Assembly: GCA_963696405.1 (NCBI GenBank)
Contig: CAVOJY010000002.1
Coordinates: forward strand, 259,803-323,802
Direction: 5' to 3'
Length of the DNA: 64,000 nt
DNA from: an uncultured Chloroflexia bacterium
GTDB taxonomy: Bacteria > Chloroflexota > Limnocylindria > Limnocylindrales > CSP1-4
Part shown: one piece after another, positions 1 through 64,000 of the stretch
How the letters are laid out: each line of letters begins with the position of its first letter
Position numbering within the stretch: position 1 is the stretch's first letter
Translations under genes and position numbers: made by a program
The notes under the pieces: generated by a model
What the model was told of the DNA's origin: nothing
What the model saw: the letters and a program-made list of their open reading frames with translations, nothing else
Database searches by the model: none

Positions 1-101
1 GGCCCGCCTCGAGCGCCTCGCCATGGCCCGGGCGGATTCGTCCGAACGGAGTCGTGGAAGAGCGAAACGGCGGGGACCAGCCGGCGAAGGGCCGGGGACT
101 C

Positions 102-467
102 CTACAGCTTGACGACGCCCGCCACGTCGATGACGAGCCAGAGAACGACCATGACGCCGAAGATGGCGGCGGCGAACCGGCCGATCCGGCGCAGGTCCTG
201 GTTCACGTAGGCGTACTCGGTCGACGCCCTTGCGGCCAGCAGCCCGGCGCCCCTTGTGGCGCCGGTGGTCGCGGACCCGCGGGAGGCCCTGGCGGCACGA
301 GGCACCACGGGTTCAGCGACGGCCTCCGCGGCGGACTCGGCGAGGTCGAGGTCGGCCGCGTCAGCAGGCTTCGGTGGCGCGGGTGTCTTCGATGCCGGTC
401 GCTGGACTGGCGGGCGGTATCCGGGCCGGGCCCGGTTCGACCGCGAGCCGCGGGTGCGCTTGCTCAT
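102..467 (-). CDS. hypothetical small tail-anchored membrane protein
   Basis: ATG at 467 lies inside the 102..1799 ORF; the rest of that ORF is an antisense shadow of the helicase gene. 121 aa with a basic/Pro-rich N-terminus and one C-terminal hydrophobic helix AAIFGVMVVLWLVIDVAGVV. GAGGA about 10 nt upstream. Confidence 0.45.
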   Translation of the reverse strand: MSKRTRGSRSNRARPGYRPPVQRPASKTPAPPKPADAADLDLAESAAEAVAEPVVPRAARASRGSATTGATRGAGLLAARASTEYAYVNQDLRRIGRFAAAIFGVMVVLWLVIDVAGVVKL

Positions 468-608
468 GGGTGGTGGGGTCCTCGGTCGATGTGAGCGCTC
501 GGCGGGCCACGCCGGGCGGCGCCCGGAGACCCGTTTCCGGTGCGGAAGCATACCATCGCCGGCGGGTGTGACGAAGGAGCTGTCACGGCCGGCCGCTAGC
601 GTGGCGTC

Positions 609-3600
609 ATGGAGCCATCGACGACCGCTGTCGAGCCATCGACGACCGCTGCCGATCCCGCGGCCGCGCTGCTTTCGGGCCTGAACGCCGCCCAGCGACG
701 CGCAGTCACGCACGGCGAGGGGCCACTGCTCGTCGTGGCCGGACCGGGGACCGGGAAGACGCAGGTCATCACGCGTCGGGTGGCCTGGCTCATCGCCACC
801 CGACGCGCCAGGCCGTCGGAGATCCTCGCCCTCACCTTCACGGACCGGGCCGCGGACGAGATGCAGGGTCGGGTTGACGAGCTGGTGCCGTACGGGTACG
901 TGGACTCGGTGATCAGCACGTTCCACGCCTTCGGCGACCGGCTCGTGCGAGAGTACGCCCTCGAACTCGGGTTCCCGACAGACGCCCGGGTGCTGTCCAG
1001 GCCGGAGGTCGTGGTCTTCCTCCGCGAGCATCTCTTCGAGCTCGACCTTGACGAGTACCGCCCGCTCGGCGATCCCACCCGGTTCCTCGAGGCGCTCACG
1101 TCCCTCTTCTCGCGCTGCAAGGACGAGGACATCTCCCCGGAGGCGTTCCTGGCTCACGCCGAGGCGCTCTCGATGGATGACGCGACCGATGCCGCAGAGC
1201 GGCGGCGCCAACTCGAGCTGGGAGGCGCCTACTCCCGGTACCAGGAACTCATGGGGCGGGCCGGTCACGTGGATTTCGGGGACCAGGTCGCGCTTGCCCT
1301 TCGCCTGCTCCGCGATCATCCGGCCGCCCGGCGCGAGGTCGAGGCCCGGTTTCGGTACATCCTCGTGGACGAGTTCCAGGACACGAACCGGGCGCAATGG
1401 GAGCTTGTCAGCCTCCTCGCGTCCGGCCACCGGAACGTCATGGTCGTGGGCGACGACGACCAGGCGATCTACCGGTTCCGCGGCGCCGCCCTCGGGAACA
1501 TCCTGGGGTTCAGGCGGCGGTTCCCGCGGGCCCGGCGAATCGTCCTCCGCCGGAACTACCGCTCGCTGGCCCCGATTCTCGAGACCAGCCACAGGCTCAT
1601 CCGGCTCAACGACCCTGAGCGACTCGAGGTTCGCGAGCGCATCTCGAAGCGACTGGTGGCCCATCGACGCGCCCCGGGCGCGGCTGGTCGCGGTCCGGCC
1701 ATCGCCGTCCGCGCCTTCGGGACTTCGGCCGAGGAGGCCGACTGGGTGGCGGGCGAGATCGCACGCCGCGTGGCGGGCGGCGCGGCCCCTCGGGACCATG
1801 CCGTCCTCGTACGGTCGAATGCAGAGGCGGACCCTTTCCTGCGCAGCCTGAACCTGGCGGGGATCCCGTGGCGGTTCAGCGGTGCGTCGGGGCTCTATGC
1901 CCGGCCCGAGGTACGCGAGCTGCTCTCGTTCCTGCGAGCCGTCGCGGACCCGTCGTCCACGCCGGACCTCTACGCCCTGGCGGCGTCCGCGCCGTACCGG
2001 CTCGGCGGTATCGACCTGACGGCGCTGCTGGCCCTCGGGCGACGAACGGGTCGCTCGCTCTGGGACGTGCTCGCGTCGGGCGATGGCGACACTGGGTCCC
2101 TGCGCCTGTCACCGCCCGGTAGCGCGGCCGTCAAGCGGCTCGTCGCGGATGTTCGGCGGTACGCCGAGCTCTCCCACGAGCGGCCGGCCGGCGAGGTGCT
2201 CTACCGGTTCCTCATGGAGAGCGGCCGTCTCGCGGCGTTCGCCGAAACCGGGACGACCGCGGCCGAGGAGGCCCTCCTCAACACCGCCCGGTTCTTCGAG
2301 CTCGTGCGGGCTCAGTCGGCGCTCCTGCCAGATGCACGGATCCCGCTGCTCGTGCCCCGCATGCAGACGCTCATCGCCGCCGGCGACGACCCGGCGAGCG
2401 CGGAGCTCGACCCGGATGCCGACGCCGTTGCGGTGCTCACGGCCCACAAGGCAAAGGGGCTCGAGTTCCCCGTCGTCTTCATGGTTGGGCTGGTCGAGGG
2501 GCGCTTCCCGGTGACCGGACGCCGGGATCGACTGACCCCGCCCGATGCCCTCCTCCGTGACGAGGCACCCGCCTCTGCGGACGGTGCCGACGAGGAGCGC
2601 CGGCTCTTCTACGTCGGGATGACGCGGGCGCGCGACGAGCTGGTGCTCACGTACGCTGCCGACTGCGGAGGCCACCGGACGCGCCGGGTCTCCCGGTTCG
2701 TCCTCGAGGCGCTCGACCTCCCGCGTGCCTCGGTCGAGCGTCCGCAGGAGCCTGCTCCGCTGGCGCGAGTCATGGGCCTCGACGGGAATACCCCGCGCGG
2801 GCCGTCGGGCGGGGTGCGCGCGAACTGCGACGCCAAGCGTCCAGGGACGGCCCGGCGGGCGGCCGGCGCGGGACGCCGCCTGTCGCTCAGCCACTACCAG
2901 GTGGACGACTACCTCGCCTGCCCGGCGAAGTACCGCTACGTACACGTTGTCGGCGTACCGGTGGCGCCGCACCACTCGATCGTCTACGGTTCCGCGCTCC
3001 ACGGGGCCGTCCAGGAGTTCCACCGCCGGCAGATGCGCGGCCTGCCCACAGACGAGGCGGCTGTGCTGGATGCCTTCGAGCGGGCCTGGACAAACGAGGG
3101 CTTCCTGAGCCGCGACCACGAGGAGGCGCGGCTCGCGGCCGGACGCGAGGCGCTCCGGCGGTTCCTCGCGGCGCAGGCAGGACCGGGAGCGGTTGTGCCA
3201 GTGCACGTGGAGCGGGAGTTCAGTTTCGAACTCGACGGAGATCGCGTCCGCGGCCGGTGGGACCGGGTGGATGTCGAGCCCTCCGGCAACGGCCGCACGA
3301 CCGACCGGGTGACGATCACCGACTACAAGGCGAGCGACGTACGCGACCCGGCGAAGGCCCGCGAGCGGGCGCGCGCGTCGCTGCAGCTTTCCATCTACGC
3401 TCTCGCCTGGCACGAGATCCACGGCCGTGCCCCGGACGCCGTGCAGCTCTACTTCCTCGATTCCGGGTTGGTCGGGCGCGCCGGGGTGGATGAACGGCGC
3501 CTGGAGAAAGCCCGTGAGGCTATCCGGCGGGCCGCCGCCGGGATCCGGGCAGGCGACTTCGCCGCAACGCCCGGCCGGGTGACGTGCTCGTACTGCCCGT

Positions 3601-3635
3601 TCCGTGACATCTGCCCCCAGAGCGCGGGCCGCTGA
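609..3635 (+). CDS. UvrD/PcrA-family ATP-dependent DNA helicase fused to a C-terminal PD-(D/E)XK (RecB/Cas4/AddB-type, four-Cys) nuclease domain
   Basis: Intact 1008-aa ORF. Helicase motifs: Walker A GPGTGKT, DEFQDTN, VVGDDDQAIYRFRGA, TAHKAKGLEFPVVF. C-terminal nuclease-like region has one upstream Cys (YLACPAKY) plus CSYCPFRDIC (C-x2-C-x5-C). Confidence 0.85.
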   Translation: MEPSTTAVEPSTTAADPAAALLSGLNAAQRRAVTHGEGPLLVVAGPGTGKTQVITRRVAWLIATRRARPSEILALTFTDRAADEMQGRVDELVPYGYVDSVISTFHAFGDRLVREYALELGFPTDARVLSRPEVVVFLREHLFELDLDEYRPLGDPTRFLEALTSLFSRCKDEDISPEAFLAHAEALSMDDATDAAERRRQLELGGAYSRYQELMGRAGHVDFGDQVALALRLLRDHPAARREVEARFRYILVDEFQDTNRAQWELVSLLASGHRNVMVVGDDDQAIYRFRGAALGNILGFRRRFPRARRIVLRRNYRSLAPILETSHRLIRLNDPERLEVRERISKRLVAHRRAPGAAGRGPAIAVRAFGTSAEEADWVAGEIARRVAGGAAPRDHAVLVRSNAEADPFLRSLNLAGIPWRFSGASGLYARPEVRELLSFLRAVADPSSTPDLYALAASAPYRLGGIDLTALLALGRRTGRSLWDVLASGDGDTGSLRLSPPGSAAVKRLVADVRRYAELSHERPAGEVLYRFLMESGRLAAFAETGTTAAEEALLNTARFFELVRAQSALLPDARIPLLVPRMQTLIAAGDDPASAELDPDADAVAVLTAHKAKGLEFPVVFMVGLVEGRFPVTGRRDRLTPPDALLRDEAPASADGADEERRLFYVGMTRARDELVLTYAADCGGHRTRRVSRFVLEALDLPRASVERPQEPAPLARVMGLDGNTPRGPSGGVRANCDAKRPGTARRAAGAGRRLSLSHYQVDDYLACPAKYRYVHVVGVPVAPHHSIVYGSALHGAVQEFHRRQMRGLPTDEAAVLDAFERAWTNEGFLSRDHEEARLAAGREALRRFLAAQAGPGAVVPVHVEREFSFELDGDRVRGRWDRVDVEPSGNGRTTDRVTITDYKASDVRDPAKARERARASLQLSIYALAWHEIHGRAPDAVQLYFLDSGLVGRAGVDERRLEKAREAIRRAAAGIRAGDFAATPGRVTCSYCPFRDICPQSAGR
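612..653 (+). repeat. in-frame 21-bp tandem duplication (2 copies, 20/21 identical) at the helicase N-terminus
   Basis: gagccatcgacgaccgctgtc / gagccatcgacgaccgctgcc, encoding EPSTTAV-EPSTTAA. Confidence 0.9.
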
Positions 3636-3639
3636 CGCC

Positions 3640-4068
3640 ATGCGGAACGGGGCCGCCAGCGCGGCGTCGCGGTGGGTCACTAGACTCCATCTCGTGGAGT
3701 CGCGCGACCGCCTGCTCAACCTCGCCCTCCTCGGCGCTGCGGTCGCGACGTGGGTGCTCGTGGGGTTTCTCGGGCTGCGGTACTCGCCGAGGGACGATCC
3801 GTCCGTTCAGTTTCTCGGCGCCGCGCTCATCGGCACGGCTGCCGGGCTGACCGCGACGCCGCTCCTGTGGCTTGCCGGGTTCGCGCGCCATCGCCGGATC
3901 GCCTACCGAGGGGACTGGTTCCGCGCGACGCGGCGCGGACTGTGGGTCGGGTTCCTTGCCGCCCTCTATGTCATCCTCCGTGCGCAGGACGCGTTCAGCC
4001 TGCCGCTCCTCCTCTTCGTGGTCGTTCTCGTGCTCATCGTCGAGTTGAGCCTGAGCGTCGAGCGGTGA
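3640..4068 (+). CDS. hypothetical integral membrane protein
   Basis: Four hydrophobic segments (LALLGAAVATWVLVGFLGL, LGAALIGTAAGLTATPLLWLAGF, LWVGFLAALYVIL, LLLFVVVLVLIV). ATG at 3640. Alternative leaderless-type start GTG 3694, 7 nt after TAGACT (3681-3686). Confidence 0.55.
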   Translation: MRNGAASAASRWVTRLHLVESRDRLLNLALLGAAVATWVLVGFLGLRYSPRDDPSVQFLGAALIGTAAGLTATPLLWLAGFARHRRIAYRGDWFRATRRGLWVGFLAALYVILRAQDAFSLPLLLFVVVLVLIVELSLSVER

Positions 4069-4141
4069 GCAGGCCTAAGAATCCGCCCGCCCTCGTATCC
4101 GCCATTCCTTGCCTGGGTCTCATCCTGACGGAGAAGCGACC

Positions 4142-5344
4142 GTGGATCTTACCGCCTACCATCCGGCTGAACCCCACGCGGAGGCGAAGCGGCGCCTGGC
4201 CGCCGCCGTGCAGGCGGCGCGAGGCGAGATCCTCGACCTCTCGCGTCGCGTCCACGCGAACCCCGAGCCGGCGTTCGAGGAGCACCTCGCCGCGGCGTGG
4301 GTTGCCGAGACGATGGCGCGCCATGGGTACGAGGTGGAGCACCCGGCGGGATCGCTCGATACCGCCGTCCGTGGCCGCCTTCGGGGCGGGGGAGGGGACG
4401 GCCCGCGGGTCGGCATCCTCGCCGAGTACGACGCGCTGCCCGGGATCGGTCACGCATGCGGTCACAACACGATGGCGGCGAGCGGCGTGGGCGCCGCCAT
4501 CGCCCTCGCCGCCGTGTCCGCGGACCTGCCGGGCGAGGTCGTCTTCCTCGGCACACCGGCCGAGGAGCGCGGCTCGGGCAAGGAGATCATGATCCGGGAC
4601 GGCCTCTTCGACGGCCTGGACGCCGCGCTCCTGTTCCATCCCGGCGACATCAACGAGGTCGAGGCCGTGCTCCTGGCGAGCGAGGACGTCGACGTCGTCT
4701 TCACCGGGAAGGCGGCGCACGCGGCGTCGGAGCCGTGGGATGGCCTCAATGCGCTCGACGCGCTCGTCCTCCTCTTCGCCTCGATCGGTCTCTGGCGGCA
4801 GCAGCTCCATCCCGATGCCCGCGTCCATGGAATCGTCCTCGAGGGCGGCGAGGCGGCTAACGTCATTCCCGAACGCACAGCCGCGCGGTTCATGATCCGG
4901 TCCTCCGACGAGGGCCGGTTCGCTGCAATGCGCGAGCGCTTTGGCGACCTCGTCCGTGCGGCGGCACTCGCCACCGGCTGCAGCGGTACGGCGACGCACT
5001 CCGGCATGTCACGGACGATGCGCCACAACCGTGTCCTCGGCGGCCGTTTCGTCGCCAACATGGCCGCGTACGGGCTCGCCGAGGACCCACCCACGGGCAA
5101 CCGGGGCAGCTCCGACATGGGCAACGTCAGCCACGTCTGCCCGACGATCCACCCCACGCTCGCGATCTGTGAGCGTGGCACGCCCGGCCACTCGATCGAG
5201 TTCCGCGAGGCCGCTGCGTCAGCACGAGCCGAGGACGTGACCCTGCTCGCTGCCACCATCGTGGCCCAGACGGCATACGAGCTCCTCGCCGACCCCGACC
5301 TCGTGGCGGCCGCGTGGAGAGAGTTCCACGAGGGCACGCGGTGA
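4142..5344 (+). CDS. M20D-family amidohydrolase (aminoacylase / aminobenzoyl-glutamate hydrolase-like)
   Basis: Motifs HANPEPAFEE and AEYDALPGIGHACGHN. GGAGAA lies 7 nt before GTG 4142; the ORF opens at TTG 4109. Confidence 0.85.
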   Translation: MDLTAYHPAEPHAEAKRRLAAAVQAARGEILDLSRRVHANPEPAFEEHLAAAWVAETMARHGYEVEHPAGSLDTAVRGRLRGGGGDGPRVGILAEYDALPGIGHACGHNTMAASGVGAAIALAAVSADLPGEVVFLGTPAEERGSGKEIMIRDGLFDGLDAALLFHPGDINEVEAVLLASEDVDVVFTGKAAHAASEPWDGLNALDALVLLFASIGLWRQQLHPDARVHGIVLEGGEAANVIPERTAARFMIRSSDEGRFAAMRERFGDLVRAAALATGCSGTATHSGMSRTMRHNRVLGGRFVANMAAYGLAEDPPTGNRGSSDMGNVSHVCPTIHPTLAICERGTPGHSIEFREAAASARAEDVTLLAATIVAQTAYELLADPDLVAAAWREFHEGTR

Positions 5345-6174
5345 TCTCGTCGTCCGACGGGGCGGCTTTGGCCCGCCTCTACGACCTCGACCTCGCGATC
5401 GATCCCGGTGACCTCGACCTCTACCGGGCGCTCGCGTCGAGGACCGGCGGTCCGGTACTGGAGCTGGCGGTCGGGACCGGGCGGCTCGCCGTCCCGCTCG
5501 CCGTGGAGGGTCACGAGGTCGTGGGAATCGACCGGGACGCAGCCATGCTCGCCCGTGCGGACGAGCGCTGGCGCGCGGAACGAGCGGCAGGTTCGGTCCG
5601 GGCCGGTGGCTCGCTCGAGCTGGTCGCGGGCGACCTGTTCGCCGCCGACCACGGGCCCCGGTTCGGGCTCGTGGTCCTGGCCCTCAACTCACTCCTCCTG
5701 CTCGGCAGCACTTCGCGCCAGGCGGATGCTCTCGGCGTGATGGCACGGCACCTTCGGCCGGAAGGCGTCGCGGTCGTCGATGTCGTGGTGCCGGACGCGG
5801 GCGCCCTCGCTGCGTACGACGGACGTTTGTCGCTCGAGTGGGTGCGCGAGGATCCGAGGACCGGCGACCACGTCGCGAAGTTCATGAGCGCGGTCTACGA
5901 GCCGGCCGCCCGCCGCGTCGAGCTGACCACGATCTTCGAGCGTGCCCCCGTCCAGGGCGGCACGGTCACCCGCCATGTTCGCCAGGACGTTCTTCACCTC
6001 CTGAGCGTCGATGAGCTGCTCCGCGCGGCCGCCGACGCGGGCCTCGAAGTGGAGGCCCTTGGCGCGGACTACGAGCTGACACCGCTCGGGCCGGGCGCCG
6101 ACCGGGCGATTCTCGTTGCCCGGCCGCGACCACGGACCGGAACCGGGCCTCAGGAGCCCGGGCGCTTGGTATAG
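5341..6174 (+). CDS. class I SAM-dependent methyltransferase
   Basis: SAM-binding motif VLELAVGTGRLAVPLAVEGHEVVGIDRD. GTG 5341 overlaps the upstream stop (GTGA), with GAGGG 6 nt upstream. Confidence 0.8.
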   Translation: MISSSDGAALARLYDLDLAIDPGDLDLYRALASRTGGPVLELAVGTGRLAVPLAVEGHEVVGIDRDAAMLARADERWRAERAAGSVRAGGSLELVAGDLFAADHGPRFGLVVLALNSLLLLGSTSRQADALGVMARHLRPEGVAVVDVVVPDAGALAAYDGRLSLEWVREDPRTGDHVAKFMSAVYEPAARRVELTTIFERAPVQGGTVTRHVRQDVLHLLSVDELLRAAADAGLEVEALGADYELTPLGPGADRAILVARPRPRTGTGPQEPGRLV

Positions 6175-6181
6175 TCCGAAC

Positions 6182-7345
6182 GTGCCAGCTGCGTCGAGCG
6201 AGATCCGGATCGTCCTCGTCGAGGACGTGCCGCAGATTGCGCAGTACGTCCGCGGCCTCATCGCCGCCGCTCGCCAGCTCACGCTGGTCGATCACATCGC
6301 GGCCGGTCGCGATGCGCTCGAGCGGATCCCCCAGCTGCGCCCCGACGTCGTCATCGTGGACGCGCTCCTGCAGGGGAAGATGAAGGGTCTCGACCTCGCG
6401 CAATCCCTGCGCAAGGCCGGGCTCCCGCTCTCGATCGTCGTGATCTCGGTGCCGCAGCAGCCCGTGGCCGTGGATACGAAACGCGGCATCGACGCCGTCC
6501 TGCAGATGCCGTTCACCGGCTACGAGATGGCCCTTCTCCTCCAGCGCACCCACGACGAGCGGCGCTCCCGCGTGTCGGGGGTGGGCCCGGTGGTCATCGC
6601 GGTCTACGCGCCGAAGGGCGGCGTGGGAAAGACGACCATAGCGTTCAACCTTGCGGTGGCGATGGCCCAGCGGGTCGGACGGCGGACGGCGCTCGTCGAC
6701 GGGAGTCTCCAGTTCGGCGACCTCCGCGCCTTCATGCGGGTGCCCGCCGACGCACCATCGATCTTCGACCTTCCGACCGACCGGATCCAGGAGGCCGACT
6801 TCACGAGCGTCCTGTGGCGCGACCCCTCCGGTGTGGACATCCTCCTCGCCCCGCCCCGCGTCGAGATGGCCGAGATGATCTCCGCGGCCGATATCGAGAA
6901 GGCGATGTCGTTCCTTCGTCGCCTCTACGACGCGATCGTCATCGACACGCCGTCCACCCTCAACGACACGACGCTCGCTCTCCTCGACGGCAGCGACGTC
7001 GTGCTCCAGATCGTCACCTTCGACCACACGACGATCCGGAACACCGTGGTCGCAGCAGAGGCATTCCGGGCGATGGGCTACCCCCCGGAGCGGGTCCGGT
7101 ACGTCGTGAACCGGTCCGACGCCTCGGCAGGGATGGATCCCTCGACGGTCGACCAGGCGCTCGGCCGCCGCCCGGAGTTCACGGTCGTGAGCGATGGCAA
7201 GCTGGTGGTCGAGTCCAACAACCAGGGTGTGCCCTTCGTGCTGGCCGCGCCCGACGCCAAGATCAGCCTCGATGTCGTGCGGATCGCCACCGAGCTGGCG
7301 GCGATGCCGAGAACAGCGACCACCGCCGGTCGGGGGGCAGGCTGA
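6182..7345 (+). CDS. response-regulator receiver domain fused to a CpaE/MinD/ParA-like P-loop ATPase
   Basis: N-terminal REC (IRIVLVEDVP...DVVIVDALL) and deviant Walker A VYAPKGGVGKTTIAFNLA. An extended -10 (TGG-TATAGT, 6167-6175) lies 6 nt before GTG 6182 with no SD, suggesting a leaderless start. Confidence 0.8.
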   Translation: MPAASSEIRIVLVEDVPQIAQYVRGLIAAARQLTLVDHIAAGRDALERIPQLRPDVVIVDALLQGKMKGLDLAQSLRKAGLPLSIVVISVPQQPVAVDTKRGIDAVLQMPFTGYEMALLLQRTHDERRSRVSGVGPVVIAVYAPKGGVGKTTIAFNLAVAMAQRVGRRTALVDGSLQFGDLRAFMRVPADAPSIFDLPTDRIQEADFTSVLWRDPSGVDILLAPPRVEMAEMISAADIEKAMSFLRRLYDAIVIDTPSTLNDTTLALLDGSDVVLQIVTFDHTTIRNTVVAAEAFRAMGYPPERVRYVVNRSDASAGMDPSTVDQALGRRPEFTVVSDGKLVVESNNQGVPFVLAAPDAKISLDVVRIATELAAMPRTATTAGRGAG

Positions 7346-7470
7346 CGGTCCCCCCGCGGCGCGCCGCGCGCGACCGGGAGTGGCGTGCAGGTCTCCTGGT
7401 TGGCACGCTCGCCGGCCTTGGCGTCGCCTACCTCGACCGGCGGCTTCGGGCGGCCTCCGCCGGCGGGCTC

Positions 7471-8589
7471 GTGGACTGGCACCGGGCGGAACAGATCGCG
7501 ATCGTCCGGCTCCGGCGCGCGCCGGGATCACTGGACCCGGCCGAGCTGCGGCGTGTCGCGCCGGCCTACGACGAGGCCATGCGCCGGATCGTGCCGGCCC
7601 TGGAGAACGCGCTCGGGACCCACCTCCCCGGGGTCGTCGAGCGACATGCCGTCGTGGATCGCCCCGCGTGGGCGCTGGCGAACCTCGAGGTCTTCCGGTC
7701 CATCTACAGCCGCATCGAGGCCGCGCTCGGCGATCAGCTGGCACCGCGGTCCGGGTCCATCGGCTCCGGGCTGGCGGCCGCGGCGAACCGGCAGGTCGCG
7801 ACCCAGCAGGTCGCGTTCTTCCTCGGTTACCTCGGTACACGCGTCCTCGGCCAGTACGACATCGCGCTCCTCTCGGCCGAGGCGCACCCCGGTCAGCTCC
7901 TCTTCGTCGAGGAGAACATCCGCTCGACCGCGGCGAAGATCGGCGTGCCCGTGGCCGACTTCCGGACGTGGGTGGCCCTCCATGAGACGACCCACGCGTT
8001 CGAGTTCGAAGCGCATCCGTGGGTCCGCGCCTATCTCGCAGACCGCCTCGAGCGACAGCTGGCGAGCCTCGTGGAGGAGGCCCAGCTGCTCGGCGTGGAG
8101 GGCATTCGACGCCTCGTCCGGCGGTGGCGGAGCACGCGCTCCGCGGCCGGGCAGAGCGGCGCGGACCGCGCGGGCGGGCTGATCGGCGGCATTCTGACCG
8201 ACGAGCAGCGCCGCCTCTGGCGCGAGGTGCAGGTGGCGATGAGCCTGCTCGAGGGCTTCAGCGACTGGGTCATGGACCGCGTCGGTGCCGAGTTCATCCC
8301 GAACGTCGCCGACCTCCGGCGCCGCTTCGAGGAGCGCCGCGGGGCGCCGCGTTCGGCCTTCGACCGGTTCGTGTCGCGCCTCACGGGCATGGACCTCAAG
8401 CTCGAGCAATACCGGCGCGGCGAGCGGTTCGTGGCGGGGGTTGCCGCAATCGGAGGGCCCGCGGCGGTCGCCCGTCTCTGGGACGGGCCCCCGTCGCTGC
8501 CGACCGATCAGGAAATGGCCGATCCGGCGGCGTGGGTGCGCCGGGTGGTCGGTCTGGACGCCTCGGGCACGGGGTCTGCGGGAGGCTGA
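7471..8589 (+). CDS. DUF2342-family putative zinc metalloprotease (F420-biosynthesis-associated hydrolase family)
   Basis: VDW...A N-terminus, HETTHAFEFEAHPW (HExxH-type), WVMDRVG. Start is uncertain: the first canonical in-frame start is GTG 7471, but the frame is open back to a CTG at 7342 overlapping the upstream stop. Confidence 0.7.
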   Translation: MDWHRAEQIAIVRLRRAPGSLDPAELRRVAPAYDEAMRRIVPALENALGTHLPGVVERHAVVDRPAWALANLEVFRSIYSRIEAALGDQLAPRSGSIGSGLAAAANRQVATQQVAFFLGYLGTRVLGQYDIALLSAEAHPGQLLFVEENIRSTAAKIGVPVADFRTWVALHETTHAFEFEAHPWVRAYLADRLERQLASLVEEAQLLGVEGIRRLVRRWRSTRSAAGQSGADRAGGLIGGILTDEQRRLWREVQVAMSLLEGFSDWVMDRVGAEFIPNVADLRRRFEERRGAPRSAFDRFVSRLTGMDLKLEQYRRGERFVAGVAAIGGPAAVARLWDGPPSLPTDQEMADPAAWVRRVVGLDASGTGSAGG

Positions 8590-8591
8590 GC

Positions 8592-9695
8592 ATGCAGATC
8601 GCGATCATCGGCCTGGCCGGGTCGGGCAAATCCACCGTGTTCAACACGCTGACCCGTGGCCACGCCGACACCGGTGGCTACGGGGGCGCAGTCGTGAACG
8701 TCGGCGTCGTGAAGGTGCCGGATGACCGGCTTCCCCAGCTGACCGAGCTCTTCCGGCCGAAGAAGGAGACACCGGCCGACGTGACCTACATCGATCTGCC
8801 GGCGCCGCCCCGGTCGGCCGACCCCCACGACGTGACGTCAGATATGCCGGCCGACCAGCTTGCCCGCCTTCGCACCGCCGATGCCCTCCTCCACGTCGTC
8901 CGTGCCTTCGACGATCCCGCCCATCCTCACCCTGACGGGTCGCTCGATCCGCTTCGGGACATCGAGCGGCTCGAGCTCGAGTTCATCTTCAGCGACCTGT
9001 CACAGGTCGAGCGGCGCGCGGACAGGCTCCGCCAGATGGGCCACCACGGGACGCCCCAGGAGCGGGAGGTGAACGACCGCGAGCTTGCGGTTCACGAGCG
9101 CCTGCTGCCGGTGCTGCACGCGGGCAGGCCGATTCGCGACATGGACCTGGGGGACGACGAGGCCAAGCTCGTCCGCGGGTTCCGGTTCCTGACCGAGAAA
9201 CCCGAGCTGGTCGTTCTCAACATCGGAGAAGAGGACCTGCCGCGGCAGGCCGAGCTGATCGAGCAGGTTGCGTCCCACTTCCCGCACCGGCGGAGCCTGG
9301 TGGACGCGCTCTCGGCCAAAGTGGAGATGGAGCTGAACGAGCTCGATCCCGAAGACGCGGCGGTCTTTCGCGAGGACCTCGGGCTCCACGAGGCGAGCCT
9401 CGACCGGGTGATCCACCTGAGCTACCGGCTGCTCGGGCTCATCAGCTTCTTCACGGGCGGCCCGGAGGAGACACGAGCGTGGACGATCCCGGACGGCGCG
9501 ACCGCGCTCGACGCAGCAGCGGCTATCCACAGTGACCTCGCCCGAGGCTTCATTCGGGCCGAGGTGGTGCATTGGGACGACCTGGTCGCGCTCGGAAGCA
9601 CGGCCGAGGCGCGAAAGGCGGGGAGGCTCCGCTCGGAAGGGAAGACCTACCGCGTCCGGGACGGCGACTACATCACGGTCCTGTTCAACGTCTGA
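8592..9695 (+). CDS. ychF: redox-regulated ribosome-binding ATPase YchF
   Basis: MQIAIIGLAGSGKSTVFN P-loop; C-terminal TGS-like FIRAEVV...YRVRDGDYITVLFNV. GGGAGG SD before ATG 8592. Confidence 0.9.
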   Translation: MQIAIIGLAGSGKSTVFNTLTRGHADTGGYGGAVVNVGVVKVPDDRLPQLTELFRPKKETPADVTYIDLPAPPRSADPHDVTSDMPADQLARLRTADALLHVVRAFDDPAHPHPDGSLDPLRDIERLELEFIFSDLSQVERRADRLRQMGHHGTPQEREVNDRELAVHERLLPVLHAGRPIRDMDLGDDEAKLVRGFRFLTEKPELVVLNIGEEDLPRQAELIEQVASHFPHRRSLVDALSAKVEMELNELDPEDAAVFREDLGLHEASLDRVIHLSYRLLGLISFFTGGPEETRAWTIPDGATALDAAAAIHSDLARGFIRAEVVHWDDLVALGSTAEARKAGRLRSEGKTYRVRDGDYITVLFNV

Positions 9696-9707
9696 TCGCC
9701 GCCCCGT

Positions 9708-10085
9708 TCAGTTCAGGTCCGGTCGATCTACGCGGACGACGAGCGTGCGGAACGTCTCGTCTTCATCGGTATCCAGGTCGCCCTCGTCGCCATCCTCATC
9801 GTCGTCCCGGTCTTCGATTGCGGCCAGGACGTTCTCCTCCTCGACAGCGGACACATTCACCGCTGCGCGGAGGTGCCGGTCATCGATGTAGATGAACTCG
9901 TGGCTCCGCTCGAGTTCGCGTGCCACGGCTGCCACGAGGGTATCCTCCTCGAACCTGTCGAGGACCTTCGCGCGTGCCTCTATCACGAGGTCGAAGAACT
10001 CGTCCTCGCTGAAGTCCTCGGCGTGGGCAAGGAGCGCGTCGCTGAACAGCTCATCGTCGCTCTCGTGGAGCTCGTAGAAGTACAA
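9708..10085 (-). CDS. hypothetical highly acidic small protein
   Basis: 125 aa. TTG 10085 sits 5 nt after GAGGTG. Very Asp/Glu-rich (EDRDDDEDGDEGDLDTDEDE). No recognised domain. Confidence 0.5.
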   Translation of the reverse strand: MYFYELHESDDELFSDALLAHAEDFSEDEFFDLVIEARAKVLDRFEEDTLVAAVARELERSHEFIYIDDRHLRAAVNVSAVEEENVLAAIEDRDDDEDGDEGDLDTDEDETFRTLVVRVDRPDLN

Positions 10086-10180
10086 ATGGTCACCTCGGTG
10101 GGCGGGAGCCGCCGGATCGGTGGTTCCCGGGCGAGTATAGACCCGGCCCCCGTGCCGCCCGGAACCCGGGAGCGGCGGTC

Positions 10181-11179
10181 GTGAACGACCGCCCGTCGCT
10201 CGACGGGACAACCGCGAGCACCCCGGCCGCGCAGACGGCCCCAGGCGCGCAGACGGCCCCGGGTGTCCGGGTGGCCCAGCCTCGCCCCGCCGTCGTGGTC
10301 GCAGGGTCGGCGACGCGCGACGTGGACCCGTCCGACGGGCGGGGTTGGCGGCTGGGTGGCACGGCCCCGTACGTCTCGCTCGGCATCGCTCGACTCGGGT
10401 TTCCCGTTGGTCTGCTGCTCGGCGCCGACGATCAGGCGGCGGGGGCGCGCGAGCTCGACCTGCTGCGCGCCGCGGGTATCGCCCTCAGGCTGGTGCCGCT
10501 CCGGGAAGGCCCCGTGTTCGACAACCGGGAGACACCGGGCGGACGTCACCAGGTCTGCCTCTCGGTGGGCGATGAGCTGGCGCCACGGACCATGCCCGCG
10601 GCCTGGGAAGCGGCATCCACCCTCGTGCTCGCGCCCGTCGCTGGCGAGCTCGGCGCTGCGTGGGCCGACGCGCTCCCGGGCGCCGTGCTCGTCGCGCTCG
10701 CGCTCCAGGGAACCCTGCGGGTCCTCTCGCCCGGCCGGCCAACCGCGCTCCGGCCACCGCGGCGCGACGCGCTCACGGCGCGGGCCGATCTCCTCATGGT
10801 GGGCCGCGACGACATCTCCAGTGCTGGTACGGGCGATCCCCTCAATTCCCTGCTCGGACGCTCGGGCCAGCGGATGGTGGTCACCGCCGGCACGTCCGGC
10901 GCACTCCTCCTCCGGCGCGGCGCCGACGGCCGGCTCGCCGCCCGGCGGTGCGGGATCGTGCCGACAGACGCGGTCGTCGATCTGACCGGCGCCGGCGACG
11001 CGTTCTTCGCGGGGTGGATCGCGGCGACGCTGGCGACCAGGGACGCCGCGGACTCGCGCGCCCTCCTGGTTGCAGCGGCAGCGGCCTCCCTCAAGGTAGA
11101 GGGCTACGGGCTCGCCGGCCTTCCAACCGCGTCCGCGCTGCGTCGCCGGCTACGCGAGGCCGGCCTGGCGCGGGGCTGA
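10181..11179 (+). CDS. PfkB-family carbohydrate/nucleoside kinase
   Basis: 332-aa ORF with the C-terminal PfkB signature DLTGAGDAFFAGWIAA. GTG start. Confidence 0.8.
   Translation: MNDRPSLDGTTASTPAAQTAPGAQTAPGVRVAQPRPAVVVAGSATRDVDPSDGRGWRLGGTAPYVSLGIARLGFPVGLLLGADDQAAGARELDLLRAAGIALRLVPLREGPVFDNRETPGGRHQVCLSVGDELAPRTMPAAWEAASTLVLAPVAGELGAAWADALPGAVLVALALQGTLRVLSPGRPTALRPPRRDALTARADLLMVGRDDISSAGTGDPLNSLLGRSGQRMVVTAGTSGALLLRRGADGRLAARRCGIVPTDAVVDLTGAGDAFFAGWIAATLATRDAADSRALLVAAAAASLKVEGYGLAGLPTASALRRRLREAGLARG
10229..10264 (+). repeat. in-frame 18-bp tandem duplication (2 copies, 16/18)
   Basis: gcgcagacggccccaggc / gcgcagacggccccgggt, encoding AQTAPG-AQTAPG in the kinase N-terminus. Confidence 0.85.
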
Positions 11180-12613
11180 AACAGCCACGAGGGGGCGGAC
11201 CGGGCAGATCGACGATCGACTCGACTCCAGCGCTGCACCCGGTCCCCGGCCTCGTGCGGTCTTCTTGCGGAGGCGGACGAGGCGCCTGGCCAGGTCGCGT
11301 TCCACCCCGAATGCGGGTCGCCCGAGATGACGGTCCCGCTCAGCGAGACGCGCGGCGCGCTCGGCCGCGGAGAGTGCGGCCGGCGGGTCGCGGCGGACGT
11401 GCTCGTCGTGCTTCGCGACCTGGACCCACGCGTGCGCCGCGAGCCGGCCGCCGCCGGTCGCCAGCTCGAGCCAGGCCCCCCGGGCCGTCTCGCGGCGCCC
11501 CGCAAGCCGCAGGACCCGCGCCCGCTCTGCCGCGATGCGGTCGCGCTCGACGGCCGCGTGGGGCCATCCTCCGGCCGAGCCGCGCGGGCTGTCCCGGGCG
11601 CCGTACCGCTCCGGCGACCAGCCGCCGTACGTCCGCTCCCCCCGCGAGCACCGACCTGCCGTTTCCAGCGCCGCGTCGCAGCAGGCAAGCGCCTCGTCGA
11701 ACCGGCGGCGCCGCGCGTAGGCGCGTCCGAGCGCGGCCACGTCCCCGGGGTGCTCGCGACATCGCACGTCGGGGTCCGCGAGCCGGCCGGCAAGGTGGGC
11801 CAGGAGCAGCCCGAGCGAGACGACGTCCTGTGCGTTGTGCCGCAGGACCGCACGAAGCGGTTCAGGACGGCCGGTGCGCAGGTACTCGAAGTAGCGGGCG
11901 GGGATAAGCGCGCCCGGCAGGTCGTCACCGCGGCGGATCCCGAGCACGCCCGCCTCGACGGTCGCGAGCCGGGCATCCTCTAGCCGGTGGCGCCAGAGCT
12001 GCCGTGCGATCGGCAGAAGATCGAGGTGCCCCCCAAGCACGGGCGGCGGACCGCGGTGGAGCCGGTACCGGGTGGAGAGCAGCGGCCAGTCGAAACCGCG
12101 GCCGTTGTAGGTCACGAGCCAGGCCCCCTCGGGGATGATGGCCTCCAGCGCGGCGAGGAAGGCGGGCTCATCGGGATGGTCTGGAAGAAGGAGTTGCTCG
12201 ATGGCGAACCGGCGCCCATCCCAGCGGCCGAGGCCGACCAGGAACGCGACCGTGCCGGCGGCCGTTCCGAGGCCGGTGGTTTCCGTGTCCAGGCAGACGA
12301 GCGGGCGCGAGGTGTCGACCTGCCAGGGGAGGGAACCCAGCCGTTCGAGCGGCGCGGAGAGGTCCGCCGACGCGGAGATCTCCGCCGAGGCATGGACGTG
12401 GACGACCGCGCCGTCGGGGCCGTCTTCCAGGGTTCCGCCGAGTACGTCGGCCAGACGCGACGCGCGGGCCCGGGACGCCGCGCCGCCGGCCCGGTCACGC
12501 GGCGTCGGATCCGGGACGGCGCTCCCCGGAACGACCAGGCGCTGGCGACGAAGCCGGTCGAGGCGGCGGGACCAGTCGACCACGTCGGCCCGAGCATCCG
12601 ATGCCACCGTCAT
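11150..12613 (-). CDS. mrfB: RNase H-like 3'-5' exonuclease, YprB/MrfB family, with a helical-repeat C-terminal extension
   Basis: LVCLDTETTGL, LVTYNGRGFDWPLL and HNAQDVVSL exonuclease motifs. ATG 12613 with AGGAGG 11 nt upstream. Immediately downstream of the YprA/MrfA-like helicase. Confidence 0.7.
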   Translation of the reverse strand: MTVASDARADVVDWSRRLDRLRRQRLVVPGSAVPDPTPRDRAGGAASRARASRLADVLGGTLEDGPDGAVVHVHASAEISASADLSAPLERLGSLPWQVDTSRPLVCLDTETTGLGTAAGTVAFLVGLGRWDGRRFAIEQLLLPDHPDEPAFLAALEAIIPEGAWLVTYNGRGFDWPLLSTRYRLHRGPPPVLGGHLDLLPIARQLWRHRLEDARLATVEAGVLGIRRGDDLPGALIPARYFEYLRTGRPEPLRAVLRHNAQDVVSLGLLLAHLAGRLADPDVRCREHPGDVAALGRAYARRRRFDEALACCDAALETAGRCSRGERTYGGWSPERYGARDSPRGSAGGWPHAAVERDRIAAERARVLRLAGRRETARGAWLELATGGGRLAAHAWVQVAKHDEHVRRDPPAALSAAERAARLAERDRHLGRPAFGVERDLARRLVRLRKKTARGRGPGAALESSRSSICPVRPLVAVSAPRQAGLA

Positions 12614-12656
12614 GCGTTCATCGTCCTCCTGCCGCGTGACACCTCGGGTGACACGC

Positions 12657-15042
12657 TCAGGCGACGTCCGGGATCCGCATGTCGTCCGGCGCGCGTCGTC
12701 CCGCACGCCGCCCCGCGCCGCCCTGCGCCCCCGCCTGGCCCCGCTCCCCGGTGAGCGCGGCGAGCAGCGCCTCCGCCATCCGCTTCCCGTCGCCGCCTGT
12801 CTCGAGCCGCGGGCCGGTGCACGCCGGGCACCCCGCCTCGCAGGGGCACTTCCGGACCAGGTCGAGCGCCCCCGCGACAAGCTCGAGATGCCGCTCGTAG
12901 AGCCGGTGCGCGAGCCCGACCCCGCCGGGCACGCCGTCGTAGAGGTAGACGACCGGCCGTTCGGCGTGCGGCGACCTCACCTGCACGACCAGCCCGAGAT
13001 CGTGCGGGTCGCTCATGAGCAGGAGGCTGCCGATCGCCTGGAGTGCTCGCCCCGCGCCCACCAGGGCCACGTCGAGATCGTCACGGCGCCAGCCCGCGAC
13101 CGCCTCCCCGTCGAAGGCAACCCAGTACGCCGTCGTGTGCATTTCCAGCTCGGGGAGATGGATTCGGCCCCACCCGAGGTTCTCGTTCGTCTCGAGCTTC
13201 AGCTTCTTGTAGATCGTGGCGAGCGTGCTCAGCATGACCTCGCCGTGGCACCGCTCGCCCGCAGGGACCGGTGTCGACGCGAACGTGTCGAGCGGTTTCA
13301 GTGTCACCGCGAGGTCGGCCTGCGTGTAGTGGCCCACGTCCACCCGGCGGACGTACGCCTTCCGCTCGTCCCAGTCGAGGCGGTCCACGTGGAACTGCGC
13401 CGACTCGTGGAGGTAGATCGCGCCTTCGTGGACGAGGGTCGGCGCGGAGAAGAGGTCCACCTCCCCGATGACCCGGGGGCGATCGCCGGTGGTGTCGATG
13501 ATGACCACGTTCTCCGGGGCGGCCGTCCGGAGCGAGATTTCGCTCGCCGGGAAGTTCTCGCTCGCCCAGTACCAGCGGCCGTCGTGCGCCTGTCGCACGT
13601 GGCCCTCCTCGGCGAGGAACGCGAGGAGGTCGTCGGCAGGACCAGGGCCAAACGCCTCGCCCGGCGCGAAGGGCAGCTCGAATGCGGCCGCCCGCAGGTG
13701 CGCGAGGAGGACGTGGAGGTTGTCGGGATCGAGGCGCGCCTCCTCCGGCGAGCGGTCGAAGAGGTACTCCGGGTGCGCGGCGACGTACTGGTCCACGGCG
13801 CTGCTCGTGGCGACGAGTGCGGCCACGCTGGCATCGGTGCGGCGGCCCGCCCGGCCCATCTGCTGCCAGGTCCCGGCGATCGAGCCCGGGTAGCCGGCGA
13901 GGACGGCCGCGTCCATCCGCCCGATGTCCACGCCCAGTTCGAGGGCGTTCGTGGCCACCACCCCGAGCACCTCGCCCGACCGCAGCCCCTCCTCGATGGC
14001 CCGCCGCTCGCGTCGGCAGGTATCCGCCGCGGTAGCCCCGCACGCGATCCACCGGCCCCCGCCCCTCGCGGAGCGCCTCGCGCAACCCGCTGAGGAGCAA
14101 CTCGACCCCCACCCGGGACCGGCCGAAGACGATCGTCTGGTGCCCGGCGCGCATGAAGGCGAGGGCGACCCGGCGCGAGAGCCCGTACGCGCTCGCCCGA
14201 ACGCCGAGCGACGCATCGAGCATCGGCGGATCGAGTATTAGGACGTGACGCTCGCCCGACGGCGCCCCGTTGCGGTCGATGAGCCGCGGCTCGCGTCCCG
14301 TGAGCATCCGAGCCAGCTCGGCGGGGTTCCCGATGGTGGCCGAGCAGCAGACGATCTGCGGCCGGCTGCCGTAGTGGTCGCACACGCGGAGGAGCCGCCG
14401 CAGCACGTTCGCAACGTGGCTTCCGAAGACCCCCCGGTACGTGTGGAGCTCGTCGACCACGATGTACCGCAGCTGCTCGAAGAGCTGGAACCACTTCGTG
14501 TGGTGCGGCAGGATCGCCGAGTGGAGCATGTCGGGGTTCGTCACCACGACCTGCCCGGCCGAGCGGATCGACGAGCGGATGGGCGCCGGCGTGTCGCCGT
14601 CGTACGTTGCGCAGGCGACGTCCACCCCCGCGGCGGCCGCCAGCTCGCGAAAGGCCGCCACCTGGTCCTGGCCCAGGGCCTTGGTGGGGAAGAGGTAGAG
14701 GGCGCGGGCAGCGGCGTCCCCGGCAACGGCCTCAAGAACCGGGAGGTTGTAGCAGAGCGTCTTGCCGGAGGCGGTCGGGGTCACCACCACGACGTCCTCG
14801 CCCCGCCGCAGCGCCTCGATGGCCTCGGCCTGGTGGCTGTAGAGCTGCTCGATGCCCTGCGAGGCGAGGCCTGCCACCACGCTCGGGTGCAGCCACGAAG
14901 GGAGTGGCGCGTAGGAGCCCTCCCGGACCGGGACGACGCGATGTTCCACCACGGTGGAGGAGATCGATGGGTCCGCGAGCAGCTGCTCGAGGACCGAAAC
15001 GACCGGGGCCGGCGAGTAGAGACGCATCGCACCATACCGCAC
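12657..15042 (-). pseudogene. mrfA: DEAD/DEAH-box helicase with C-terminal DUF1998 (YprA/MrfA family), single frameshift
   Basis: N-terminal part is in ORF 13081..15042 (LYSHQAEAIE, VVVTPTASGKT, VVDELH). C-terminal part is in ORF 12657..14216 (ATNALELGVDIG, CPCEAGCPAC). Frames join between YRGGYLPT and ERRAIEEG at about 14005-14020. Alternative start ATG 15027. Confidence 0.8.
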
Positions 15043-15202
15043 ATACGTTCGATTTGCGCGGTGAGTCTAGCAGGGCAGTCAAGCGATGGCGAGGCCTTTC
15101 TTGTGGACAGGCAGGCCCGATTCGGTGCGGAGGCGAGCGCGCCGGGCGAGCGCCGCGCGTTGGACCGGGACTACCGGCCGTGCCCGATGGGTCGAGCGCC
15201 TG

Positions 15203-15232
15203 TTGACACGGCAGCTGCCCCCGAGCTACCCT
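15203..15232 (+). promoter_or_regulatory. sigma70-like promoter TTGACA-18-TACCCT, placing the transcription start at or next to ATG 15242 (leaderless)
   Basis: TTGACA at 15203-15208 and TACCCT at 15227-15232. Nine nt to the ATG and no SD. Confidence 0.45.
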
Positions 15233-15241
15233 CCCGGCACC

Positions 15242-15733
15242 ATGAGTCGGCCGGAGCCGGGACTCCGGTTCGCGTACGAGCGGGCCGGGCACGAGGCGAG
15301 CAGTCGCGTCACCGCTCCCGTGAGCCGATCGGGCACGCCCGCGACCGACCCGTCGTCTTCTCCCTGGTTCGACCGTCGGGCGCTCCTCCTGCTGATCCTC
15401 GTCGTTGCCGTCGCGTGGCTCGTGTTCGTCTTCGGTCGTGCGGTCGCCGACTCCAAGGCGGCCACCGATCGCGCCGAGCGGGCCCGGGCGGAGAATGCCG
15501 CGATGGAGCGCCGCCTCGACTCGCGACAGGTCGAGCTGGCGACGGTCCAGTCGCCGGCGTTCGTCACCCTCCAGGCGCGCACGTTCGGCATCGGGTCGTC
15601 ACGGGAGCAGGTGTTCGGGCTCGAGCCGGGCGCCCCCCCGCCGCCATCGATCCCCATGCTCGGCGAGGAGCCGGCCGCCGCGGGACAGTCGAGTCCGCTC
15701 GACGACTGGCTCGACCTCCTCTTCGGGCCCTGA
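15242..15733 (+). CDS. FtsB/DivIC-like septum formation initiator family protein
   Basis: Cytoplasmic N-terminus, one TM helix (ALLLLILVVAVAWLVFVF), then a coiled-coil-like segment (KAATDRAERARAENAAMERRLDSRQVEL). Start supported by the promoter geometry. Confidence 0.55.
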   Translation: MSRPEPGLRFAYERAGHEASSRVTAPVSRSGTPATDPSSSPWFDRRALLLLILVVAVAWLVFVFGRAVADSKAATDRAERARAENAAMERRLDSRQVELATVQSPAFVTLQARTFGIGSSREQVFGLEPGAPPPPSIPMLGEEPAAAGQSSPLDDWLDLLFGP

Positions 15734-15747
15734 GGCAACGGGGCACC

Positions 15748-15820
15748 GCCCCCGAGGTGGCAGACACTGCCCCCGAGGTGGCAGACACTGCCCCCGAGGT
15801 GGCAGACACTGCCCCCGAGG
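15748..15820. repeat. perfect 21-bp tandem repeat x3.5 (gcccccgaggtggcagacact) carrying three phased 13-bp palindromes GGCAGACACTGCC
   Basis: Units at 15748-15768, 15769-15789 and 15790-15810, partial unit 15811-15820. Palindromes at 15759-71, 15780-92 and 15801-13. Intergenic. Confidence 0.95.
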
Positions 15821-15928
15821 CACCCCGGCAAGACCCCGGCGCAGCCCGGTAAGCTATCGGCGGAGGCCGCGGCGCGGCACAGCGGTTCGCAGGGGACTGC
15901 TGCCGGCGCCGGGCCACGGGAGGCGTCG

Positions 15929-16228
15929 ATGCCCAGGCGTGTCACCGGACTGTTCGCGAGCGTGGTGGTCCTTGCAGCCGTCGCAGGCTGCGGTGGAGGT
16001 GAGACGGTCGACGTCTCGACCATCGAGGCGAACCTCAAGGCTCAGTTCGAGCCCCAGACCAAGGTCACCCTCGCCGATCTCTCCTGCCCCGCCGATGGGC
16101 CGGTCAAGGTCGGAGCCACGATCGAGTGCAGCGGCACCGCCGTGGACGGGGACAAGTACGTCTTCAGCGTCAAGGTGAAGGACGCGTCCGGCAACCTCGC
16201 CTGGCAGTCGACCAACCTGAACCCGTAG
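15929..16228 (+). CDS. DUF4333-like lipoprotein
   Basis: Lipobox LAAVAGC after a signal sequence; small Cys-containing domain (LSCPADGPVKVGATIECSG). GGGAGG SD. Confidence 0.7.
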   Translation: MPRRVTGLFASVVVLAAVAGCGGGETVDVSTIEANLKAQFEPQTKVTLADLSCPADGPVKVGATIECSGTAVDGDKYVFSVKVKDASGNLAWQSTNLNP

Positions 16229-16463
16229 CGGCTCCCTGACTGCGCCGGCCCGGCGGTCTTCCTTGCCGGGATCACGGGCGCGGGACCGCGCTGGTTTGCC
16301 GTCACCGGCTGGTAGAACGCGCTGACCCGCACACCCGCGCAGCGTGGCCAATCAATAGCGCTCCCCATCCCGCGATTCGGGTTACGATGCGCGGCTCGAC
16401 GGTCTTCCCGCCGGGCCGGCGCACCGCCGAAACCGGCCTTCACACGCGGGAGAGTGAGACCAC

Positions 16464-17222
16464 ATGCAAAGCCGACTCCGCATCATCGGAGCCGTCATCG
16501 CCGTGATGGGCGTGATCGCCCTGCTCGGAGGCGCCTATGGCTACATGCGCGCCCAGGAAGGAGCCAGGTCACTCCAGGGGTTCAGCGAGGCGCAGAACGT
16601 CACGCTGAGCTACAACGACCAGGGGCAGCTCATCAGTCGTGGCTCCCCCGAGAGGGCCGCCGCGATCCTGGCTCTGCTCAGCGACAGCTGGAAGTGGCCC
16701 GTCAACAAGGGCGACCTCAACCCCAACGACAAGCTGGTCGACACGGGCACGGAATACATGTTCCAGATGGCCACCATCGCCTACGACATCCTGGAGGGGA
16801 CGCAGTCGGTGACCCTGCCCGAGCGCGTCGAATACAACGGCGACGGTCAGGAGGGAATCGCTGCCGATGCGAAGGTCTACTCGCCGGCGACGCTCCCCGG
16901 AGGCGTCTGGGACCCGGCGGTCGAGGGCACGGACAAGGACGCGGTCTTCGAGCCCGGGACGTACATCGTCCCCGTGAACGGGCGGTACTTCACCGGCTTC
17001 AACCGGCTGCACCCGCTCGATGGCAAGGCGCGCGAGCAAGCGTGGTCCGGTCTCGCCCACGGCCTCTTCGCCGAACTGGGCGTCGGCGCGACTACGGCCT
17101 CGGTCCTCGAGCTGGCCACGATGGTCGCATTGCTCGTCCTCGGCTTCGGGCTCATCTTCATCGTCGCCGGCCTCGGCCTCGTGTGGGCCGCCTGGCCGAA
17201 GAAGGCGGAGGCCTCGGCCTGA
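16464..17222 (+). CDS. hypothetical membrane protein (N- and C-terminal TM helices flanking an extracytoplasmic domain)
   Basis: 252-aa ORF. TM helices IIGAVIAVMGVIALLGGAYGY and VALLVLGFGLIFIVAGLGLVWAAW. GGGAGAG SD. Confidence 0.6.
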   Translation: MQSRLRIIGAVIAVMGVIALLGGAYGYMRAQEGARSLQGFSEAQNVTLSYNDQGQLISRGSPERAAAILALLSDSWKWPVNKGDLNPNDKLVDTGTEYMFQMATIAYDILEGTQSVTLPERVEYNGDGQEGIAADAKVYSPATLPGGVWDPAVEGTDKDAVFEPGTYIVPVNGRYFTGFNRLHPLDGKAREQAWSGLAHGLFAELGVGATTASVLELATMVALLVLGFGLIFIVAGLGLVWAAWPKKAEASA

Positions 17223-17234
17223 CGATCCGGTAGC

Positions 17235-17320
17235 CAGTTCGAGCCACAGACCAAGGTCACTCCTGCCGATCTCTCCCGCCGGCCGTCCGGCCACCCCAGG
17301 GATCGGCGCCACGAAACAGG
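17235..17320 (+). pseudogene. decayed fragment of a second DUF4333 gene (internal part only)
   Basis: 17235-17286 matches 16043-16094: the first 26 nt have one mismatch, then similarity degrades. Translates as QFEPQTKVTPADLS..GRPATPGIGAT versus QFEPQTKVTLADLSCPADGPVKVGAT. No signal peptide or start codon. Confidence 0.45.
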
Positions 17321-17379
17321 CCCGGCGGTTCTCCGCCGGGCCCGTCGATTCCCTCGGCGATTGCCGGTCCCGGCCCCGG

Positions 17380-18407
17380 CTATGCCAGCCAGGGGAGCGT
17401 GACGGGCAGGATGATGTTCACGATGAGGCCCAGGACGAGGAACGAGCCCGCCAGGCGGGTGTGGATCATGGCCGCGCCTACGAACCAGAGGGGCCAGATC
17501 GGGTAGTCGGGCGGCGGGGCCTCCGGCTTCGGCTTGCGGAAGACCCCGAGAACGAACGCCAGGCGGGGGAGCGCAAGGAGGACCACCCCGACCCACGGCC
17601 CGATGAGCCCGGCCAGCACGAGGCCCAGCAGGATCGGGTAGAAGGCCACCATCATGCCCATCGTGAGCAGCTTCGCCGGCCGCTCGCCGATGATCACCGG
17701 CAGCGTGTGGATCCCCTTCTCCCGGTCGGGCTCGATCTTGTCGACGTGCTTGCCCAGGAGGACGGTGGTCACCAGGATGGCGTAGGGGATCGTGGCGATC
17801 CAGACCCAGCCCGGGATCCCGCCGGTGGCCACGAAATAGGTGCCGCCGATCATGAGCGGACCCCAGACGATGAACACGCCCGGCTCGCCCAGGCCGTGGT
17901 GCTTGAGGCGGATCGGCGGGGCGACGTAGAAGAGCGAGATGAAGGCGCCGCCCAGGGCGAAGACCACCACCGGCCACCCGCGCTCGACCGTGAGGTAGGC
18001 CATGATCGCGAGGTCGACTAGGTTCGCGATGAGGATCGCGGTCGCCAGCGTCCGCTTCGACACCATGCCCGACAGGATCGGGTGGGGGCGTACTGCGCCC
18101 TGACGTACTCGTTGGTGTCGACGCCGCTCTCCAGGTCGAAGTAGTCGTTGATCATGTTGTTCGCCGCGTGGGCGATCACGATCCCGACCACGGCCAGCGT
18201 GGCGAACCAGTAGTTCACCCCTGCCGGATCCACGCCAACCGCGAGGAGCGCGCCGATGAGCCCCGACAGGAGGGTCATCACGAAGACGCCGGCGCGGGTG
18301 ATCAGGAGCCACTTCGACCCCCAGTCGAGGGCCGCGACGTTCGTGCCGACGGGCACGCTTGCCGTCTCGAGGATGAACCGCCAGGTGGCGACGCGCGAGG
18401 TGGACAT
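17380..18407 (-). pseudogene. UbiA-family prenyltransferase (MenA-like), single frameshift in a homopolymer
   Basis: N-terminal part in ORF 18018..18407 (HAANNMINDYFDLESGVD). The remainder is in ORF 17380..18525 (PILSGMVSKRT... with multiple TM helices). Frames join at the G5 run 18084-18088; one extra G would restore YAPHPILSG. Confidence 0.75.
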
Positions 18408-18615
18408 GCGGGGCTGAACCTCTGGATGGTGAACCGGGGGCCGCCGTTGGCCGGCAGAGCGCGCGGGCGGGAACGTCCGTCAAAGAGTGCCCGTGGGCGC
18501 CCACATCGTACCGCTTGCCATCCATTCGGGCCTCGTGGGTCGGCGGTTCTCGCGAGGCGCCCAGGGCGCTACCATGGTCTGGCGAACGAGTCAGTCGGTC
18601 GAAGGGAGGTCACCG

Positions 18616-19443
18616 ATGAGGCGGACCACGTTCTCTATTGTGGCGGCGGCCGCGCTCGCCTTGGCGGTCGCTTGGCCGGTCGGGGCGGTTGCGTCCTATG
18701 CAGCGGCGACGTGGAAGGCGACCTTCGGGACGAACGCGTACTACGGGACCGCGACGCTGACCGCCAGCTCCTCGAGTACAGGATCGCTTGGGCTGAAGGC
18801 GCGGCGCCTCGTCGGCCTGGGGGTCTACTCGATCACCATCCGCCGCGGCACCTGCGCCTCGCCGGGCACGCTGCTCGCGACGCTGCCGACCACCACGTCA
18901 CAACGGACCGGGACCATCTCGCGGACATACGCTCTCACGGTGACGCAGATGAGGCCCGTTCTGAAGGCGGCCGCACAGCTGACCCTCTGGATGGTCAAGG
19001 GATCCACCCAGCGATGCGGCCTGCTCAAGGCCCAGCTTCCGCGCGGTGTCGTCCCCGTCAACCGCCGCATGCTCATACCCCACACGGCCGATGGCGCAGT
19101 CGGGATGCACTGGCTGACGGTCCTCGGGGCCGAGACGTGGGATCCGCCGCCGGGCTGGGACGGCGTCGTGGAGGACGGCGATGTTGCGCTCGCAGTTCAC
19201 GTGCGGATGAGCGCGGTCGAGAAGACCGGCTACGGCCCAGACCGTTTCGCGATCCGCACGCCGGGCCACGTTGACATCCCACCACAGCCCGGTCGAGAGC
19301 CCCGGCTACCCTTCGGGACATTGGCGCCCGGCGCGATCGTGGACGGGTGGGTCACCTTCGTGGTCAATGAGGACGAGCTGGGCGAGCTGATCCTGCTCTA
19401 CGGGCCGGCTTCGGAGGTGCTGCTCACGTTCGCGCTGTCCTGA
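18616..19443 (+). CDS. hypothetical secreted protein
   Basis: ATG 18616 after GAAGGGAGG. Signal peptide MRRTTFSIVAAAALALAVAWPVGAVA. C-terminal beta-rich domain (DGWVTFVV). Confidence 0.6.
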   Translation: MRRTTFSIVAAAALALAVAWPVGAVASYAAATWKATFGTNAYYGTATLTASSSSTGSLGLKARRLVGLGVYSITIRRGTCASPGTLLATLPTTTSQRTGTISRTYALTVTQMRPVLKAAAQLTLWMVKGSTQRCGLLKAQLPRGVVPVNRRMLIPHTADGAVGMHWLTVLGAETWDPPPGWDGVVEDGDVALAVHVRMSAVEKTGYGPDRFAIRTPGHVDIPPQPGREPRLPFGTLAPGAIVDGWVTFVVNEDELGELILLYGPASEVLLTFALS

Positions 19444-19464
19444 CGGCCGGTCCCGGCGGCGGCC

Positions 19465-21087
19465 TCAGCAGCTCGAGTCGTCGGCGGGGGCGGGGATCGC
19501 CGGATCGGGTTTCGGCGCCGGCCCCTTGAAGGCGTCCCGTACCACCTTGCGGATGCGCTGGACGTCGTCCTTCTGGAGGATCATCCGGTAGGTCGGCGGG
19601 TTGAAGTAGACGCGTTTGATGGTGCGCGTATCGACCCGGCTCGCCAGCTCGAGCAGGCCCGGAAGCGCCTTGACCGGGATGTTCGTCCAGAGCGATGACT
19701 TGGCGATCTTGGCCAGCTCGCCGACCCTCGAGACGAGGCAAATCGGCTTGACCTGGTTCCGGAGGGCCATGAGGACTTCCTGCTGGCGATGCATCCGCCC
19801 GTAGTCGGAGTCCTGGTGACGGGAGCGGGCGTAGGCGAGCGCCATGCGACCGTTGAGGTGGTACTTGCCGGGCTTGAAGTAGACCTCGATCCAGCCCGAG
19901 CCGTCCTCGAGCGGGTAATGGGAGTCGTAGAGCGACTTGCGGATGGTGATGTTGAGGCCGCCAAGCGCATCGACGAGCTTGACGAACCCGCGGAGATCGG
20001 CCACCGCGATGCCGTCGAGATCGACGCCCGTCAGGGCCTCGATGGCGGCGCCGAGGGCGAGGTAACCGCGCGACTTGCCGCCGGGGAACAAGGCGGGCCG
20101 TTGATCGGCGTACACGTAGAGCGCGTTGATCATCTGCGGGAACGCGCCGTTCGGGAACAGCCGGGCGAGGCGCGAGGGCAGCGGCACGTTGTAGAGGTTG
20201 CGAGGGATGCCGAACATGGCCGCCCGCCCGGTCTTCACATCGACGCTGACGAGGATCATGGTGTCGGTGCGCAGGCTCCAGCGGTCGGGACCGGCATCTC
20301 CGCCGACGATCAGGACGTCGAGACGGCCGTCCGAGGCCCAGTCTGGGCGGGGCGTCTGGGTTGGGCTGGGCGCGGCCGTCGGCGAGGGCGTCGTCGCGGG
20401 ACTCGGGGACGGCGCGGGCGTCTCCGTGGAGGACGATGAGGGCGTGGGCACGACCGACGGCGACGTGTTGAGCGCTGTCGTCGGGGAAGGCGTGGGCGGC
20501 GGGCTCTGGGTCAGGCTGGGCGATTGGTTTGCGGCGCCAAGCGCCTCGTCGGGCTCGGGGGTCCCGTACGGATCCTCCCCGGCCGCCGTCTGGGCGTCCT
20601 CGCCTTCCGACGGCTCGAAGACCGTGACCATGGTGTCGTACGCCTCATAGCCGAAGTACCCGACCACGGCGTGGCTTGCCGCCATTACCACGAACAGCCC
20701 TGCGACGATGGCCAGGGCGGCTGCACGTCTGCGTGGCCGGGGCGGGGAGCTTCGAACGGGCTCCAGGACCGGCCCCGGCTCCGCAGCGTGGCGCGCGCCG
20801 GCGACCCGGTACGCGTCGACGACAGCGAGGCATCGCCAGGCAAAGAGCAGGACATTGAACCCGAGGAGCGCGGCCAGAACCTCGGGCTGCACGAGAATCC
20901 CGAGGACGGTGGTCATGGTGACCGCCGCGTAGGCGACGGCAGCCGCGACCACGACGACGAGGATGGGGAGGGCGAAGAGCAGCCCGCGACGCCATGCGCC
21001 CACGTACGCGTGCCCGAGCCCGGGGAACAGGAACGAGAGCACCCCTGCCATGACCGCCGAGCGGCGGAGGGTCGACACGATGTTCAT
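19465..21087 (-). CDS. LytR-CpsA-Psr (LCP) family cell-envelope phosphotransferase with N-terminal TM helices and a Pro/Ser/Thr-rich linker
   Basis: 540-aa ORF. LCP core: LIVGGDAGPDRWSLRTDTMILVSVD, FGIPRNL, SRHQDSDYGRMHRQQEVL. Confidence 0.85.
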   Translation of the reverse strand: MNIVSTLRRSAVMAGVLSFLFPGLGHAYVGAWRRGLLFALPILVVVVAAAVAYAAVTMTTVLGILVQPEVLAALLGFNVLLFAWRCLAVVDAYRVAGARHAAEPGPVLEPVRSSPPRPRRRAAALAIVAGLFVVMAASHAVVGYFGYEAYDTMVTVFEPSEGEDAQTAAGEDPYGTPEPDEALGAANQSPSLTQSPPPTPSPTTALNTSPSVVPTPSSSSTETPAPSPSPATTPSPTAAPSPTQTPRPDWASDGRLDVLIVGGDAGPDRWSLRTDTMILVSVDVKTGRAAMFGIPRNLYNVPLPSRLARLFPNGAFPQMINALYVYADQRPALFPGGKSRGYLALGAAIEALTGVDLDGIAVADLRGFVKLVDALGGLNITIRKSLYDSHYPLEDGSGWIEVYFKPGKYHLNGRMALAYARSRHQDSDYGRMHRQQEVLMALRNQVKPICLVSRVGELAKIAKSSLWTNIPVKALPGLLELASRVDTRTIKRVYFNPPTYRMILQKDDVQRIRKVVRDAFKGPAPKPDPAIPAPADDSSC

Positions 21088-21296
21088 TCACCTCGGCGAA
21101 ACGGCCCCGCAGCAGCCCACGCTAGCGCGGCGGCGGCCCGACCGCAAGACGTCGGCCGGATGGCAGGGGTTCCGCCGGAGCCGCACCGGACCGCGTCCGG
21201 GAGACCCGCCGGGGGTGGCACAATGGGCGGGAAGCCAGCGCCGCCCGCGGACCCGGCAGCCTACCCGGGGCGCGATCCACCAGGAGGCAGACCGTC

Positions 21297-21722
21297 GTGA
21301 AGACCGCCTTGATCGTCTACCGCAGCCACAGCGGCACCACCCGCCGGCTGGCCGAGGAGATCGGCGCGTTCGTGGCCGAGCACGGGATCACGCCGACCGT
21401 CGTCTCCGTGGGTGACTGCGACGTCAAGCGCGTGAACGAGGCGGACTACGTCCTCCTCGGCTGCTGGACGAACGGACTCTTCATCATCCTCCAGCATCCC
21501 GACCAGCCCTGGATCGACTTCGCCCGCGACCTGCCGGCCATCTCCAGCGCCCGGGTCGGGCTCTTCACCACCTACAAGCTCGCCACCGGCAGCATGTTCG
21601 GTCAGATGCGCAGGTACCTCTCCGGCAAGGTCTCCAGCTTCGGCCTCGAGCTGAAGTCGCGCAACGGCCACCTGTCCGACGGGAACAAGCGGGACCTCGA
21701 GCGGTTCCTGTCCGGTTCCTGA
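21297..21722 (+). CDS. flavodoxin-like domain protein
   Basis: KTALIVYRSHSGTTRRLAEEI flavodoxin-type N-terminus. AGGAGG 10 nt before GTG 21297. Confidence 0.65.
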   Translation: MKTALIVYRSHSGTTRRLAEEIGAFVAEHGITPTVVSVGDCDVKRVNEADYVLLGCWTNGLFIILQHPDQPWIDFARDLPAISSARVGLFTTYKLATGSMFGQMRRYLSGKVSSFGLELKSRNGHLSDGNKRDLERFLSGS

Positions 21723-21811
21723 GCGGTAGCAGCCGCGGGCCCTCATGAAGTCGCGCCGGGCGCACGCCCCGACGCGGACGGCTTCGCCGCTGCCGGATAC
21801 CCTGAGGGTCC

Positions 21812-22726
21812 ATGCGCCGGATCGTCGTCGCGTTCTGCCTTCTCGTCGTGGCCCTGGCGACTGTCGCCGCCTTGCTCGACGGGTGGGCGCTCCGGAACGT
21901 CCTCGACCGGGACCGGTTCGCCGACCGCGCGTCGGCCCTGCTCGCGACCCCCGAGGCGCGGAAGCTGCTCGCCGACGAACTGGCCGGCCAGCTCGCGGTG
22001 GCCGTCGCGCCGAAACTGGAGTCCCTTGGCCTCCCGCAGCTCGCCGAACCGGACAGCCTCGCCCGCGTCGTCGCGCCGTCACTCGTGTCCGCGCTCGCGA
22101 GTCCCGCCGTCGGGGCCCTGCAGCGCCAACTCCTGCTCTCGCTTCACGACGCCGCGTTCTCGGGTGTCTTCGAGCAGGGATCGGGCGCTGGCCTCGAGGG
22201 TTCCCGGATGATCCTGGACCTCCGCCCCGCGCTCGCCGGCTTCACCGCCGGACTGCCCGCCCAGGCGGCCGGGGTGGTCGCGGCCATCGCGCCGGAGGAG
22301 CTCGTGTTCAGGGTGGCCGACGTGCCGCAGCTCGCGGCCGCGCGCGACGCGCTGCGGTTGGCGGCGGTCGGCCTGCCGGTCTCGGTGGCGATCGGGATCC
22401 TGGCGGCCCTGATGGCGGTTCTCGCCGCTGCGCGCCGATCCAGGGCGATCGCGGGGGTCGGGCTCGCAGTGGCCCTCGGCGGGCTCCTCGTGCTCGCCGC
22501 GACGTACCTGGCGGAGCCCCTCTTCGACATGGTCGTCCGTCCGAGCCTCGCGGCGAGCCTGGCGGCCGACGTGCTCCGCGAGGCCGCACAGGATCTCGTG
22601 TCGCCGAGTCTCGTGGTCGTCGCCGTGGGACTCGCGATCGTCGGCCTCGGCCTGCTCGCCGGCGCGATCCGGGGTCACGGCCCTCGCCGTGCCCACCCGG
22701 ATTACGTCCGCGAGCCGGGACGCTGA
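21812..22726 (+). CDS. hypothetical integral membrane protein
   Basis: 304-aa intact ORF with N-terminal and several C-terminal TM helices. GAGGG SD. Confidence 0.55.
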   Translation: MRRIVVAFCLLVVALATVAALLDGWALRNVLDRDRFADRASALLATPEARKLLADELAGQLAVAVAPKLESLGLPQLAEPDSLARVVAPSLVSALASPAVGALQRQLLLSLHDAAFSGVFEQGSGAGLEGSRMILDLRPALAGFTAGLPAQAAGVVAAIAPEELVFRVADVPQLAAARDALRLAAVGLPVSVAIGILAALMAVLAAARRSRAIAGVGLAVALGGLLVLAATYLAEPLFDMVVRPSLAASLAADVLREAAQDLVSPSLVVVAVGLAIVGLGLLAGAIRGHGPRRAHPDYVREPGR

Positions 22727-22789
22727 TCGGGCAACAGGACCACCGACTGCCGCGGACGCTCGCCGTCCAGCGCCCGTGGCAGTCCGGTG

Positions 22790-23679
22790 TCAGCGTCGTT
22801 GTGCTCGTCTCCCGCCCGTGCCGTGCAACTCGGGGGCAAAGGCCCCGGCGATGTCGCCGAACTTGGTGAGCCTGCAGCCCGCCTTCACTCGCTGGAGCTC
22901 CTCGTAGCGCTCGTCGTCCACGAAGGCGACGATGCGCGCGATGCAGCTCTCGCCGTCCACGAGGCGCCACGGGAAGCAGCCGATCGTGCACGCGCTGGTT
23001 CAGCAGCAGGTCGATGTCGCCGCCCAGGCACTCGGCGTGGATGATGCCGTCGTTGAACATCTCGAGGTGCATGAGCTGGTACTTGCGAGTCGTCGAAGAA
23101 CTCGGCGAGCGGCTTGCCGTACTTCTCGCGGAAGTGCTCGTCGGCCTGGCGGGCCTGGCGCGGCATCCAGTCGCGGATGATGGTGTTCATGGGGTGGTCG
23201 GCGCTGCCGCAGTCCACGCCGATCCAGCGGAGCTTCTTCGTCTTGGCCCACTCGGCGAACTCGCGGTCGGGGCCGGGGTGCTTGACCATGTAGGCGATCT
23301 CGTCGGCGGTGGGCTGGTCCCAGCCGTAGTGGTGGTAGCCGGTGTGGATGATGAGGATGTCGCCCGTCGCGCACCTCGACGCGCTCCTCGACCATCTTCG
23401 AGGTGTAGACGTCGTAGTCGCCGACAGCGTCGGAGAGGTCGACGATCGCCGCCTTCGCCGACGAGGAAGTCGAGGTCGAAGCGAGGCGATGTCCTTGCCC
23501 GGCGTGTAGAAGTGGATCTCGCCGTCGAGGTGCGTGCCGACGTGGTTCGAGTGGGTGAGGATCTGGCCGTTGGCGCCGTTCGGGGCGAGCCGCTTGAAGT
23601 ACTTCATCTGCAGCGGCTCGTAGGTCGGCCACGGCGGGGTGCCGATGCCGAGCGGGATCGTCAGGTCGATGAGCTTCAT
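22790..23679 (-). pseudogene. putative cyclase family protein (kynurenine formamidase-like), multiply frameshifted
   Basis: ATG 23679 after GGAGGAGGAG. Protein is recovered from ORFs 22885..23679, 23000..23632, 22308..23072 and an unlisted frame ending at TGA 22790. Five switches, near 23487, 23460, 23368, 23088 and 22995. Motifs HVGTHLDGEIHF and GDILIIHTGYHHYGW. Confidence 0.75.
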
Positions 23680-23710
23680 GGCTCCTCCTCCGTGCGAGCG
23701 TGGCGGCGTG

Positions 23711-25002
23711 TCAGCGTGGCTGGCGGGAGCGTGGCTCGCGAAGGCGAGCGAGCGCCTCGCGGAAGCAGTCGAACGGCGGCTTCACGAGCCCCGCGCCGAC
23801 CATGCCGACGCCGGGCGTCCGGTGCGCGATGCCGGTGTTGACGACCGGCACGACGCCGGTCTCGACGACCTTGAGGAGGTCGATGCCGGTCGCGGTGCCG
23901 CGGAAGTCGAGCGCCGGGATCTGGTAGACCGGGTGCTCGGCGAGCGTGATGTCGTACATGCGGACGGGTGAAGGCGAGCGCCTGCGCGGCGCTGCCGCCC
24001 ACGAACTGCACGATGGCGGGCGCCGCGGCCATGGCCATGCCGCCGAGGCCGGCGGTCTCGGTGATCGACCGAGTCGCCGATGTCGGGCGCGGCGTCCGCC
24101 GGCGCCGAAGCCCGGGCAGGTAGAGCCCATCCACCATCGGCGCGGGCGCGGTGAACCAGCGCCCGGGCAGCCCCGCCACCTGGATGCCGAAGTCGGTGCC
24201 GTTGCGCGCCATGACGGTGATCATGGCTGGAGGCCGCGATGCCGGCCGCGGGGTCGAGCGAGGCACTTGCTGCGCCGCCATCGAGAGGTTCAGGAAGAAG
24301 TGGTCGTTGCCGTCGAGGAAGCGCAGGACCGCGGCGACGTCGTCCGGGCCGGCTCCGACGCTGCACCAGGTGCGGCGCCAGGGCGCGGATCAGCAGCGAC
24401 GTGGCCGCGCGGTTGCGGTTGTGCACCTCGTCGCCCATCTGCAGCGCCTGGGCGATGAGCGCTGCGCAGGTCGAGCGGCCCGTGCGCTGCCAGCGCCTGC
24501 TGCAGCGAGCGGGGCGAGCACGCGTCTCCATCCAGCGCAGGCGGGTCGATGACCTCGTCGTCGTAGGCGCCGTAGCGCAGCACCTTGCCGAGGCCCTCGT
24601 TGAGCGTGGCGTAGGCGCGGTTGCCGAACGCTGTCGTTCTCGACGATCCAGACCGGCATCGAGGCGGTGACGATGCCTGCCATCGGCCCGACCGCCGCGT
24701 GGTGGTGGCACGGCGCGAACGTCGACCTCGCCGGAGGCGGCCAGCCGTTCGCGCCTCCTCCGGCGTCCTTCGCCAGGCCCTCGTAGACGAGCCCGCCGAT
24801 GACCGCGCCGCGGGTCGGGCCGCTCATGCGCTCCCACGTCGACCGGCGGCCCGGCGTGCAGCACGAGGTCGCGGCGCATGCCGGGGATGACGTCGAGCGC
24901 CCGGCCGATGCCGACGACGACGGGTCTGGCAGCGAGCAGGCGGTCCACGGACTCGGCCGTGGCCGCGGCGATCTCCGGGCGCACCTCGCCGTCCGGACCC
25001 AT
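23711..25002 (-). pseudogene. DUF1116 (YlbE-like) protein, multiply frameshifted
   Basis: Pieces across ORFs 23782..25002, 24390..25037, 24290..24583, 23676..24281 and 23711..24130: VIPGMRRDLVLHAGPP, ERMSGPTRGAVIGGLVYEG, FAPCHHHAAVGPMAGIVTASMPVWIVEN, LRYGAYDDEVID, AQALQMGDEVHNRNRAATSLL, VVNTGIAHRTPGVGMVGAG. At least 10 frame switches. Confidence 0.7.
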
Positions 25003-25083
25003 GCAGGCCGCGAGTGCGGCCTGCAGCGATGCAACACCCCGGCGCGGTGGGCGGCGGGGCCTTTCCGGGGGCCTCGAGGGCGG

Positions 25084-27475
25084 TCACCGAGCTCCCCGGC
25101 TCGCGGCCGCGCGCTTGAGGCCCAGGTAGACCCGCTCCGGATCGAGCGGCAGCTCGAAGAACTCGACGCCGGTGGCGTTGGCCACCGCGTTGCCCACCGC
25201 GCTCGGCACCGAGATCATGGGGTGCTCGGCCACGCCGCGCGCGCCGTAGGGGCCCTGCGGGTGCGGCGTCTCGACGAAGAACTGCTGCATCTCGGCCGGG
25301 ATGTCCTTGGCCGTCGGGATCTTGTAGTCGGCGAACGAGTTGTTGAGCAGCCGCCCTTCCTCGAAGACGAACTTCTCGATCACGCGCCGAGCCCAGCCCC
25401 TGCACGACGCCGCCGATCGACCTGCGCTGCGGCACTGCTGCGCGGTTGAGCACCTTGCCGGCGTCGAAGGCCGAGGCGATCTTGAGCACCCGGATCTGCC
25501 CGGTGTCGGTGTCCACCTCGAGCTCGACGCCGTGCGCGCCGTAGGTCCAGTTGAGCGCCGGCAGCCCCTGGCCGGTCTCGGGGTCGAGGTTCGTGAGCCC
25601 GTGCGCGATGTAGCGGCCCTGGCCGATCACCGGCCCGCCGATGCTGTTGCCGTCGGGGTACGTGTAGCCGAGCACGATCTGGCTGTAGTCGAGCTTCTGC
25701 TCCGGCTGCCCCGCGCGCCCACACCTTGCCCGTCGCCGCACTCGATCTGCTCGGCCGGCACGCGCAGCACCTGCGCGGCGACGCGCCGGATCTGGTCGAG
25801 GCACTCGCGCGCCGCCTCGATGATGGCGTTGCCGCCCATCACCGCGAAGCGGCTCGCCACCGTCTGCCAGTCGTACGGGCGTGTAGTCGGTGTCGCTCTC
25901 CCAGGGCACGCGCACCTTCTCGAGCGGCGATGCGCAGCTCGTCGGCGGCGATCTGGGCGAGCGTCGTGTAGGTGCCCTGGCCGTAGTCCACGCCCGCTCA
26001 CCAGCACGTTCGCCGAGCCGTCGCCGTTGAAGAGGATGGTCGCCGAGCACGAGGTGAAGGTCGGCATGGCGGGCGCCTTGTGCAGCATGGCGATGCCCTT
26101 GCCGCGCACGATGCCGCGCGCCGGGCGCGACCGGCGCCGCCGGCCGCGCGCCGCCGGGTCCCAGCCGATCGCCTCGGCCACCAGGCGCAGGCACTCGTCG
26201 GGGCGGCCGTGGCCCTCGGTGAACGCGCTCGCCGGTGATGGTGGTCTCGCCCACGCGGAGCAGGTTCTTGCGGCGGAACTCGAACGGGTCGATCCCCAGC
26301 GCGCGGGCGACGAGGTCCATGTTGCGCTCGATGCCCCAGAGCACCTCGAGGTGGCCGAAGCCGCGGTAGGCGGTGCCGAAGATCTTGTTCGTGTAGACCA
26401 CGAAGGAGTCGATGCTTGCAGTTCGGCACGACGTAGGGGCCCGGCGCCCGAGTAGGCCGCCGCGCGCCCGATGTTGACGCCGTAGTCGGCGTAGGCGCCC
26501 GCGTCCCAGAGGTACGTGATGTCGAGCGCGGTGATGCGCCCGTCGCGCGGTGACGCCGGTGCGGATCGATGCTCGTCGAGCCCCTGGCGCGAGGGCAGCG
26601 TGTTGAACTCCTCCTCGCGGGTGGCGACGATCTTGACCGGCCGCCCGCCGGCCGCCTTCGACAGGCAGTAGACGAGCGGCTCGAGGTGGATGCCCGCCTT
26701 GCCGCCGAAGCCGCCGCCGACGTACGGGCACGCGCACCCGCACCTTCTGCAGCGGCAGGCCGAAGGTGTGGCAGAAGAGCGAGCGCACCGTGAACGGCGA
26801 CTGCGCCGAGGTGACGATCTCGACCTCGCCGTCGGCGCGCGCGGTGGCGATCGCGGTGTGGGTCTCCAGCGGCACGTGCTGCACCGGCGGGTTCTCGGAA
26901 GCGGAACTCGAAGACCCGGTCGGCCTCGGCGAAGCCCTCCCCGACGTCGCCCTTGCGGATCTTCTGGTGGTGGGCGACGTTCCGGCCCGGCTGCGGGAAG
27001 AAGACACCCTTCATCCACGAGTAGTCCGCCAGGTCGGGGTGCACCTGCGGCGCGCCCGTCGCGCGAGCGCGGCCTGCACGTCGAGCACCGGCGCGAGCGG
27101 CTCGTACTCGACCTCGATCGCCGCGCACGCCGCCGCGCGCCTGCTCGACCGTCTCGGCCGCCACCGCGGCCACCGCCTCGCCCTGGTGGCGCACCACGCC
27201 GCGGGCGAGGATGTCCTTGTCCTCCATGTAGAGGCCGAGCTTGTACGGGCAGGTCGGCGCCGGTGAGCACGGCCTTCACGCCGGGCATCGCCCGCGCCTT
27301 CGACGTGTCGATGCGCACGATGCGCGCCGACGGCGTGCGGCGAGGTGAGGATGCGGGCGTGCAGCATCCCCGGCAGCGCCATGTCGTGCACGAACAGGGC
27401 CGAGCCGGTGACCTTGGCGGCACGCGTCGACGCGGTTCGCCGCGCCGCCGACGTAGGGCGCCGACGGGCGCGGGC
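25084..27475 (-). pseudogene. xanthine dehydrogenase/aldehyde oxidase family molybdopterin-binding subunit (CoxL-like), multiply frameshifted
   Basis: Pieces in ORFs 27011..28192, 25627..27930, 25998..27227, 24824..27007, 25380..25724 and 25084..25383: KVTGSALFVHDMALPGMLHARIL, QHVPLETHTAIA, VGGGFGGK, YRGFGHLEVLWGIE, GAHGVELEVDTDTGQIRVL, GARGVAEHPMISVPSAVGNAV. The 5' boundary is approximate. No stop is seen in the locally coherent frame linking it to the 2Fe-2S part. Confidence 0.75.
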
Positions 27476-27958
27476 GACGGCCGGTACGTGCCGCCCGCGC
27501 CACCGCCTCGACCGCCTGGACGAGCGGCTCGTAGCCCGGTGCAGCGGCAGAGTTGCCGGCGAGCGCCTCGACGATCTCGTCGCGCGTGGGGTGCGGGTTG
27601 CGGCGCAGCAGCGCGCGGGCCGAGTTGAGCATGCCCGGCGTGCAGAAGCCGCACTGGATGGCGCCGAAGTCGACGAACGCCTGCTGCAGGTCCGAGAGCA
27701 CGCCCGACGCCCGGGGTCTCGCCCTCGGCGGTCTCGATGACCGCGCCGTCGGCCTCGACCGCCAGCACCAGGCAGGCGTTCACCGGCTGGCCGTCCATGA
27801 TCACCGTGCAGGCGCCGCACTCGCCGATGCCGCAGCCGCCCTTGACGCTCTGCAGGTGGAGATCGCCCTTCAGCAGGTCGAGCAGCGTGCGCTCCGCCGG
27901 CACCTCGAGCGTCACGGTCTCGCCGTTCACCGTGAGGGTGATCGGGATAGGTCTTCAT
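27476..27958 (-). pseudogene. (2Fe-2S)-binding subunit or domain (CoxS-like), frameshifted
   Basis: ATG 27958 after GGGGAGGG. Motifs KGGCGIGECGACTV, QCGFCTPGM and LCRCTGY recovered from three frames. The first switch follows MKTYP at the G run 27944-27946. May be fused to the Moco part. Confidence 0.7.
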
Positions 27959-28828
27959 GACGCCCTCCCCGCGCTGCCGAGGAGCCGCGCGGCGAGCCGC
28001 CGGCAGAGGAGGGCGGCCATGTCGCGCCGGTACTCGGCCGAGGCGCGCACGTCGTCGATCGGGCAGATGTGCTCGAGCGCCAGCGCGGCCAGCGCGCTCC
28101 CGACCTCCGCGGGATCGGCGTCCGGGTCTACGCCCGCTAGCGGCGGCGACGAGCACCGGCGTCACCCCGCAACTCCCGATGGCCACGCGCATCGTGCCGC
28201 GCCACCGGGTCGAAGGCCGCCGCCGCGTTCACCAGCGCCAGGTCGTGCCCGCCAGCGCGCTTGATCTTGTCGAAGGCGCTGCGCAGCCCCGGCGACCGGC
28301 CGCGGCACGACGCACCGCCGTCACGATCTCGTCGGGCGCCAGCGCGGTCTTCTTCACCCCGCGGAAGAACTCGGCGAGCGGGATCTCGCGCGCTGCCGCC
28401 GCGGTCCGGCGACCCGGAGCGCGCGCGCCCAGCACCGAGCAGCGGCGGCGCCGTGTCCATGCACGGCGAGGCGTTGGCCAGGTTGCCGCCGACCGTCGCG
28501 CGCGAGCGGATCTGCAGCGAGCCGATCGCGCCCGCGCCCTCGGCGAGCGCCGGGAAGGCCTCGCGGATGCGCGGGTCCTCGGCGATGCGTCTGCACCGAG
28601 CACGCAGGCGCCGAGCACGAGGTCGCCCGCCGCCGTCCAGCGCAGATCCGCCCAGCCGGGGATGCGCTTGATGTCCACGCACCAGGTCGGGACGCATCTC
28701 GCCCGACGCGCAGCGCGACCAGGAGGTCGGTCCCGCCGGCCAGCACCCTCGCCCGCCCGGCGGCGGCGGCGAGCAGCGCCGTGGCCTCGGCGACGGTGGC
28801 CGGCCGCTCGTAGCGGAAGCTCGCTCAT
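27955..28828 (-). pseudogene. FAD-binding subunit of the molybdenum hydroxylase (CoxM-like), multiply frameshifted
   Basis: ATG 28828 overlaps the upstream stop (ATGA); stop 27955 overlaps the next ATG (ATGA). Pieces: LAGGTDLLVALR, VVDIKRIPGW, IRSRATVGGNLANASPCMD, REIPLAEFFRGVKKTALAPDEIV. Confidence 0.7.
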
Positions 28829-29199
28829 GGCGTCCTCACCCCGCCTCGCGCCGCGCTCAGGCCGACGCCGAAGACCAGGCCGCGGATCTCCTTGCCGCCG
28901 ATCTCGCGCACCGTGCCGACTGCGCGCCCGCACGCGCATCGCCGGTCCGCGGCTCGGCGATGTCGAGCCGCCCGGTGGCGCGCACCCCCATGTCCATCTC
29001 GACGATCCCGAGCGTGATGTAGAGGTCCTCGTAGTCGAGCGGCAGCGCGTAGACGCGCGTCCAGGTCAGGAGCTTGCCCTCGCCCTCGATCGGCACCGGC
29101 TCGAACTGCGTGCCGCGGCACGCCGGGCAGTAGAAATGGGTCGGGTAGGAGAGCTTGCCGCAGCTCGTGCACTTCGCGGCGTCGACGGTGCGTGGCCAT
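28825..29199 (-). pseudogene. DUF35 Zn-ribbon/OB-fold protein (thiolase partner), frameshifted
   Basis: ATG 29199. CTSCGKLSYPTHFYCPACRGTQFEPV and GEGKLLTWTRVY lie in ORF 28857..29348. Start and C-terminus are in the 28825..31161 frame. Confidence 0.7.
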
Positions 29200-29200
29200 G

Positions 29201-30396
29201 TCACACCCCCCGCTTGAGCACGGTGGCGAGCACGTTGTTGCCGAAGCCGCCGAAGTTGACGGCGAAGCCGTTCTTCGGGCTGGTTCGGCACCTGGTAGTC
29301 GCCCGCCTCGCCGCGCAGCTGCAGCACCAGCTCGACGATCTGCGACACGCCGGTGGCGCCGACGGGGTGGCCCGCGCGCCTTCAGCCCGCCCGAGGGGTT
29401 GATGGGCAGCCGGCCGCCGATCTGCGTCTCGCCGCGCTCGAGCGCCATGTGCCCCTGGCCCTTCGGGAAGAAGCCGGCCTCCTCGCTCTCGGCGATCTCG
29501 AGGATGGTGAAGGCGTCGTGCAGCTCGGCCACGTCGATGTCCGCCGGGCCGAGGCCCGCCATGGCGAAGGCCTTCTCCGCGGCGAGCCGCACCGCCGTCA
29601 GCTCGGTCGGGTCGGGCCGCTCGTGGACCGCGTGCGTGTCGGTGGCCTGGCCGATGCCGGCGATGCGCACCGGCGTCCTTGCGCGAACTCCTTGCGCCAT
29701 CGACGCGGGCGCCAGGAGCACGGCCGCGGCGCCGTCGCTCACCGGGCAGCAGTCGAAGAAGCGCAGCGGCTCGGCGATCCACGGGTTGTTCATCGCCGCG
29801 TCGGGCCCGGTGAGGAGGCCCTCCATGGTCACCGGGATGCGCAGGTGCGCCTTGCGGTTCAGCGCGCCGTTGGCGTGGTTCTTGATCGCCACCATGGCCA
29901 GGTGCTCCGGGCGCGACGCCGTAGCGGTCCATGTAGAGCCGCGCGAACATCCCGGCCAGCGCCGGCAGCGTGACCCCGTAGAGGTACTCGGCGTAGCGGT
30001 GCGAGAGGTACGAGACGAACTCGGTGGCCTCGAAGTTGTTGACCTCGCTGCATGCGCTCGCCGCCGCACACCAGCACCAGGTCGCACATCCCGGAGGCCA
30101 CCGCCTGGAACCCGTGCTTGACCGCGGAGGCGCCGGAGGCCGGGCCGTTCTCGATCGTCTCGGCGGCCGCGGGGATAGAGGTTCAGAGCCGGTCGACCAG
30201 GGCGCTCGCGAGTCCCGCCTGCCGGTTGTTGCGGGCCGAGCCCATGTTGGCGACGTAGACCGCGTCGATCGTTGCGCTCGCCGATGCCGGCGTCGGTGAG
30301 CGCGTCGTGCGAGGCCTCGCACATCATCTTGAGCAGACTCCACTGGGCGCGCCCGAACTGCGTCGAGCCGACGCCGACGATGGCGACGTCTCTCAT
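29201..30396 (-). pseudogene. thiolase-domain protein (SCP-x / nonspecific lipid-transfer type), multiply frameshifted
   Basis: ATG 30396 after GGAGG. MRDVAIVGVGSTQFGR start. Pieces in ORFs 28825..31161, 29201..30343 and 29859..30101: CCPVSDGAAAVLLA, AELHDAFTILEI, INPSGGLKA, GHPVGATGVSQIVEL. Confidence 0.7.
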
Positions 30397-31161
30397 AGCC
30401 GGGCCTCCAGCGTGTCCTCGATCTGCACCAGCATGGTGCGCAGGTCGGGCTCGCGGAGCGGGTACGACGCCGCCAGCAGCTCCTCCGAGACCGGACGCGT
30501 GCCGCTCACCAGGCGCGACTTGGCCTTGAAGTACGTCTCGCGGCGTGAGCACCCAGGAGGGCGCGCCGCCCAGCTCGTGCTGGACCTCGAACTTGCGGTC
30601 GAGCGGGTACTCGATCATCCAGCGGCGGTGGCCGATGGGGCTCTCGGCGACGATCCACACCTCGTCCTGGCCCGAGGTACTCGATGTGGTGCTCCATCTT
30701 CGAGGCGAACAGGTGGGCGCCCGACGCGCAGGCCCGCGCTTCAGCGTCAGCGTGTGGTAGCTGATGCCGTGCTGCTCGTCGAACATGCGGCCGTTGACGA
30801 TGCCGGCCAGCACGCCGTCGATCACGCCGACCAGGCAGTACTCGTTGCGCACGCGGTAGGTCTTCCAGCCGAGCAGCTCGGCGAAGAGGCGCGCCGCGAC
30901 GATGTCGTAGAAGTCGCGGTCGAGCCAGACGAGCGGCTGGATGAACCCCAGCATCGCGTCCACCTCGTCGACCGAGGCCTGGCGCACGACCATGATCTCG
31001 CCGCTGGCGAGCAGTGATCGCCTTGGGCGGGATAGGGGGCCATGGGCAGCACGGGTGGCCGCAGCATGGCCTCGAGCTCGATCGATCATCCGCTCCTCCT
31101 CGGGGGTGAGCGGCTCGCCGGTGTCCCAATCGATGCGCGGACGGTTCATTGCCGTGGTCAT
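30393..31161 (-). pseudogene. hypothetical protein (no domain recognised), multiply frameshifted
   Basis: ATG 31161. Pieces in three frames, for example VRQASVDEVDAMLGFIQPLVW, HLFASKMEHHIEYLG, EVWIVAESPIGHRRWMIEYPL. Natural-looking C-terminus YFKAKSRLVSGTRPVSEELL...IEDTLEARL ends at a TGA overlapping the thiolase ATG. Confidence 0.5.
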
Positions 31162-31176
31162 GATCGTTCCCGCGTC

Positions 31177-31540
31177 CTACGGTGTCTCGGTCGGCGGGTT
31201 CCTGGCAGGGATTGTGATCCGGTCCCCCAACAAGAATCCGGTCAGGGTTCTTGATTTGGGGGTTCGCCTTCAGGAGCGCCGCCAGCGTCACGCCGTACTT
31301 CTGCGCGATAGCCAGGAGCGTGTCCCCCGCCACCGCTACGTGGACGACCGGCGTGGGCGAGGGTTCAGGCGTCACGATCACGGGAGTCGGTGTTGGAAGC
31401 GGGGACGTCGCGGTCGGCTGAGGCGTTGCCGCAGCCGTTGGCGTGGGAGCCGGGGTGACGTAGATGATGATGGGAGTCGGGGCCGGACCGGAACAGCCAG
31501 CGAGCACTACAGCCACCGCGAGGATGGCGGTCCTGCGCAT
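31177..31540 (-). pseudogene. LysM-domain lipoprotein, one homopolymer frameshift near the 3' end
   Basis: Lipobox VLAGCS, Pro/Thr linker, LysM (VAVAGDTLLAIAQKYGVTLAALLKANPQIKNP). Removing one C from the C5 run 31224-31228 gives ILVGDRITIPARNPPTETP-stop at 31177. Confidence 0.7.
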
Positions 31541-31572
31541 GATCAGCCCCCGTGCGTGAGGCCAGCACGGAC

Positions 31573-31601
31573 AGGGTATCAGCGAAAGGTGCCCGCTTGA
31601 A
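31573..31601 (-). promoter_or_regulatory. candidate promoter TTCAAG-17-TACCCT for the LysM-to-cyclase operon
   Basis: Minus-strand TTCAAG (31601-31596) and TACCCT (31578-31573), about 33 nt upstream of ATG 31540. Confidence 0.3.
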
Positions 31602-31755
31602 GTGCTGAGCGCAGGAATTTGACGTGGTGGCGCCGAGCGCCCGGGCCTTCAGCAGTCGCTGGTCCGCTTGCGCCAGATCGTTGTCTCCCGCCACACTGAC
31701 CCAGACGGCTCGATCGCCCTGTGTGGACTCGGAGTCAACAGGAGGAACGCCACGC

Positions 31756-32265
31756 ATGAACACGATGGAGGCACTGCTCACGCGCCGCAGCGTCCGCCGA
31801 TACCAGGACCGGCCGGTCCCGGATGATGTCGTCCGGGAGATCCTCGTGGCCGCGATGCACGCGCCGTCGGCCGACGACGAGCAGCCGTGGCAGTTCGTGG
31901 TGATCGATGAGCGGCGGCTCCTGGACGCGATCCCCGGGTTTCACCCCTGGGCCCAGATGGCGCGCCGTGCGCCGCTCGCGATCCTCGTCTGCGGCGACAG
32001 CCGCCTCGTGCTCAACCAGGGGTTCTGGGCCCAGGATTGCGCTGCGGCGACGGAGAACCTGCTCCTTGCCGCGTGGGACCACGGTGTGGGCAGCGTCTGG
32101 TGCGGCGTCCACTCCGACGCCTCGCTGGAGCAGGCCTTTCGACGGTTGCTCCGCCTGCCCGAGCCGGTCGTCCCCTTCGCGCTGGTCGTCCTCGGCTACC
32201 CGGCCGCCCCGCCGCCCCAGGTCGAGCGCTTCCAGGAAGACCGGGTGCACCGGAACGGCTGGTGA
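31756..32265 (+). CDS. nitroreductase family protein
   Basis: ALLTRRSVRRYQDRPVPDD, PSADDEQPW, ENLLLAAWDHGVGSVW. GGAGGA SD before ATG 31756. Confidence 0.85.
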   Translation: MNTMEALLTRRSVRRYQDRPVPDDVVREILVAAMHAPSADDEQPWQFVVIDERRLLDAIPGFHPWAQMARRAPLAILVCGDSRLVLNQGFWAQDCAAATENLLLAAWDHGVGSVWCGVHSDASLEQAFRRLLRLPEPVVPFALVVLGYPAAPPPQVERFQEDRVHRNGW

Positions 32266-32293
32266 TCCGGGCAACACCCCGGTCGCGGTCGCC

Positions 32294-32869
32294 TCAGTCG
32301 AAGACGATCCAGGCGATCTTGGTCGGGCCCGGCACCTTCTTGTTGAGATAGATCGTGATCCGGCTGCGCGCCTCGCTGGGAACGACCGCCTGGACGTAGA
32401 TGCCCGGGCGATTCGTCTGGAGTGTCGCCAGCGCGAAGCTGTTCGGCCCGATCGTGAGCCCCGTGATCGCCACGGAACTCCTGTTGGTCGCGAGCAGCCA
32501 CGTGCCCGAACGGGTGAACTTGGCCTTGCCGCTGACGTAGAGCCCCAGGTCGAGCGGGTTCTCCGCGTGGGCCTCGACGCCGGCGGTGCTGCTGGCGAGC
32601 ACCGCGAGCATGTGGCTGCTCGGGTTGCGGGCCACGACCGCGCTCGCGAGGAGGTCGCTCGTCTCGACCTCCAGCGCGTCGCCATCGGACACGCTCAGCT
32701 TCGTGACGGTCGTTCCAGTGTGCGCCTGGCCCACCCTGACGTAGTCGCCATCCGCCGCCGCGACACGGCCGGGCCCGGCAAGGACACCGGCTGCCGCCGC
32801 CGCGGTCGCGCCGAGCCCCGCTGCCAGAACCGCCCGCCGTCCGAGCCCGGGCCCCTTCTCGATCGTCAT
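32294..32869 (-). CDS. hypothetical Tat-signal secreted protein
   Basis: ATG 32869 after GGAGGTG. Twin-arginine-like signal GLGRRAVLAAGLGATAAAAAG...AAA. Beta-rich mature part. Confidence 0.6.
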   Translation of the reverse strand: MTIEKGPGLGRRAVLAAGLGATAAAAAGVLAGPGRVAAADGDYVRVGQAHTGTTVTKLSVSDGDALEVETSDLLASAVVARNPSSHMLAVLASSTAGVEAHAENPLDLGLYVSGKAKFTRSGTWLLATNRSSVAITGLTIGPNSFALATLQTNRPGIYVQAVVPSEARSRITIYLNKKVPGPTKIAWIVFD

Positions 32870-33084
32870 CTCGCACCTCCGCCGGTTCGGGCGGGGCAGC
32901 CTCCCCCCGCCGCGATTCGCGCGTGTCCAGTGAAACATGACCCATTCGGCGCGTCGAGAGGCCTATGAGGGTCACCCGTGTCCGATGCGGGCTGGCGTGT
33001 GGACACCGTCCCGCCGGCGGCGGGAGCTGACGGCGCGCACATGCAGCCTCCCCGGATTCGCCGCGGCCTATCATCCTCCCGACC

Positions 33085-34468
33085 ATGCCACGCCACCCGG
33101 TTGAACCGTTCCGCACCAAGATGGTCGAGCCCATCCGGCTGCTGGGCCCGGATGAGCGCCGGGCGGCCATGCAGGCCGCCGGCTACAACGTCTTTGCGCT
33201 GCGCGCCGAGGACGTCTTCATCGACCTCCTCACCGACTCGGGCACGGGCGCGATGTCGCACCATCAGTGGGCCGCGCTCATCGAGGGCGACGAGTCGTAC
33301 GCGGGTGCTCGCTCGTACGCGCGGCTGAAGGCGGCGGTCGACGACATCTTCGGCTTCCGGCACTTCTTCCCGGCACACCAGGGTCGCGCCGCCGAGAACA
33401 TCCTCGCGGCGGCCCTCGTCCATCCCGGGAACTCCGTCCCCTCCAACATGCACTTCGACACCACCGACGCCAACATCCGCGCCCGCGGTGGCCGCCCCGT
33501 CAACCTGGTGATCGACGAAGCGAACGATCCCGGCGAACCGCATCCCTTCAAGGGCAATGTCGACATCGCGAAGCTCGAGGCGTTCATCGAGCGGACCGGC
33601 CCCCGGAACATTCCCCTCGGCATGGTCACGGTCACCAACAATGCCGGCGGCGGCCAGCCCATCTCCATGGGCAACCTGCGGGCGGTGGCCGAGACGTACC
33701 ACGCCAGCGGCATTCCCTTCTACATCGATGCCGCCCGCTTCGCCGAGAACGCCTGCTTCGTCAAGCAGCGCGAGCCCGGTTACGGGGACCGCTCCGTCAT
33801 CGACATCGCCCGCGAGATGTTCTCCCTCGCCGACGGCTTCTGCATGTCGGCCAAGAAGGACGCCATCGTCAACATCGGCGGTCTCCTTGGGACGAACGAC
33901 GACGCCGTGGCCGAGAGCATCCGCACCGAGCTGATCCTGCGCGAGGGTTTCCCCACCTATGGCGGCCTCGCCGGACGGGACCTCGACGCCATCGCGGTCG
34001 GGCTGTACGAGGGCCTCGACGAGGCGTACCTGCGCTACCGCCTGGGGCAGACTGCCTACCTGGCGGACCGGATTCTGCGATCGCGGTGTCCCGATCGTCG
34101 AGCCGCCGGGCGGGCACGCCGTCTATGTCGACGCCGGTGCCATCCTGCCGCACATCCCGCACGCCGAGCTTCCCGCGCAGGCGCTGGCCATCGAGCTGTA
34201 CCTGGCTGGAGGGATCCGGGCCAGCGAGATCGGGTCGGTCATGTTCGCCCACCCCGATCCCGACACCGGGGAGATCGTCTATCCCCGGCTCGAGCTGGTG
34301 CGCCTCGCCCTTCCTCGTCGCGTCTACTCGCAGAGCCACCTCGACTACGTCGTCGAGGTCATCGACTCCATCGTCAAGCGGGCATCCGCCCTGGCCGGCT
34401 ACCGATTCACTTACGCCCCCGCCGCGCTACGCCACTTCAGCGCTCGGTACGAGCCGATCCTGGCATAG
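33085..34468 (+). pseudogene. beta-eliminating lyase (tryptophanase / tyrosine phenol-lyase family), single frameshift
   Basis: [25 protein letters not shown] and the PLP-lysine motif [12 protein letters not shown] lie in ORF 33085..35082. The C-terminus ([17 protein letters not shown]...) is in ORF 33959..34468. The switch is at about 34075-34090. Confidence 0.85.
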
Positions 34469-34822
34469 GTCTCGGCCCGGCGTGTCATCGGGCCGCCGGC
34501 CTCCGGCGCGACGGCATGGCGCCGCGCCACGTCGCCTCAGCCGAATGCGCTGCGCAGCGTCTTCTGGAAGTTGGGCCGGCGCGGTACGCGTCGCGGACCG
34601 ACGCGAGGTACTCGGCGAACTCCGCGCCTCTTCCTTCCATGCCAGTCCGGCCGGACAGCGAACCCCCGCCATGCCAGCTCGAGCGCATCCGTGTCTCGCC
34701 CGAGCCGGAAGTACTCGTCGGTCAGCCAACCGAGGAGCCGTGGCGCGAACGGGGCGCTGGCCGATCACGCTTGGAGCGTGAGGGCCGACGTGGGAGCGAG
34801 GTCGGCAGGACCGGGCGCCACC

Positions 34823-35302
34823 TCACCCAGCAGCGCCGTCAGGCACGGCCGGGATGTCCAGGCCCAGCTGGTGTGCGATTGCCCGCCGCACGGCCGCACG
34901 GAGCTCCGGGTCCGACAGGTAGTGCAGAACGATCCCGCCCGTGTACTCGTCGCGAACGATGCGCTCGGCCGAGATCGTGCGGAGCTGCTGGCAGAGGATC
35001 ACCCCCGGTCTCGTCTGCCCTGCGACTCCGACCGGGATCGGGATATCGCCAGGGTAGCGGGCGTCGGACCGGGCCGCCGTGACCGGGCAGACGGTCATGA
35101 GGCCCGACCGGTGAAACGGCTCGTAGGAAACGACGAGCGCGCGCCGAGCCCCGGCTTGCTCGTGCCCGATTGCGGGGTCGAGGGCCACTTGCACGACGGC
35201 CCACCGAAGAGGCTGCTCCACGCCGGCGGGTGGCTGCTCGAGGCGCCCATCGCCAGAACGCTGACCGGGGCCGCTGCCCGGCGGCCGCCCTACGCCGGCC
35301 AC
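34823..35302 (-). CDS. mazF: PemK/MazF-family type II toxin (endoribonuclease)
   Basis: [26 protein letters not shown] and [15 protein letters not shown] 35302 overlaps the upstream gene end by 13 nt; alternative GTG 35221. Confidence 0.75.
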
Positions 35303-35547
35303 GACTCGCGGTCCGCGGTGCGGAACGCCCCCGCGATCTCCTCAGCCTCGCGCCGGAACTCCGGATCCTGCGCCGCCCGCGCCCACAGGTCGGCCTCTGC
35401 GGCATCGCGCACTCGGCGGGCGAGCTCGTCGATCGCCAGCTCAACCGCTGCGTCTTGCGTCGGGGCCACGTGGTACTCGGCAACCAGGTCGCGCACCGCC
35501 TTCACGGCATGGTCGGACAGGTTGTACGTCCGCTTGGCTCTTCCCAC
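35290..35547 (-). CDS. putative antitoxin (ribbon-helix-helix-like N-terminus)
   Basis: 85 aa from GTG 35547. KRTYNLSDHAVKAVRDL strand-helix start. Positioned immediately upstream of, and overlapping, the MazF-like gene. Confidence 0.55.
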   Translation of the reverse strand: MGRAKRTYNLSDHAVKAVRDLVAEYHVAPTQDAAVELAIDELARRVRDAAEADLWARAAQDPEFRREAEEIAGAFRTADRESWPA

Positions 35548-35553
35548 GGATCG

Positions 35554-35605
35554 AGTCTGACACACGTAATGCGACGTGTCAATGTGGGTGTCGATACGAC
35601 ACGTC
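35554..35605 (-). promoter_or_regulatory. candidate leaderless promoter TTGACA-17-CAGACT with overlapping GACACGTC/GACGTGTC inverted repeats (probable TA operator)
   Basis: Minus-strand TTGACA (35582-35577) and CAGACT (35559-35554), 6 nt before GTG 35547. Half-sites GACGTGTC at 35573-80 and GACACGTC at 35598-605; a related TGACACACGT at 35558-67. Confidence 0.45.
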
Positions 35606-35965
35606 AACAGATCCGTTGACCCCCATGCCGTCGGGCGTACTGGTGGGCGGGCAAGGCCGCGCATCTCGCAGCTCCATACGAGCGGACCGACAAACCGGGC
35701 CGGGACGCCCGCAACCGAGTGAGGCAGGGCGCCGAGCCAGGCCGTCCGCCGCCTCAACCGCACCCGGATGGTGGCGAGGGTGGGCGGGCGGCAGCGGACG
35801 GCATGCCGGCCCGGGCGAGGTACCGGGCCAGTTCGGTCGCGTCTCTGGCGCTCCCCAGGGCCATCGGGGAGGCAGCCCAGCGGCAGCGCCGTCGGCGCCG
35901 GGGCGACATGAGCGACCGGGCGCAGGACCGGCCTCCCCGTCCGGAGCGCACCTCAGGACTTGTCA

Positions 35966-35984
35966 GGGCCGAGCCGTTCGGCCC
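35966..35984 (-). terminator. stem-loop 12 nt downstream of the Zn-ribbon gene (no U tract)
   Basis: GGGCCGA-gccgt-TCGGCCC, a perfect 7-bp stem. Confidence 0.3.
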
Positions 35985-35995
35985 ACGGGCCCGGC

Positions 35996-36277
35996 TCAGC
36001 CGGCTGCGAGCTGGCGAGCCTTTTCCTTGCGCTGCTTGACCCACCGGGAGATCGCGACGGAGAGGGCTACGCTCACGATGACGTTGATGATGACCCGCGC
36101 GGCGATGGCGGCCGGCCGAGGCTTGCGCCCGGCGCGCCGGCGCTTCATCTCTTCGGTGTCGAGGAAGATCCCGCGGCACTGCGGGCAGCGGAGCGGTCCC
36201 TGCCCACCGCGCCACATCGGCTTCATCTCGATGCCGCACTTCGGGCACACGAGCGGGGTTTGCTGCGATTCGGTCAA
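35996..36277 (-). CDS. zinc-ribbon protein with a C-terminal transmembrane helix
   Basis: CPKCG...CPQCRG pairs, then VIINVIVSVALSVAI. TTG 36277 lies 6 nt after AGGAGG. Confidence 0.65.
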   Translation of the reverse strand: MTESQQTPLVCPKCGIEMKPMWRGGQGPLRCPQCRGIFLDTEEMKRRRAGRKPRPAAIAARVIINVIVSVALSVAISRWVKQRKEKARQLAAG

Positions 36278-36368
36278 CAGTCGGTCCTCCTGTCGGGAAG
36301 TCGGCGCCGCGTCCCAGCTTGAGTGCGTCTGGTACCACTGACGGCGTGCCCGCCGGCAGGCCGCGAGC

Positions 36369-36728
36369 CTATTTGGGGCGGGCCGTCTTCTTGCCGAAGA
36401 TCACGAGGACACTCGGCCCGTCACCATCGATCCTCGGGATGACGCGCACGCCGAGCTTGTGTTGCTCGGCGACCTTGCCCAGAGCGACCGCGAGCATCGC
36501 GAGTCGCGGGATTCCGCGAGCGGCGACTTCGCGAACGTCGGCCTCAAGTGCGCCGTGGTCACCGGGGCCACCCAGCCAGACCCTCAGCAGATGGCCGCCG
36601 CCCTCGAGGCGCAGCAGGGTGGCCGCCGAAGCGTCGGGTACAGGTGACGCCACGGGCGCGGGTAACGCCACGGGCGCGGGTAACGCCACGGGCCGGGGAG
36701 TCCGCACGGGCACCAGCGGTGCCGTCAT
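36369..36728 (-). CDS. hypothetical protein with a Pro/Val/Ala repeat N-terminus
   Basis: ATG 36728 after GAAGGA. 119 aa with PVALPAPVALPAPVASPVP repeats. No recognised domain. Confidence 0.4.
   Translation of the reverse strand: MTAPLVPVRTPRPVALPAPVALPAPVASPVPDASAATLLRLEGGGHLLRVWLGGPGDHGALEADVREVAARGIPRLAMLAVALGKVAEQHKLGVRVIPRIDGDGPSVLVIFGKKTARPK
36643..36696. repeat. 18-bp tandem repeat x3 (coding, in frame)
   Basis: ggtgacgccacgggcgcg / ggtaacgccacgggcgcg / ggtaacgccacgggccgg. Confidence 0.9.
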
Positions 36729-37262
36729 CGATCCTTCACGATCCGAGTATGGCGCATCTGGGGCGACCACGCCGGGCGGATCGGTTCGGCTCGTGTCATT
36801 CTTGACGGCGCCCGCGGTGACGCCGGTCGCGTATGGGACGATGATGATCGCCAACGCGTGGTCGTCCTACCTTCCCGACGCGGTGAAGGTCATCGCTCCC
36901 TTTGCGATGGGGCTGCCGATCGTGGCGGCCTCGCTGCGCCTGTTCGACCGGGGGAGGGCTGGGCGCTCGGGCAGAGCTGCCCCGAGTTGAGCGGCGGGGC
37001 GTGCGGGCCTGTGAAGTGAGGCGACCGGAGTTTCCGCCGCTCAGCCATCACCGGGCTGCGAGAGCGGACTTCGCCCATGGGGCGTGCCCCGGGACGGGAC
37101 CATCAGCGTCCGGCCGAGCACGAGTCCGCGGCTGTTCGGGCTCGGAGCGACAACGCCGGGTCGCAGCGCCGCGACCGACGTTGTCGTGCAGCCCGCCGGT
37201 GAATGAGCGGCAGGACTCGGCGGTAGCCGGGGCGGGGTACAACCCGGGGCTCGAACGCGGGC

Positions 37263-38498
37263 TCAGACGGCAGTCAGCAGCGGCGCAATCCGCGACCGGT
37301 AGATGGCCTCCCAGGAGTACTCGCGCCGCACCCTGCGGGCGAACCCAAGCACGCGGTCGGGCTCGAGGCGATCAAGGACACGGGCTGCGACAACGGCCGG
37401 CCCGTCGTCGGTCGAGATGTAGCTGGCCGAATCGCCGGCGAGCGACCGGAGGGTGCCGAGGTCGGCACAGATGATCGGCAGGCGGTGGGCCCCGGCCTCC
37501 AGGATGGGCAGGCCGAAGCCCTCGTCGAGGCTCGGCAGGAAGAGGGCGTCGGCGATCCGGTAGAGGTCGCCCACGATCGCGTCGGATGGTGCGCCCTCCG
37601 GCTCGGTGGCCAGGAACCGGACGGCGCGGTCGAGCCCCAGCACGGCCTGGAGTGCCAGCAGTTGCCCGACCAGGTCCCGCTCGGCAGGACGGTGCGGATC
37701 GACCGGGCCGGTGACGATGAGCCCGGCGGGTCGGCCGGCGGAGCGTATCGCCGCGATCACCCGGAGTGCGAACTCGATGTTCTTGCGGGGCGTCATGCGC
37801 GCAGGCATGAGCAGGAGTGGCTCCAGGCCGGAGAGGTCGGCCCAGGCCAGGACCTCGGCCGACCGGGGCTCCAGCCGCAGGAGGCCCGGCACGTCGAGTC
37901 CGTTCGGCACGACGGCGATCGACTCGGGGCGCAGGCCGGTGAGGCCGGCGAGGTCGTGACGGCGGGCCTCGGAAACCACGACTTGCAGCGCGCCCGGCCA
38001 GGCCTCCCGGAGCAGGTCCCAGGGCGGGCCGTCGTGGAGCGTCGATCGGTACGAGGATGACGTCCAGGCAAGATCGTGGTGCCAGATGACCAGCCGCGGC
38101 GGCGTCCCCCCGTCAATCACCTCGCGCAGGGCGGTGGTCAGGGCCAGGTTCAGGCCCAGCGAGCAGACGTTGTGCACGATGGCGACATCCGCCCCGGCCA
38201 GCGCCTCCGTGAGCGCTGTCCGCAGGGTTGCGACGGCGTCGCCGAACCCGGGCGGCACCGTGCCCGCGGCGAGATCGAACTGGAGACGCTCGATGGTCGG
38301 GTGACTCGCGTCCATGAGCGGGATCTCGACGAGGCGGCACCTAAGATCAGGCGACTCGCCGCGCCCCACCACCACGCGGACGTCGTGCCCTGCATCGGCC
38401 ATGAGGATCGCGTGGCGGGCGAGCACCCGCTCGACGCCCCCCACGACCGGTGGGGCCGTGTAGTGGACGAGGGCGATGGCAAGCCCGTCCGGGTTCAT
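37263..38498 (-). CDS. GT4-family (GT-B) glycosyltransferase
   Basis: ATG 38498. LAIALVHYTAPPVVGGVERV N-terminus and the EGFGLPILEA E-x7-E region. Confidence 0.8.
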   Translation of the reverse strand: MNPDGLAIALVHYTAPPVVGGVERVLARHAILMADAGHDVRVVVGRGESPDLRCRLVEIPLMDASHPTIERLQFDLAAGTVPPGFGDAVATLRTALTEALAGADVAIVHNVCSLGLNLALTTALREVIDGGTPPRLVIWHHDLAWTSSSYRSTLHDGPPWDLLREAWPGALQVVVSEARRHDLAGLTGLRPESIAVVPNGLDVPGLLRLEPRSAEVLAWADLSGLEPLLLMPARMTPRKNIEFALRVIAAIRSAGRPAGLIVTGPVDPHRPAERDLVGQLLALQAVLGLDRAVRFLATEPEGAPSDAIVGDLYRIADALFLPSLDEGFGLPILEAGAHRLPIICADLGTLRSLAGDSASYISTDDGPAVVAARVLDRLEPDRVLGFARRVRREYSWEAIYRSRIAPLLTAV

Positions 38499-38508
38499 GC
38501 AGGCCAGC

Positions 38509-39849
38509 TCATGCCGTTTCCGCGAAGCACTCCGCGAGCAGGGCGGACAGGCGTTGCTCCAGGACGGTGAAGGAGAAGTGGCGCCGGGCCAGGGTGAAGT
38601 TGGTCTCCGCCCACTCGGCCGCGAGGGCCGGCTCCTGCAGGAGGCGGCGCGCCTCGCGGATGGCCGCACTGGTGACGTAGTTGTCGAGCTCCACGACGCG
38701 GAACCCCCGCGGCTTGATGTCGATCTCGTACACGGAGTAGCGGTTCACGACGAGCGGCCGGCGGTAGTAGACGGCCTCGAGGAACGCGTTGCCGAAGCCC
38801 TCGATGGTGGAGGGGTAGGTGACCAGGTCGGCGCGCGCGAAGGTGTCGGCGAGCGAGTAGATCCGGCGTCCGTCGGGCGTCATGCCGCGCGACACGCCCA
38901 CGATCACAGATTCGAAGCGGACATGGACGTCCAGCAGGTGCGCGAACTCCCGGACGCGCTCGGCGTAGTCGGTGCCCTCGTCGCCGTCGGCGTGGGTGAT
39001 CACGAGCGTCGCGGGGACGCCCAGGCGACGGGTCAGCTCGATGGCATGCTCGATGCCCTTGCGCTGGATGACCCGCGTCGGTTGCAGGATCAGGTACTCG
39101 TCGGGCTTGATCCCCAGGTCGGTGCGCGCTCCGTCGGCGTACGCGTCCGGCGGTCCCGGTGGCCGGTCGAAGTCCATCACGTTGGGGATGACCCGCGAGG
39201 CGAGGCCGGTGCGCCAGGCCAGCTGCTGGGCCTGGACCGAGTTGATCACCACGTGGCGGACGGACGGGAGTGCAGGAGGGAACGCGGCCCGGATGTAGTC
39301 GCCGACGCTGTTGACCGCGAAGCGCTGGCGCTCCCACGGAAAGTCGTGATGGTGCGCGATGACGGGGATCCCGGTCTCCGCGATGACCTCGGTCAGGGCC
39401 AGCCCGAGGGGGAGGTTGAGCGGGATGGCCAGGGCGTTCTCGGTGACCAGGAGATCGAGGTCGAAGTCGCGCAGGAAGTCGTACAGCTCGCCCTTCAGGT
39501 GCTGGCGCAGCTCATCGATCCGGGCCGAGATGGTCGGGGGCCGGACGTACGGCGAGAAGAAGTCGCGCCGGTGCACCGACGGGTGCTCGTCGTCGGCGGT
39601 CGCGGTCACGTCGAAGCTGCCCCCGAAGACGACCGAGTTGATGGCGTCGATGTCGGGGTGCCGGTAGAAGGCCTCCGACACCAGCCGGCTGCGTTCAGGC
39701 GGGCGGTCGAGCTGGCCGGCGAAGTAGTAGCAGGTCGCGCCGAGGCGTCCGAGCACGGATTCCCACTTGGCGGTCTCAAGCGAGACGCCATCGGTCCCTG
39801 CGAGCCGAGTCGAGATGATGCCGATCCGGTGGGCGCGGCCTGCTGTCAT
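38509..39849 (-). CDS. GT-B glycosyltransferase (GT4-like; family resemblance to sugar-glycerate compatible-solute synthases is only a guess)
   Basis: ATG 39849. IGIISTRLAGTDGVSLETAKW N-terminus and STIEGFGNAFLEAV E-x7-E-like region. TACCCGT-type -10 (TACCGT) 7 nt before the ATG. Confidence 0.7.
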   Translation of the reverse strand: MTAGRAHRIGIISTRLAGTDGVSLETAKWESVLGRLGATCYYFAGQLDRPPERSRLVSEAFYRHPDIDAINSVVFGGSFDVTATADDEHPSVHRRDFFSPYVRPPTISARIDELRQHLKGELYDFLRDFDLDLLVTENALAIPLNLPLGLALTEVIAETGIPVIAHHHDFPWERQRFAVNSVGDYIRAAFPPALPSVRHVVINSVQAQQLAWRTGLASRVIPNVMDFDRPPGPPDAYADGARTDLGIKPDEYLILQPTRVIQRKGIEHAIELTRRLGVPATLVITHADGDEGTDYAERVREFAHLLDVHVRFESVIVGVSRGMTPDGRRIYSLADTFARADLVTYPSTIEGFGNAFLEAVYYRRPLVVNRYSVYEIDIKPRGFRVVELDNYVTSAAIREARRLLQEPALAAEWAETNFTLARRHFSFTVLEQRLSALLAECFAETA

Positions 39850-40022
39850 CCCGTCAACGGTACCGCCTTGCGCCGCGGCCGTCCATGAACTGACCTCGTC
39901 CGATGCCTCGCCTGTTCCGCCGCCGTCTCGGCGGAGCCGGGTTACCGCCGGGCAGCCATCCCCAGGCTGCGGGAGGGGAGCTCGGCGATCCGGCAGGCCC
40001 TGACGCGGACTCCTCCGCCGGG

Positions 40023-40086
40023 CGGAGCACGTTCCGTTCGCCATGCACCCCAGCCGGAGCACGTCCCGTTCGCCAACCCACCCCGG
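40023..40086. repeat. 32-bp imperfect tandem repeat x2 (27/32)
   Basis: cggagcacgttccgttcgccatgcaccccagc / cggagcacgtcccgttcgccaacccaccccgg, in the ~600-bp non-coding gap between the glycosyltransferase operon and the tRNA. Confidence 0.8.
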
Positions 40087-40426
40087 CCGGGCCGGCCACG
40101 GGTGGCGCTGCGCCCCTTTCGGCGGTCACGGGACGGCCAAACCCTTCCCGCAACCCCCCAGTGAATGAGCGGCGGACCCAGCAGGCAGCGACCCCGGCAA
40201 GCCCGCCAAGTGCCATCGCGGAGGTCGGCTGTCCAGGCACGTGCGCCGGGTGCCGTCGATCGCTCTCACCAGCGACCCGGACGATCTTGGTGCGCTCCTG
40301 GATCCTTCCCCGGCCGGCACGCGCGTGGAGGTCTGGCGAGTCTGACCGGCGGCCTGGCCGCGCACGTTCCACGCCGACAGATCTCGCGGGGTCGCTCGCG
40401 CGCCGTGCCTCCGGCAATGGACACGC

Positions 40427-40432
40427 TAGAAT
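40427..40432 (+). promoter_or_regulatory. -10 box TAGAAT 15 nt upstream of the tRNA 5' end
   Basis: CGCTAGAATCCGCG resembles the CGCTAGACTCCGCG context of the T-box promoter at 48055-48068. No convincing -35. Confidence 0.35.
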
Positions 40433-40447
40433 CCGCGACGCCACGGT

Positions 40448-40522
40448 GGCGGAGTAGCTCAGTGGTAGAGCAGGGGACTCATAAGCCCTTGGTCGGTGGT
40501 TCGAATCCGCCCTCCGCTACCA
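40448..40522 (+). tRNA. tRNA with CAU anticodon (Met by default; body resembles lysidine-type tRNA-Ile2), CCA encoded
   Basis: Cloverleaf traced by hand: acceptor GGCGGAG/CTCCGCT, D arm GCTCAGTGGTAGAGC, anticodon loop CTCATAA (CAT at 40480-82), T arm GGTGG-TTCGAAT-CCGCC, A73-CCA. Confidence 0.9.
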
Positions 40523-40918
40523 GCTTTCCCTTCCCCTGCGGTTGACGCGACAGAGTCCCTCTGGCTGGCCAGGTTGTCGCTCGGGGCCGTCGATCCGTCC
40601 TCGATCAGGCGCCCACGCGCACGACCGTGACCATGCCGTCGGGGCGGCGATCGTGCTCGTGCGCGTCACGCACGGGTTCCGCGGGTTCCGGCCGCGAGAC
40701 CCCTCAAGCCGTCCTTCTCATGCGTGGCCCGCATGGATCAGGCGAGGAGCGACCGCATCCGGTCACGCGGCAGCGGCTTGTGCGCGTGGGGCACAACCGG
40801 TCCGGCTTGACGCAGGCGGCCGTCGCTGTCGCGCCGTCCCGTGCGTCCGCGCCCCCCGTACGTTCGTCCCATCCATGAGGCACCGGCCGTCGTAATCATG
40901 GGTGAGCGAGGCGGGGCA

Positions 40919-40924
40919 TATAAT
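40919..40924 (+). promoter_or_regulatory. consensus -10 box TATAAT about 78 nt upstream of ftsH
   Basis: A perfect TATAAT in a GC-rich context with a weak -35. The 5'UTR holds a 7-bp hairpin AGCGGGC-cgt-GCCCGCT (40953-40969). Confidence 0.35.
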
Positions 40925-41001
40925 CGACCTGCCTACGTTCGCAAACCCAATGAGCGGGCCGTGCCCGCTGTCAATCTGATCCGATCCGGAGGCTCGACCT
41001 C

Positions 41002-42981
41002 TTGAACAGCCGCTTCCTGCGGAACGGCATCCTGATGCTGATCCTCGTCGTGGGGGCCGCAGCACTGATGTACTCCGTGTTCGTTCCATCCCAGAGCCAG
41101 AAGCCCATCGACTACGCCGGCGCTGCAGACTCCTTCCTGGGGCTCGTCAAGCAGGGCAAGGTCGAGCGCGTCGTCCAGCAGGGGACGAAACTCGAGATCA
41201 CGCTCAACAGCCCGGCCGGCGAGGTAGTCACCAGCCAGGTGCCGAGCGAGTTCTCGACCAACGTCCAGAACGACATCGCGGCCGCTTGCGCGGAGCCCGA
41301 CGCCACCTGCAGCAAGGGCCTCTCCATTGCCGCGGCCGATCCGCCGGAGACGGGCCAGTGGCTGGGCCTGCTCATCAGCGCCCTCCTGCCCGTCCTCCTC
41401 ATCGGCGGGTTCATCTTCTTCATGATGCGCCAGGCCCAGGGCACGAACAACCAGGCCATGAGCTTCGGCAAGAGCCGGGCGCGCATGTTCCTGGGGAACA
41501 AGTCGATCGTCACGTTCGCCGACGTCGCCGGCGTGGACGAAGCGAAGTCCGAGCTCCAGGAGGTGGTCGAGTTCCTGAAGTACCCCGAGAAGTTCAACTC
41601 GCTCGGGGCGCGCATCCCGCGAGGGGTGCTCCTCGTGGGGTCGCCGGGAACGGGCAAGACCCTCCTCGCGCGCGCCGTCGCGGGCGAGGCCGGGGTCCCC
41701 TTCTTCAGCATCTCCGGCTCCGAGTTCGTGGAGATGTTCGTGGGCGTCGGCGCGAGCCGCGTGCGCGACCTGTTCGATCAGGCCAAGCGGAACAGCCCAT
41801 GCATCGTGTTCGTGGACGAGATCGACGCGGTCGGCCGCCAGCGCGGCGCGGGCCTTGGTGGGTCGCACGACGAGCGCGAGCAGACCCTGAACCAGATCCT
41901 CGTCGAGATGGACGGGTTCGACACCAACACGAACGTTATCGTGGTCGCGGCCACCAACCGCCCCGACATCCTTGACCCGGCGCTCCTTCGCCCCGGCCGT
42001 TTCGACCGGCAGGTCGTCCTCGACCGGCCCGATCTGAAGGGCCGGCTGGAAATCCTGAAGGTGCACAGTCGAGGCAAGCCGCTCGACAAGACGATCGACC
42101 TCGAGTCCATCGCCCGCAAGACGCCCGGGTTCTCCGGCGCCGACCTCGCCAACCTGGTGAACGAGGCCGCGATCCTCGCCGCCCGGCGGAACAAGAAGAC
42201 GGTCATGAACCCCGAGTTCGACGAGGCGGCCGAGAGGCTCATGGCCGGCCCGGAGCGCAAGAGCCGGGTCATCAGCGACGCCGAGAAGGCGATCATCGCC
42301 TACCACGAGGGGGGCCACGCGCTGGTGCAGCGGATCCTCCCCAAGTGCGATCCCGTGACGAAGGTGAGCATCGTGAGCCGTGGCATGGCCCTGGGCTACA
42401 CGCTGGCCGTGCCGCCGGAGGACCGCTACCTGCAGAGCAAGACCGAGTTCGAGGACAAGATCGCCGGGCTGATGGGCGGAAACGCGTCCGAGCGCCTCGT
42501 CTTCGGGGACACCACGACGGGCGCCTCGAACGACATCGAGAAGGCATCGGCGCTTGCGCGGCGCATGGTCACCGAGTTCGGCATGAGCGAGAAGCTCGGG
42601 CCGCTCGCCTTCGGCAAGCGCGAGGAGATGATCTTCCTCGGCCGCGAGATCTCCGAGCAGCGCAACTACGGCGACGAAGTCGCGAAGCAGATCGATGTCG
42701 AGGTGCGGGCCATCATCGACCGGGCGTACGCCCGCGCGACGGAGGTCCTCGCCACCCATCGAGACCGGCTGGACCAGCTTGCCGAGCGGCTCATCGCCGA
42801 GGAGACCATCGAGCAGGCGGAGTTCGAGAAGATGTTCGCGGACCTGCCGAACCCGCGCGGCGACGGGACGACCAGCGGCCCGCGGCCGTCGCCGCAGAGC
42901 CCGGCCCAGGAGGCCCCCGCCCCGGCGGCCGATGCCGCCCCCGCCGGCACGTCGGTGAAGCCGGCGCCGTCCCCGGCGTAG
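41002..42981 (+). CDS. ftsH: ATP-dependent zinc metalloprotease FtsH
   Basis: 659 aa. Two N-terminal TM helices, AAA+ [32 protein letters not shown], and the HEGGHALV zinc site. TTG 41002 after GGAGG. Confidence 0.95.
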
Positions 42982-43042
42982 TCAGCCCGGCCTGGGGCCG
43001 GCGCTCTCGGCCGGGTGAGTCAAGGAGGAGGCTGAAGCTGCC

Positions 43043-44478
43043 ATGACCACGCCTGCATCCGCCGGGTCGTCCGGCGGCCCGTCCGGGGCGAGTCGTTCGC
43101 CGACCTGGAGGCCCATCTCGACGCCACCGCGGAGGCGCGGCTGGCCGACTACCTCGACTTCCTGCGCATCCCCAGCGTCTCGACGCTGCCGGAGCACGCC
43201 CCCGACATGCGGCGCGCGGCGGAGTTCGTGGCCGAGCGGATGCGCAGGGCGGGGCTCGAGCACGTCGAGATCTGCGAGACGGGCGGTCACCCGGTGGTGT
43301 ACGGCGATTGGCTCGATGCTCCCGGTGCGCCGACCGTCCTCACGTACGCCCACTACGACGTCCAGCCGGCGGACCCGCTCGACCTGTGGGTGCTGCCACC
43401 GTTCGAGCCGCGGGTCGAGAACGGCCGCGTCTATGCTCGCGGCTCGTCCGACGACAAGGCCCAGGTCCACCTCCAGGTCGCCGCGGCCGACGCGTGGCTC
43501 AAGGTACGCGGCGGGGTGCCGGTCAACGTCAAGTTCATCTTCGAGGGCGAGGAGGAATCCGGCTCGGAGAACCTCGACCGGTGGATCGGGGAGAACCGCG
43601 AGCGACTCGCCTGCGACGTGGTCGTCATCAGCGACGGCGACTTCTTCGACGGCAACCTGCCGGCGGTCACGGTCGGCCTCCGCGGGATCATGTACGCGCA
43701 GCTGGACGTCACCGGTCCCACCGTGGACCTGCATTCCGGCAGCTTCGGCGGAACGGTGACAAACCCGGCGAACGCGCTCGCCTCGATCATCGCGGGACTG
43801 CACGCCCCCGACGGGCGCGTTGACGTGCCGGGCTTCTACGACGACGTGGTGCCGCTCACCGACCGCGACCGCGCCGAGCTGGCGCGGATGCCCTTCGACG
43901 AGGAGGCCTATCGCGATTCGATAGGAGTCCCGGCGCTGGCCGGCGAGAAGGGGTACACGACCCTGGAGCGGCGCGGCGCCCGGCCCACGCTGGACGTCAA
44001 CGGCCTGTGGGGCGGTTTCCAGGGCGAGGGTTCGAAGACCATCATCCCGGCACACGCCCACGCGAAGATCAGCTGCCGCCTGGTGCCAGACCAGGATCCC
44101 GACCGCATCTTCCGCGCCGTGCGCGACCGGATCCTGGCACTCGCCCCGCGGGGCGTCCGGGTCGGTTTCACGCTCATCCACGGCGCCCCCGCCATCCTCG
44201 TGCCGGCGGACCACCCCGCGACGAAGACGGCCGCGGCCTGTCTCGAGCAGGTCTTCGGCACCCCGCCTGTCTATCCGCGCGAGGGCGGGTCGGTGCCCGT
44301 GGTTTCCACCTTCGCGTCCGTCCTGGGGGCGCCGTCCGTGCTCCTCGCGTTCGCTCCACCGGACAGCCACGCCCACGCCCCGAACGAATCGATGCGCCTC
44401 GACAACTACGAGGGTGGGATCCGCACGACGATCCGCTTCTGGGCCGCGCTGGCGGTGACGGACCTGCGCAAAGGCTGA
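43043..44478 (+). pseudogene. M20-family dipeptidase, frameshift close to the 5' end
   Basis: AAGGAGGAGG SD plus ATG 43043 open one frame. The conserved body (LDFLRIPSVS, YAHYDVQPADP, ARGSSDDKAQ) is in the frame of ORF 43207..44478, which has an in-frame TGA at 43033 and no canonical start before 43207. The switch is at about 43075-43095. Confidence 0.75.
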
Positions 44479-44675
44479 GTCCGGCGCCTGCCGGCGCGCC
44501 AGACAAGCGGCGCCGAGGCCCGCGCCCCAGTACGGTTAGGTGCCCCGTACCGGTACCCCCGAGCCTGTCCGGAGGGCGGGTGCCAGGGCCTACCATCGAC
44601 CACAGGCGTCGCCAGGATGCACCACCGCACACGCGCTCGCGTGCGCCCGACACCCCTGGCCCGCCGAGGAACGCG

Positions 44676-45872
44676 ATGTCGATCGAAGCCTTCGAGCAAG
44701 AGACTGCTGCCGCCGAGCCGCCGGCGACGCACCCGTACGCACCCGAGCCCGGGGAATGGGCCGACGAGCCCCGCGTGCCCGCCCCCGACGGCGATGGCAG
44801 CGGCGGCGATGGCGGTGCCGGGACCGGCGATGGCAGCTGGCGCCTTGACACCCCGGCCGGGTCTGTGCGACCCGCGTCCGCCCTTGACGTCCTGCTCGAT
44901 CTCCATGAGAAGGTCGCCTCGGGCGACGTCGGCCGGTACCAGCCGGTGCCGCTCGGGTTCATGCCGCTCGACCGCACCATCGGCACGGGCCTGCGGCCGG
45001 GGGAGATGCTCCTCCTGGGCGGCGCGCAGGGCACCGGCAAGACCACCATGTGTCTGCAGATGGCCCGCAACGTGGCGGCCGCCGGCCAGGCCAATGTCCT
45101 CTACATCTGCTTCGAGCACGACGAGGAGTACCTCCTCAACCGGCTGATCGCGCTCGAGTCGGTGGTCGATCAGCTGCCGTCGGTCGGGACCGGGATCAAG
45201 CTGCAGGACGTTCGCCAGGAGGTCCTGGGTGGCTGGGAGGTCGACCCGTCACGCCGTCAGCTGTCCGACAACCCACGTCTTCGTGCCGTGCTCGAGCGGA
45301 TCGCCCGGTACGGCCGCAACCTGTACCTCATGCGGGGATCGCAGACCACCTCCACGGTGGAGAACATGCGGCTGCTCGTGCAGCAGCACAAGGAGATCTC
45401 GGGCGACCGGCTCCTCCTCGTCTTCGTGGACTACCTCCAGAAGGTGCCGGTCATCCCCGAGCCGAACACCGAGAACGAGAAGGTTACGATCGTGGTGAAC
45501 GGGCTCAAGGATGTCGCGCTCGCGGAAGAGGTCCCGCTGGTCGCCATCGTGGCGGCCGACAAGGAAGGCCTGAAGGCGGCCCGCCTGCGCAACCACCACC
45601 TGCGCGGATCGTCGGCCATCAACTACGAGGCCGACATCATCCTCATCCTCAACGAGAAGTACCACATCGTCCACAAGTCGAGCATCGAGTACAACCCGTA
45701 CATGGCGCAGCGGTTCCGCGACTGGGTGGTGACCACGGTCGAGAAGAACCGCGGCGGGCGCGACAACGTGGACATGGAGTTCGAGAAGCACTTCGAGTAC
45801 TCCTGCTTCGACCCGAACGGCCGGGCGGTGCAGGAGAAGCTCGTCGAGGAGCGGCTCTACCAGGACACCTGA
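44676..45872 (+). CDS. DnaB-helicase C-terminal-domain (RecA-fold) ATPase lacking the DnaB N-terminal domain
   Basis: ATG 44676 after GAGGAA. About 100-aa acidic/Gly/Pro-rich N-terminus, then LDRTIGTGLRPGEMLLLGGAQGTGKTTMCLQMA (Walker A), LLLVFVDYLQKV (Walker B) and RGSSAINYEADIILIL. Confidence 0.7.
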   Translation: MSIEAFEQETAAAEPPATHPYAPEPGEWADEPRVPAPDGDGSGGDGGAGTGDGSWRLDTPAGSVRPASALDVLLDLHEKVASGDVGRYQPVPLGFMPLDRTIGTGLRPGEMLLLGGAQGTGKTTMCLQMARNVAAAGQANVLYICFEHDEEYLLNRLIALESVVDQLPSVGTGIKLQDVRQEVLGGWEVDPSRRQLSDNPRLRAVLERIARYGRNLYLMRGSQTTSTVENMRLLVQQHKEISGDRLLLVFVDYLQKVPVIPEPNTENEKVTIVVNGLKDVALAEEVPLVAIVAADKEGLKAARLRNHHLRGSSAINYEADIILILNEKYHIVHKSSIEYNPYMAQRFRDWVVTTVEKNRGGRDNVDMEFEKHFEYSCFDPNGRAVQEKLVEERLYQDT

Positions 45873-46016
45873 GCCGCCTGACGCCGGCTTGGCGACGGCA
45901 ACCTCCCGACGCCGGCGGCGTCTTGCCGCCTGACGCCAACCGCTGTCTCGTGGCACACTGCGGGGCGTGATGGTGGTACGTCCGCTGCGGGTTGGCGGAC
46001 CCAGGGGCGCCTGCGA

Positions 46017-46532
46017 ATGAAGCTCGATCCGCGTTTTCCAGACGTCATCGAGGTCGTCGTCGAGATTCCGGCGCGCAGCCGGAACAAGTACGAGTTCGAC
46101 GAGCACGCGGGCGTCTTCCGGCTGGACCGCGTCCTGAGCTCGGCCGTCTACTACAACTTCGACTACGGGTTCATCGTCGACACGCGCGCCCTCGACGGCG
46201 ATCATACCGACGCTGTGCTCCTCATCGCCGAGGGCACGTTTCCTGGCTGCCACGTCTGGGCGCGACCCGTGGGCGGCCTCCAGATGCGCGACGAGATGGG
46301 GCCCGACGAGAAGATCCTGTGCGTCGCGCTGGCGGACCCCCTCTACGGCCACGTCCAGGAGCTGGGGGACGTGTCGCCGCACCGGTTGCGCGAGATCGAG
46401 CACTTCTTCGCCACCTACAAGCTTCTCGAGAACAAGGCGGTCGATGTGCTCGGCTGGCGCCCGCGCGCCGAGGCGCTCGAGGTTCTCCTGGCCGATCGCG
46501 CACTCTATCTCACGGAGGCGCACGAGGCGTGA
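46017..46532 (+). CDS. ppa: inorganic pyrophosphatase (family I)
   Basis: VVVEIPARSRNKYEFD, YNFDYGFI, DGDHTDAVLL, DEKIL. Confidence 0.95.
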   Translation: MKLDPRFPDVIEVVVEIPARSRNKYEFDEHAGVFRLDRVLSSAVYYNFDYGFIVDTRALDGDHTDAVLLIAEGTFPGCHVWARPVGGLQMRDEMGPDEKILCVALADPLYGHVQELGDVSPHRLREIEHFFATYKLLENKAVDVLGWRPRAEALEVLLADRALYLTEAHEA

Positions 46533-47383
46533 ACTCCGCATCTTTGCCCCGGCCGGAGATCGTGTTCTTCGACGTCGGCGACACCCTGATGCGGGTGAAG
46601 CCGTCGTGGACGGGCGTCTACCTGCGCGTCTGCCGGGAGTTCGGCCTGGAGATCGCGGAGCCGGTCCTTGCGGGCGCGTTCGCGCGCGCGCTCCGCGCGG
46701 GACTGTGGGACGAGGACGGTCCGTTCGATGCGACGCCCGAGAAGTCGTACCAGCGGGTCAAGGTCTTCGACACGCGCGCCATGGAACTGGCGGGCCACCC
46801 CGGCCTGCCGGACGCCTTCTTTCGGGCGATCGCCCGGGAGTTCGCCCGGGGGGCGTCCTGGCACGTGTTCCCCGACGTTCACCCCACGCTGGCCGTGCTG
46901 GAGCAGGCCGGCATCCGGCGAGCGGTCATCAGCAACTGGGTCTGGGTCCTGCCAGAGCTGCTCCACGAGGTGGACCTGGCCGAACACTTCGAGGCCATCG
47001 TGGCCTCGGCACGGGTCGGGTACCAGAAGCCCCAGCGCGAGATCTTCCAGCACGCGCTCGACCTGACCGGCGTGACCGCGGACAACGCGATCCACGTGGG
47101 CGACACGCCGGGCGCCGACGCCCGGGGGGCGCGGTCGGCCGGGATCTGCCCGGTGCTCATCGACCGGTACAGGAGGTACCCGGACGGGCTCCCGGACCAG
47201 CCGAACGTTCCGATCGTGGCGGACCTCGCCGCGCTGCTTGAGCTGCTGGGCCTCGACGCCACGGACGTGCGCCGAGCCGAGGCGTTCTCCACAGGCTCCG
47301 ACCCGTTCGCGTGGGCGGCGCGAGTATCGCCCGAGTCGGCCGCCGAGTCTGCCTCGGTGGCGCCATCGGGCGAGCAGGAGTGA
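46529..47383 (+). CDS. HAD-superfamily hydrolase (subfamily IA-like)
   Basis: GTG 46529 overlaps the ppa stop (GTGA). Motif I FFDVGDTLM, ISNW, GYQKP, HVGDTPGADARGA. Confidence 0.8.
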   Translation: MNSASLPRPEIVFFDVGDTLMRVKPSWTGVYLRVCREFGLEIAEPVLAGAFARALRAGLWDEDGPFDATPEKSYQRVKVFDTRAMELAGHPGLPDAFFRAIAREFARGASWHVFPDVHPTLAVLEQAGIRRAVISNWVWVLPELLHEVDLAEHFEAIVASARVGYQKPQREIFQHALDLTGVTADNAIHVGDTPGADARGARSAGICPVLIDRYRRYPDGLPDQPNVPIVADLAALLELLGLDATDVRRAEAFSTGSDPFAWAARVSPESAAESASVAPSGEQE

Positions 47384-47994
47384 CCGCCGGGCGAGTCGGT
47401 CTGGGCGCCCGGCCGGCCGAGTCGGCGGGAGTGGACGGATCGGCCGATGAGTGGCGGCTCTTCATCGCCGTACCGCTGCCTCCGGAGGTGCGCGACGCCG
47501 TCGGGGACCTGGTGGCAGGACTCCGCGACGTGGCGCCGAGGGCACGGTGGCAATCTCCGGATACCTGGCACCTCACGCTCCGCTTCCTCGGCCAGGTACC
47601 GGCGGCCGAGGTGCCGCGGCTCGCGGGGCTCCTCCGCGAGGTGGCCGTTTCCGGGGCCCCGTTCCCCACCGCACTGCGTGGCGCGGGCAGCTTCGGGGGA
47701 GGACACCGGCCACTCGTGGCCTGGATCGGCGTCGGGGAGGGGAGCGAGGAGCTGGCGGCGCTCGCGGCCATGCTGGGCCGGGTGATCGACCCGGACGGGG
47801 ACAACGGGCCGCTGCGGGCGCACCTCACCGTCGCCCGGGAGGCGCCTCCCGAGCTGGTGGTGGCGCTCCGCGCAGCGATGTCGACCGGGCCGCGGCTGGC
47901 GTGGACGGCCGACCGGGTGGTGCTCTACCGGAGCGTCCTGGGCCCGCGCGGCTCGACGCACACGGAGCTGGTCTCGGCGCCGCTCGGCGGCTGA
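47380..47994 (+). CDS. thpR: RNA 2',3'-cyclic phosphodiesterase (2H phosphoesterase, ThpR/LigT)
   Basis: Two H-x-T/S-x motifs (WHLTLRFLG, AHLTVAR). GTG 47380 overlaps the upstream stop. Confidence 0.8.
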   Translation: MTAGRVGLGARPAESAGVDGSADEWRLFIAVPLPPEVRDAVGDLVAGLRDVAPRARWQSPDTWHLTLRFLGQVPAAEVPRLAGLLREVAVSGAPFPTALRGAGSFGGGHRPLVAWIGVGEGSEELAALAAMLGRVIDPDGDNGPLRAHLTVAREAPPELVVALRAAMSTGPRLAWTADRVVLYRSVLGPRGSTHTELVSAPLGG

Positions 47995-48033
47995 CCGGCC
48001 GTCGGCCGCGCTCCACCTCGGCCACCACGCCAT

Positions 48034-48062
48034 TTGCAGGACGGTGGACATGTCGCTAGACT
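48034..48062 (+). promoter_or_regulatory. promoter TTGCAG-17-TAGACT for the T-box leader
   Basis: TTGCAG at 48034-39 and TAGACT at 48057-62. The predicted transcription start is a few nt before the GATGA at the base of stem I. Confidence 0.5.
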
Positions 48063-48068
48063 CCGCGC

Positions 48069-48406
48069 ACGTGTCGATGACCGGGACGAGTACTCGTCCG
48101 CAGCGGGCGACAGAGAGCCGGGCAGGTGAGAGCCGGCGCCGTCAGCTGGACGAGGAATGGACCCGCGAGACGCCGGGTGAACCGCGAGGGCGCGGCCGGG
48201 TGGCCGGAACCGGGTGACCGGGGCCGGGCGCACGGGAGCGTGATCGCGCACTAGCCAGGCCGGAGGCCCACCGTTACCAGAGGGCAGGACCGTCGCCAGG
48301 GACCCCGGGCCGCGGACCGAACAACGAGCGACCGCTCCGCGAGGAACGGCCGGAAGAGAGGGTGGCACCACGAGGCTCCGACCTCGTCCCTCCAAGGGAC
48401 GGGGTC
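48069..48406 (+). promoter_or_regulatory. T-box riboswitch leader with a Trp (UGG) specifier
   Basis: Ordered elements: GATGA 48076-80, AGTA 48089-92, AGAGAG 48112-17, GGTGAGA 48125-31, GAA-TGG-A 48155-61, and T-box core AGAGAGGGTGGCACCACGAGG 48355-75 (UGGC bulge 48363-66). Alternative helices are ACGAGG/CCTCGT versus the hairpin at 48380-48406. Confidence 0.85.
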
Positions 48407-48474
48407 GAACTGTATCCAGGGGCGGATGTTCCGGGGAAGCCCGGGAGACGCCCCGTTTCGGGAGGTGCAACCCG

Positions 48475-49836
48475 ATGTCCGATCAGACGACGAAGTTCGT
48501 CCTCGACGAGAGCCGGATCCCGCGGGCCTGGTACAACATCGCGGCCGACCTGTCGGCCCAGCCGCCACCGGGCCTCAACCCCATGACCGGCCAACCACTC
48601 ACGCCGGACGATCTCGCCCCGCTCTTCCCCATGGGCCTCATCCTCCAGGAGGTCAGCACGGAACGGGAGATCGAGATCCCGGATCCGGTCCGCGACGCGT
48701 ACCGGCTCTATCGTCCCTCGCCGCTCGTGCGTGCCCGCCGCCTCGAGAAGGTCCTCGATACGCCGGCGCACATCTACTTCAAGTACGAGGGCGTCAGCCC
48801 CGCAGGCAGCCACAAGCCGAATACGTCCATCCCGCAGGCCTTCTACAACAAGCAGGAGGGCGTGAAGCGGCTCGCCACCGAAACCGGCGCTGGCCAGTGG
48901 GGGTCGGCCCTTGCCTTCGCGGGCTCGATCTTCGACCTCGAGGTCCAGGTCTACATGGTGCGGGCCAGCTTCGACCAGAAGCCGTACCGCCGCTACATGA
49001 TGGAGACATACGGGGCACAGGTGGTGGCCAGCCCGAGCGAGCGGACCAACTACGGCCGCCAGGTACTCGCCGAGCATCCCGACACGCCGGGTTCGCTGGG
49101 CATCGCGATCAGCGAGGCCGTCGAGGACGCGGTCACCCACGACGACACGAGGTACTCGCTCGGGTCTGTCCTCAACCACGTGATGCTCCACCAGACCGTC
49201 ATCGGCCTGGAGTCCCTCGAGCAGATGGAGATGGCGGGGGAGTACCCCGATGTCGTCATCGGCTGCGTGGGCGGAGGCTCGAACTTCTCCGGGCTGGCGT
49301 TCCCGTTCGTGGGCCGGAACCTCCGCGGCGAGGCGAAGTCCCGGATCGTGGCCGTGGAGCCGCTCGCGGCGCCCAGCCTGACCCGTGGCGTCTACGAGTA
49401 CGACTACGGCGACACGGCGCGCATGGCCCCGATCGTGATGATGTACACGCTCGGGCACGACTTCATCCCCGAACCGATCCACGCGGGGGGTCTCCGCTAC
49501 CACGGCATGTCGCCGCTGGTGAGCCTGCTCAAGCACGAAGGGCTCATCGAGGCCATCGCCGTTCACCAGCGGCCTGTCTTCGAGGCCGGGGTCCTCTTCG
49601 CCAGGGCCGAGGGAATCATCCCCGCGCCCGAGTCGAGCCACGCGATCTGCGCGGCCATCCTCGAGGCGCGAAAGGCGAAGGAAGAGGGGAGGGCGAGGGT
49701 GATTCTCTTCAACCTCTCCGGCCACGGCCATTTCGACATGGGGTCGTACGCGAGGTATCTCTCCGGCGACCTCGAGGACTACGAGTACCCGGCCGACCGG
49801 GTGAGCGAGGCTCTGGCCCTCGTGCCGAAGGTCTGA
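48475..49836 (+). CDS. trpB: TrpB2-type tryptophan synthase beta-chain-like PLP enzyme
   Basis: 453 aa with the long TrpB2-style N-terminus. [16 protein letters not shown] (PLP lysine), [28 protein letters not shown]. Confidence 0.9.
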
Positions 49837-49894
49837 GGGAGACCGCGGGCCCCGGCGGAGGCTCGGCCCGCCGAGCCGTCCTTCTCGGGTCCAA

Positions 49895-49932
49895 GGACGC
49901 CGCCCCGGAGCAAGGGCCCTGGGGCGGCGTCC
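49895..49932 (+). terminator. strong GC hairpin 59 nt after the trpB2 stop (no U tract)
   Basis: GGACGCCGCCCC-(14 nt)-GGGGCGGCGTCC, a perfect 12-bp stem. Confidence 0.45.
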
Positions 49933-50521
49933 GGTCTGTCCGGGGTGTCTCGCCCCGAGGGCGGGCCGCGCTGGGGGCGCCGCCCGCGCAGGGGGGCCGT
50001 CCGCGCCCGTGGGACGGCCGCCGGCCATCCTCGGCGCTGTCCGGGGCACCGGCGGACGGTTCCACCTCGGGCGCGTGGCCGTGTACCGGCCCTCGCCCGA
50101 CCCATCGCCGCACGGCCGCCTTCGCCGTGGCGGTACCGCCCGCATCAGTATTCCTGCAGCATCAGGGTGTCGAAAGGGCACCGATGAGCCTTGGACATGG
50201 GCGCCGCCCCGGCCGCGCGCCCGGGCGCCTGCGCCCGTGCTCCCCAACGGCCTTGCGTGGCATCCGGGCAGCCCTTCGGGGGATCGGCGGCTGAACCGCG
50301 AGCCTATGCGGAGCCGACGGCGCCGCATAGGCCCCGGAATAGCAGTGCCAGCGATTCGGCCGGCCGCTTTGCCTGCAGGCCGCTGTGCCTGCCGGCCGAT
50401 GCGTCGGAATGGCCGTGCCGCGGTGTCCGCTGACCGCGGCGGCTCTCCCCGGCCGGTACACTCTCGCGGCGGGCGGGTTCGCGCGGTCGGCCAGAATGGT
50501 CAGCCCGCACGGGGGATTGGA

Positions 50522-51373
50522 ATGCGCGTCGCGATTATCGGGCTCGGGCTGATCGGGGGATCGATCGCGCGCGCGCTCGCGGCCCGCCAGCCGGGGCAGT
50601 GGCACGTCATTGCGTGGAGCCGCGGACGTGCGCCGGAGGAGGCGCTTGCAGAGGGCGTGGTACAGGGCGTCGCGGCGACCCCCGAAGAGGCCGCGAGCGT
50701 GGAGACCGTCGAGCTGGTCGTGCTGGCAGCGGCGCCGGCCGCGAACCTCGAGCTTCTTCGTCGGCTGGGCCCGCTCCTGGCCGGCCGCGGGGCAGTTCTC
50801 ACCGATGTCACCTCGGTCCAGCGCCCGATCGCAGCTGCCGCGGCCGCGGTGCCCGGGCTGTGTTTCGTGGGTGGCCACCCAATGGCCGGGCGGGAGCAGC
50901 GCGGCTACGGCGCGGCGACCTCCGACCTCTTCGTTGATCGCCCCTGGCTCGTGCTCCCGGCCCCCGGGGCTCGACCGGAGGACACCGCCCGCGTGGAGGC
51001 CCTCGCGTCCGGTTGCGGCGCGCGACCGCGGCGGATCGACCCCGCGACCCACGACCGGCTGGTGGCCGCCATCTCCCACCTGCCGCTCGTGGTCAGCGCA
51101 GCGCTCGCGGAGGCAGTCGCTGGCTCGTCGGACTGGCCCGCCGCCTCGGAGCTCGCGGCGAGCGGATGGCGCGACACGACCCGGCTCGCCCGCGGCGACC
51201 CGGACCTCGGCGCCGGCATCGCCTCGCTCAACCGTGATGAGATCCTGGTCTGCCTCGATCGATTGGAGGAGACCCTGGCCGCCTGGCGCGCGGATCTCCG
51301 CGCCGGGGACGTCGGCGCTCTCGCCTCGCGCTTCGAGCGCGTCCGGTCCGCGCTCGAGGAGATCGCCCGGTGA
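50522..51373 (+). CDS. tyrA: prephenate/arogenate dehydrogenase
   Basis: MRVAIIGLGLIGGSIARAL Rossmann motif, GGHPMAGRE, HDRLVAAISHLP, GWRDTTRLARGDP. Confidence 0.85.
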   Translation: MRVAIIGLGLIGGSIARALAARQPGQWHVIAWSRGRAPEEALAEGVVQGVAATPEEAASVETVELVVLAAAPAANLELLRRLGPLLAGRGAVLTDVTSVQRPIAAAAAAVPGLCFVGGHPMAGREQRGYGAATSDLFVDRPWLVLPAPGARPEDTARVEALASGCGARPRRIDPATHDRLVAAISHLPLVVSAALAEAVAGSSDWPAASELAASGWRDTTRLARGDPDLGAGIASLNRDEILVCLDRLEETLAAWRADLRAGDVGALASRFERVRSALEEIAR

Positions 51374-51448
51374 CGGGCTCGCGAGGGGCCGTCACGGCAG
51401 CCTCGGAGACGTCCGGTCCCGCGCCGATCGGCGACCGGTGACCGACCC

Positions 51449-52036
51449 GTGAGCGACCCCCGCACCGAGCTCGTGCTCGGCGTTCCTCGCGCGCGGCTGT
51501 GGGACGGCGCCGGCTGGCGCGGCGTGCGCGAACACGGGATCGAGTCGATCCTCGCAGTGGTCAGGGCGGAGGCCGGCTTTCGACCACGCGGAGAGGTCGA
51601 GGACGATCCGTCCTGGAAGCAGGTCATCCCGTACGTGGTCCTCCGCGACGGCGCACGGATCTTCCTGATGCGACGCAGCCGCGCCGGCGGCGACCCGCGG
51701 CTGCACGAGCGGTACTCCATCGGCGTCGGGGGCCACGTGAACCCGGAGGACGGTGATCTCCAGGGCGGGCTCCTGCGCGAGTGGCAGGAGGAGATCGACG
51801 CCGCATTCGTGCCGGAGTTCCGGCTCCTGGGCCTCCTGAACGATGACACGGACCCGGTGGGGGCCGTCCACCTGGGGGTGGTCTACGAGGCAGACGCGGC
51901 GGGGCGGCCGGTGGCCGTGCGCGAGACGCACAAGCTGGCAGGCGAGTTCGCGACGCTCGACAAGGTTCGCGCGGTCGTCGATCGCATGGAGACCTGGAGC
52001 CAGCTCGTCTTCGCGCACCTCGAACGCACGAGGTAG
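51449..52036 (+). CDS. NUDIX-fold hydrolase family protein
   Basis: Nudix-box-like GGHVNPEDGDLQGGLLREWQEEIDA. GTG start. Confidence 0.65.
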   Translation: MSDPRTELVLGVPRARLWDGAGWRGVREHGIESILAVVRAEAGFRPRGEVEDDPSWKQVIPYVVLRDGARIFLMRRSRAGGDPRLHERYSIGVGGHVNPEDGDLQGGLLREWQEEIDAAFVPEFRLLGLLNDDTDPVGAVHLGVVYEADAAGRPVAVRETHKLAGEFATLDKVRAVVDRMETWSQLVFAHLERTR

Positions 52037-52047
52037 GCCTCGCCCGA

Positions 52048-52067
52048 ACGCACGCACGCACGCACGC
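52048..52067. repeat. tetranucleotide microsatellite (ACGC)x5
   Basis: Perfect repeat between two convergent genes. Confidence 0.9.
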
Positions 52068-52082
52068 GCAAGGAAGCGACCG

Positions 52083-52448
52083 TCAGGTTTCGTCGAGCGT
52101 CACGTGGTCGTCGGGCACCCAGCCGGCCCGTCCGTCGGCCGTGGTCACCCACAGGAATCCGGCTTCCGCGAGGAGGACATCGACCTCTTCCCCCTCGTCC
52201 ACGGTCAGCTCGATCGCGTCGTAATCACGGATGATCGCCCAGCCTCTGCGGTCCGGACGGATCCATGCCTGGGGTACCCAGCCGGCCCTGCCGTGGGAGT
52301 CGGCGCACCAGGTCCAGCCGGCGATCTCCGTCTTCCTGCCCTGGTCCGGGAAGAGCCGTTCGCCGGCCCGCACGCGCAGCGGGTCCGGGTAGGGGCGCAC
52401 GTACGGTTCCGTCACGACCCCGTGCCGGCCGGCCTCGTTCGCCTGCAT
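52083..52448 (-). CDS. hypothetical protein with tandem SH3-like (GWxWxxxxxGRxGWVP) motifs
   Basis: 121 aa. IAGWTWCADSHGRAGWVPQAWI and GFLWVTTADGRAGWVPDDHV. TAGGCT lies 6 nt before ATG 52448 with no SD. Confidence 0.5.
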   Translation of the reverse strand: MQANEAGRHGVVTEPYVRPYPDPLRVRAGERLFPDQGRKTEIAGWTWCADSHGRAGWVPQAWIRPDRRGWAIIRDYDAIELTVDEGEEVDVLLAEAGFLWVTTADGRAGWVPDDHVTLDET

Positions 52449-52524
52449 GCCGCCAGCCTAGCAGCGCGCCCGCAAAGAGGTGCCTCAGGCCGCGACGGGC
52501 TACGATGAGCGCCGGAGGTTCGCC

Positions 52525-54075
52525 ATGCGTCTCCCTGTCGCGCAAACCGTCGCGCGACGGCTTCTCCGAGCGGCCGTCGTCTCGTTCCTTGGCCTGTCGC
52601 TGCTTGCTGCCGGCGCGGCCTCCCTGGCAAGCGTGGCCAGGAGCGCCGACGACGGGTCCCGGGTCGTCGTCCTCCCCGTGGAAGGCATCGTCGACCAGGT
52701 CATGGCGGGTTTCGTCCGCGATGGCATCCAGCGCGCGGCCAACGAGGGCGCGGCGGCCGTCGTCCTGCGCATCGACACGCCCGGCGGCTCTCTCGAGTCG
52801 ACGCGCGAGATCGTCCAGTCGCTCCTCGAGGCGCCGGTCCCGGTCATCACCTGGGTGGCCCCGCAGGGCTCGCGCGCCGCGAGCGCCGGCACGTTCATCA
52901 CCCTCGCCGGCAACATGGCCTTCATGGCCCCCGGGACGAACATCGGCGCCGCCTCACCGGTCGGCGGGCAGGGGGAGGACATCGAGGGCACCCTGGGCAA
53001 GAAGGTCCTGAACGACGCGATTGCCAGCATCACGTCTCTGGCCGAGGCCCGCGGCCGCCCGGTGGACTGGGCGGTGTCGACCGTGAAGGACGCAGCATCG
53101 TACACGGCGATCGAGGCGGTGGCCGCCGGTGCCGTAGATGGGATTGCCGCGACCCTTGACGACGTGCTCTCCCAGGCAAGCGGACGAGAGGTCACGGTCG
53201 CTGGCAAGGCCGTCACCCTCGACCTTGCGGGCGCCACCACCGAGGAGAGCGGGATGAACCCGCTCCAGGGTCTGCTCCACCTCCTGGCCGATCCCAACAT
53301 CGCCTTCATCCTCTTCACCATCGGCTTCTACGGCCTCTTCTTCGAACTGCAGAACCCGAACTTCGTGACCGGCATCCTGGGGGCGATTGCGCTGCTCCTC
53401 GCCTTCATCGGCTTCGGAAGCCTGCCGCTCAACGTGGTGGGGCTGCTTCTCATCGGCCTTGCGATCGTCATGTTCGTGCTCGAGCTGACGGTCACGAGCC
53501 ACGGTCTCCTGACGATCGGCGGGCTCGTCTGCTTCGTGCTGGGCGCGGCCGCCCTCTACACCGAGCCGACGTCGCCCACCGGTCCCGACGTCCAGGTGGC
53601 GTGGCCGGTCATCGGGGTCATGGTGGTGATGACGGCGGCCTTCATGGCCGTCATCGTCACCGCTGCGCTCAGGTCGCGGCGGATGGCGCTCGTGCCGATA
53701 GGACTGGGAGGCGGCTCCGGCGGCACGCTGCCGGCCGGGACGACCGGGGAGGTCCGGCGGCCTCTCGACCCGATCGGGTCCGTCTTCGCGTCGGGCGAGG
53801 AGTGGACCGCGAAGAGCGTGCACGGTGACCGACTCGACCGGGGCGGGCAAGTCCGGGTCGTCGGCCAGGACGGGCTCACGCTCCTCGTGGAGCCCGTCCT
53901 GGCCGCCGGAGCCCGGCCCGGAACGCAGCCCGGCGGCCGCATCGCAAGCCGAACCGTTGGCCGACCCGCCTCCCGGGCCTGCGGAGCGATCCATCGGGAG
54001 CGCAGAATCGAACAGGCAAGGACCGGGTACGGGCGCCGGTCCCGGGGAATTCCCCGGCCCGCCCGAACCGGGTGA
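52525..54075 (+). CDS. nfeD: NfeD-family membrane-bound ClpP-class serine protease
   Basis: ATG 52525 after GGAGG. Signal/TM, ClpP-like RIDTPGGSLEST and SAGTFITLAGNMAFMAPGTNIGAASPV, multi-TM region, C-terminal OB-like GEEWTAKS...VRVVGQDGLTLLVEP. Confidence 0.85.
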   Translation: MRLPVAQTVARRLLRAAVVSFLGLSLLAAGAASLASVARSADDGSRVVVLPVEGIVDQVMAGFVRDGIQRAANEGAAAVVLRIDTPGGSLESTREIVQSLLEAPVPVITWVAPQGSRAASAGTFITLAGNMAFMAPGTNIGAASPVGGQGEDIEGTLGKKVLNDAIASITSLAEARGRPVDWAVSTVKDAASYTAIEAVAAGAVDGIAATLDDVLSQASGREVTVAGKAVTLDLAGATTEESGMNPLQGLLHLLADPNIAFILFTIGFYGLFFELQNPNFVTGILGAIALLLAFIGFGSLPLNVVGLLLIGLAIVMFVLELTVTSHGLLTIGGLVCFVLGAAALYTEPTSPTGPDVQVAWPVIGVMVVMTAAFMAVIVTAALRSRRMALVPIGLGGGSGGTLPAGTTGEVRRPLDPIGSVFASGEEWTAKSVHGDRLDRGGQVRVVGQDGLTLLVEPVLAAGARPGTQPGGRIASRTVGRPASRACGAIHRERRIEQARTGYGRRSRGIPRPARTG

Positions 54076-54096
54076 CCGGCAGGAGGTGTCCGCACC

Positions 54097-55068
54097 ATGA
54101 ACTTCGACCCCGTCACCATCGCGGCCTTGATCCTGGTCCTGGTGGTGATCATCACGCTGATCTGGCTGTCTGTGCGGGTCGTCAACGAGTACCAGCGGCT
54201 GGTCGTCTTCCGTTTCGGACGCACCGGCGACAGGCTCGTCCGGAACCCGGGTCTGCGCTTCCTCATCCCGGTCGTCGATCGCCCGGTCGTGGTGGACCTG
54301 CGCGAGCAGTTCATCGAGGTTCCCAGCCAGACGACGATCACCAAGGACAACGCGCCGATCAACGTCGACTTCCTCATCTACTGGCGAATCGGAGACCCGC
54401 TCAAGAGCGTCGTGAACGTCGCGAACTTCTCCGGAGCGCTGCAGGGAGTGGCGACCACCACACTTCGCGCCGTGATCGGCGACATCCTTCTCGACGAGGT
54501 CCTCTCCCGGCGCGAGCAGATCAACGAGATCCTGCGGGTGAAGCTGGACGAGGTGACCGAGCGCTGGGGCGGCAAGGTGACCACGGTCGAAATCCGCGAA
54601 ATCACTCCGCCGCGCGACGTGCAGGACGCGATGAACCGCCAGCTCTCCGCCGAGCGGACACGACGCGCCGTCATCACCGAGTCGGAGGGCAAGCGCCAGG
54701 CGACCATCAACGTCGCCGAGGGCGACAAGCAGTCCGAGATCCTCCGGGCCGAAGGCGAGCGGCAGGCCGCCATCCTTCGCGCGGAGGGCTACAGCCAGGC
54801 ACTCGAGCGGATCTTCTCGGCCGCGCGGGTCATCGACCAGAAGACGATGGCGCTCCAGTATCTCGAGGCGCTCAAGGTCATCGGCGCTGGCGCATCCACG
54901 AAGTACATCATCCCGATGGAGTTCACCGAGTTCCTCAAGCCGCTCGCCGCGTTCGCCGAGAAGGCCCTCGCCCCGGGCGAACCGGGTGCGCCGGGGCTGG
55001 CGTCCGGATCGACGTCCCGGCCACCGCAGCCACCTGCGGAGGACCGTCCCCGCGCGTCGGAGGCGTAG
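54097..55068 (+). CDS. SPFH/band-7 (stomatin/slipin-like) protein
   Basis: N-terminal TM, VNEYQRLVVFRFGR, LRAVIGDILLDEVLSRRE, and a coiled-coil AEGERQAAILRAEG. AGGAGG SD. Operon partner of nfeD. Confidence 0.9.
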   Translation: MNFDPVTIAALILVLVVIITLIWLSVRVVNEYQRLVVFRFGRTGDRLVRNPGLRFLIPVVDRPVVVDLREQFIEVPSQTTITKDNAPINVDFLIYWRIGDPLKSVVNVANFSGALQGVATTTLRAVIGDILLDEVLSRREQINEILRVKLDEVTERWGGKVTTVEIREITPPRDVQDAMNRQLSAERTRRAVITESEGKRQATINVAEGDKQSEILRAEGERQAAILRAEGYSQALERIFSAARVIDQKTMALQYLEALKVIGAGASTKYIIPMEFTEFLKPLAAFAEKALAPGEPGAPGLASGSTSRPPQPPAEDRPRASEA

Positions 55069-55152
55069 GCCCCGGGAGGCGCAGGTACCGCGAACCGGCC
55101 GCACCCGGACGAGACCGGCCCCCGACCTGCCGGGCACGTCGGGCGTGGCCGT

Positions 55153-56047
55153 CTAGGGGCAGGTCGTGTTCGCCATCTGGGCGGGCAGGATGCCTTCGAT
55201 CGCGAGGGGGTTCATGAACGCCTCGCGCAGCGTCGGGCCGGACTGCGTCTCCTTCATGCGGGCGATGATCGGGTCGAGGCACTCGGGCCGCTTGTACACC
55301 ACCGCCAGCCGGTCGATGACCCGGTAGTTGCAGAGCGGTGGCGGGTCCGCGAGCAGGCTGAATGATGAGTAGCCGGACTCCGTCGACTCGACTCCGGGTT
55401 CTGCCGTCGTCCAACTCCAGTCCCACGCGTTGTTGACGGTGCCGTTGTCGTCCACCGGGAGGATCGGCTTCCAGTTCGGCGCTCCCTCCTTCGTCGAGTG
55501 GGAGCTGTAGTGGCGGTAGACGGCGATCGGCTCCGTCCCCAGGTTGCGGACGCCGGTATCCCAGCCCGCGGACACGTCCCCGGTCCCGGCCGGCGGTGAA
55601 CTGGCCAGCTCGACCGTCCAGGAGAGGTCACTCAGCTCGACCTGGAACCCCGTGACCGGCACCCTGCAGTTCGCCGGCACGATGCCTGCGTCCCCGTCGC
55701 CCGGCTGCTGGCCGCCCGGCTTCCGCTCGGCCGCCCCCACCCTGATCGCCTCCGGGCTGCGCAGCGCCTCCTCCTGCGGGCTGGTTGCCACCCGGCTGGG
55801 CCGGTCCGGCCGGGATGCCCGCCAGGGGTGCGGGCACGGGTAGGCCGCTCCGCACGATGCCGACGACGAGAAGGGCAGTGATGGCCACCACGCCCAAGAG
55901 GACCCACCGCCAAACGCGAACCGCAAACGGGCGCGGCAAGGGCGGGTTCCTGGGCTTCTCGGGCGTGTGGCCCGGCTCCGTCGCCGTGAGGCGGGCAGGC
56001 GCGTCGACGGCGTCCCTGTCGGCCTGCGACCGCTCCCCGTTCGTCAT
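55153..56047 (-). pseudogene. hypothetical membrane-anchored extracytoplasmic Cys-containing protein, single frameshift
   Basis: ATG 56047 after GGAGGG. The N-terminus and TM helix (WRWVLLGVVAITALLVVGIV) are in ORF 55628..56095. The domain (PANCRVPVTGFQVEL...PLCNY...PECLDP...TTCP) is in ORF 55153..55926. The switch is at about 55788-55800. Confidence 0.5.
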
Positions 56048-56323
56048 CAAACTGGCCCTCCGTTCCCGAGGCAATGCTTCGTGATGGGCTGCCAACGTTC
56101 AGTTTGCCGGCACAGGCCTCCGGTCGACCTCGTTCGCCGCAGCTGTCGCGCCCTCTCGAGACCAGAGATGGCAATGCACACGGTAGGATGGGTCCAGCGG
56201 GCGTGCAATACCCGGCAGATCGACAGCTCCGCCGGCTCGTGCATACTGTGGACGTCGAGTCGTAATGCGGAACCAGCGGACGGGGCCGCTTCGCGCGCGT
56301 CCGACAGTGCCTGAGAGGAGCCG

Positions 56324-57484
56324 ATGGCCTCGAGGATCCTGGTAATCGAAGAAGACGCGGAGCTCCGCCACACCCTGTGGAAGACGCTCGAGTCCGGCGG
56401 GTACGAGGTGATGGTCAGCTCGGACGGCCTGCAGGGCGTGCGCCTGTGGGAGCACGGACACCCGAGTGTCGTCATCGTCGGCGCAACGCTGCCGGGGCTC
56501 GATGGCGCCGGCGTCACGGCGAAGATCCGGAGCGCGGATGCACCGGGGAGCCGCACGCCGATCGTGCTGACCACGACGGCCGCCGACACCGAACAGAAGG
56601 TCCTCGGGCTGCGGGCAGGCGCCGACGATGTTCTCGTGCATCCGGTCCATCCGGACGAACTGCTGGCGCGCGTCGGGGCGTTGCTGGCGCGCGTCTCCTC
56701 GGGTGACGCCGGGGGGCGCGGCCGCATCCTGGCCTTCTACGGGGCGAAGGGCGGCGTCGGCACGACGACCATTGCCATCAACGCTGCGATCGCCCTGGGT
56801 CGCGAGCTGAAGCGGAAGACCGCCCTCGTGGACGGCAACCTCCAGTTCGGCGACCACCGGGTCTTCCTCGACCTTGACGCGGGCAGCCGGTCGATCATCG
56901 ACGTCGTCCAGTCGGTGGCCATCGACGAGGATCTTCTTCGCTCGACCATGGTGCGGTACTCGAGCGCGATCGACCTCCTCCTGGCTCCACCCTCTCCGGA
57001 GACGGCGGAACTTGTGAGCGGCGAAGCCCACCACATGGCGACCATCCTCGATCACCTGCGACGGATGTACGAGTACGTCGTGGTGGACCTTGACCAGCGG
57101 CTCGATGAGACCACCCTCGACGTCATCACCATGTCGGACCGGCTCTTCGTGATCATGACCGCGGACCTGGCCTGCCTGAAGAACGTGCGGCTGCTGATCC
57201 ACACGCTCAACCAGCTCGGCGTGCCCGAGGAACGCGTGCAGCTCGTGCTCAACCGTTCGACCGCCTTCACCGGCATCGGGGCGGCCGACGCGGAACGGGC
57301 CGTCGCGCGCCGCGTCGAGCACAAGATCGCGAACGACTACCGTCGCGCCGTCGTCGGCCTCAACAGCGGCACGCCGGTGATGATGGGCAAGAGCGACAGC
57401 CCCCTCGGGAAGGCCGTGATGTCGTTCGTCCAGCAGGTGGATGGCGAGCTGTACGCCGCGAAGCCGGCGGCAGGCGCCTCCTGA
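56324..57484 (+). CDS. receiver-like domain fused to a CpaE/MinD/ParA-like ATPase (second paralog; phospho-acceptor Asp apparently replaced)
   Basis: RILVIEEDAEL...SVVIVGATLPGLDG (Gly where the acceptor Asp is expected), FYGAKGGVGTTTIAINAA. GAGAGGAG SD. Confidence 0.8.
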   Translation: MASRILVIEEDAELRHTLWKTLESGGYEVMVSSDGLQGVRLWEHGHPSVVIVGATLPGLDGAGVTAKIRSADAPGSRTPIVLTTTAADTEQKVLGLRAGADDVLVHPVHPDELLARVGALLARVSSGDAGGRGRILAFYGAKGGVGTTTIAINAAIALGRELKRKTALVDGNLQFGDHRVFLDLDAGSRSIIDVVQSVAIDEDLLRSTMVRYSSAIDLLLAPPSPETAELVSGEAHHMATILDHLRRMYEYVVVDLDQRLDETTLDVITMSDRLFVIMTADLACLKNVRLLIHTLNQLGVPEERVQLVLNRSTAFTGIGAADAERAVARRVEHKIANDYRRAVVGLNSGTPVMMGKSDSPLGKAVMSFVQQVDGELYAAKPAAGAS

Positions 57485-57599
57485 CCCGGGTCGAATCGTC
57501 GCCAGGACGGCCCGTTCGTCGTCCCACATGAAGCGACGGTGAAGTCGCAGGCAAGTCGCGGGTAACTCGGCGGCAAGCGACCCTCTCTAGGCTGGCCGC

Positions 57600-59177
57600 A
57601 TGCTTGCGACCCTGCTCACGGCCGTCGTGGACGGCCTCGAGGGCGCCCTGGTTCGCGTCGAGGTCGACGTGGCACCGGGGCTGCCAGCGTGCCACATCGT
57701 CGGCCTGCCCGATACGGCGCTGTCCGAGGCGCGGGAGCGGGTGCGCGGCGCGATTCGCAACAGCGGTTTCGAGTATCCCCCGCGTCGGATCACCGTGAAC
57801 CTGGCCCCGGCGGGCCGGCGGAAGTACGGGGCGGCGTATGACGTGGCGATCGCGGTGGGTGTGCTCGTGGCATCGGGCGAGGTGCGGCCGCGGGGACCCT
57901 CATGCGCCTTGCTCGGTGAGCTGTCGCTGGGGGGCGCGATTCAACCCGTGGCCGGCGTCCTTCCCATGGTCGCGACGCTTGCGCGAGCGGGCGTACGGCG
58001 GGTCGGGGTGCCGGCGGCGAACGTCGGGGAGGCGAGCGTGGTCGAAGGGATGGACGTCCTGCCGCTTACCCGGCTCGAGGACGCGGTCCATGCCGTGGCG
58101 GGGCGCGTCGAACGGCGTGCACGGCGGGCAACGCCGTCCCCGGAGGTGTCGGTCACCGGTCCTGCGTGGGCGAGTGCCGCCGGCTCGAGGGCGCTGGTGG
58201 GCGATGAGCCGTGCGTAGATCTTGCGGAGGTGCGAGGACAGCAAACGGCCCGCTGGGCGCTCGAGGTGGCGCTCGTCGGCGGTCTCAGTCTGCTTCTCGT
58301 CGGTCCACCGGGATCGGGCAAGACCATGCTCGCGAGGGCCATCGCCGGACTCCTGCCCCCGCTCGATGATGCCGAGGCCCTGGAGGTCACGGTCGTCCGC
58401 AGCGTGGCCGGGCTGCTCGGCCCGGGGGAGGGGCTCTGCCGGCAGCGGCCGTTTCGCTCACCGCACCACACCAGCTCGTACGTGGCACTGGTGGGCGGGG
58501 GCAATCCGCTCTCGCCGGGCGAAGTGACGCTCGCCCATCGTGGAACCCTGTTCCTGGACGAGCTGACCGAGTTCGACCGGAACGTGCTCGAGGCCCTCCG
58601 TCAGCCGCTGGAGGAGGGGAGTGTCGTGATCGCGCGGGCCCAGGGAAGCATCAGGTTCCCCGCCCGGGTCCAGCTCGTCGCGGCCATGAACCCCTGCCGA
58701 TGCGGGTACTTCGGGGATCCCGAGCGGCCGTGCCGCTGTTCGCCCGGCGAGCCCGAGCGGTACGTGCGGCGGGTGAGTGGACCACTGCTCGATCGGCTTG
58801 ACCTGCGGGTGGAGATGACCCGGGTGCCGGCGGCCGAGCTCCTGCGGGGCCCGGTCCCCGAGTCGAGTGCCGTGGTCGCCATGCGGGTGGCGGCGGCTCA
58901 GGCACGGTCCCGTTTCCGAAATGGAGGGCGGCTGAACGCCGGTCTCACGGGGCGCGAGGCGGCGGAGGCGTGCCTGCTGGGCCGGCGGGCGCGTGACTGC
59001 CTGGCGGTGATCGCGGACAGGCGGGGGCTGACGGCGCGGGGCGTCCACCGCATCCTGCGCATCGCGCGGAGCATCGCCGACCTCGACGCCCGCGATGTGG
59101 TGGCGGAGGCAACGGTCCTCGCGGCGGCCGATCTCCGGGACCCGGCGGCCCTCGCCGATCCTGCGCTGGCGGCGTGA
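57600..59177 (+). CDS. comM: Mg-chelatase-like AAA+ protein YifB/ComM
   Basis: N-terminal Lon-like domain (VEVDVAPGLPACHIVGLPDTALSEARERV), LLLVGPPGSGKTMLA, LFLDELTEF. TAGGCT lies 6 nt before ATG 57600. Confidence 0.9.
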   Translation: MLATLLTAVVDGLEGALVRVEVDVAPGLPACHIVGLPDTALSEARERVRGAIRNSGFEYPPRRITVNLAPAGRRKYGAAYDVAIAVGVLVASGEVRPRGPSCALLGELSLGGAIQPVAGVLPMVATLARAGVRRVGVPAANVGEASVVEGMDVLPLTRLEDAVHAVAGRVERRARRATPSPEVSVTGPAWASAAGSRALVGDEPCVDLAEVRGQQTARWALEVALVGGLSLLLVGPPGSGKTMLARAIAGLLPPLDDAEALEVTVVRSVAGLLGPGEGLCRQRPFRSPHHTSSYVALVGGGNPLSPGEVTLAHRGTLFLDELTEFDRNVLEALRQPLEEGSVVIARAQGSIRFPARVQLVAAMNPCRCGYFGDPERPCRCSPGEPERYVRRVSGPLLDRLDLRVEMTRVPAAELLRGPVPESSAVVAMRVAAAQARSRFRNGGRLNAGLTGREAAEACLLGRRARDCLAVIADRRGLTARGVHRILRIARSIADLDARDVVAEATVLAAADLRDPAALADPALAA

Positions 59178-60592
59178 GGCGGGCCGTGATCGGCGTGGGG
59201 ACGCTCGGGCCGTGCCGGCCGGCGGCGGGGTGGTCGGGCGCCGACGCGACCCGGGCCGTCCGCACCCGGGAGGAGGGGACCGGGGGAGGCGGTTCGGTCC
59301 GGCGAGGCGGAGCGGAGGATGGGCCGACGCACGAGATGCGACGGAGCGGTCCGAGCCTTGCCGAGATCCCCGGCCGTACCGGGACGTCGCTGGCCGAGGA
59401 GCGGCGGTCCTGGGTCGTGCTGGCGACCGTCGAGGGCGTGGGTGATCGGACGCTCGAGCTGCTCGTCCTCACGCATGGGAGCGCGACCCGGGTGCTCGAG
59501 CTTGCCGCGGCCGGGCGGCTGGACCGCGGGCTCCGCGACGCGGATGGGGAGGGGAGTCGGACGCGAACGTTGCCTGTGCGGACCCAGGCCGGCATCCGCG
59601 AGGCGGCGCTCGCGGCGCCCGCACGGCTGGCGGCGCTCGCCGACATGCGGCTCTGGACGCTCACGCTCCTCGACCCGGACTTCCCGCCGCGGCTGCGCCG
59701 GATCCCCGACCCACCGCTCGTGCTGTTCGGTCGGGGCGACCCCGCGCTGCTCCACCACCCCGCGACCGTGGCGATCGTCGGGACGCGCCGGCCGACGCCG
59801 GCCGGGCGCGTGATGGCCGCCCGCGTCGCCCGCGGACTCGCCATGGCCGGCGTCGCGGTCGTCTCTGGCCTCGCCATCGGCATCGACGGCGCCGCCCACG
59901 CCGCGACCGCGGAGGCAGACCGGCCGACCCTGGCCGTGATCGGGTCGGGGCACGCGCGGCCGGGGCCGCGGGCGCACCGCGCGCTCCTGGACCGGATCCT
60001 CGAGGCTGGCGGCGCCGTGGTGGGCGAGCTTCCGCCTGCGGCTCACGCCACTCGCGGTACGTACCCGCGCCGCAACCGGCTCATCAGCGGTTTCGCGGAC
60101 GCCGTTGTCGTGGTCGAGGCTCCGGAGCGGAGCGGAGCCCTCAGCACCGCCCACCACGCGCTTGCGCAGGGGATCCCCCTCTACGTCTACGCGGGAGGCG
60201 GGACTCGTGCGCCTTGGGCCGGCTGCCGGCGCCTCCTGTCGGAGACATCCGCCGAGGCGTTCGAGACGGTGGATGATCTTCTCGAAGCGTTGCTCGAGCG
60301 GGATGATGATGCCCCGCCGGCGGCCAAGGCGTCGGTGGTGGCGGCCGAACCGACCGCCGTGCAGTTCGGGTCGCTGGGGACGCACGAGCGCCGGGTGGCG
60401 GGCATCCTGGCGCGCGGGCCGGTCTCGGCGGACGGCCTCGCGGTTCAGACCGGTCTGGCCCCGGGCGTTGTCTCGGGCGTGCTCACAATGCTCCAGTTGC
60501 GCGGTCTGGCGACCACGCTCGGTGCGCTCAATCTTCCCGCCGGCTCGCTACTCTCGCCGGGATTGGATCCATTGCGCGCGCCGGGCCCCTGA
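59174..60592 (+). CDS. dprA: DNA-processing protein DprA (Smf)
   Basis: VAIVGTRRPT, VVSGLAIGIDGAAH, YPRRNRLISG, SGALSTA. GTG 59174 overlaps the comM stop. The start is uncertain; alternative ATG 59336. Confidence 0.85.
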   Translation: MRRAVIGVGTLGPCRPAAGWSGADATRAVRTREEGTGGGGSVRRGGAEDGPTHEMRRSGPSLAEIPGRTGTSLAEERRSWVVLATVEGVGDRTLELLVLTHGSATRVLELAAAGRLDRGLRDADGEGSRTRTLPVRTQAGIREAALAAPARLAALADMRLWTLTLLDPDFPPRLRRIPDPPLVLFGRGDPALLHHPATVAIVGTRRPTPAGRVMAARVARGLAMAGVAVVSGLAIGIDGAAHAATAEADRPTLAVIGSGHARPGPRAHRALLDRILEAGGAVVGELPPAAHATRGTYPRRNRLISGFADAVVVVEAPERSGALSTAHHALAQGIPLYVYAGGGTRAPWAGCRRLLSETSAEAFETVDDLLEALLERDDDAPPAAKASVVAAEPTAVQFGSLGTHERRVAGILARGPVSADGLAVQTGLAPGVVSGVLTMLQLRGLATTLGALNLPAGSLLSPGLDPLRAPGP

Positions 60593-60607
60593 CGGGGGGA
60601 GGCGAGC

Positions 60608-63304
<2,697 letters not shown>

Positions 63305-63508
63305 GGTGGCCGGACCTCCAGCACCGCGGGACACGCGGGATCGGGGTGGTGCTCATCGGCGCCTGGCGGGAGCGCCCGCCCCGGGTCGAGCCAGCTATCG
63401 CGGTCGAGTATACCGCCGGGCTCCTCGCGCCTTCTGTAGGTACCATGCGGGGAGACGCCGAACGGGCGAGGGGCGACCCCGACCAGGGACGACGATCAGG
63501 AGGTGCGC

Positions 63509-64000
63509 GTGCGAGCGTGGACCGAGCCGCCGAGGCGGCCGCGCGGGGCGGTCGAGACCGCGCACCCGGCAGCGACCGGCGGGCCGGGGCCAGGCGGGCC
63601 GAGCGAGGGCCAGCTGCCGCGGATCGGCATCGTCGGCGCGGGCCGCGTGGGACTCGCCCTCGGCGTCGCGTTCCACCGGGCGGGTTGGGCTGTGACGTCG
63701 GTCTTCTCCCGCGACGGGGAGCGCCGCGAGCGCTTCGCCCGGCTGGTGCCCGGCTCGACCGCCGCGGGAACGCCCCAGGAGCTCCTGGACTCGGTGGACC
63801 TCGTCATGTTGACTGTGCCAGACGACGCCGTCTCCGAGGTTGCCCGCACCCTTCGCCTTTACAGCGGCCAGGCGATCGTTCACACGAACGGCCTGCTCGG
63901 ATCGGAGGTGCTGCGGCCGGCCCTCGCCGCCGGCGCAGCGGCCGGGAGCTTCCATCCGCTCCTGGCGTTTGCCGACCCGGAGGCCGCCGTCGAGGCACTG
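63509..64000 (+). CDS. Rossmann-fold NAD(P)-binding protein (DUF2520-type oxidoreductase-like), 3' end outside the window
   Basis: Open frame not in the ORF track because it runs off the end. GTG 63509 is 5 nt after AGGAGG. IGIVGAGRVGLALGVAF, LVMLTVPDDAV, HTNG, FHPL. Confidence 0.55.
   Translation, partial: MRAWTEPPRRPRGAVETAHPAATGGPGPGGPSEGQLPRIGIVGAGRVGLALGVAFHRAGWAVTSVFSRDGERRERFARLVPGSTAAGTPQELLDSVDLVMLTVPDDAVSEVARTLRLYSGQAIVHTNGLLGSEVLRPALAAGAAAGSFHPLLAFADPEAAVEAL

Follow-up and report, generated by a model that had tools for sequence, protein, structure and literature searches.

Genes and frame breakage of the operon

The block at positions 22790-31540 of the window (the whole 64,000-nucleotide stretch of DNA analyzed here) is a nine-gene catabolic operon of a Chloroflexota metagenome genome, and all of its features described below are encoded on the minus strand. 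A small LysM lipoprotein gene (31177..31540), the product of which has a signal peptide with an LAGC lipobox, a Pro/Thr linker and a LysM domain, contains one +1 frameshift in a G5 run (31224-31228), and the Pfam LysM match is cut at profile position 37 of 43. The first gene of the conserved operon (30393..31161) encodes a conserved 250-aa protein to which no Pfam family was assigned and carries seven single-base insertions. Five single-base insertions as well as a compensating pair near 30176-30186 (at least two hidden) were detected in a thiolase-like gene of the SCP-x type (29201..30396), while a DUF35/ChsH2-like gene with zinc ribbon and OB-fold (28825..29199) exhibited three, one of them right behind the start codon. 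The gene for the FAD-binding subunit of a xanthine-dehydrogenase-family enzyme (27955..28828) requires ten frameshifts (seven of +1, two of +2 and one of -1), and the gene for the [2Fe-2S] and molybdopterin-binding subunit (25084..27958), the two parts of which form a single fused gene in most relatives, requires 26 (22 of +1, three of +2 and one of -1). The AllG (DUF1116) homolog (23700..25087, with an approximate 3' end) is full length against the 469-aa gene of relative L013 and was affected by 19 frameshifts (16 of +1, two of +2 and one of -2), and the kynurenine-formamidase-like cyclase-family gene (22790..23679; 294 aa) by five single-base insertions. A near-identical intact copy was sought in the protein database and none was found, the best matches of the Moco protein reaching 85-88% identity and those of the cyclase 92%.

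Frameshift-aware alignment of intact orthologous proteins to the window DNA revealed that ~76 frame switches, or ~1 per 113 nt, are needed to read the minus-strand genes between 22790 and 31540. These events comprise 66 of +1, seven of +2, two of -1 and one of -2, corresponding to 73 insertions and 3 deletions. The traced frames of the block genes are free of in-frame stop codons. The excess of insertions was independently confirmed by DNA alignments to close relatives, with 43 (+1) and 4 (+2) insertions and one 1-nt deletion against L013, 13 insertions and 1 deletion against L012, and 8 insertions and 0 deletions against L010. The last result, shared by L008 and L010 (92-94% nt identity), covers 918 nt that include the 250-aa gene and the beginning of the thiolase gene. 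According to GC3-phase and 7-state frame tracking, coding-phase segments are only 50-550 nt long at ~22810-31015 compared to 1-3 kb in the flanks. As a control, loci L002, L006 and L007 were put through the frameshift-aware aligner in 18 gene-to-DNA comparisons, none of which produced a frameshift.

Most of what the original prediction had claimed about the reading frames was borne out. It held that the minus-strand genes are readable only by stitching frames together, and the ~76 switches agree with this, while the seven intact orthologous loci (L001, L002, L006, L007, L012, L013 and L014) require none; the partial operon copies in L008-L010 are free of frameshifts as well. The five cyclase switches it placed near 23487, 23460, 23368, 23088 and 22995 were recovered within ~10 nt, the minimum of ten switches given for the DUF1116 gene rose to the 19 counted by the aligner, and the C5 run proposed to carry a switch at 31224-28 is present, with G5 being read on the coding strand. 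Likewise, the ATGA overlaps at 27955-58, 28825-28 and 30393-96 and every quoted family motif are preserved, and the absence of in-frame stops from the traced segments held throughout the alignment. One of the checks it had proposed, frameshift-aware alignment against intact orthologs, is the one that yielded the 73 insertions, 3 deletions and no nonsense codons.

Flanks, junctions and relatives

Frame tracking identified only 4-5 frameshift candidates in the ~55 kb of flanking DNA, which amounts to about 1 per 11-14 kb and a roughly 100-fold indel enrichment in the block, in line with the five isolated frameshifts and the more than tenfold local rise predicted originally. Closer examination of these candidates revealed a helicase split in +1 direction inside its Helicase_C domain (~14011), a UbiA gene without the start of its profile (~18086) and a +1 insertion relative to the two close relatives L008 and L010 (34070), while 35338 and 55842 are candidates from frame tracking only. 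Four +1 events were also observed in the same operon of another long-read-style contig, L011. A search for mobile-element borders detected neither direct nor inverted repeats flanking the block, the edges of which also lack a tRNA, and an Rfam scan returned a single tRNA and nothing else.

Illumina-assembled close relatives with 88-94% nt identity have both junctions and the gene order in common with the window, and their frames are intact. At the right junction, the first gene of the operon is linked in L008-L010 to the right-flank nitroreductase gene, and at the left junction, AllG and the cyclase are linked in L012 to the left-flank convergent 304-aa gene. L013 exhibits the same order of genes as the window (Moco-AllG(469 aa)-cyclase). 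Because these relatives share the right and left junctions and the gene order, the block is native to this lineage. A 1.7-kb deletion, considered on account of the missing allF and AllG N-terminus, was withdrawn, as the Moco-AllG(469 aa)-cyclase arrangement recurs in L013 and the operon of L012 ends in the same way, likewise lacking allH.

The block may be strain-variable. The correlation of its tetranucleotide profile with the flanks is r=0.94-0.95, compared to 0.98-0.99 between flank and flank, L012 diverges by 2.2% in the flanking gene but by 6.7-10.3% within the block, and the LysM lipoprotein gene present here is missing from the close relatives L008-L010. In contrast, divergence from L008 runs in the opposite direction, with 4.7% in the block and 6.2% in the flank, i.e. 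the block is no more diverged.

Constraint on the restored proteins and placement of the extra bases

The restored proteins were analyzed for changes at constrained positions. None of the 265 columns invariant in 60 homologs was changed in the Fe-S/Moco protein, and the restored cyclase had 0 changes in both the 103 invariant columns and the 152 columns conserved at >=95% among 80 homologs; at positions that set it apart from its closest relative, its residue is usually that of the family majority. Amino-acid identity to L001 was as high for the window proteins as for intact orthologs. In genuine bacterial pseudogenes, the insertion:deletion ratio is ~0.76, for which an insertion fraction of ~0.43 is expected (PMC6054270), and the 73:3 observed here deviates from this ratio with a binomial p of ~1e-22 (based on 71 insertions among 74 events). 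Neither the balanced or deletion-biased indels nor the nonsense codons and relaxed substitutions of a pseudogene cluster were found in the block, and judged from these comparisons biological decay is very unlikely to be the source of the frameshifts. The original prediction had offered an artefact or a very recent inactivation and regarded the two as inseparable from sequence alone. The artefact, including its strain-variable or collapsed version, is strongly supported, while inactivation is contradicted by the 73:3 ratio, the 0 stops and the unchanged constrained residues; comparison with orthologs does separate the two through insertion bias, constrained residues and nonsense codons.

Placement was analyzed for the 32 insertions of unambiguous position, which leans on relatives that are only 88-94% identical. 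Only 7 of the 32 inserted bases fall within a run of identical bases, compared to 53% expected (p=4e-4), and a simulated homopolymer model, in which a run solution exists for a proportion of 0.92, was rejected by the observed 0.45. Together these results led us to reject a homopolymer or slippage origin. The hint taken from switches in short homopolymers is misleading: such switches are few, and overall the inserted base avoids matching its neighbors. Among the 25 non-run insertions, the extra base was a synonymous replacement of the adjacent base in 17 (43.5% expected, p=0.012), and 26 of the 32 touch the third codon position (67% expected, p=0.054); these tests of codon awareness are moderate, with p about 0.01-0.05 after merging duplicate events and 25-32 events each. 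Codon-structured insertions would be produced by selection-filtered polymorphism and not by random noise. On the other hand, roughly one event in four extends GG to GGG or CC to CCC, a change also expected from ordinary insertion noise, and in a protein-level 'slot' analysis, where the aligner itself sets shifts at codon borders, the ratio obtained is consistent with an even distribution over codon positions. No clear match was apparent between the doublet bases and the alleles of close relatives at the right junction. With moderate confidence, the extra base may be described as a plausible, mostly synonymous alternative allele unlike its neighbor.

Origin of the frameshifts

The frameshifts in this Chloroflexota (Limnocylindrales-like) genome are almost certainly a consensus artefact, probably of long-read metagenome assembly, with the merging of two variants as the most likely route. 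The operon would be strain-variable, reads of two co-existing variants would have been merged into one consensus, and at many single-nucleotide differences the consensus step would have written both alleles side by side, every doubly written site adding one base and thereby shifting the frame, while the operon itself would be intact and functional in the organism. We infer the sequencing platform, the two variants in the sample and a polishing step that keeps both alleles; literature confirmation of a specific polisher emitting both alleles at a SNP was not found. The merged-variant route is suggested by insertions that are nearly exclusive, unique to this sequence, unaccompanied by constrained-site substitutions, biased toward synonymous alternatives and rare in homopolymers, and an artefact of the long-read type is indicated by the same error occurring at a low rate in the flanks (34070, helicase) and in L011. 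Collapsing divergent alleles into one consensus leads to INDEL errors and apparent frameshifts (PMC8445201), and long-read-only assemblies retain coverage-dependent indels that truncate proteins (PMC9262707).

The main rival, which we consider possible but hold only tentatively, is likewise an artefact, namely a low-coverage or unpolished long-read segment with residual insertion errors and no mixing of variants, for example an island present in a minority of cells or a gap filled from few reads. Indel-only noise that lacks substitution errors and splits otherwise conserved genes, the dominance of insertions, errors of the same kind in the flanks at about 1 per 11-14 kb and the +1 errors of the long-read-style contig L011 are all consistent with such a segment, as are the dependence of the indel load of long-read assemblies on coverage (PMC9262707) and the compositional island character, which fits a variable island of lower coverage. 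However, random insertions would match a neighbor about half the time and those of homopolymer type more often, which disagrees with the 7 of 32 observed and with the 0.92 of the simulated model, and random errors would show no synonymous preference such as the 17 of 25 found here.

A genuine very recent inactivation, with ~76 real frameshift mutations in a young pseudogene cluster, is highly improbable. The insertions are in the deposited sequence, the catabolic operon is island-like and horizontally mobile, as loci prone to loss often are, and the lineage has already lost allF and allH compared with other phyla. However, bacterial mutation and pseudogenes are biased toward deletions, contrary to the 73:3 found here, slippage at runs does not account for the events, and the close relatives sharing the junctions are intact. 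Moreover, 76 neutral indels would bring several hundred substitutions and several nonsense codons, whereas no stop was found and all 368 invariant columns are unchanged. Even more doubtful is a chimeric misassembly with a low-abundance, Eisenbacteria-like foreign fragment spliced into a Chloroflexota contig. The orthologs found first did come from Eisenbacteria MAGs with flanks non-syntenic with the window, and the block composition is unlike both flanks, but independent short-read contigs of related populations span both junctions (L008-L010 right, L012 left), which led us to reject a foreign insert, and L013 and L012 have the same lineage-specific architecture, which lacks allF and allH. That the extra bases are real in the natural population and the operon is expressed by single-nucleotide skipping at the RNA or ribosome level (dense +1 recoding or nucleotide-deletion editing) appears extremely improbable, and their bypass by programmed +1 frameshifting, transcriptional slippage or RNA editing has a practically negligible likelihood. 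The clean frames between shifts and the preserved translational-coupling overlaps would be expected under recoding, but the sites lack a shared slippery motif or stop-codon context, 0 shifts are conserved in any ortholog, and 76 sites confined to one operon have no precedent. Programmed +1 ribosomal frameshifting of the prfB type occurs at single sites that orthologs share and that depend on a defined motif. Such sites resemble the block in that a +1 shift is needed for read-through, while the ~76 block sites are unconserved and without a shared motif.

Compared with known systems, the block resembles the residual indels of long-read-only assemblies (an IDEEL-type problem; PMC9262707) in its indels without substitutions and its genes broken into many ORF fragments, and the scattered frameshifts elsewhere in the contig and the same type of error in the second contig L011 extend this likeness to the window. 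It is unlike them in being ~100-fold concentrated in 8.7 kb and almost exclusively composed of insertions, which also avoid homopolymers, the length of which is the classic nanopore problem. Collapsed alleles in Trypanosoma brucei Lister 427 likewise gave apparent frameshifts in genes that are intact on each haplotype; there, nearby allelic variants mislead read alignment during consensus building and the frameshifts vanish after haplotype separation (PMC8445201). Lister 427 is a diploid eukaryote, while the two 'haplotypes' of the operon would presumably be co-existing strains in the metagenome. Pseudogenes of the leaf-nodule symbiont Candidatus Burkholderia, which is undergoing genome reduction, share the presence of several independent frameshifts per gene in neighboring genes, but real pseudogenes have more deletions than insertions, larger deletions, nonsense codons and relaxed substitutions (PMC6054270), none of which was seen in the block.

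With the extra bases almost certainly added during consensus building and not by gene decay, the block is a data-quality warning and not new biology. Annotation pipelines would break it into dozens of fragment ORFs or list nine pseudogenes in a public MAG, and such a miscall would distort the pseudogene content, metabolic potential and gene loss estimated for this Chloroflexota lineage. The combination of insertions only, undamaged constrained residues and extra bases resembling second alleles provides a usable diagnostic for such artefacts that draws on the sequence and nothing else, for cases in which reads are unavailable. If two variants were indeed merged, the block would mark a strain-variable, horizontally mobile catabolic operon, which may have modest ecological interest.

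Reading frames in the operon and its flanks

Because the G+C content of the window is about 71%, G+C at the third codon position tracks the reading frame well, and frames were followed with a phase Viterbi and a 7-state strand/frame model. In the flanks these returned coding segments 1-3 kb long; within the catabolic operon (window 22790-31540), from ~22810 to 31015, the segments were just 50-550 nt long and lay on the minus strand throughout, and their pieces gave recognisable proteins on translation. Ortholog proteins were aligned to the window DNA by a purpose-written frameshift-aware dynamic programme, using operons with intact frames from other contigs (L001 and L002 from Eisenbacteria MAGs as well as L006, L007, L012, L013 and L014). 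Frameshifts were placed in the 250-aa gene (7), the thiolase (5 and a compensating pair near 30176-30186), the DUF35/ChsH2-like gene (3), the FAD subunit (10), the Fe-S+Moco gene (26), AllG/DUF1116 (19), the cyclase (5) and a LysM lipoprotein gene (1), with a total of ~76 or 1 per ~113 nt. The traced frames of the block contained no in-frame stop codon, and none of its frameshifts was common to any relative. The same programme found no frameshifts in 18 control comparisons at similar divergence, in which L001 proteins were aligned to L002, L006 or L007 DNA. The dense frameshifting described in the original prediction was confirmed with these intact orthologs as controls, and its coordinates, motifs, ATGA overlaps and run positions were all correct on checking.

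Outside the block most frame changes fall at the stop codon of the upstream gene and are therefore ordinary gene borders. The 4-5 exceptions were located at ~14011 (an MrfA-type helicase split within its Helicase_C domain), ~18086 (UbiA without the N-terminal start of its profile), 34070 (a +1 insertion in a beta-eliminating lyase relative to L008 and L010, two contigs of close relatives), and ~35338 and ~55842 (frame changes without a matching stop codon), in agreement with the five isolated flank frameshifts previously counted. These candidates suggest that residual indels occur across the contig at ~1 per 11-14 kb, compared to 1 per 113 nt inside the block, which bears out the proposed local enrichment. 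Four long stretches in which third-position G+C gave no clear signal (10086-12722, 35516-37274, 39746-40982 and 49834-50522) were labelled non-coding by the frame models; Rfam returned nothing in them except a tRNA-Met at 40448-40522, and they may represent compositionally atypical genes or additional sequence of low quality. A short tandem repeat of ~21 nt in 3-4 copies lies at ~15700-15900, in a stretch likewise labelled non-coding by the frame model, and the peptides APEVADT and GGSVCHL recur in opposite-strand ORF translations.

Indel spectrum and constraint

The events in the block comprised 66 of +1 and 7 of +2 versus two of -1 and one of -2. Plain DNA alignments gave the same picture, with 43 single-base and four two-base insertions and one single-base deletion relative to L013, 13 insertions and one deletion relative to L012, and eight insertions and no deletions relative to L010. 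In curated bacterial pseudogenes the insertion:deletion ratio is ~0.76 (PMC6054270), at which at least 71 insertions among 74 events would have a probability of ~1e-22. Once the extra bases were removed, the restored Fe-S/Moco protein matched 265/265 columns at which 60 homologs are invariant, while many genuine homologs depart at 1-7 of them. The restored cyclase showed no departure at the 103 invariant columns or at the 152 columns conserved at ≥95% among 80 homologs, and where it differed from its nearest relative it usually carried the family-majority residue.

Genuine decay, in which frameshift mutations truly inactivated the operon, is very unlikely on this evidence, since 76 neutral indels should bring hundreds of substitutions and several stop codons, whereas the indels are overwhelmingly insertions, the constrained columns are undamaged and the shifts are peculiar to the window. 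The very recent inactivation initially offered as one of two readings thus loses its footing, while the other, an assembly artefact, gains support from the strong insertion bias, the intact columns and the uniqueness of the shifts. The accompanying view that sequence alone could not distinguish the two was too cautious, as comparison with orthologs separates them.

Source of the extra bases

Extension of homopolymers was ruled out as the source of the insertions, as simulated run duplications had run-compatible solutions 92% of the time versus 45% observed. Among the 32 insertions that close relatives placed unambiguously, the extra base equalled a neighbouring base in only seven, whereas inserting the same base mix at random should give 53% (p=4e-4). 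In 17 of the 25 insertions outside a run the extra base would replace an adjacent base synonymously (43.5% expected, p=0.012), and 26/32 touched a third codon position (67% expected, p=0.054). Typical sites were GT[C][G], GA[T][C], GA[G][A] and [G][A]TC, with each of the two base versions frequently represented among orthologs. This pattern points, with moderate confidence, to reads of two co-existing variants having been merged into one consensus that would have retained both alleles at many SNPs and so gained extra bases, because the insertions tend to follow codon structure, which random noise should ignore but selection-filtered polymorphism would not. Collapse of divergent alleles into INDEL errors and apparent frameshifts has been documented (PMC8445201). 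A strain-variable locus would also fit the jump in divergence from L012, from 2.2% in the flank to 6.7-10.3% in the block, the distinct composition of the block (tetranucleotide r=0.94-0.95 with the flanks, compared to r=0.98-0.99 between left and right flank), and the small LysM gene that separates the operon from the nitroreductase gene (31177-31540); its position holds only about 95 nt in the close relatives L008-L010, so that strains differ in whether they have the gene.

A segment that was simply low in coverage or left unpolished is a serious rival to the merged consensus, since the indel load of long-read assemblies varies with coverage (PMC9262707) and L011, a 'contig_'-named, long-read-style 72-kb contig (ERZ25039554), has four +1 frameshifts in its copy of the operon (L011:4257-8200). 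Three of these split allF and one extends the cyclase, and they look like errors of the same kind from another assembly. Against it stands the codon structure that random sequencing noise should disregard. Under either route, merged variants or low coverage, the frameshifts in the block are an artefact and no biological novelty.

The underlying operon and its place in the lineage

The flanks encode housekeeping proteins, among them FtsH, aconitase, glycosyltransferases and an LCP protein, and the named matches of the aconitase at 70-75% identity were Chloroflexota/Candidatus Limnocylindrales. In the short-read contigs L008-L010 (92-94% nucleotide identity) the first gene of the operon is joined to the right-flank nitroreductase, while in L012 (94%) AllG and the cyclase are joined, without allH, to a convergent left-flank gene of 304 aa. 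The latter gene adjoins the block (21812-22726; L012:1571-2485), has no Pfam family and is conserved in L012 with 2.2% nucleotide divergence and no indels. L013 (88.6%, window 27481-22981) has the order Moco-AllG(469 aa)-cyclase, as in the window, without allF. The joins to both flanks and the order in L013 exclude a chimeric insert, and a 1.7-kb deletion in the window operon was withdrawn given the same contigs.

The order of a 250-aa protein without Pfam family, thiolase, DUF35, FAD, Fe-S/Moco dehydrogenase, (AllF), AllG, cyclase and (AllH) was seen in the window (22790-31161) and in L001, L006, L007, L011, L013 and L014, with the Chloroflexota lineage lacking allF and allH. Named database matches place Eisenbacteria, Sumerlaeota, Deltaproteobacteria, Riflebacteria, Spirochaetes, Clostridia and Chloroflexota among its phyla. 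That so many phyla carry the operon at 70-92% amino-acid identity suggests a horizontally mobile pathway; despite this mobility, judged by the joins to the flanks in L008-L010 and L012 and the gene order in L013, the block is native to this lineage.
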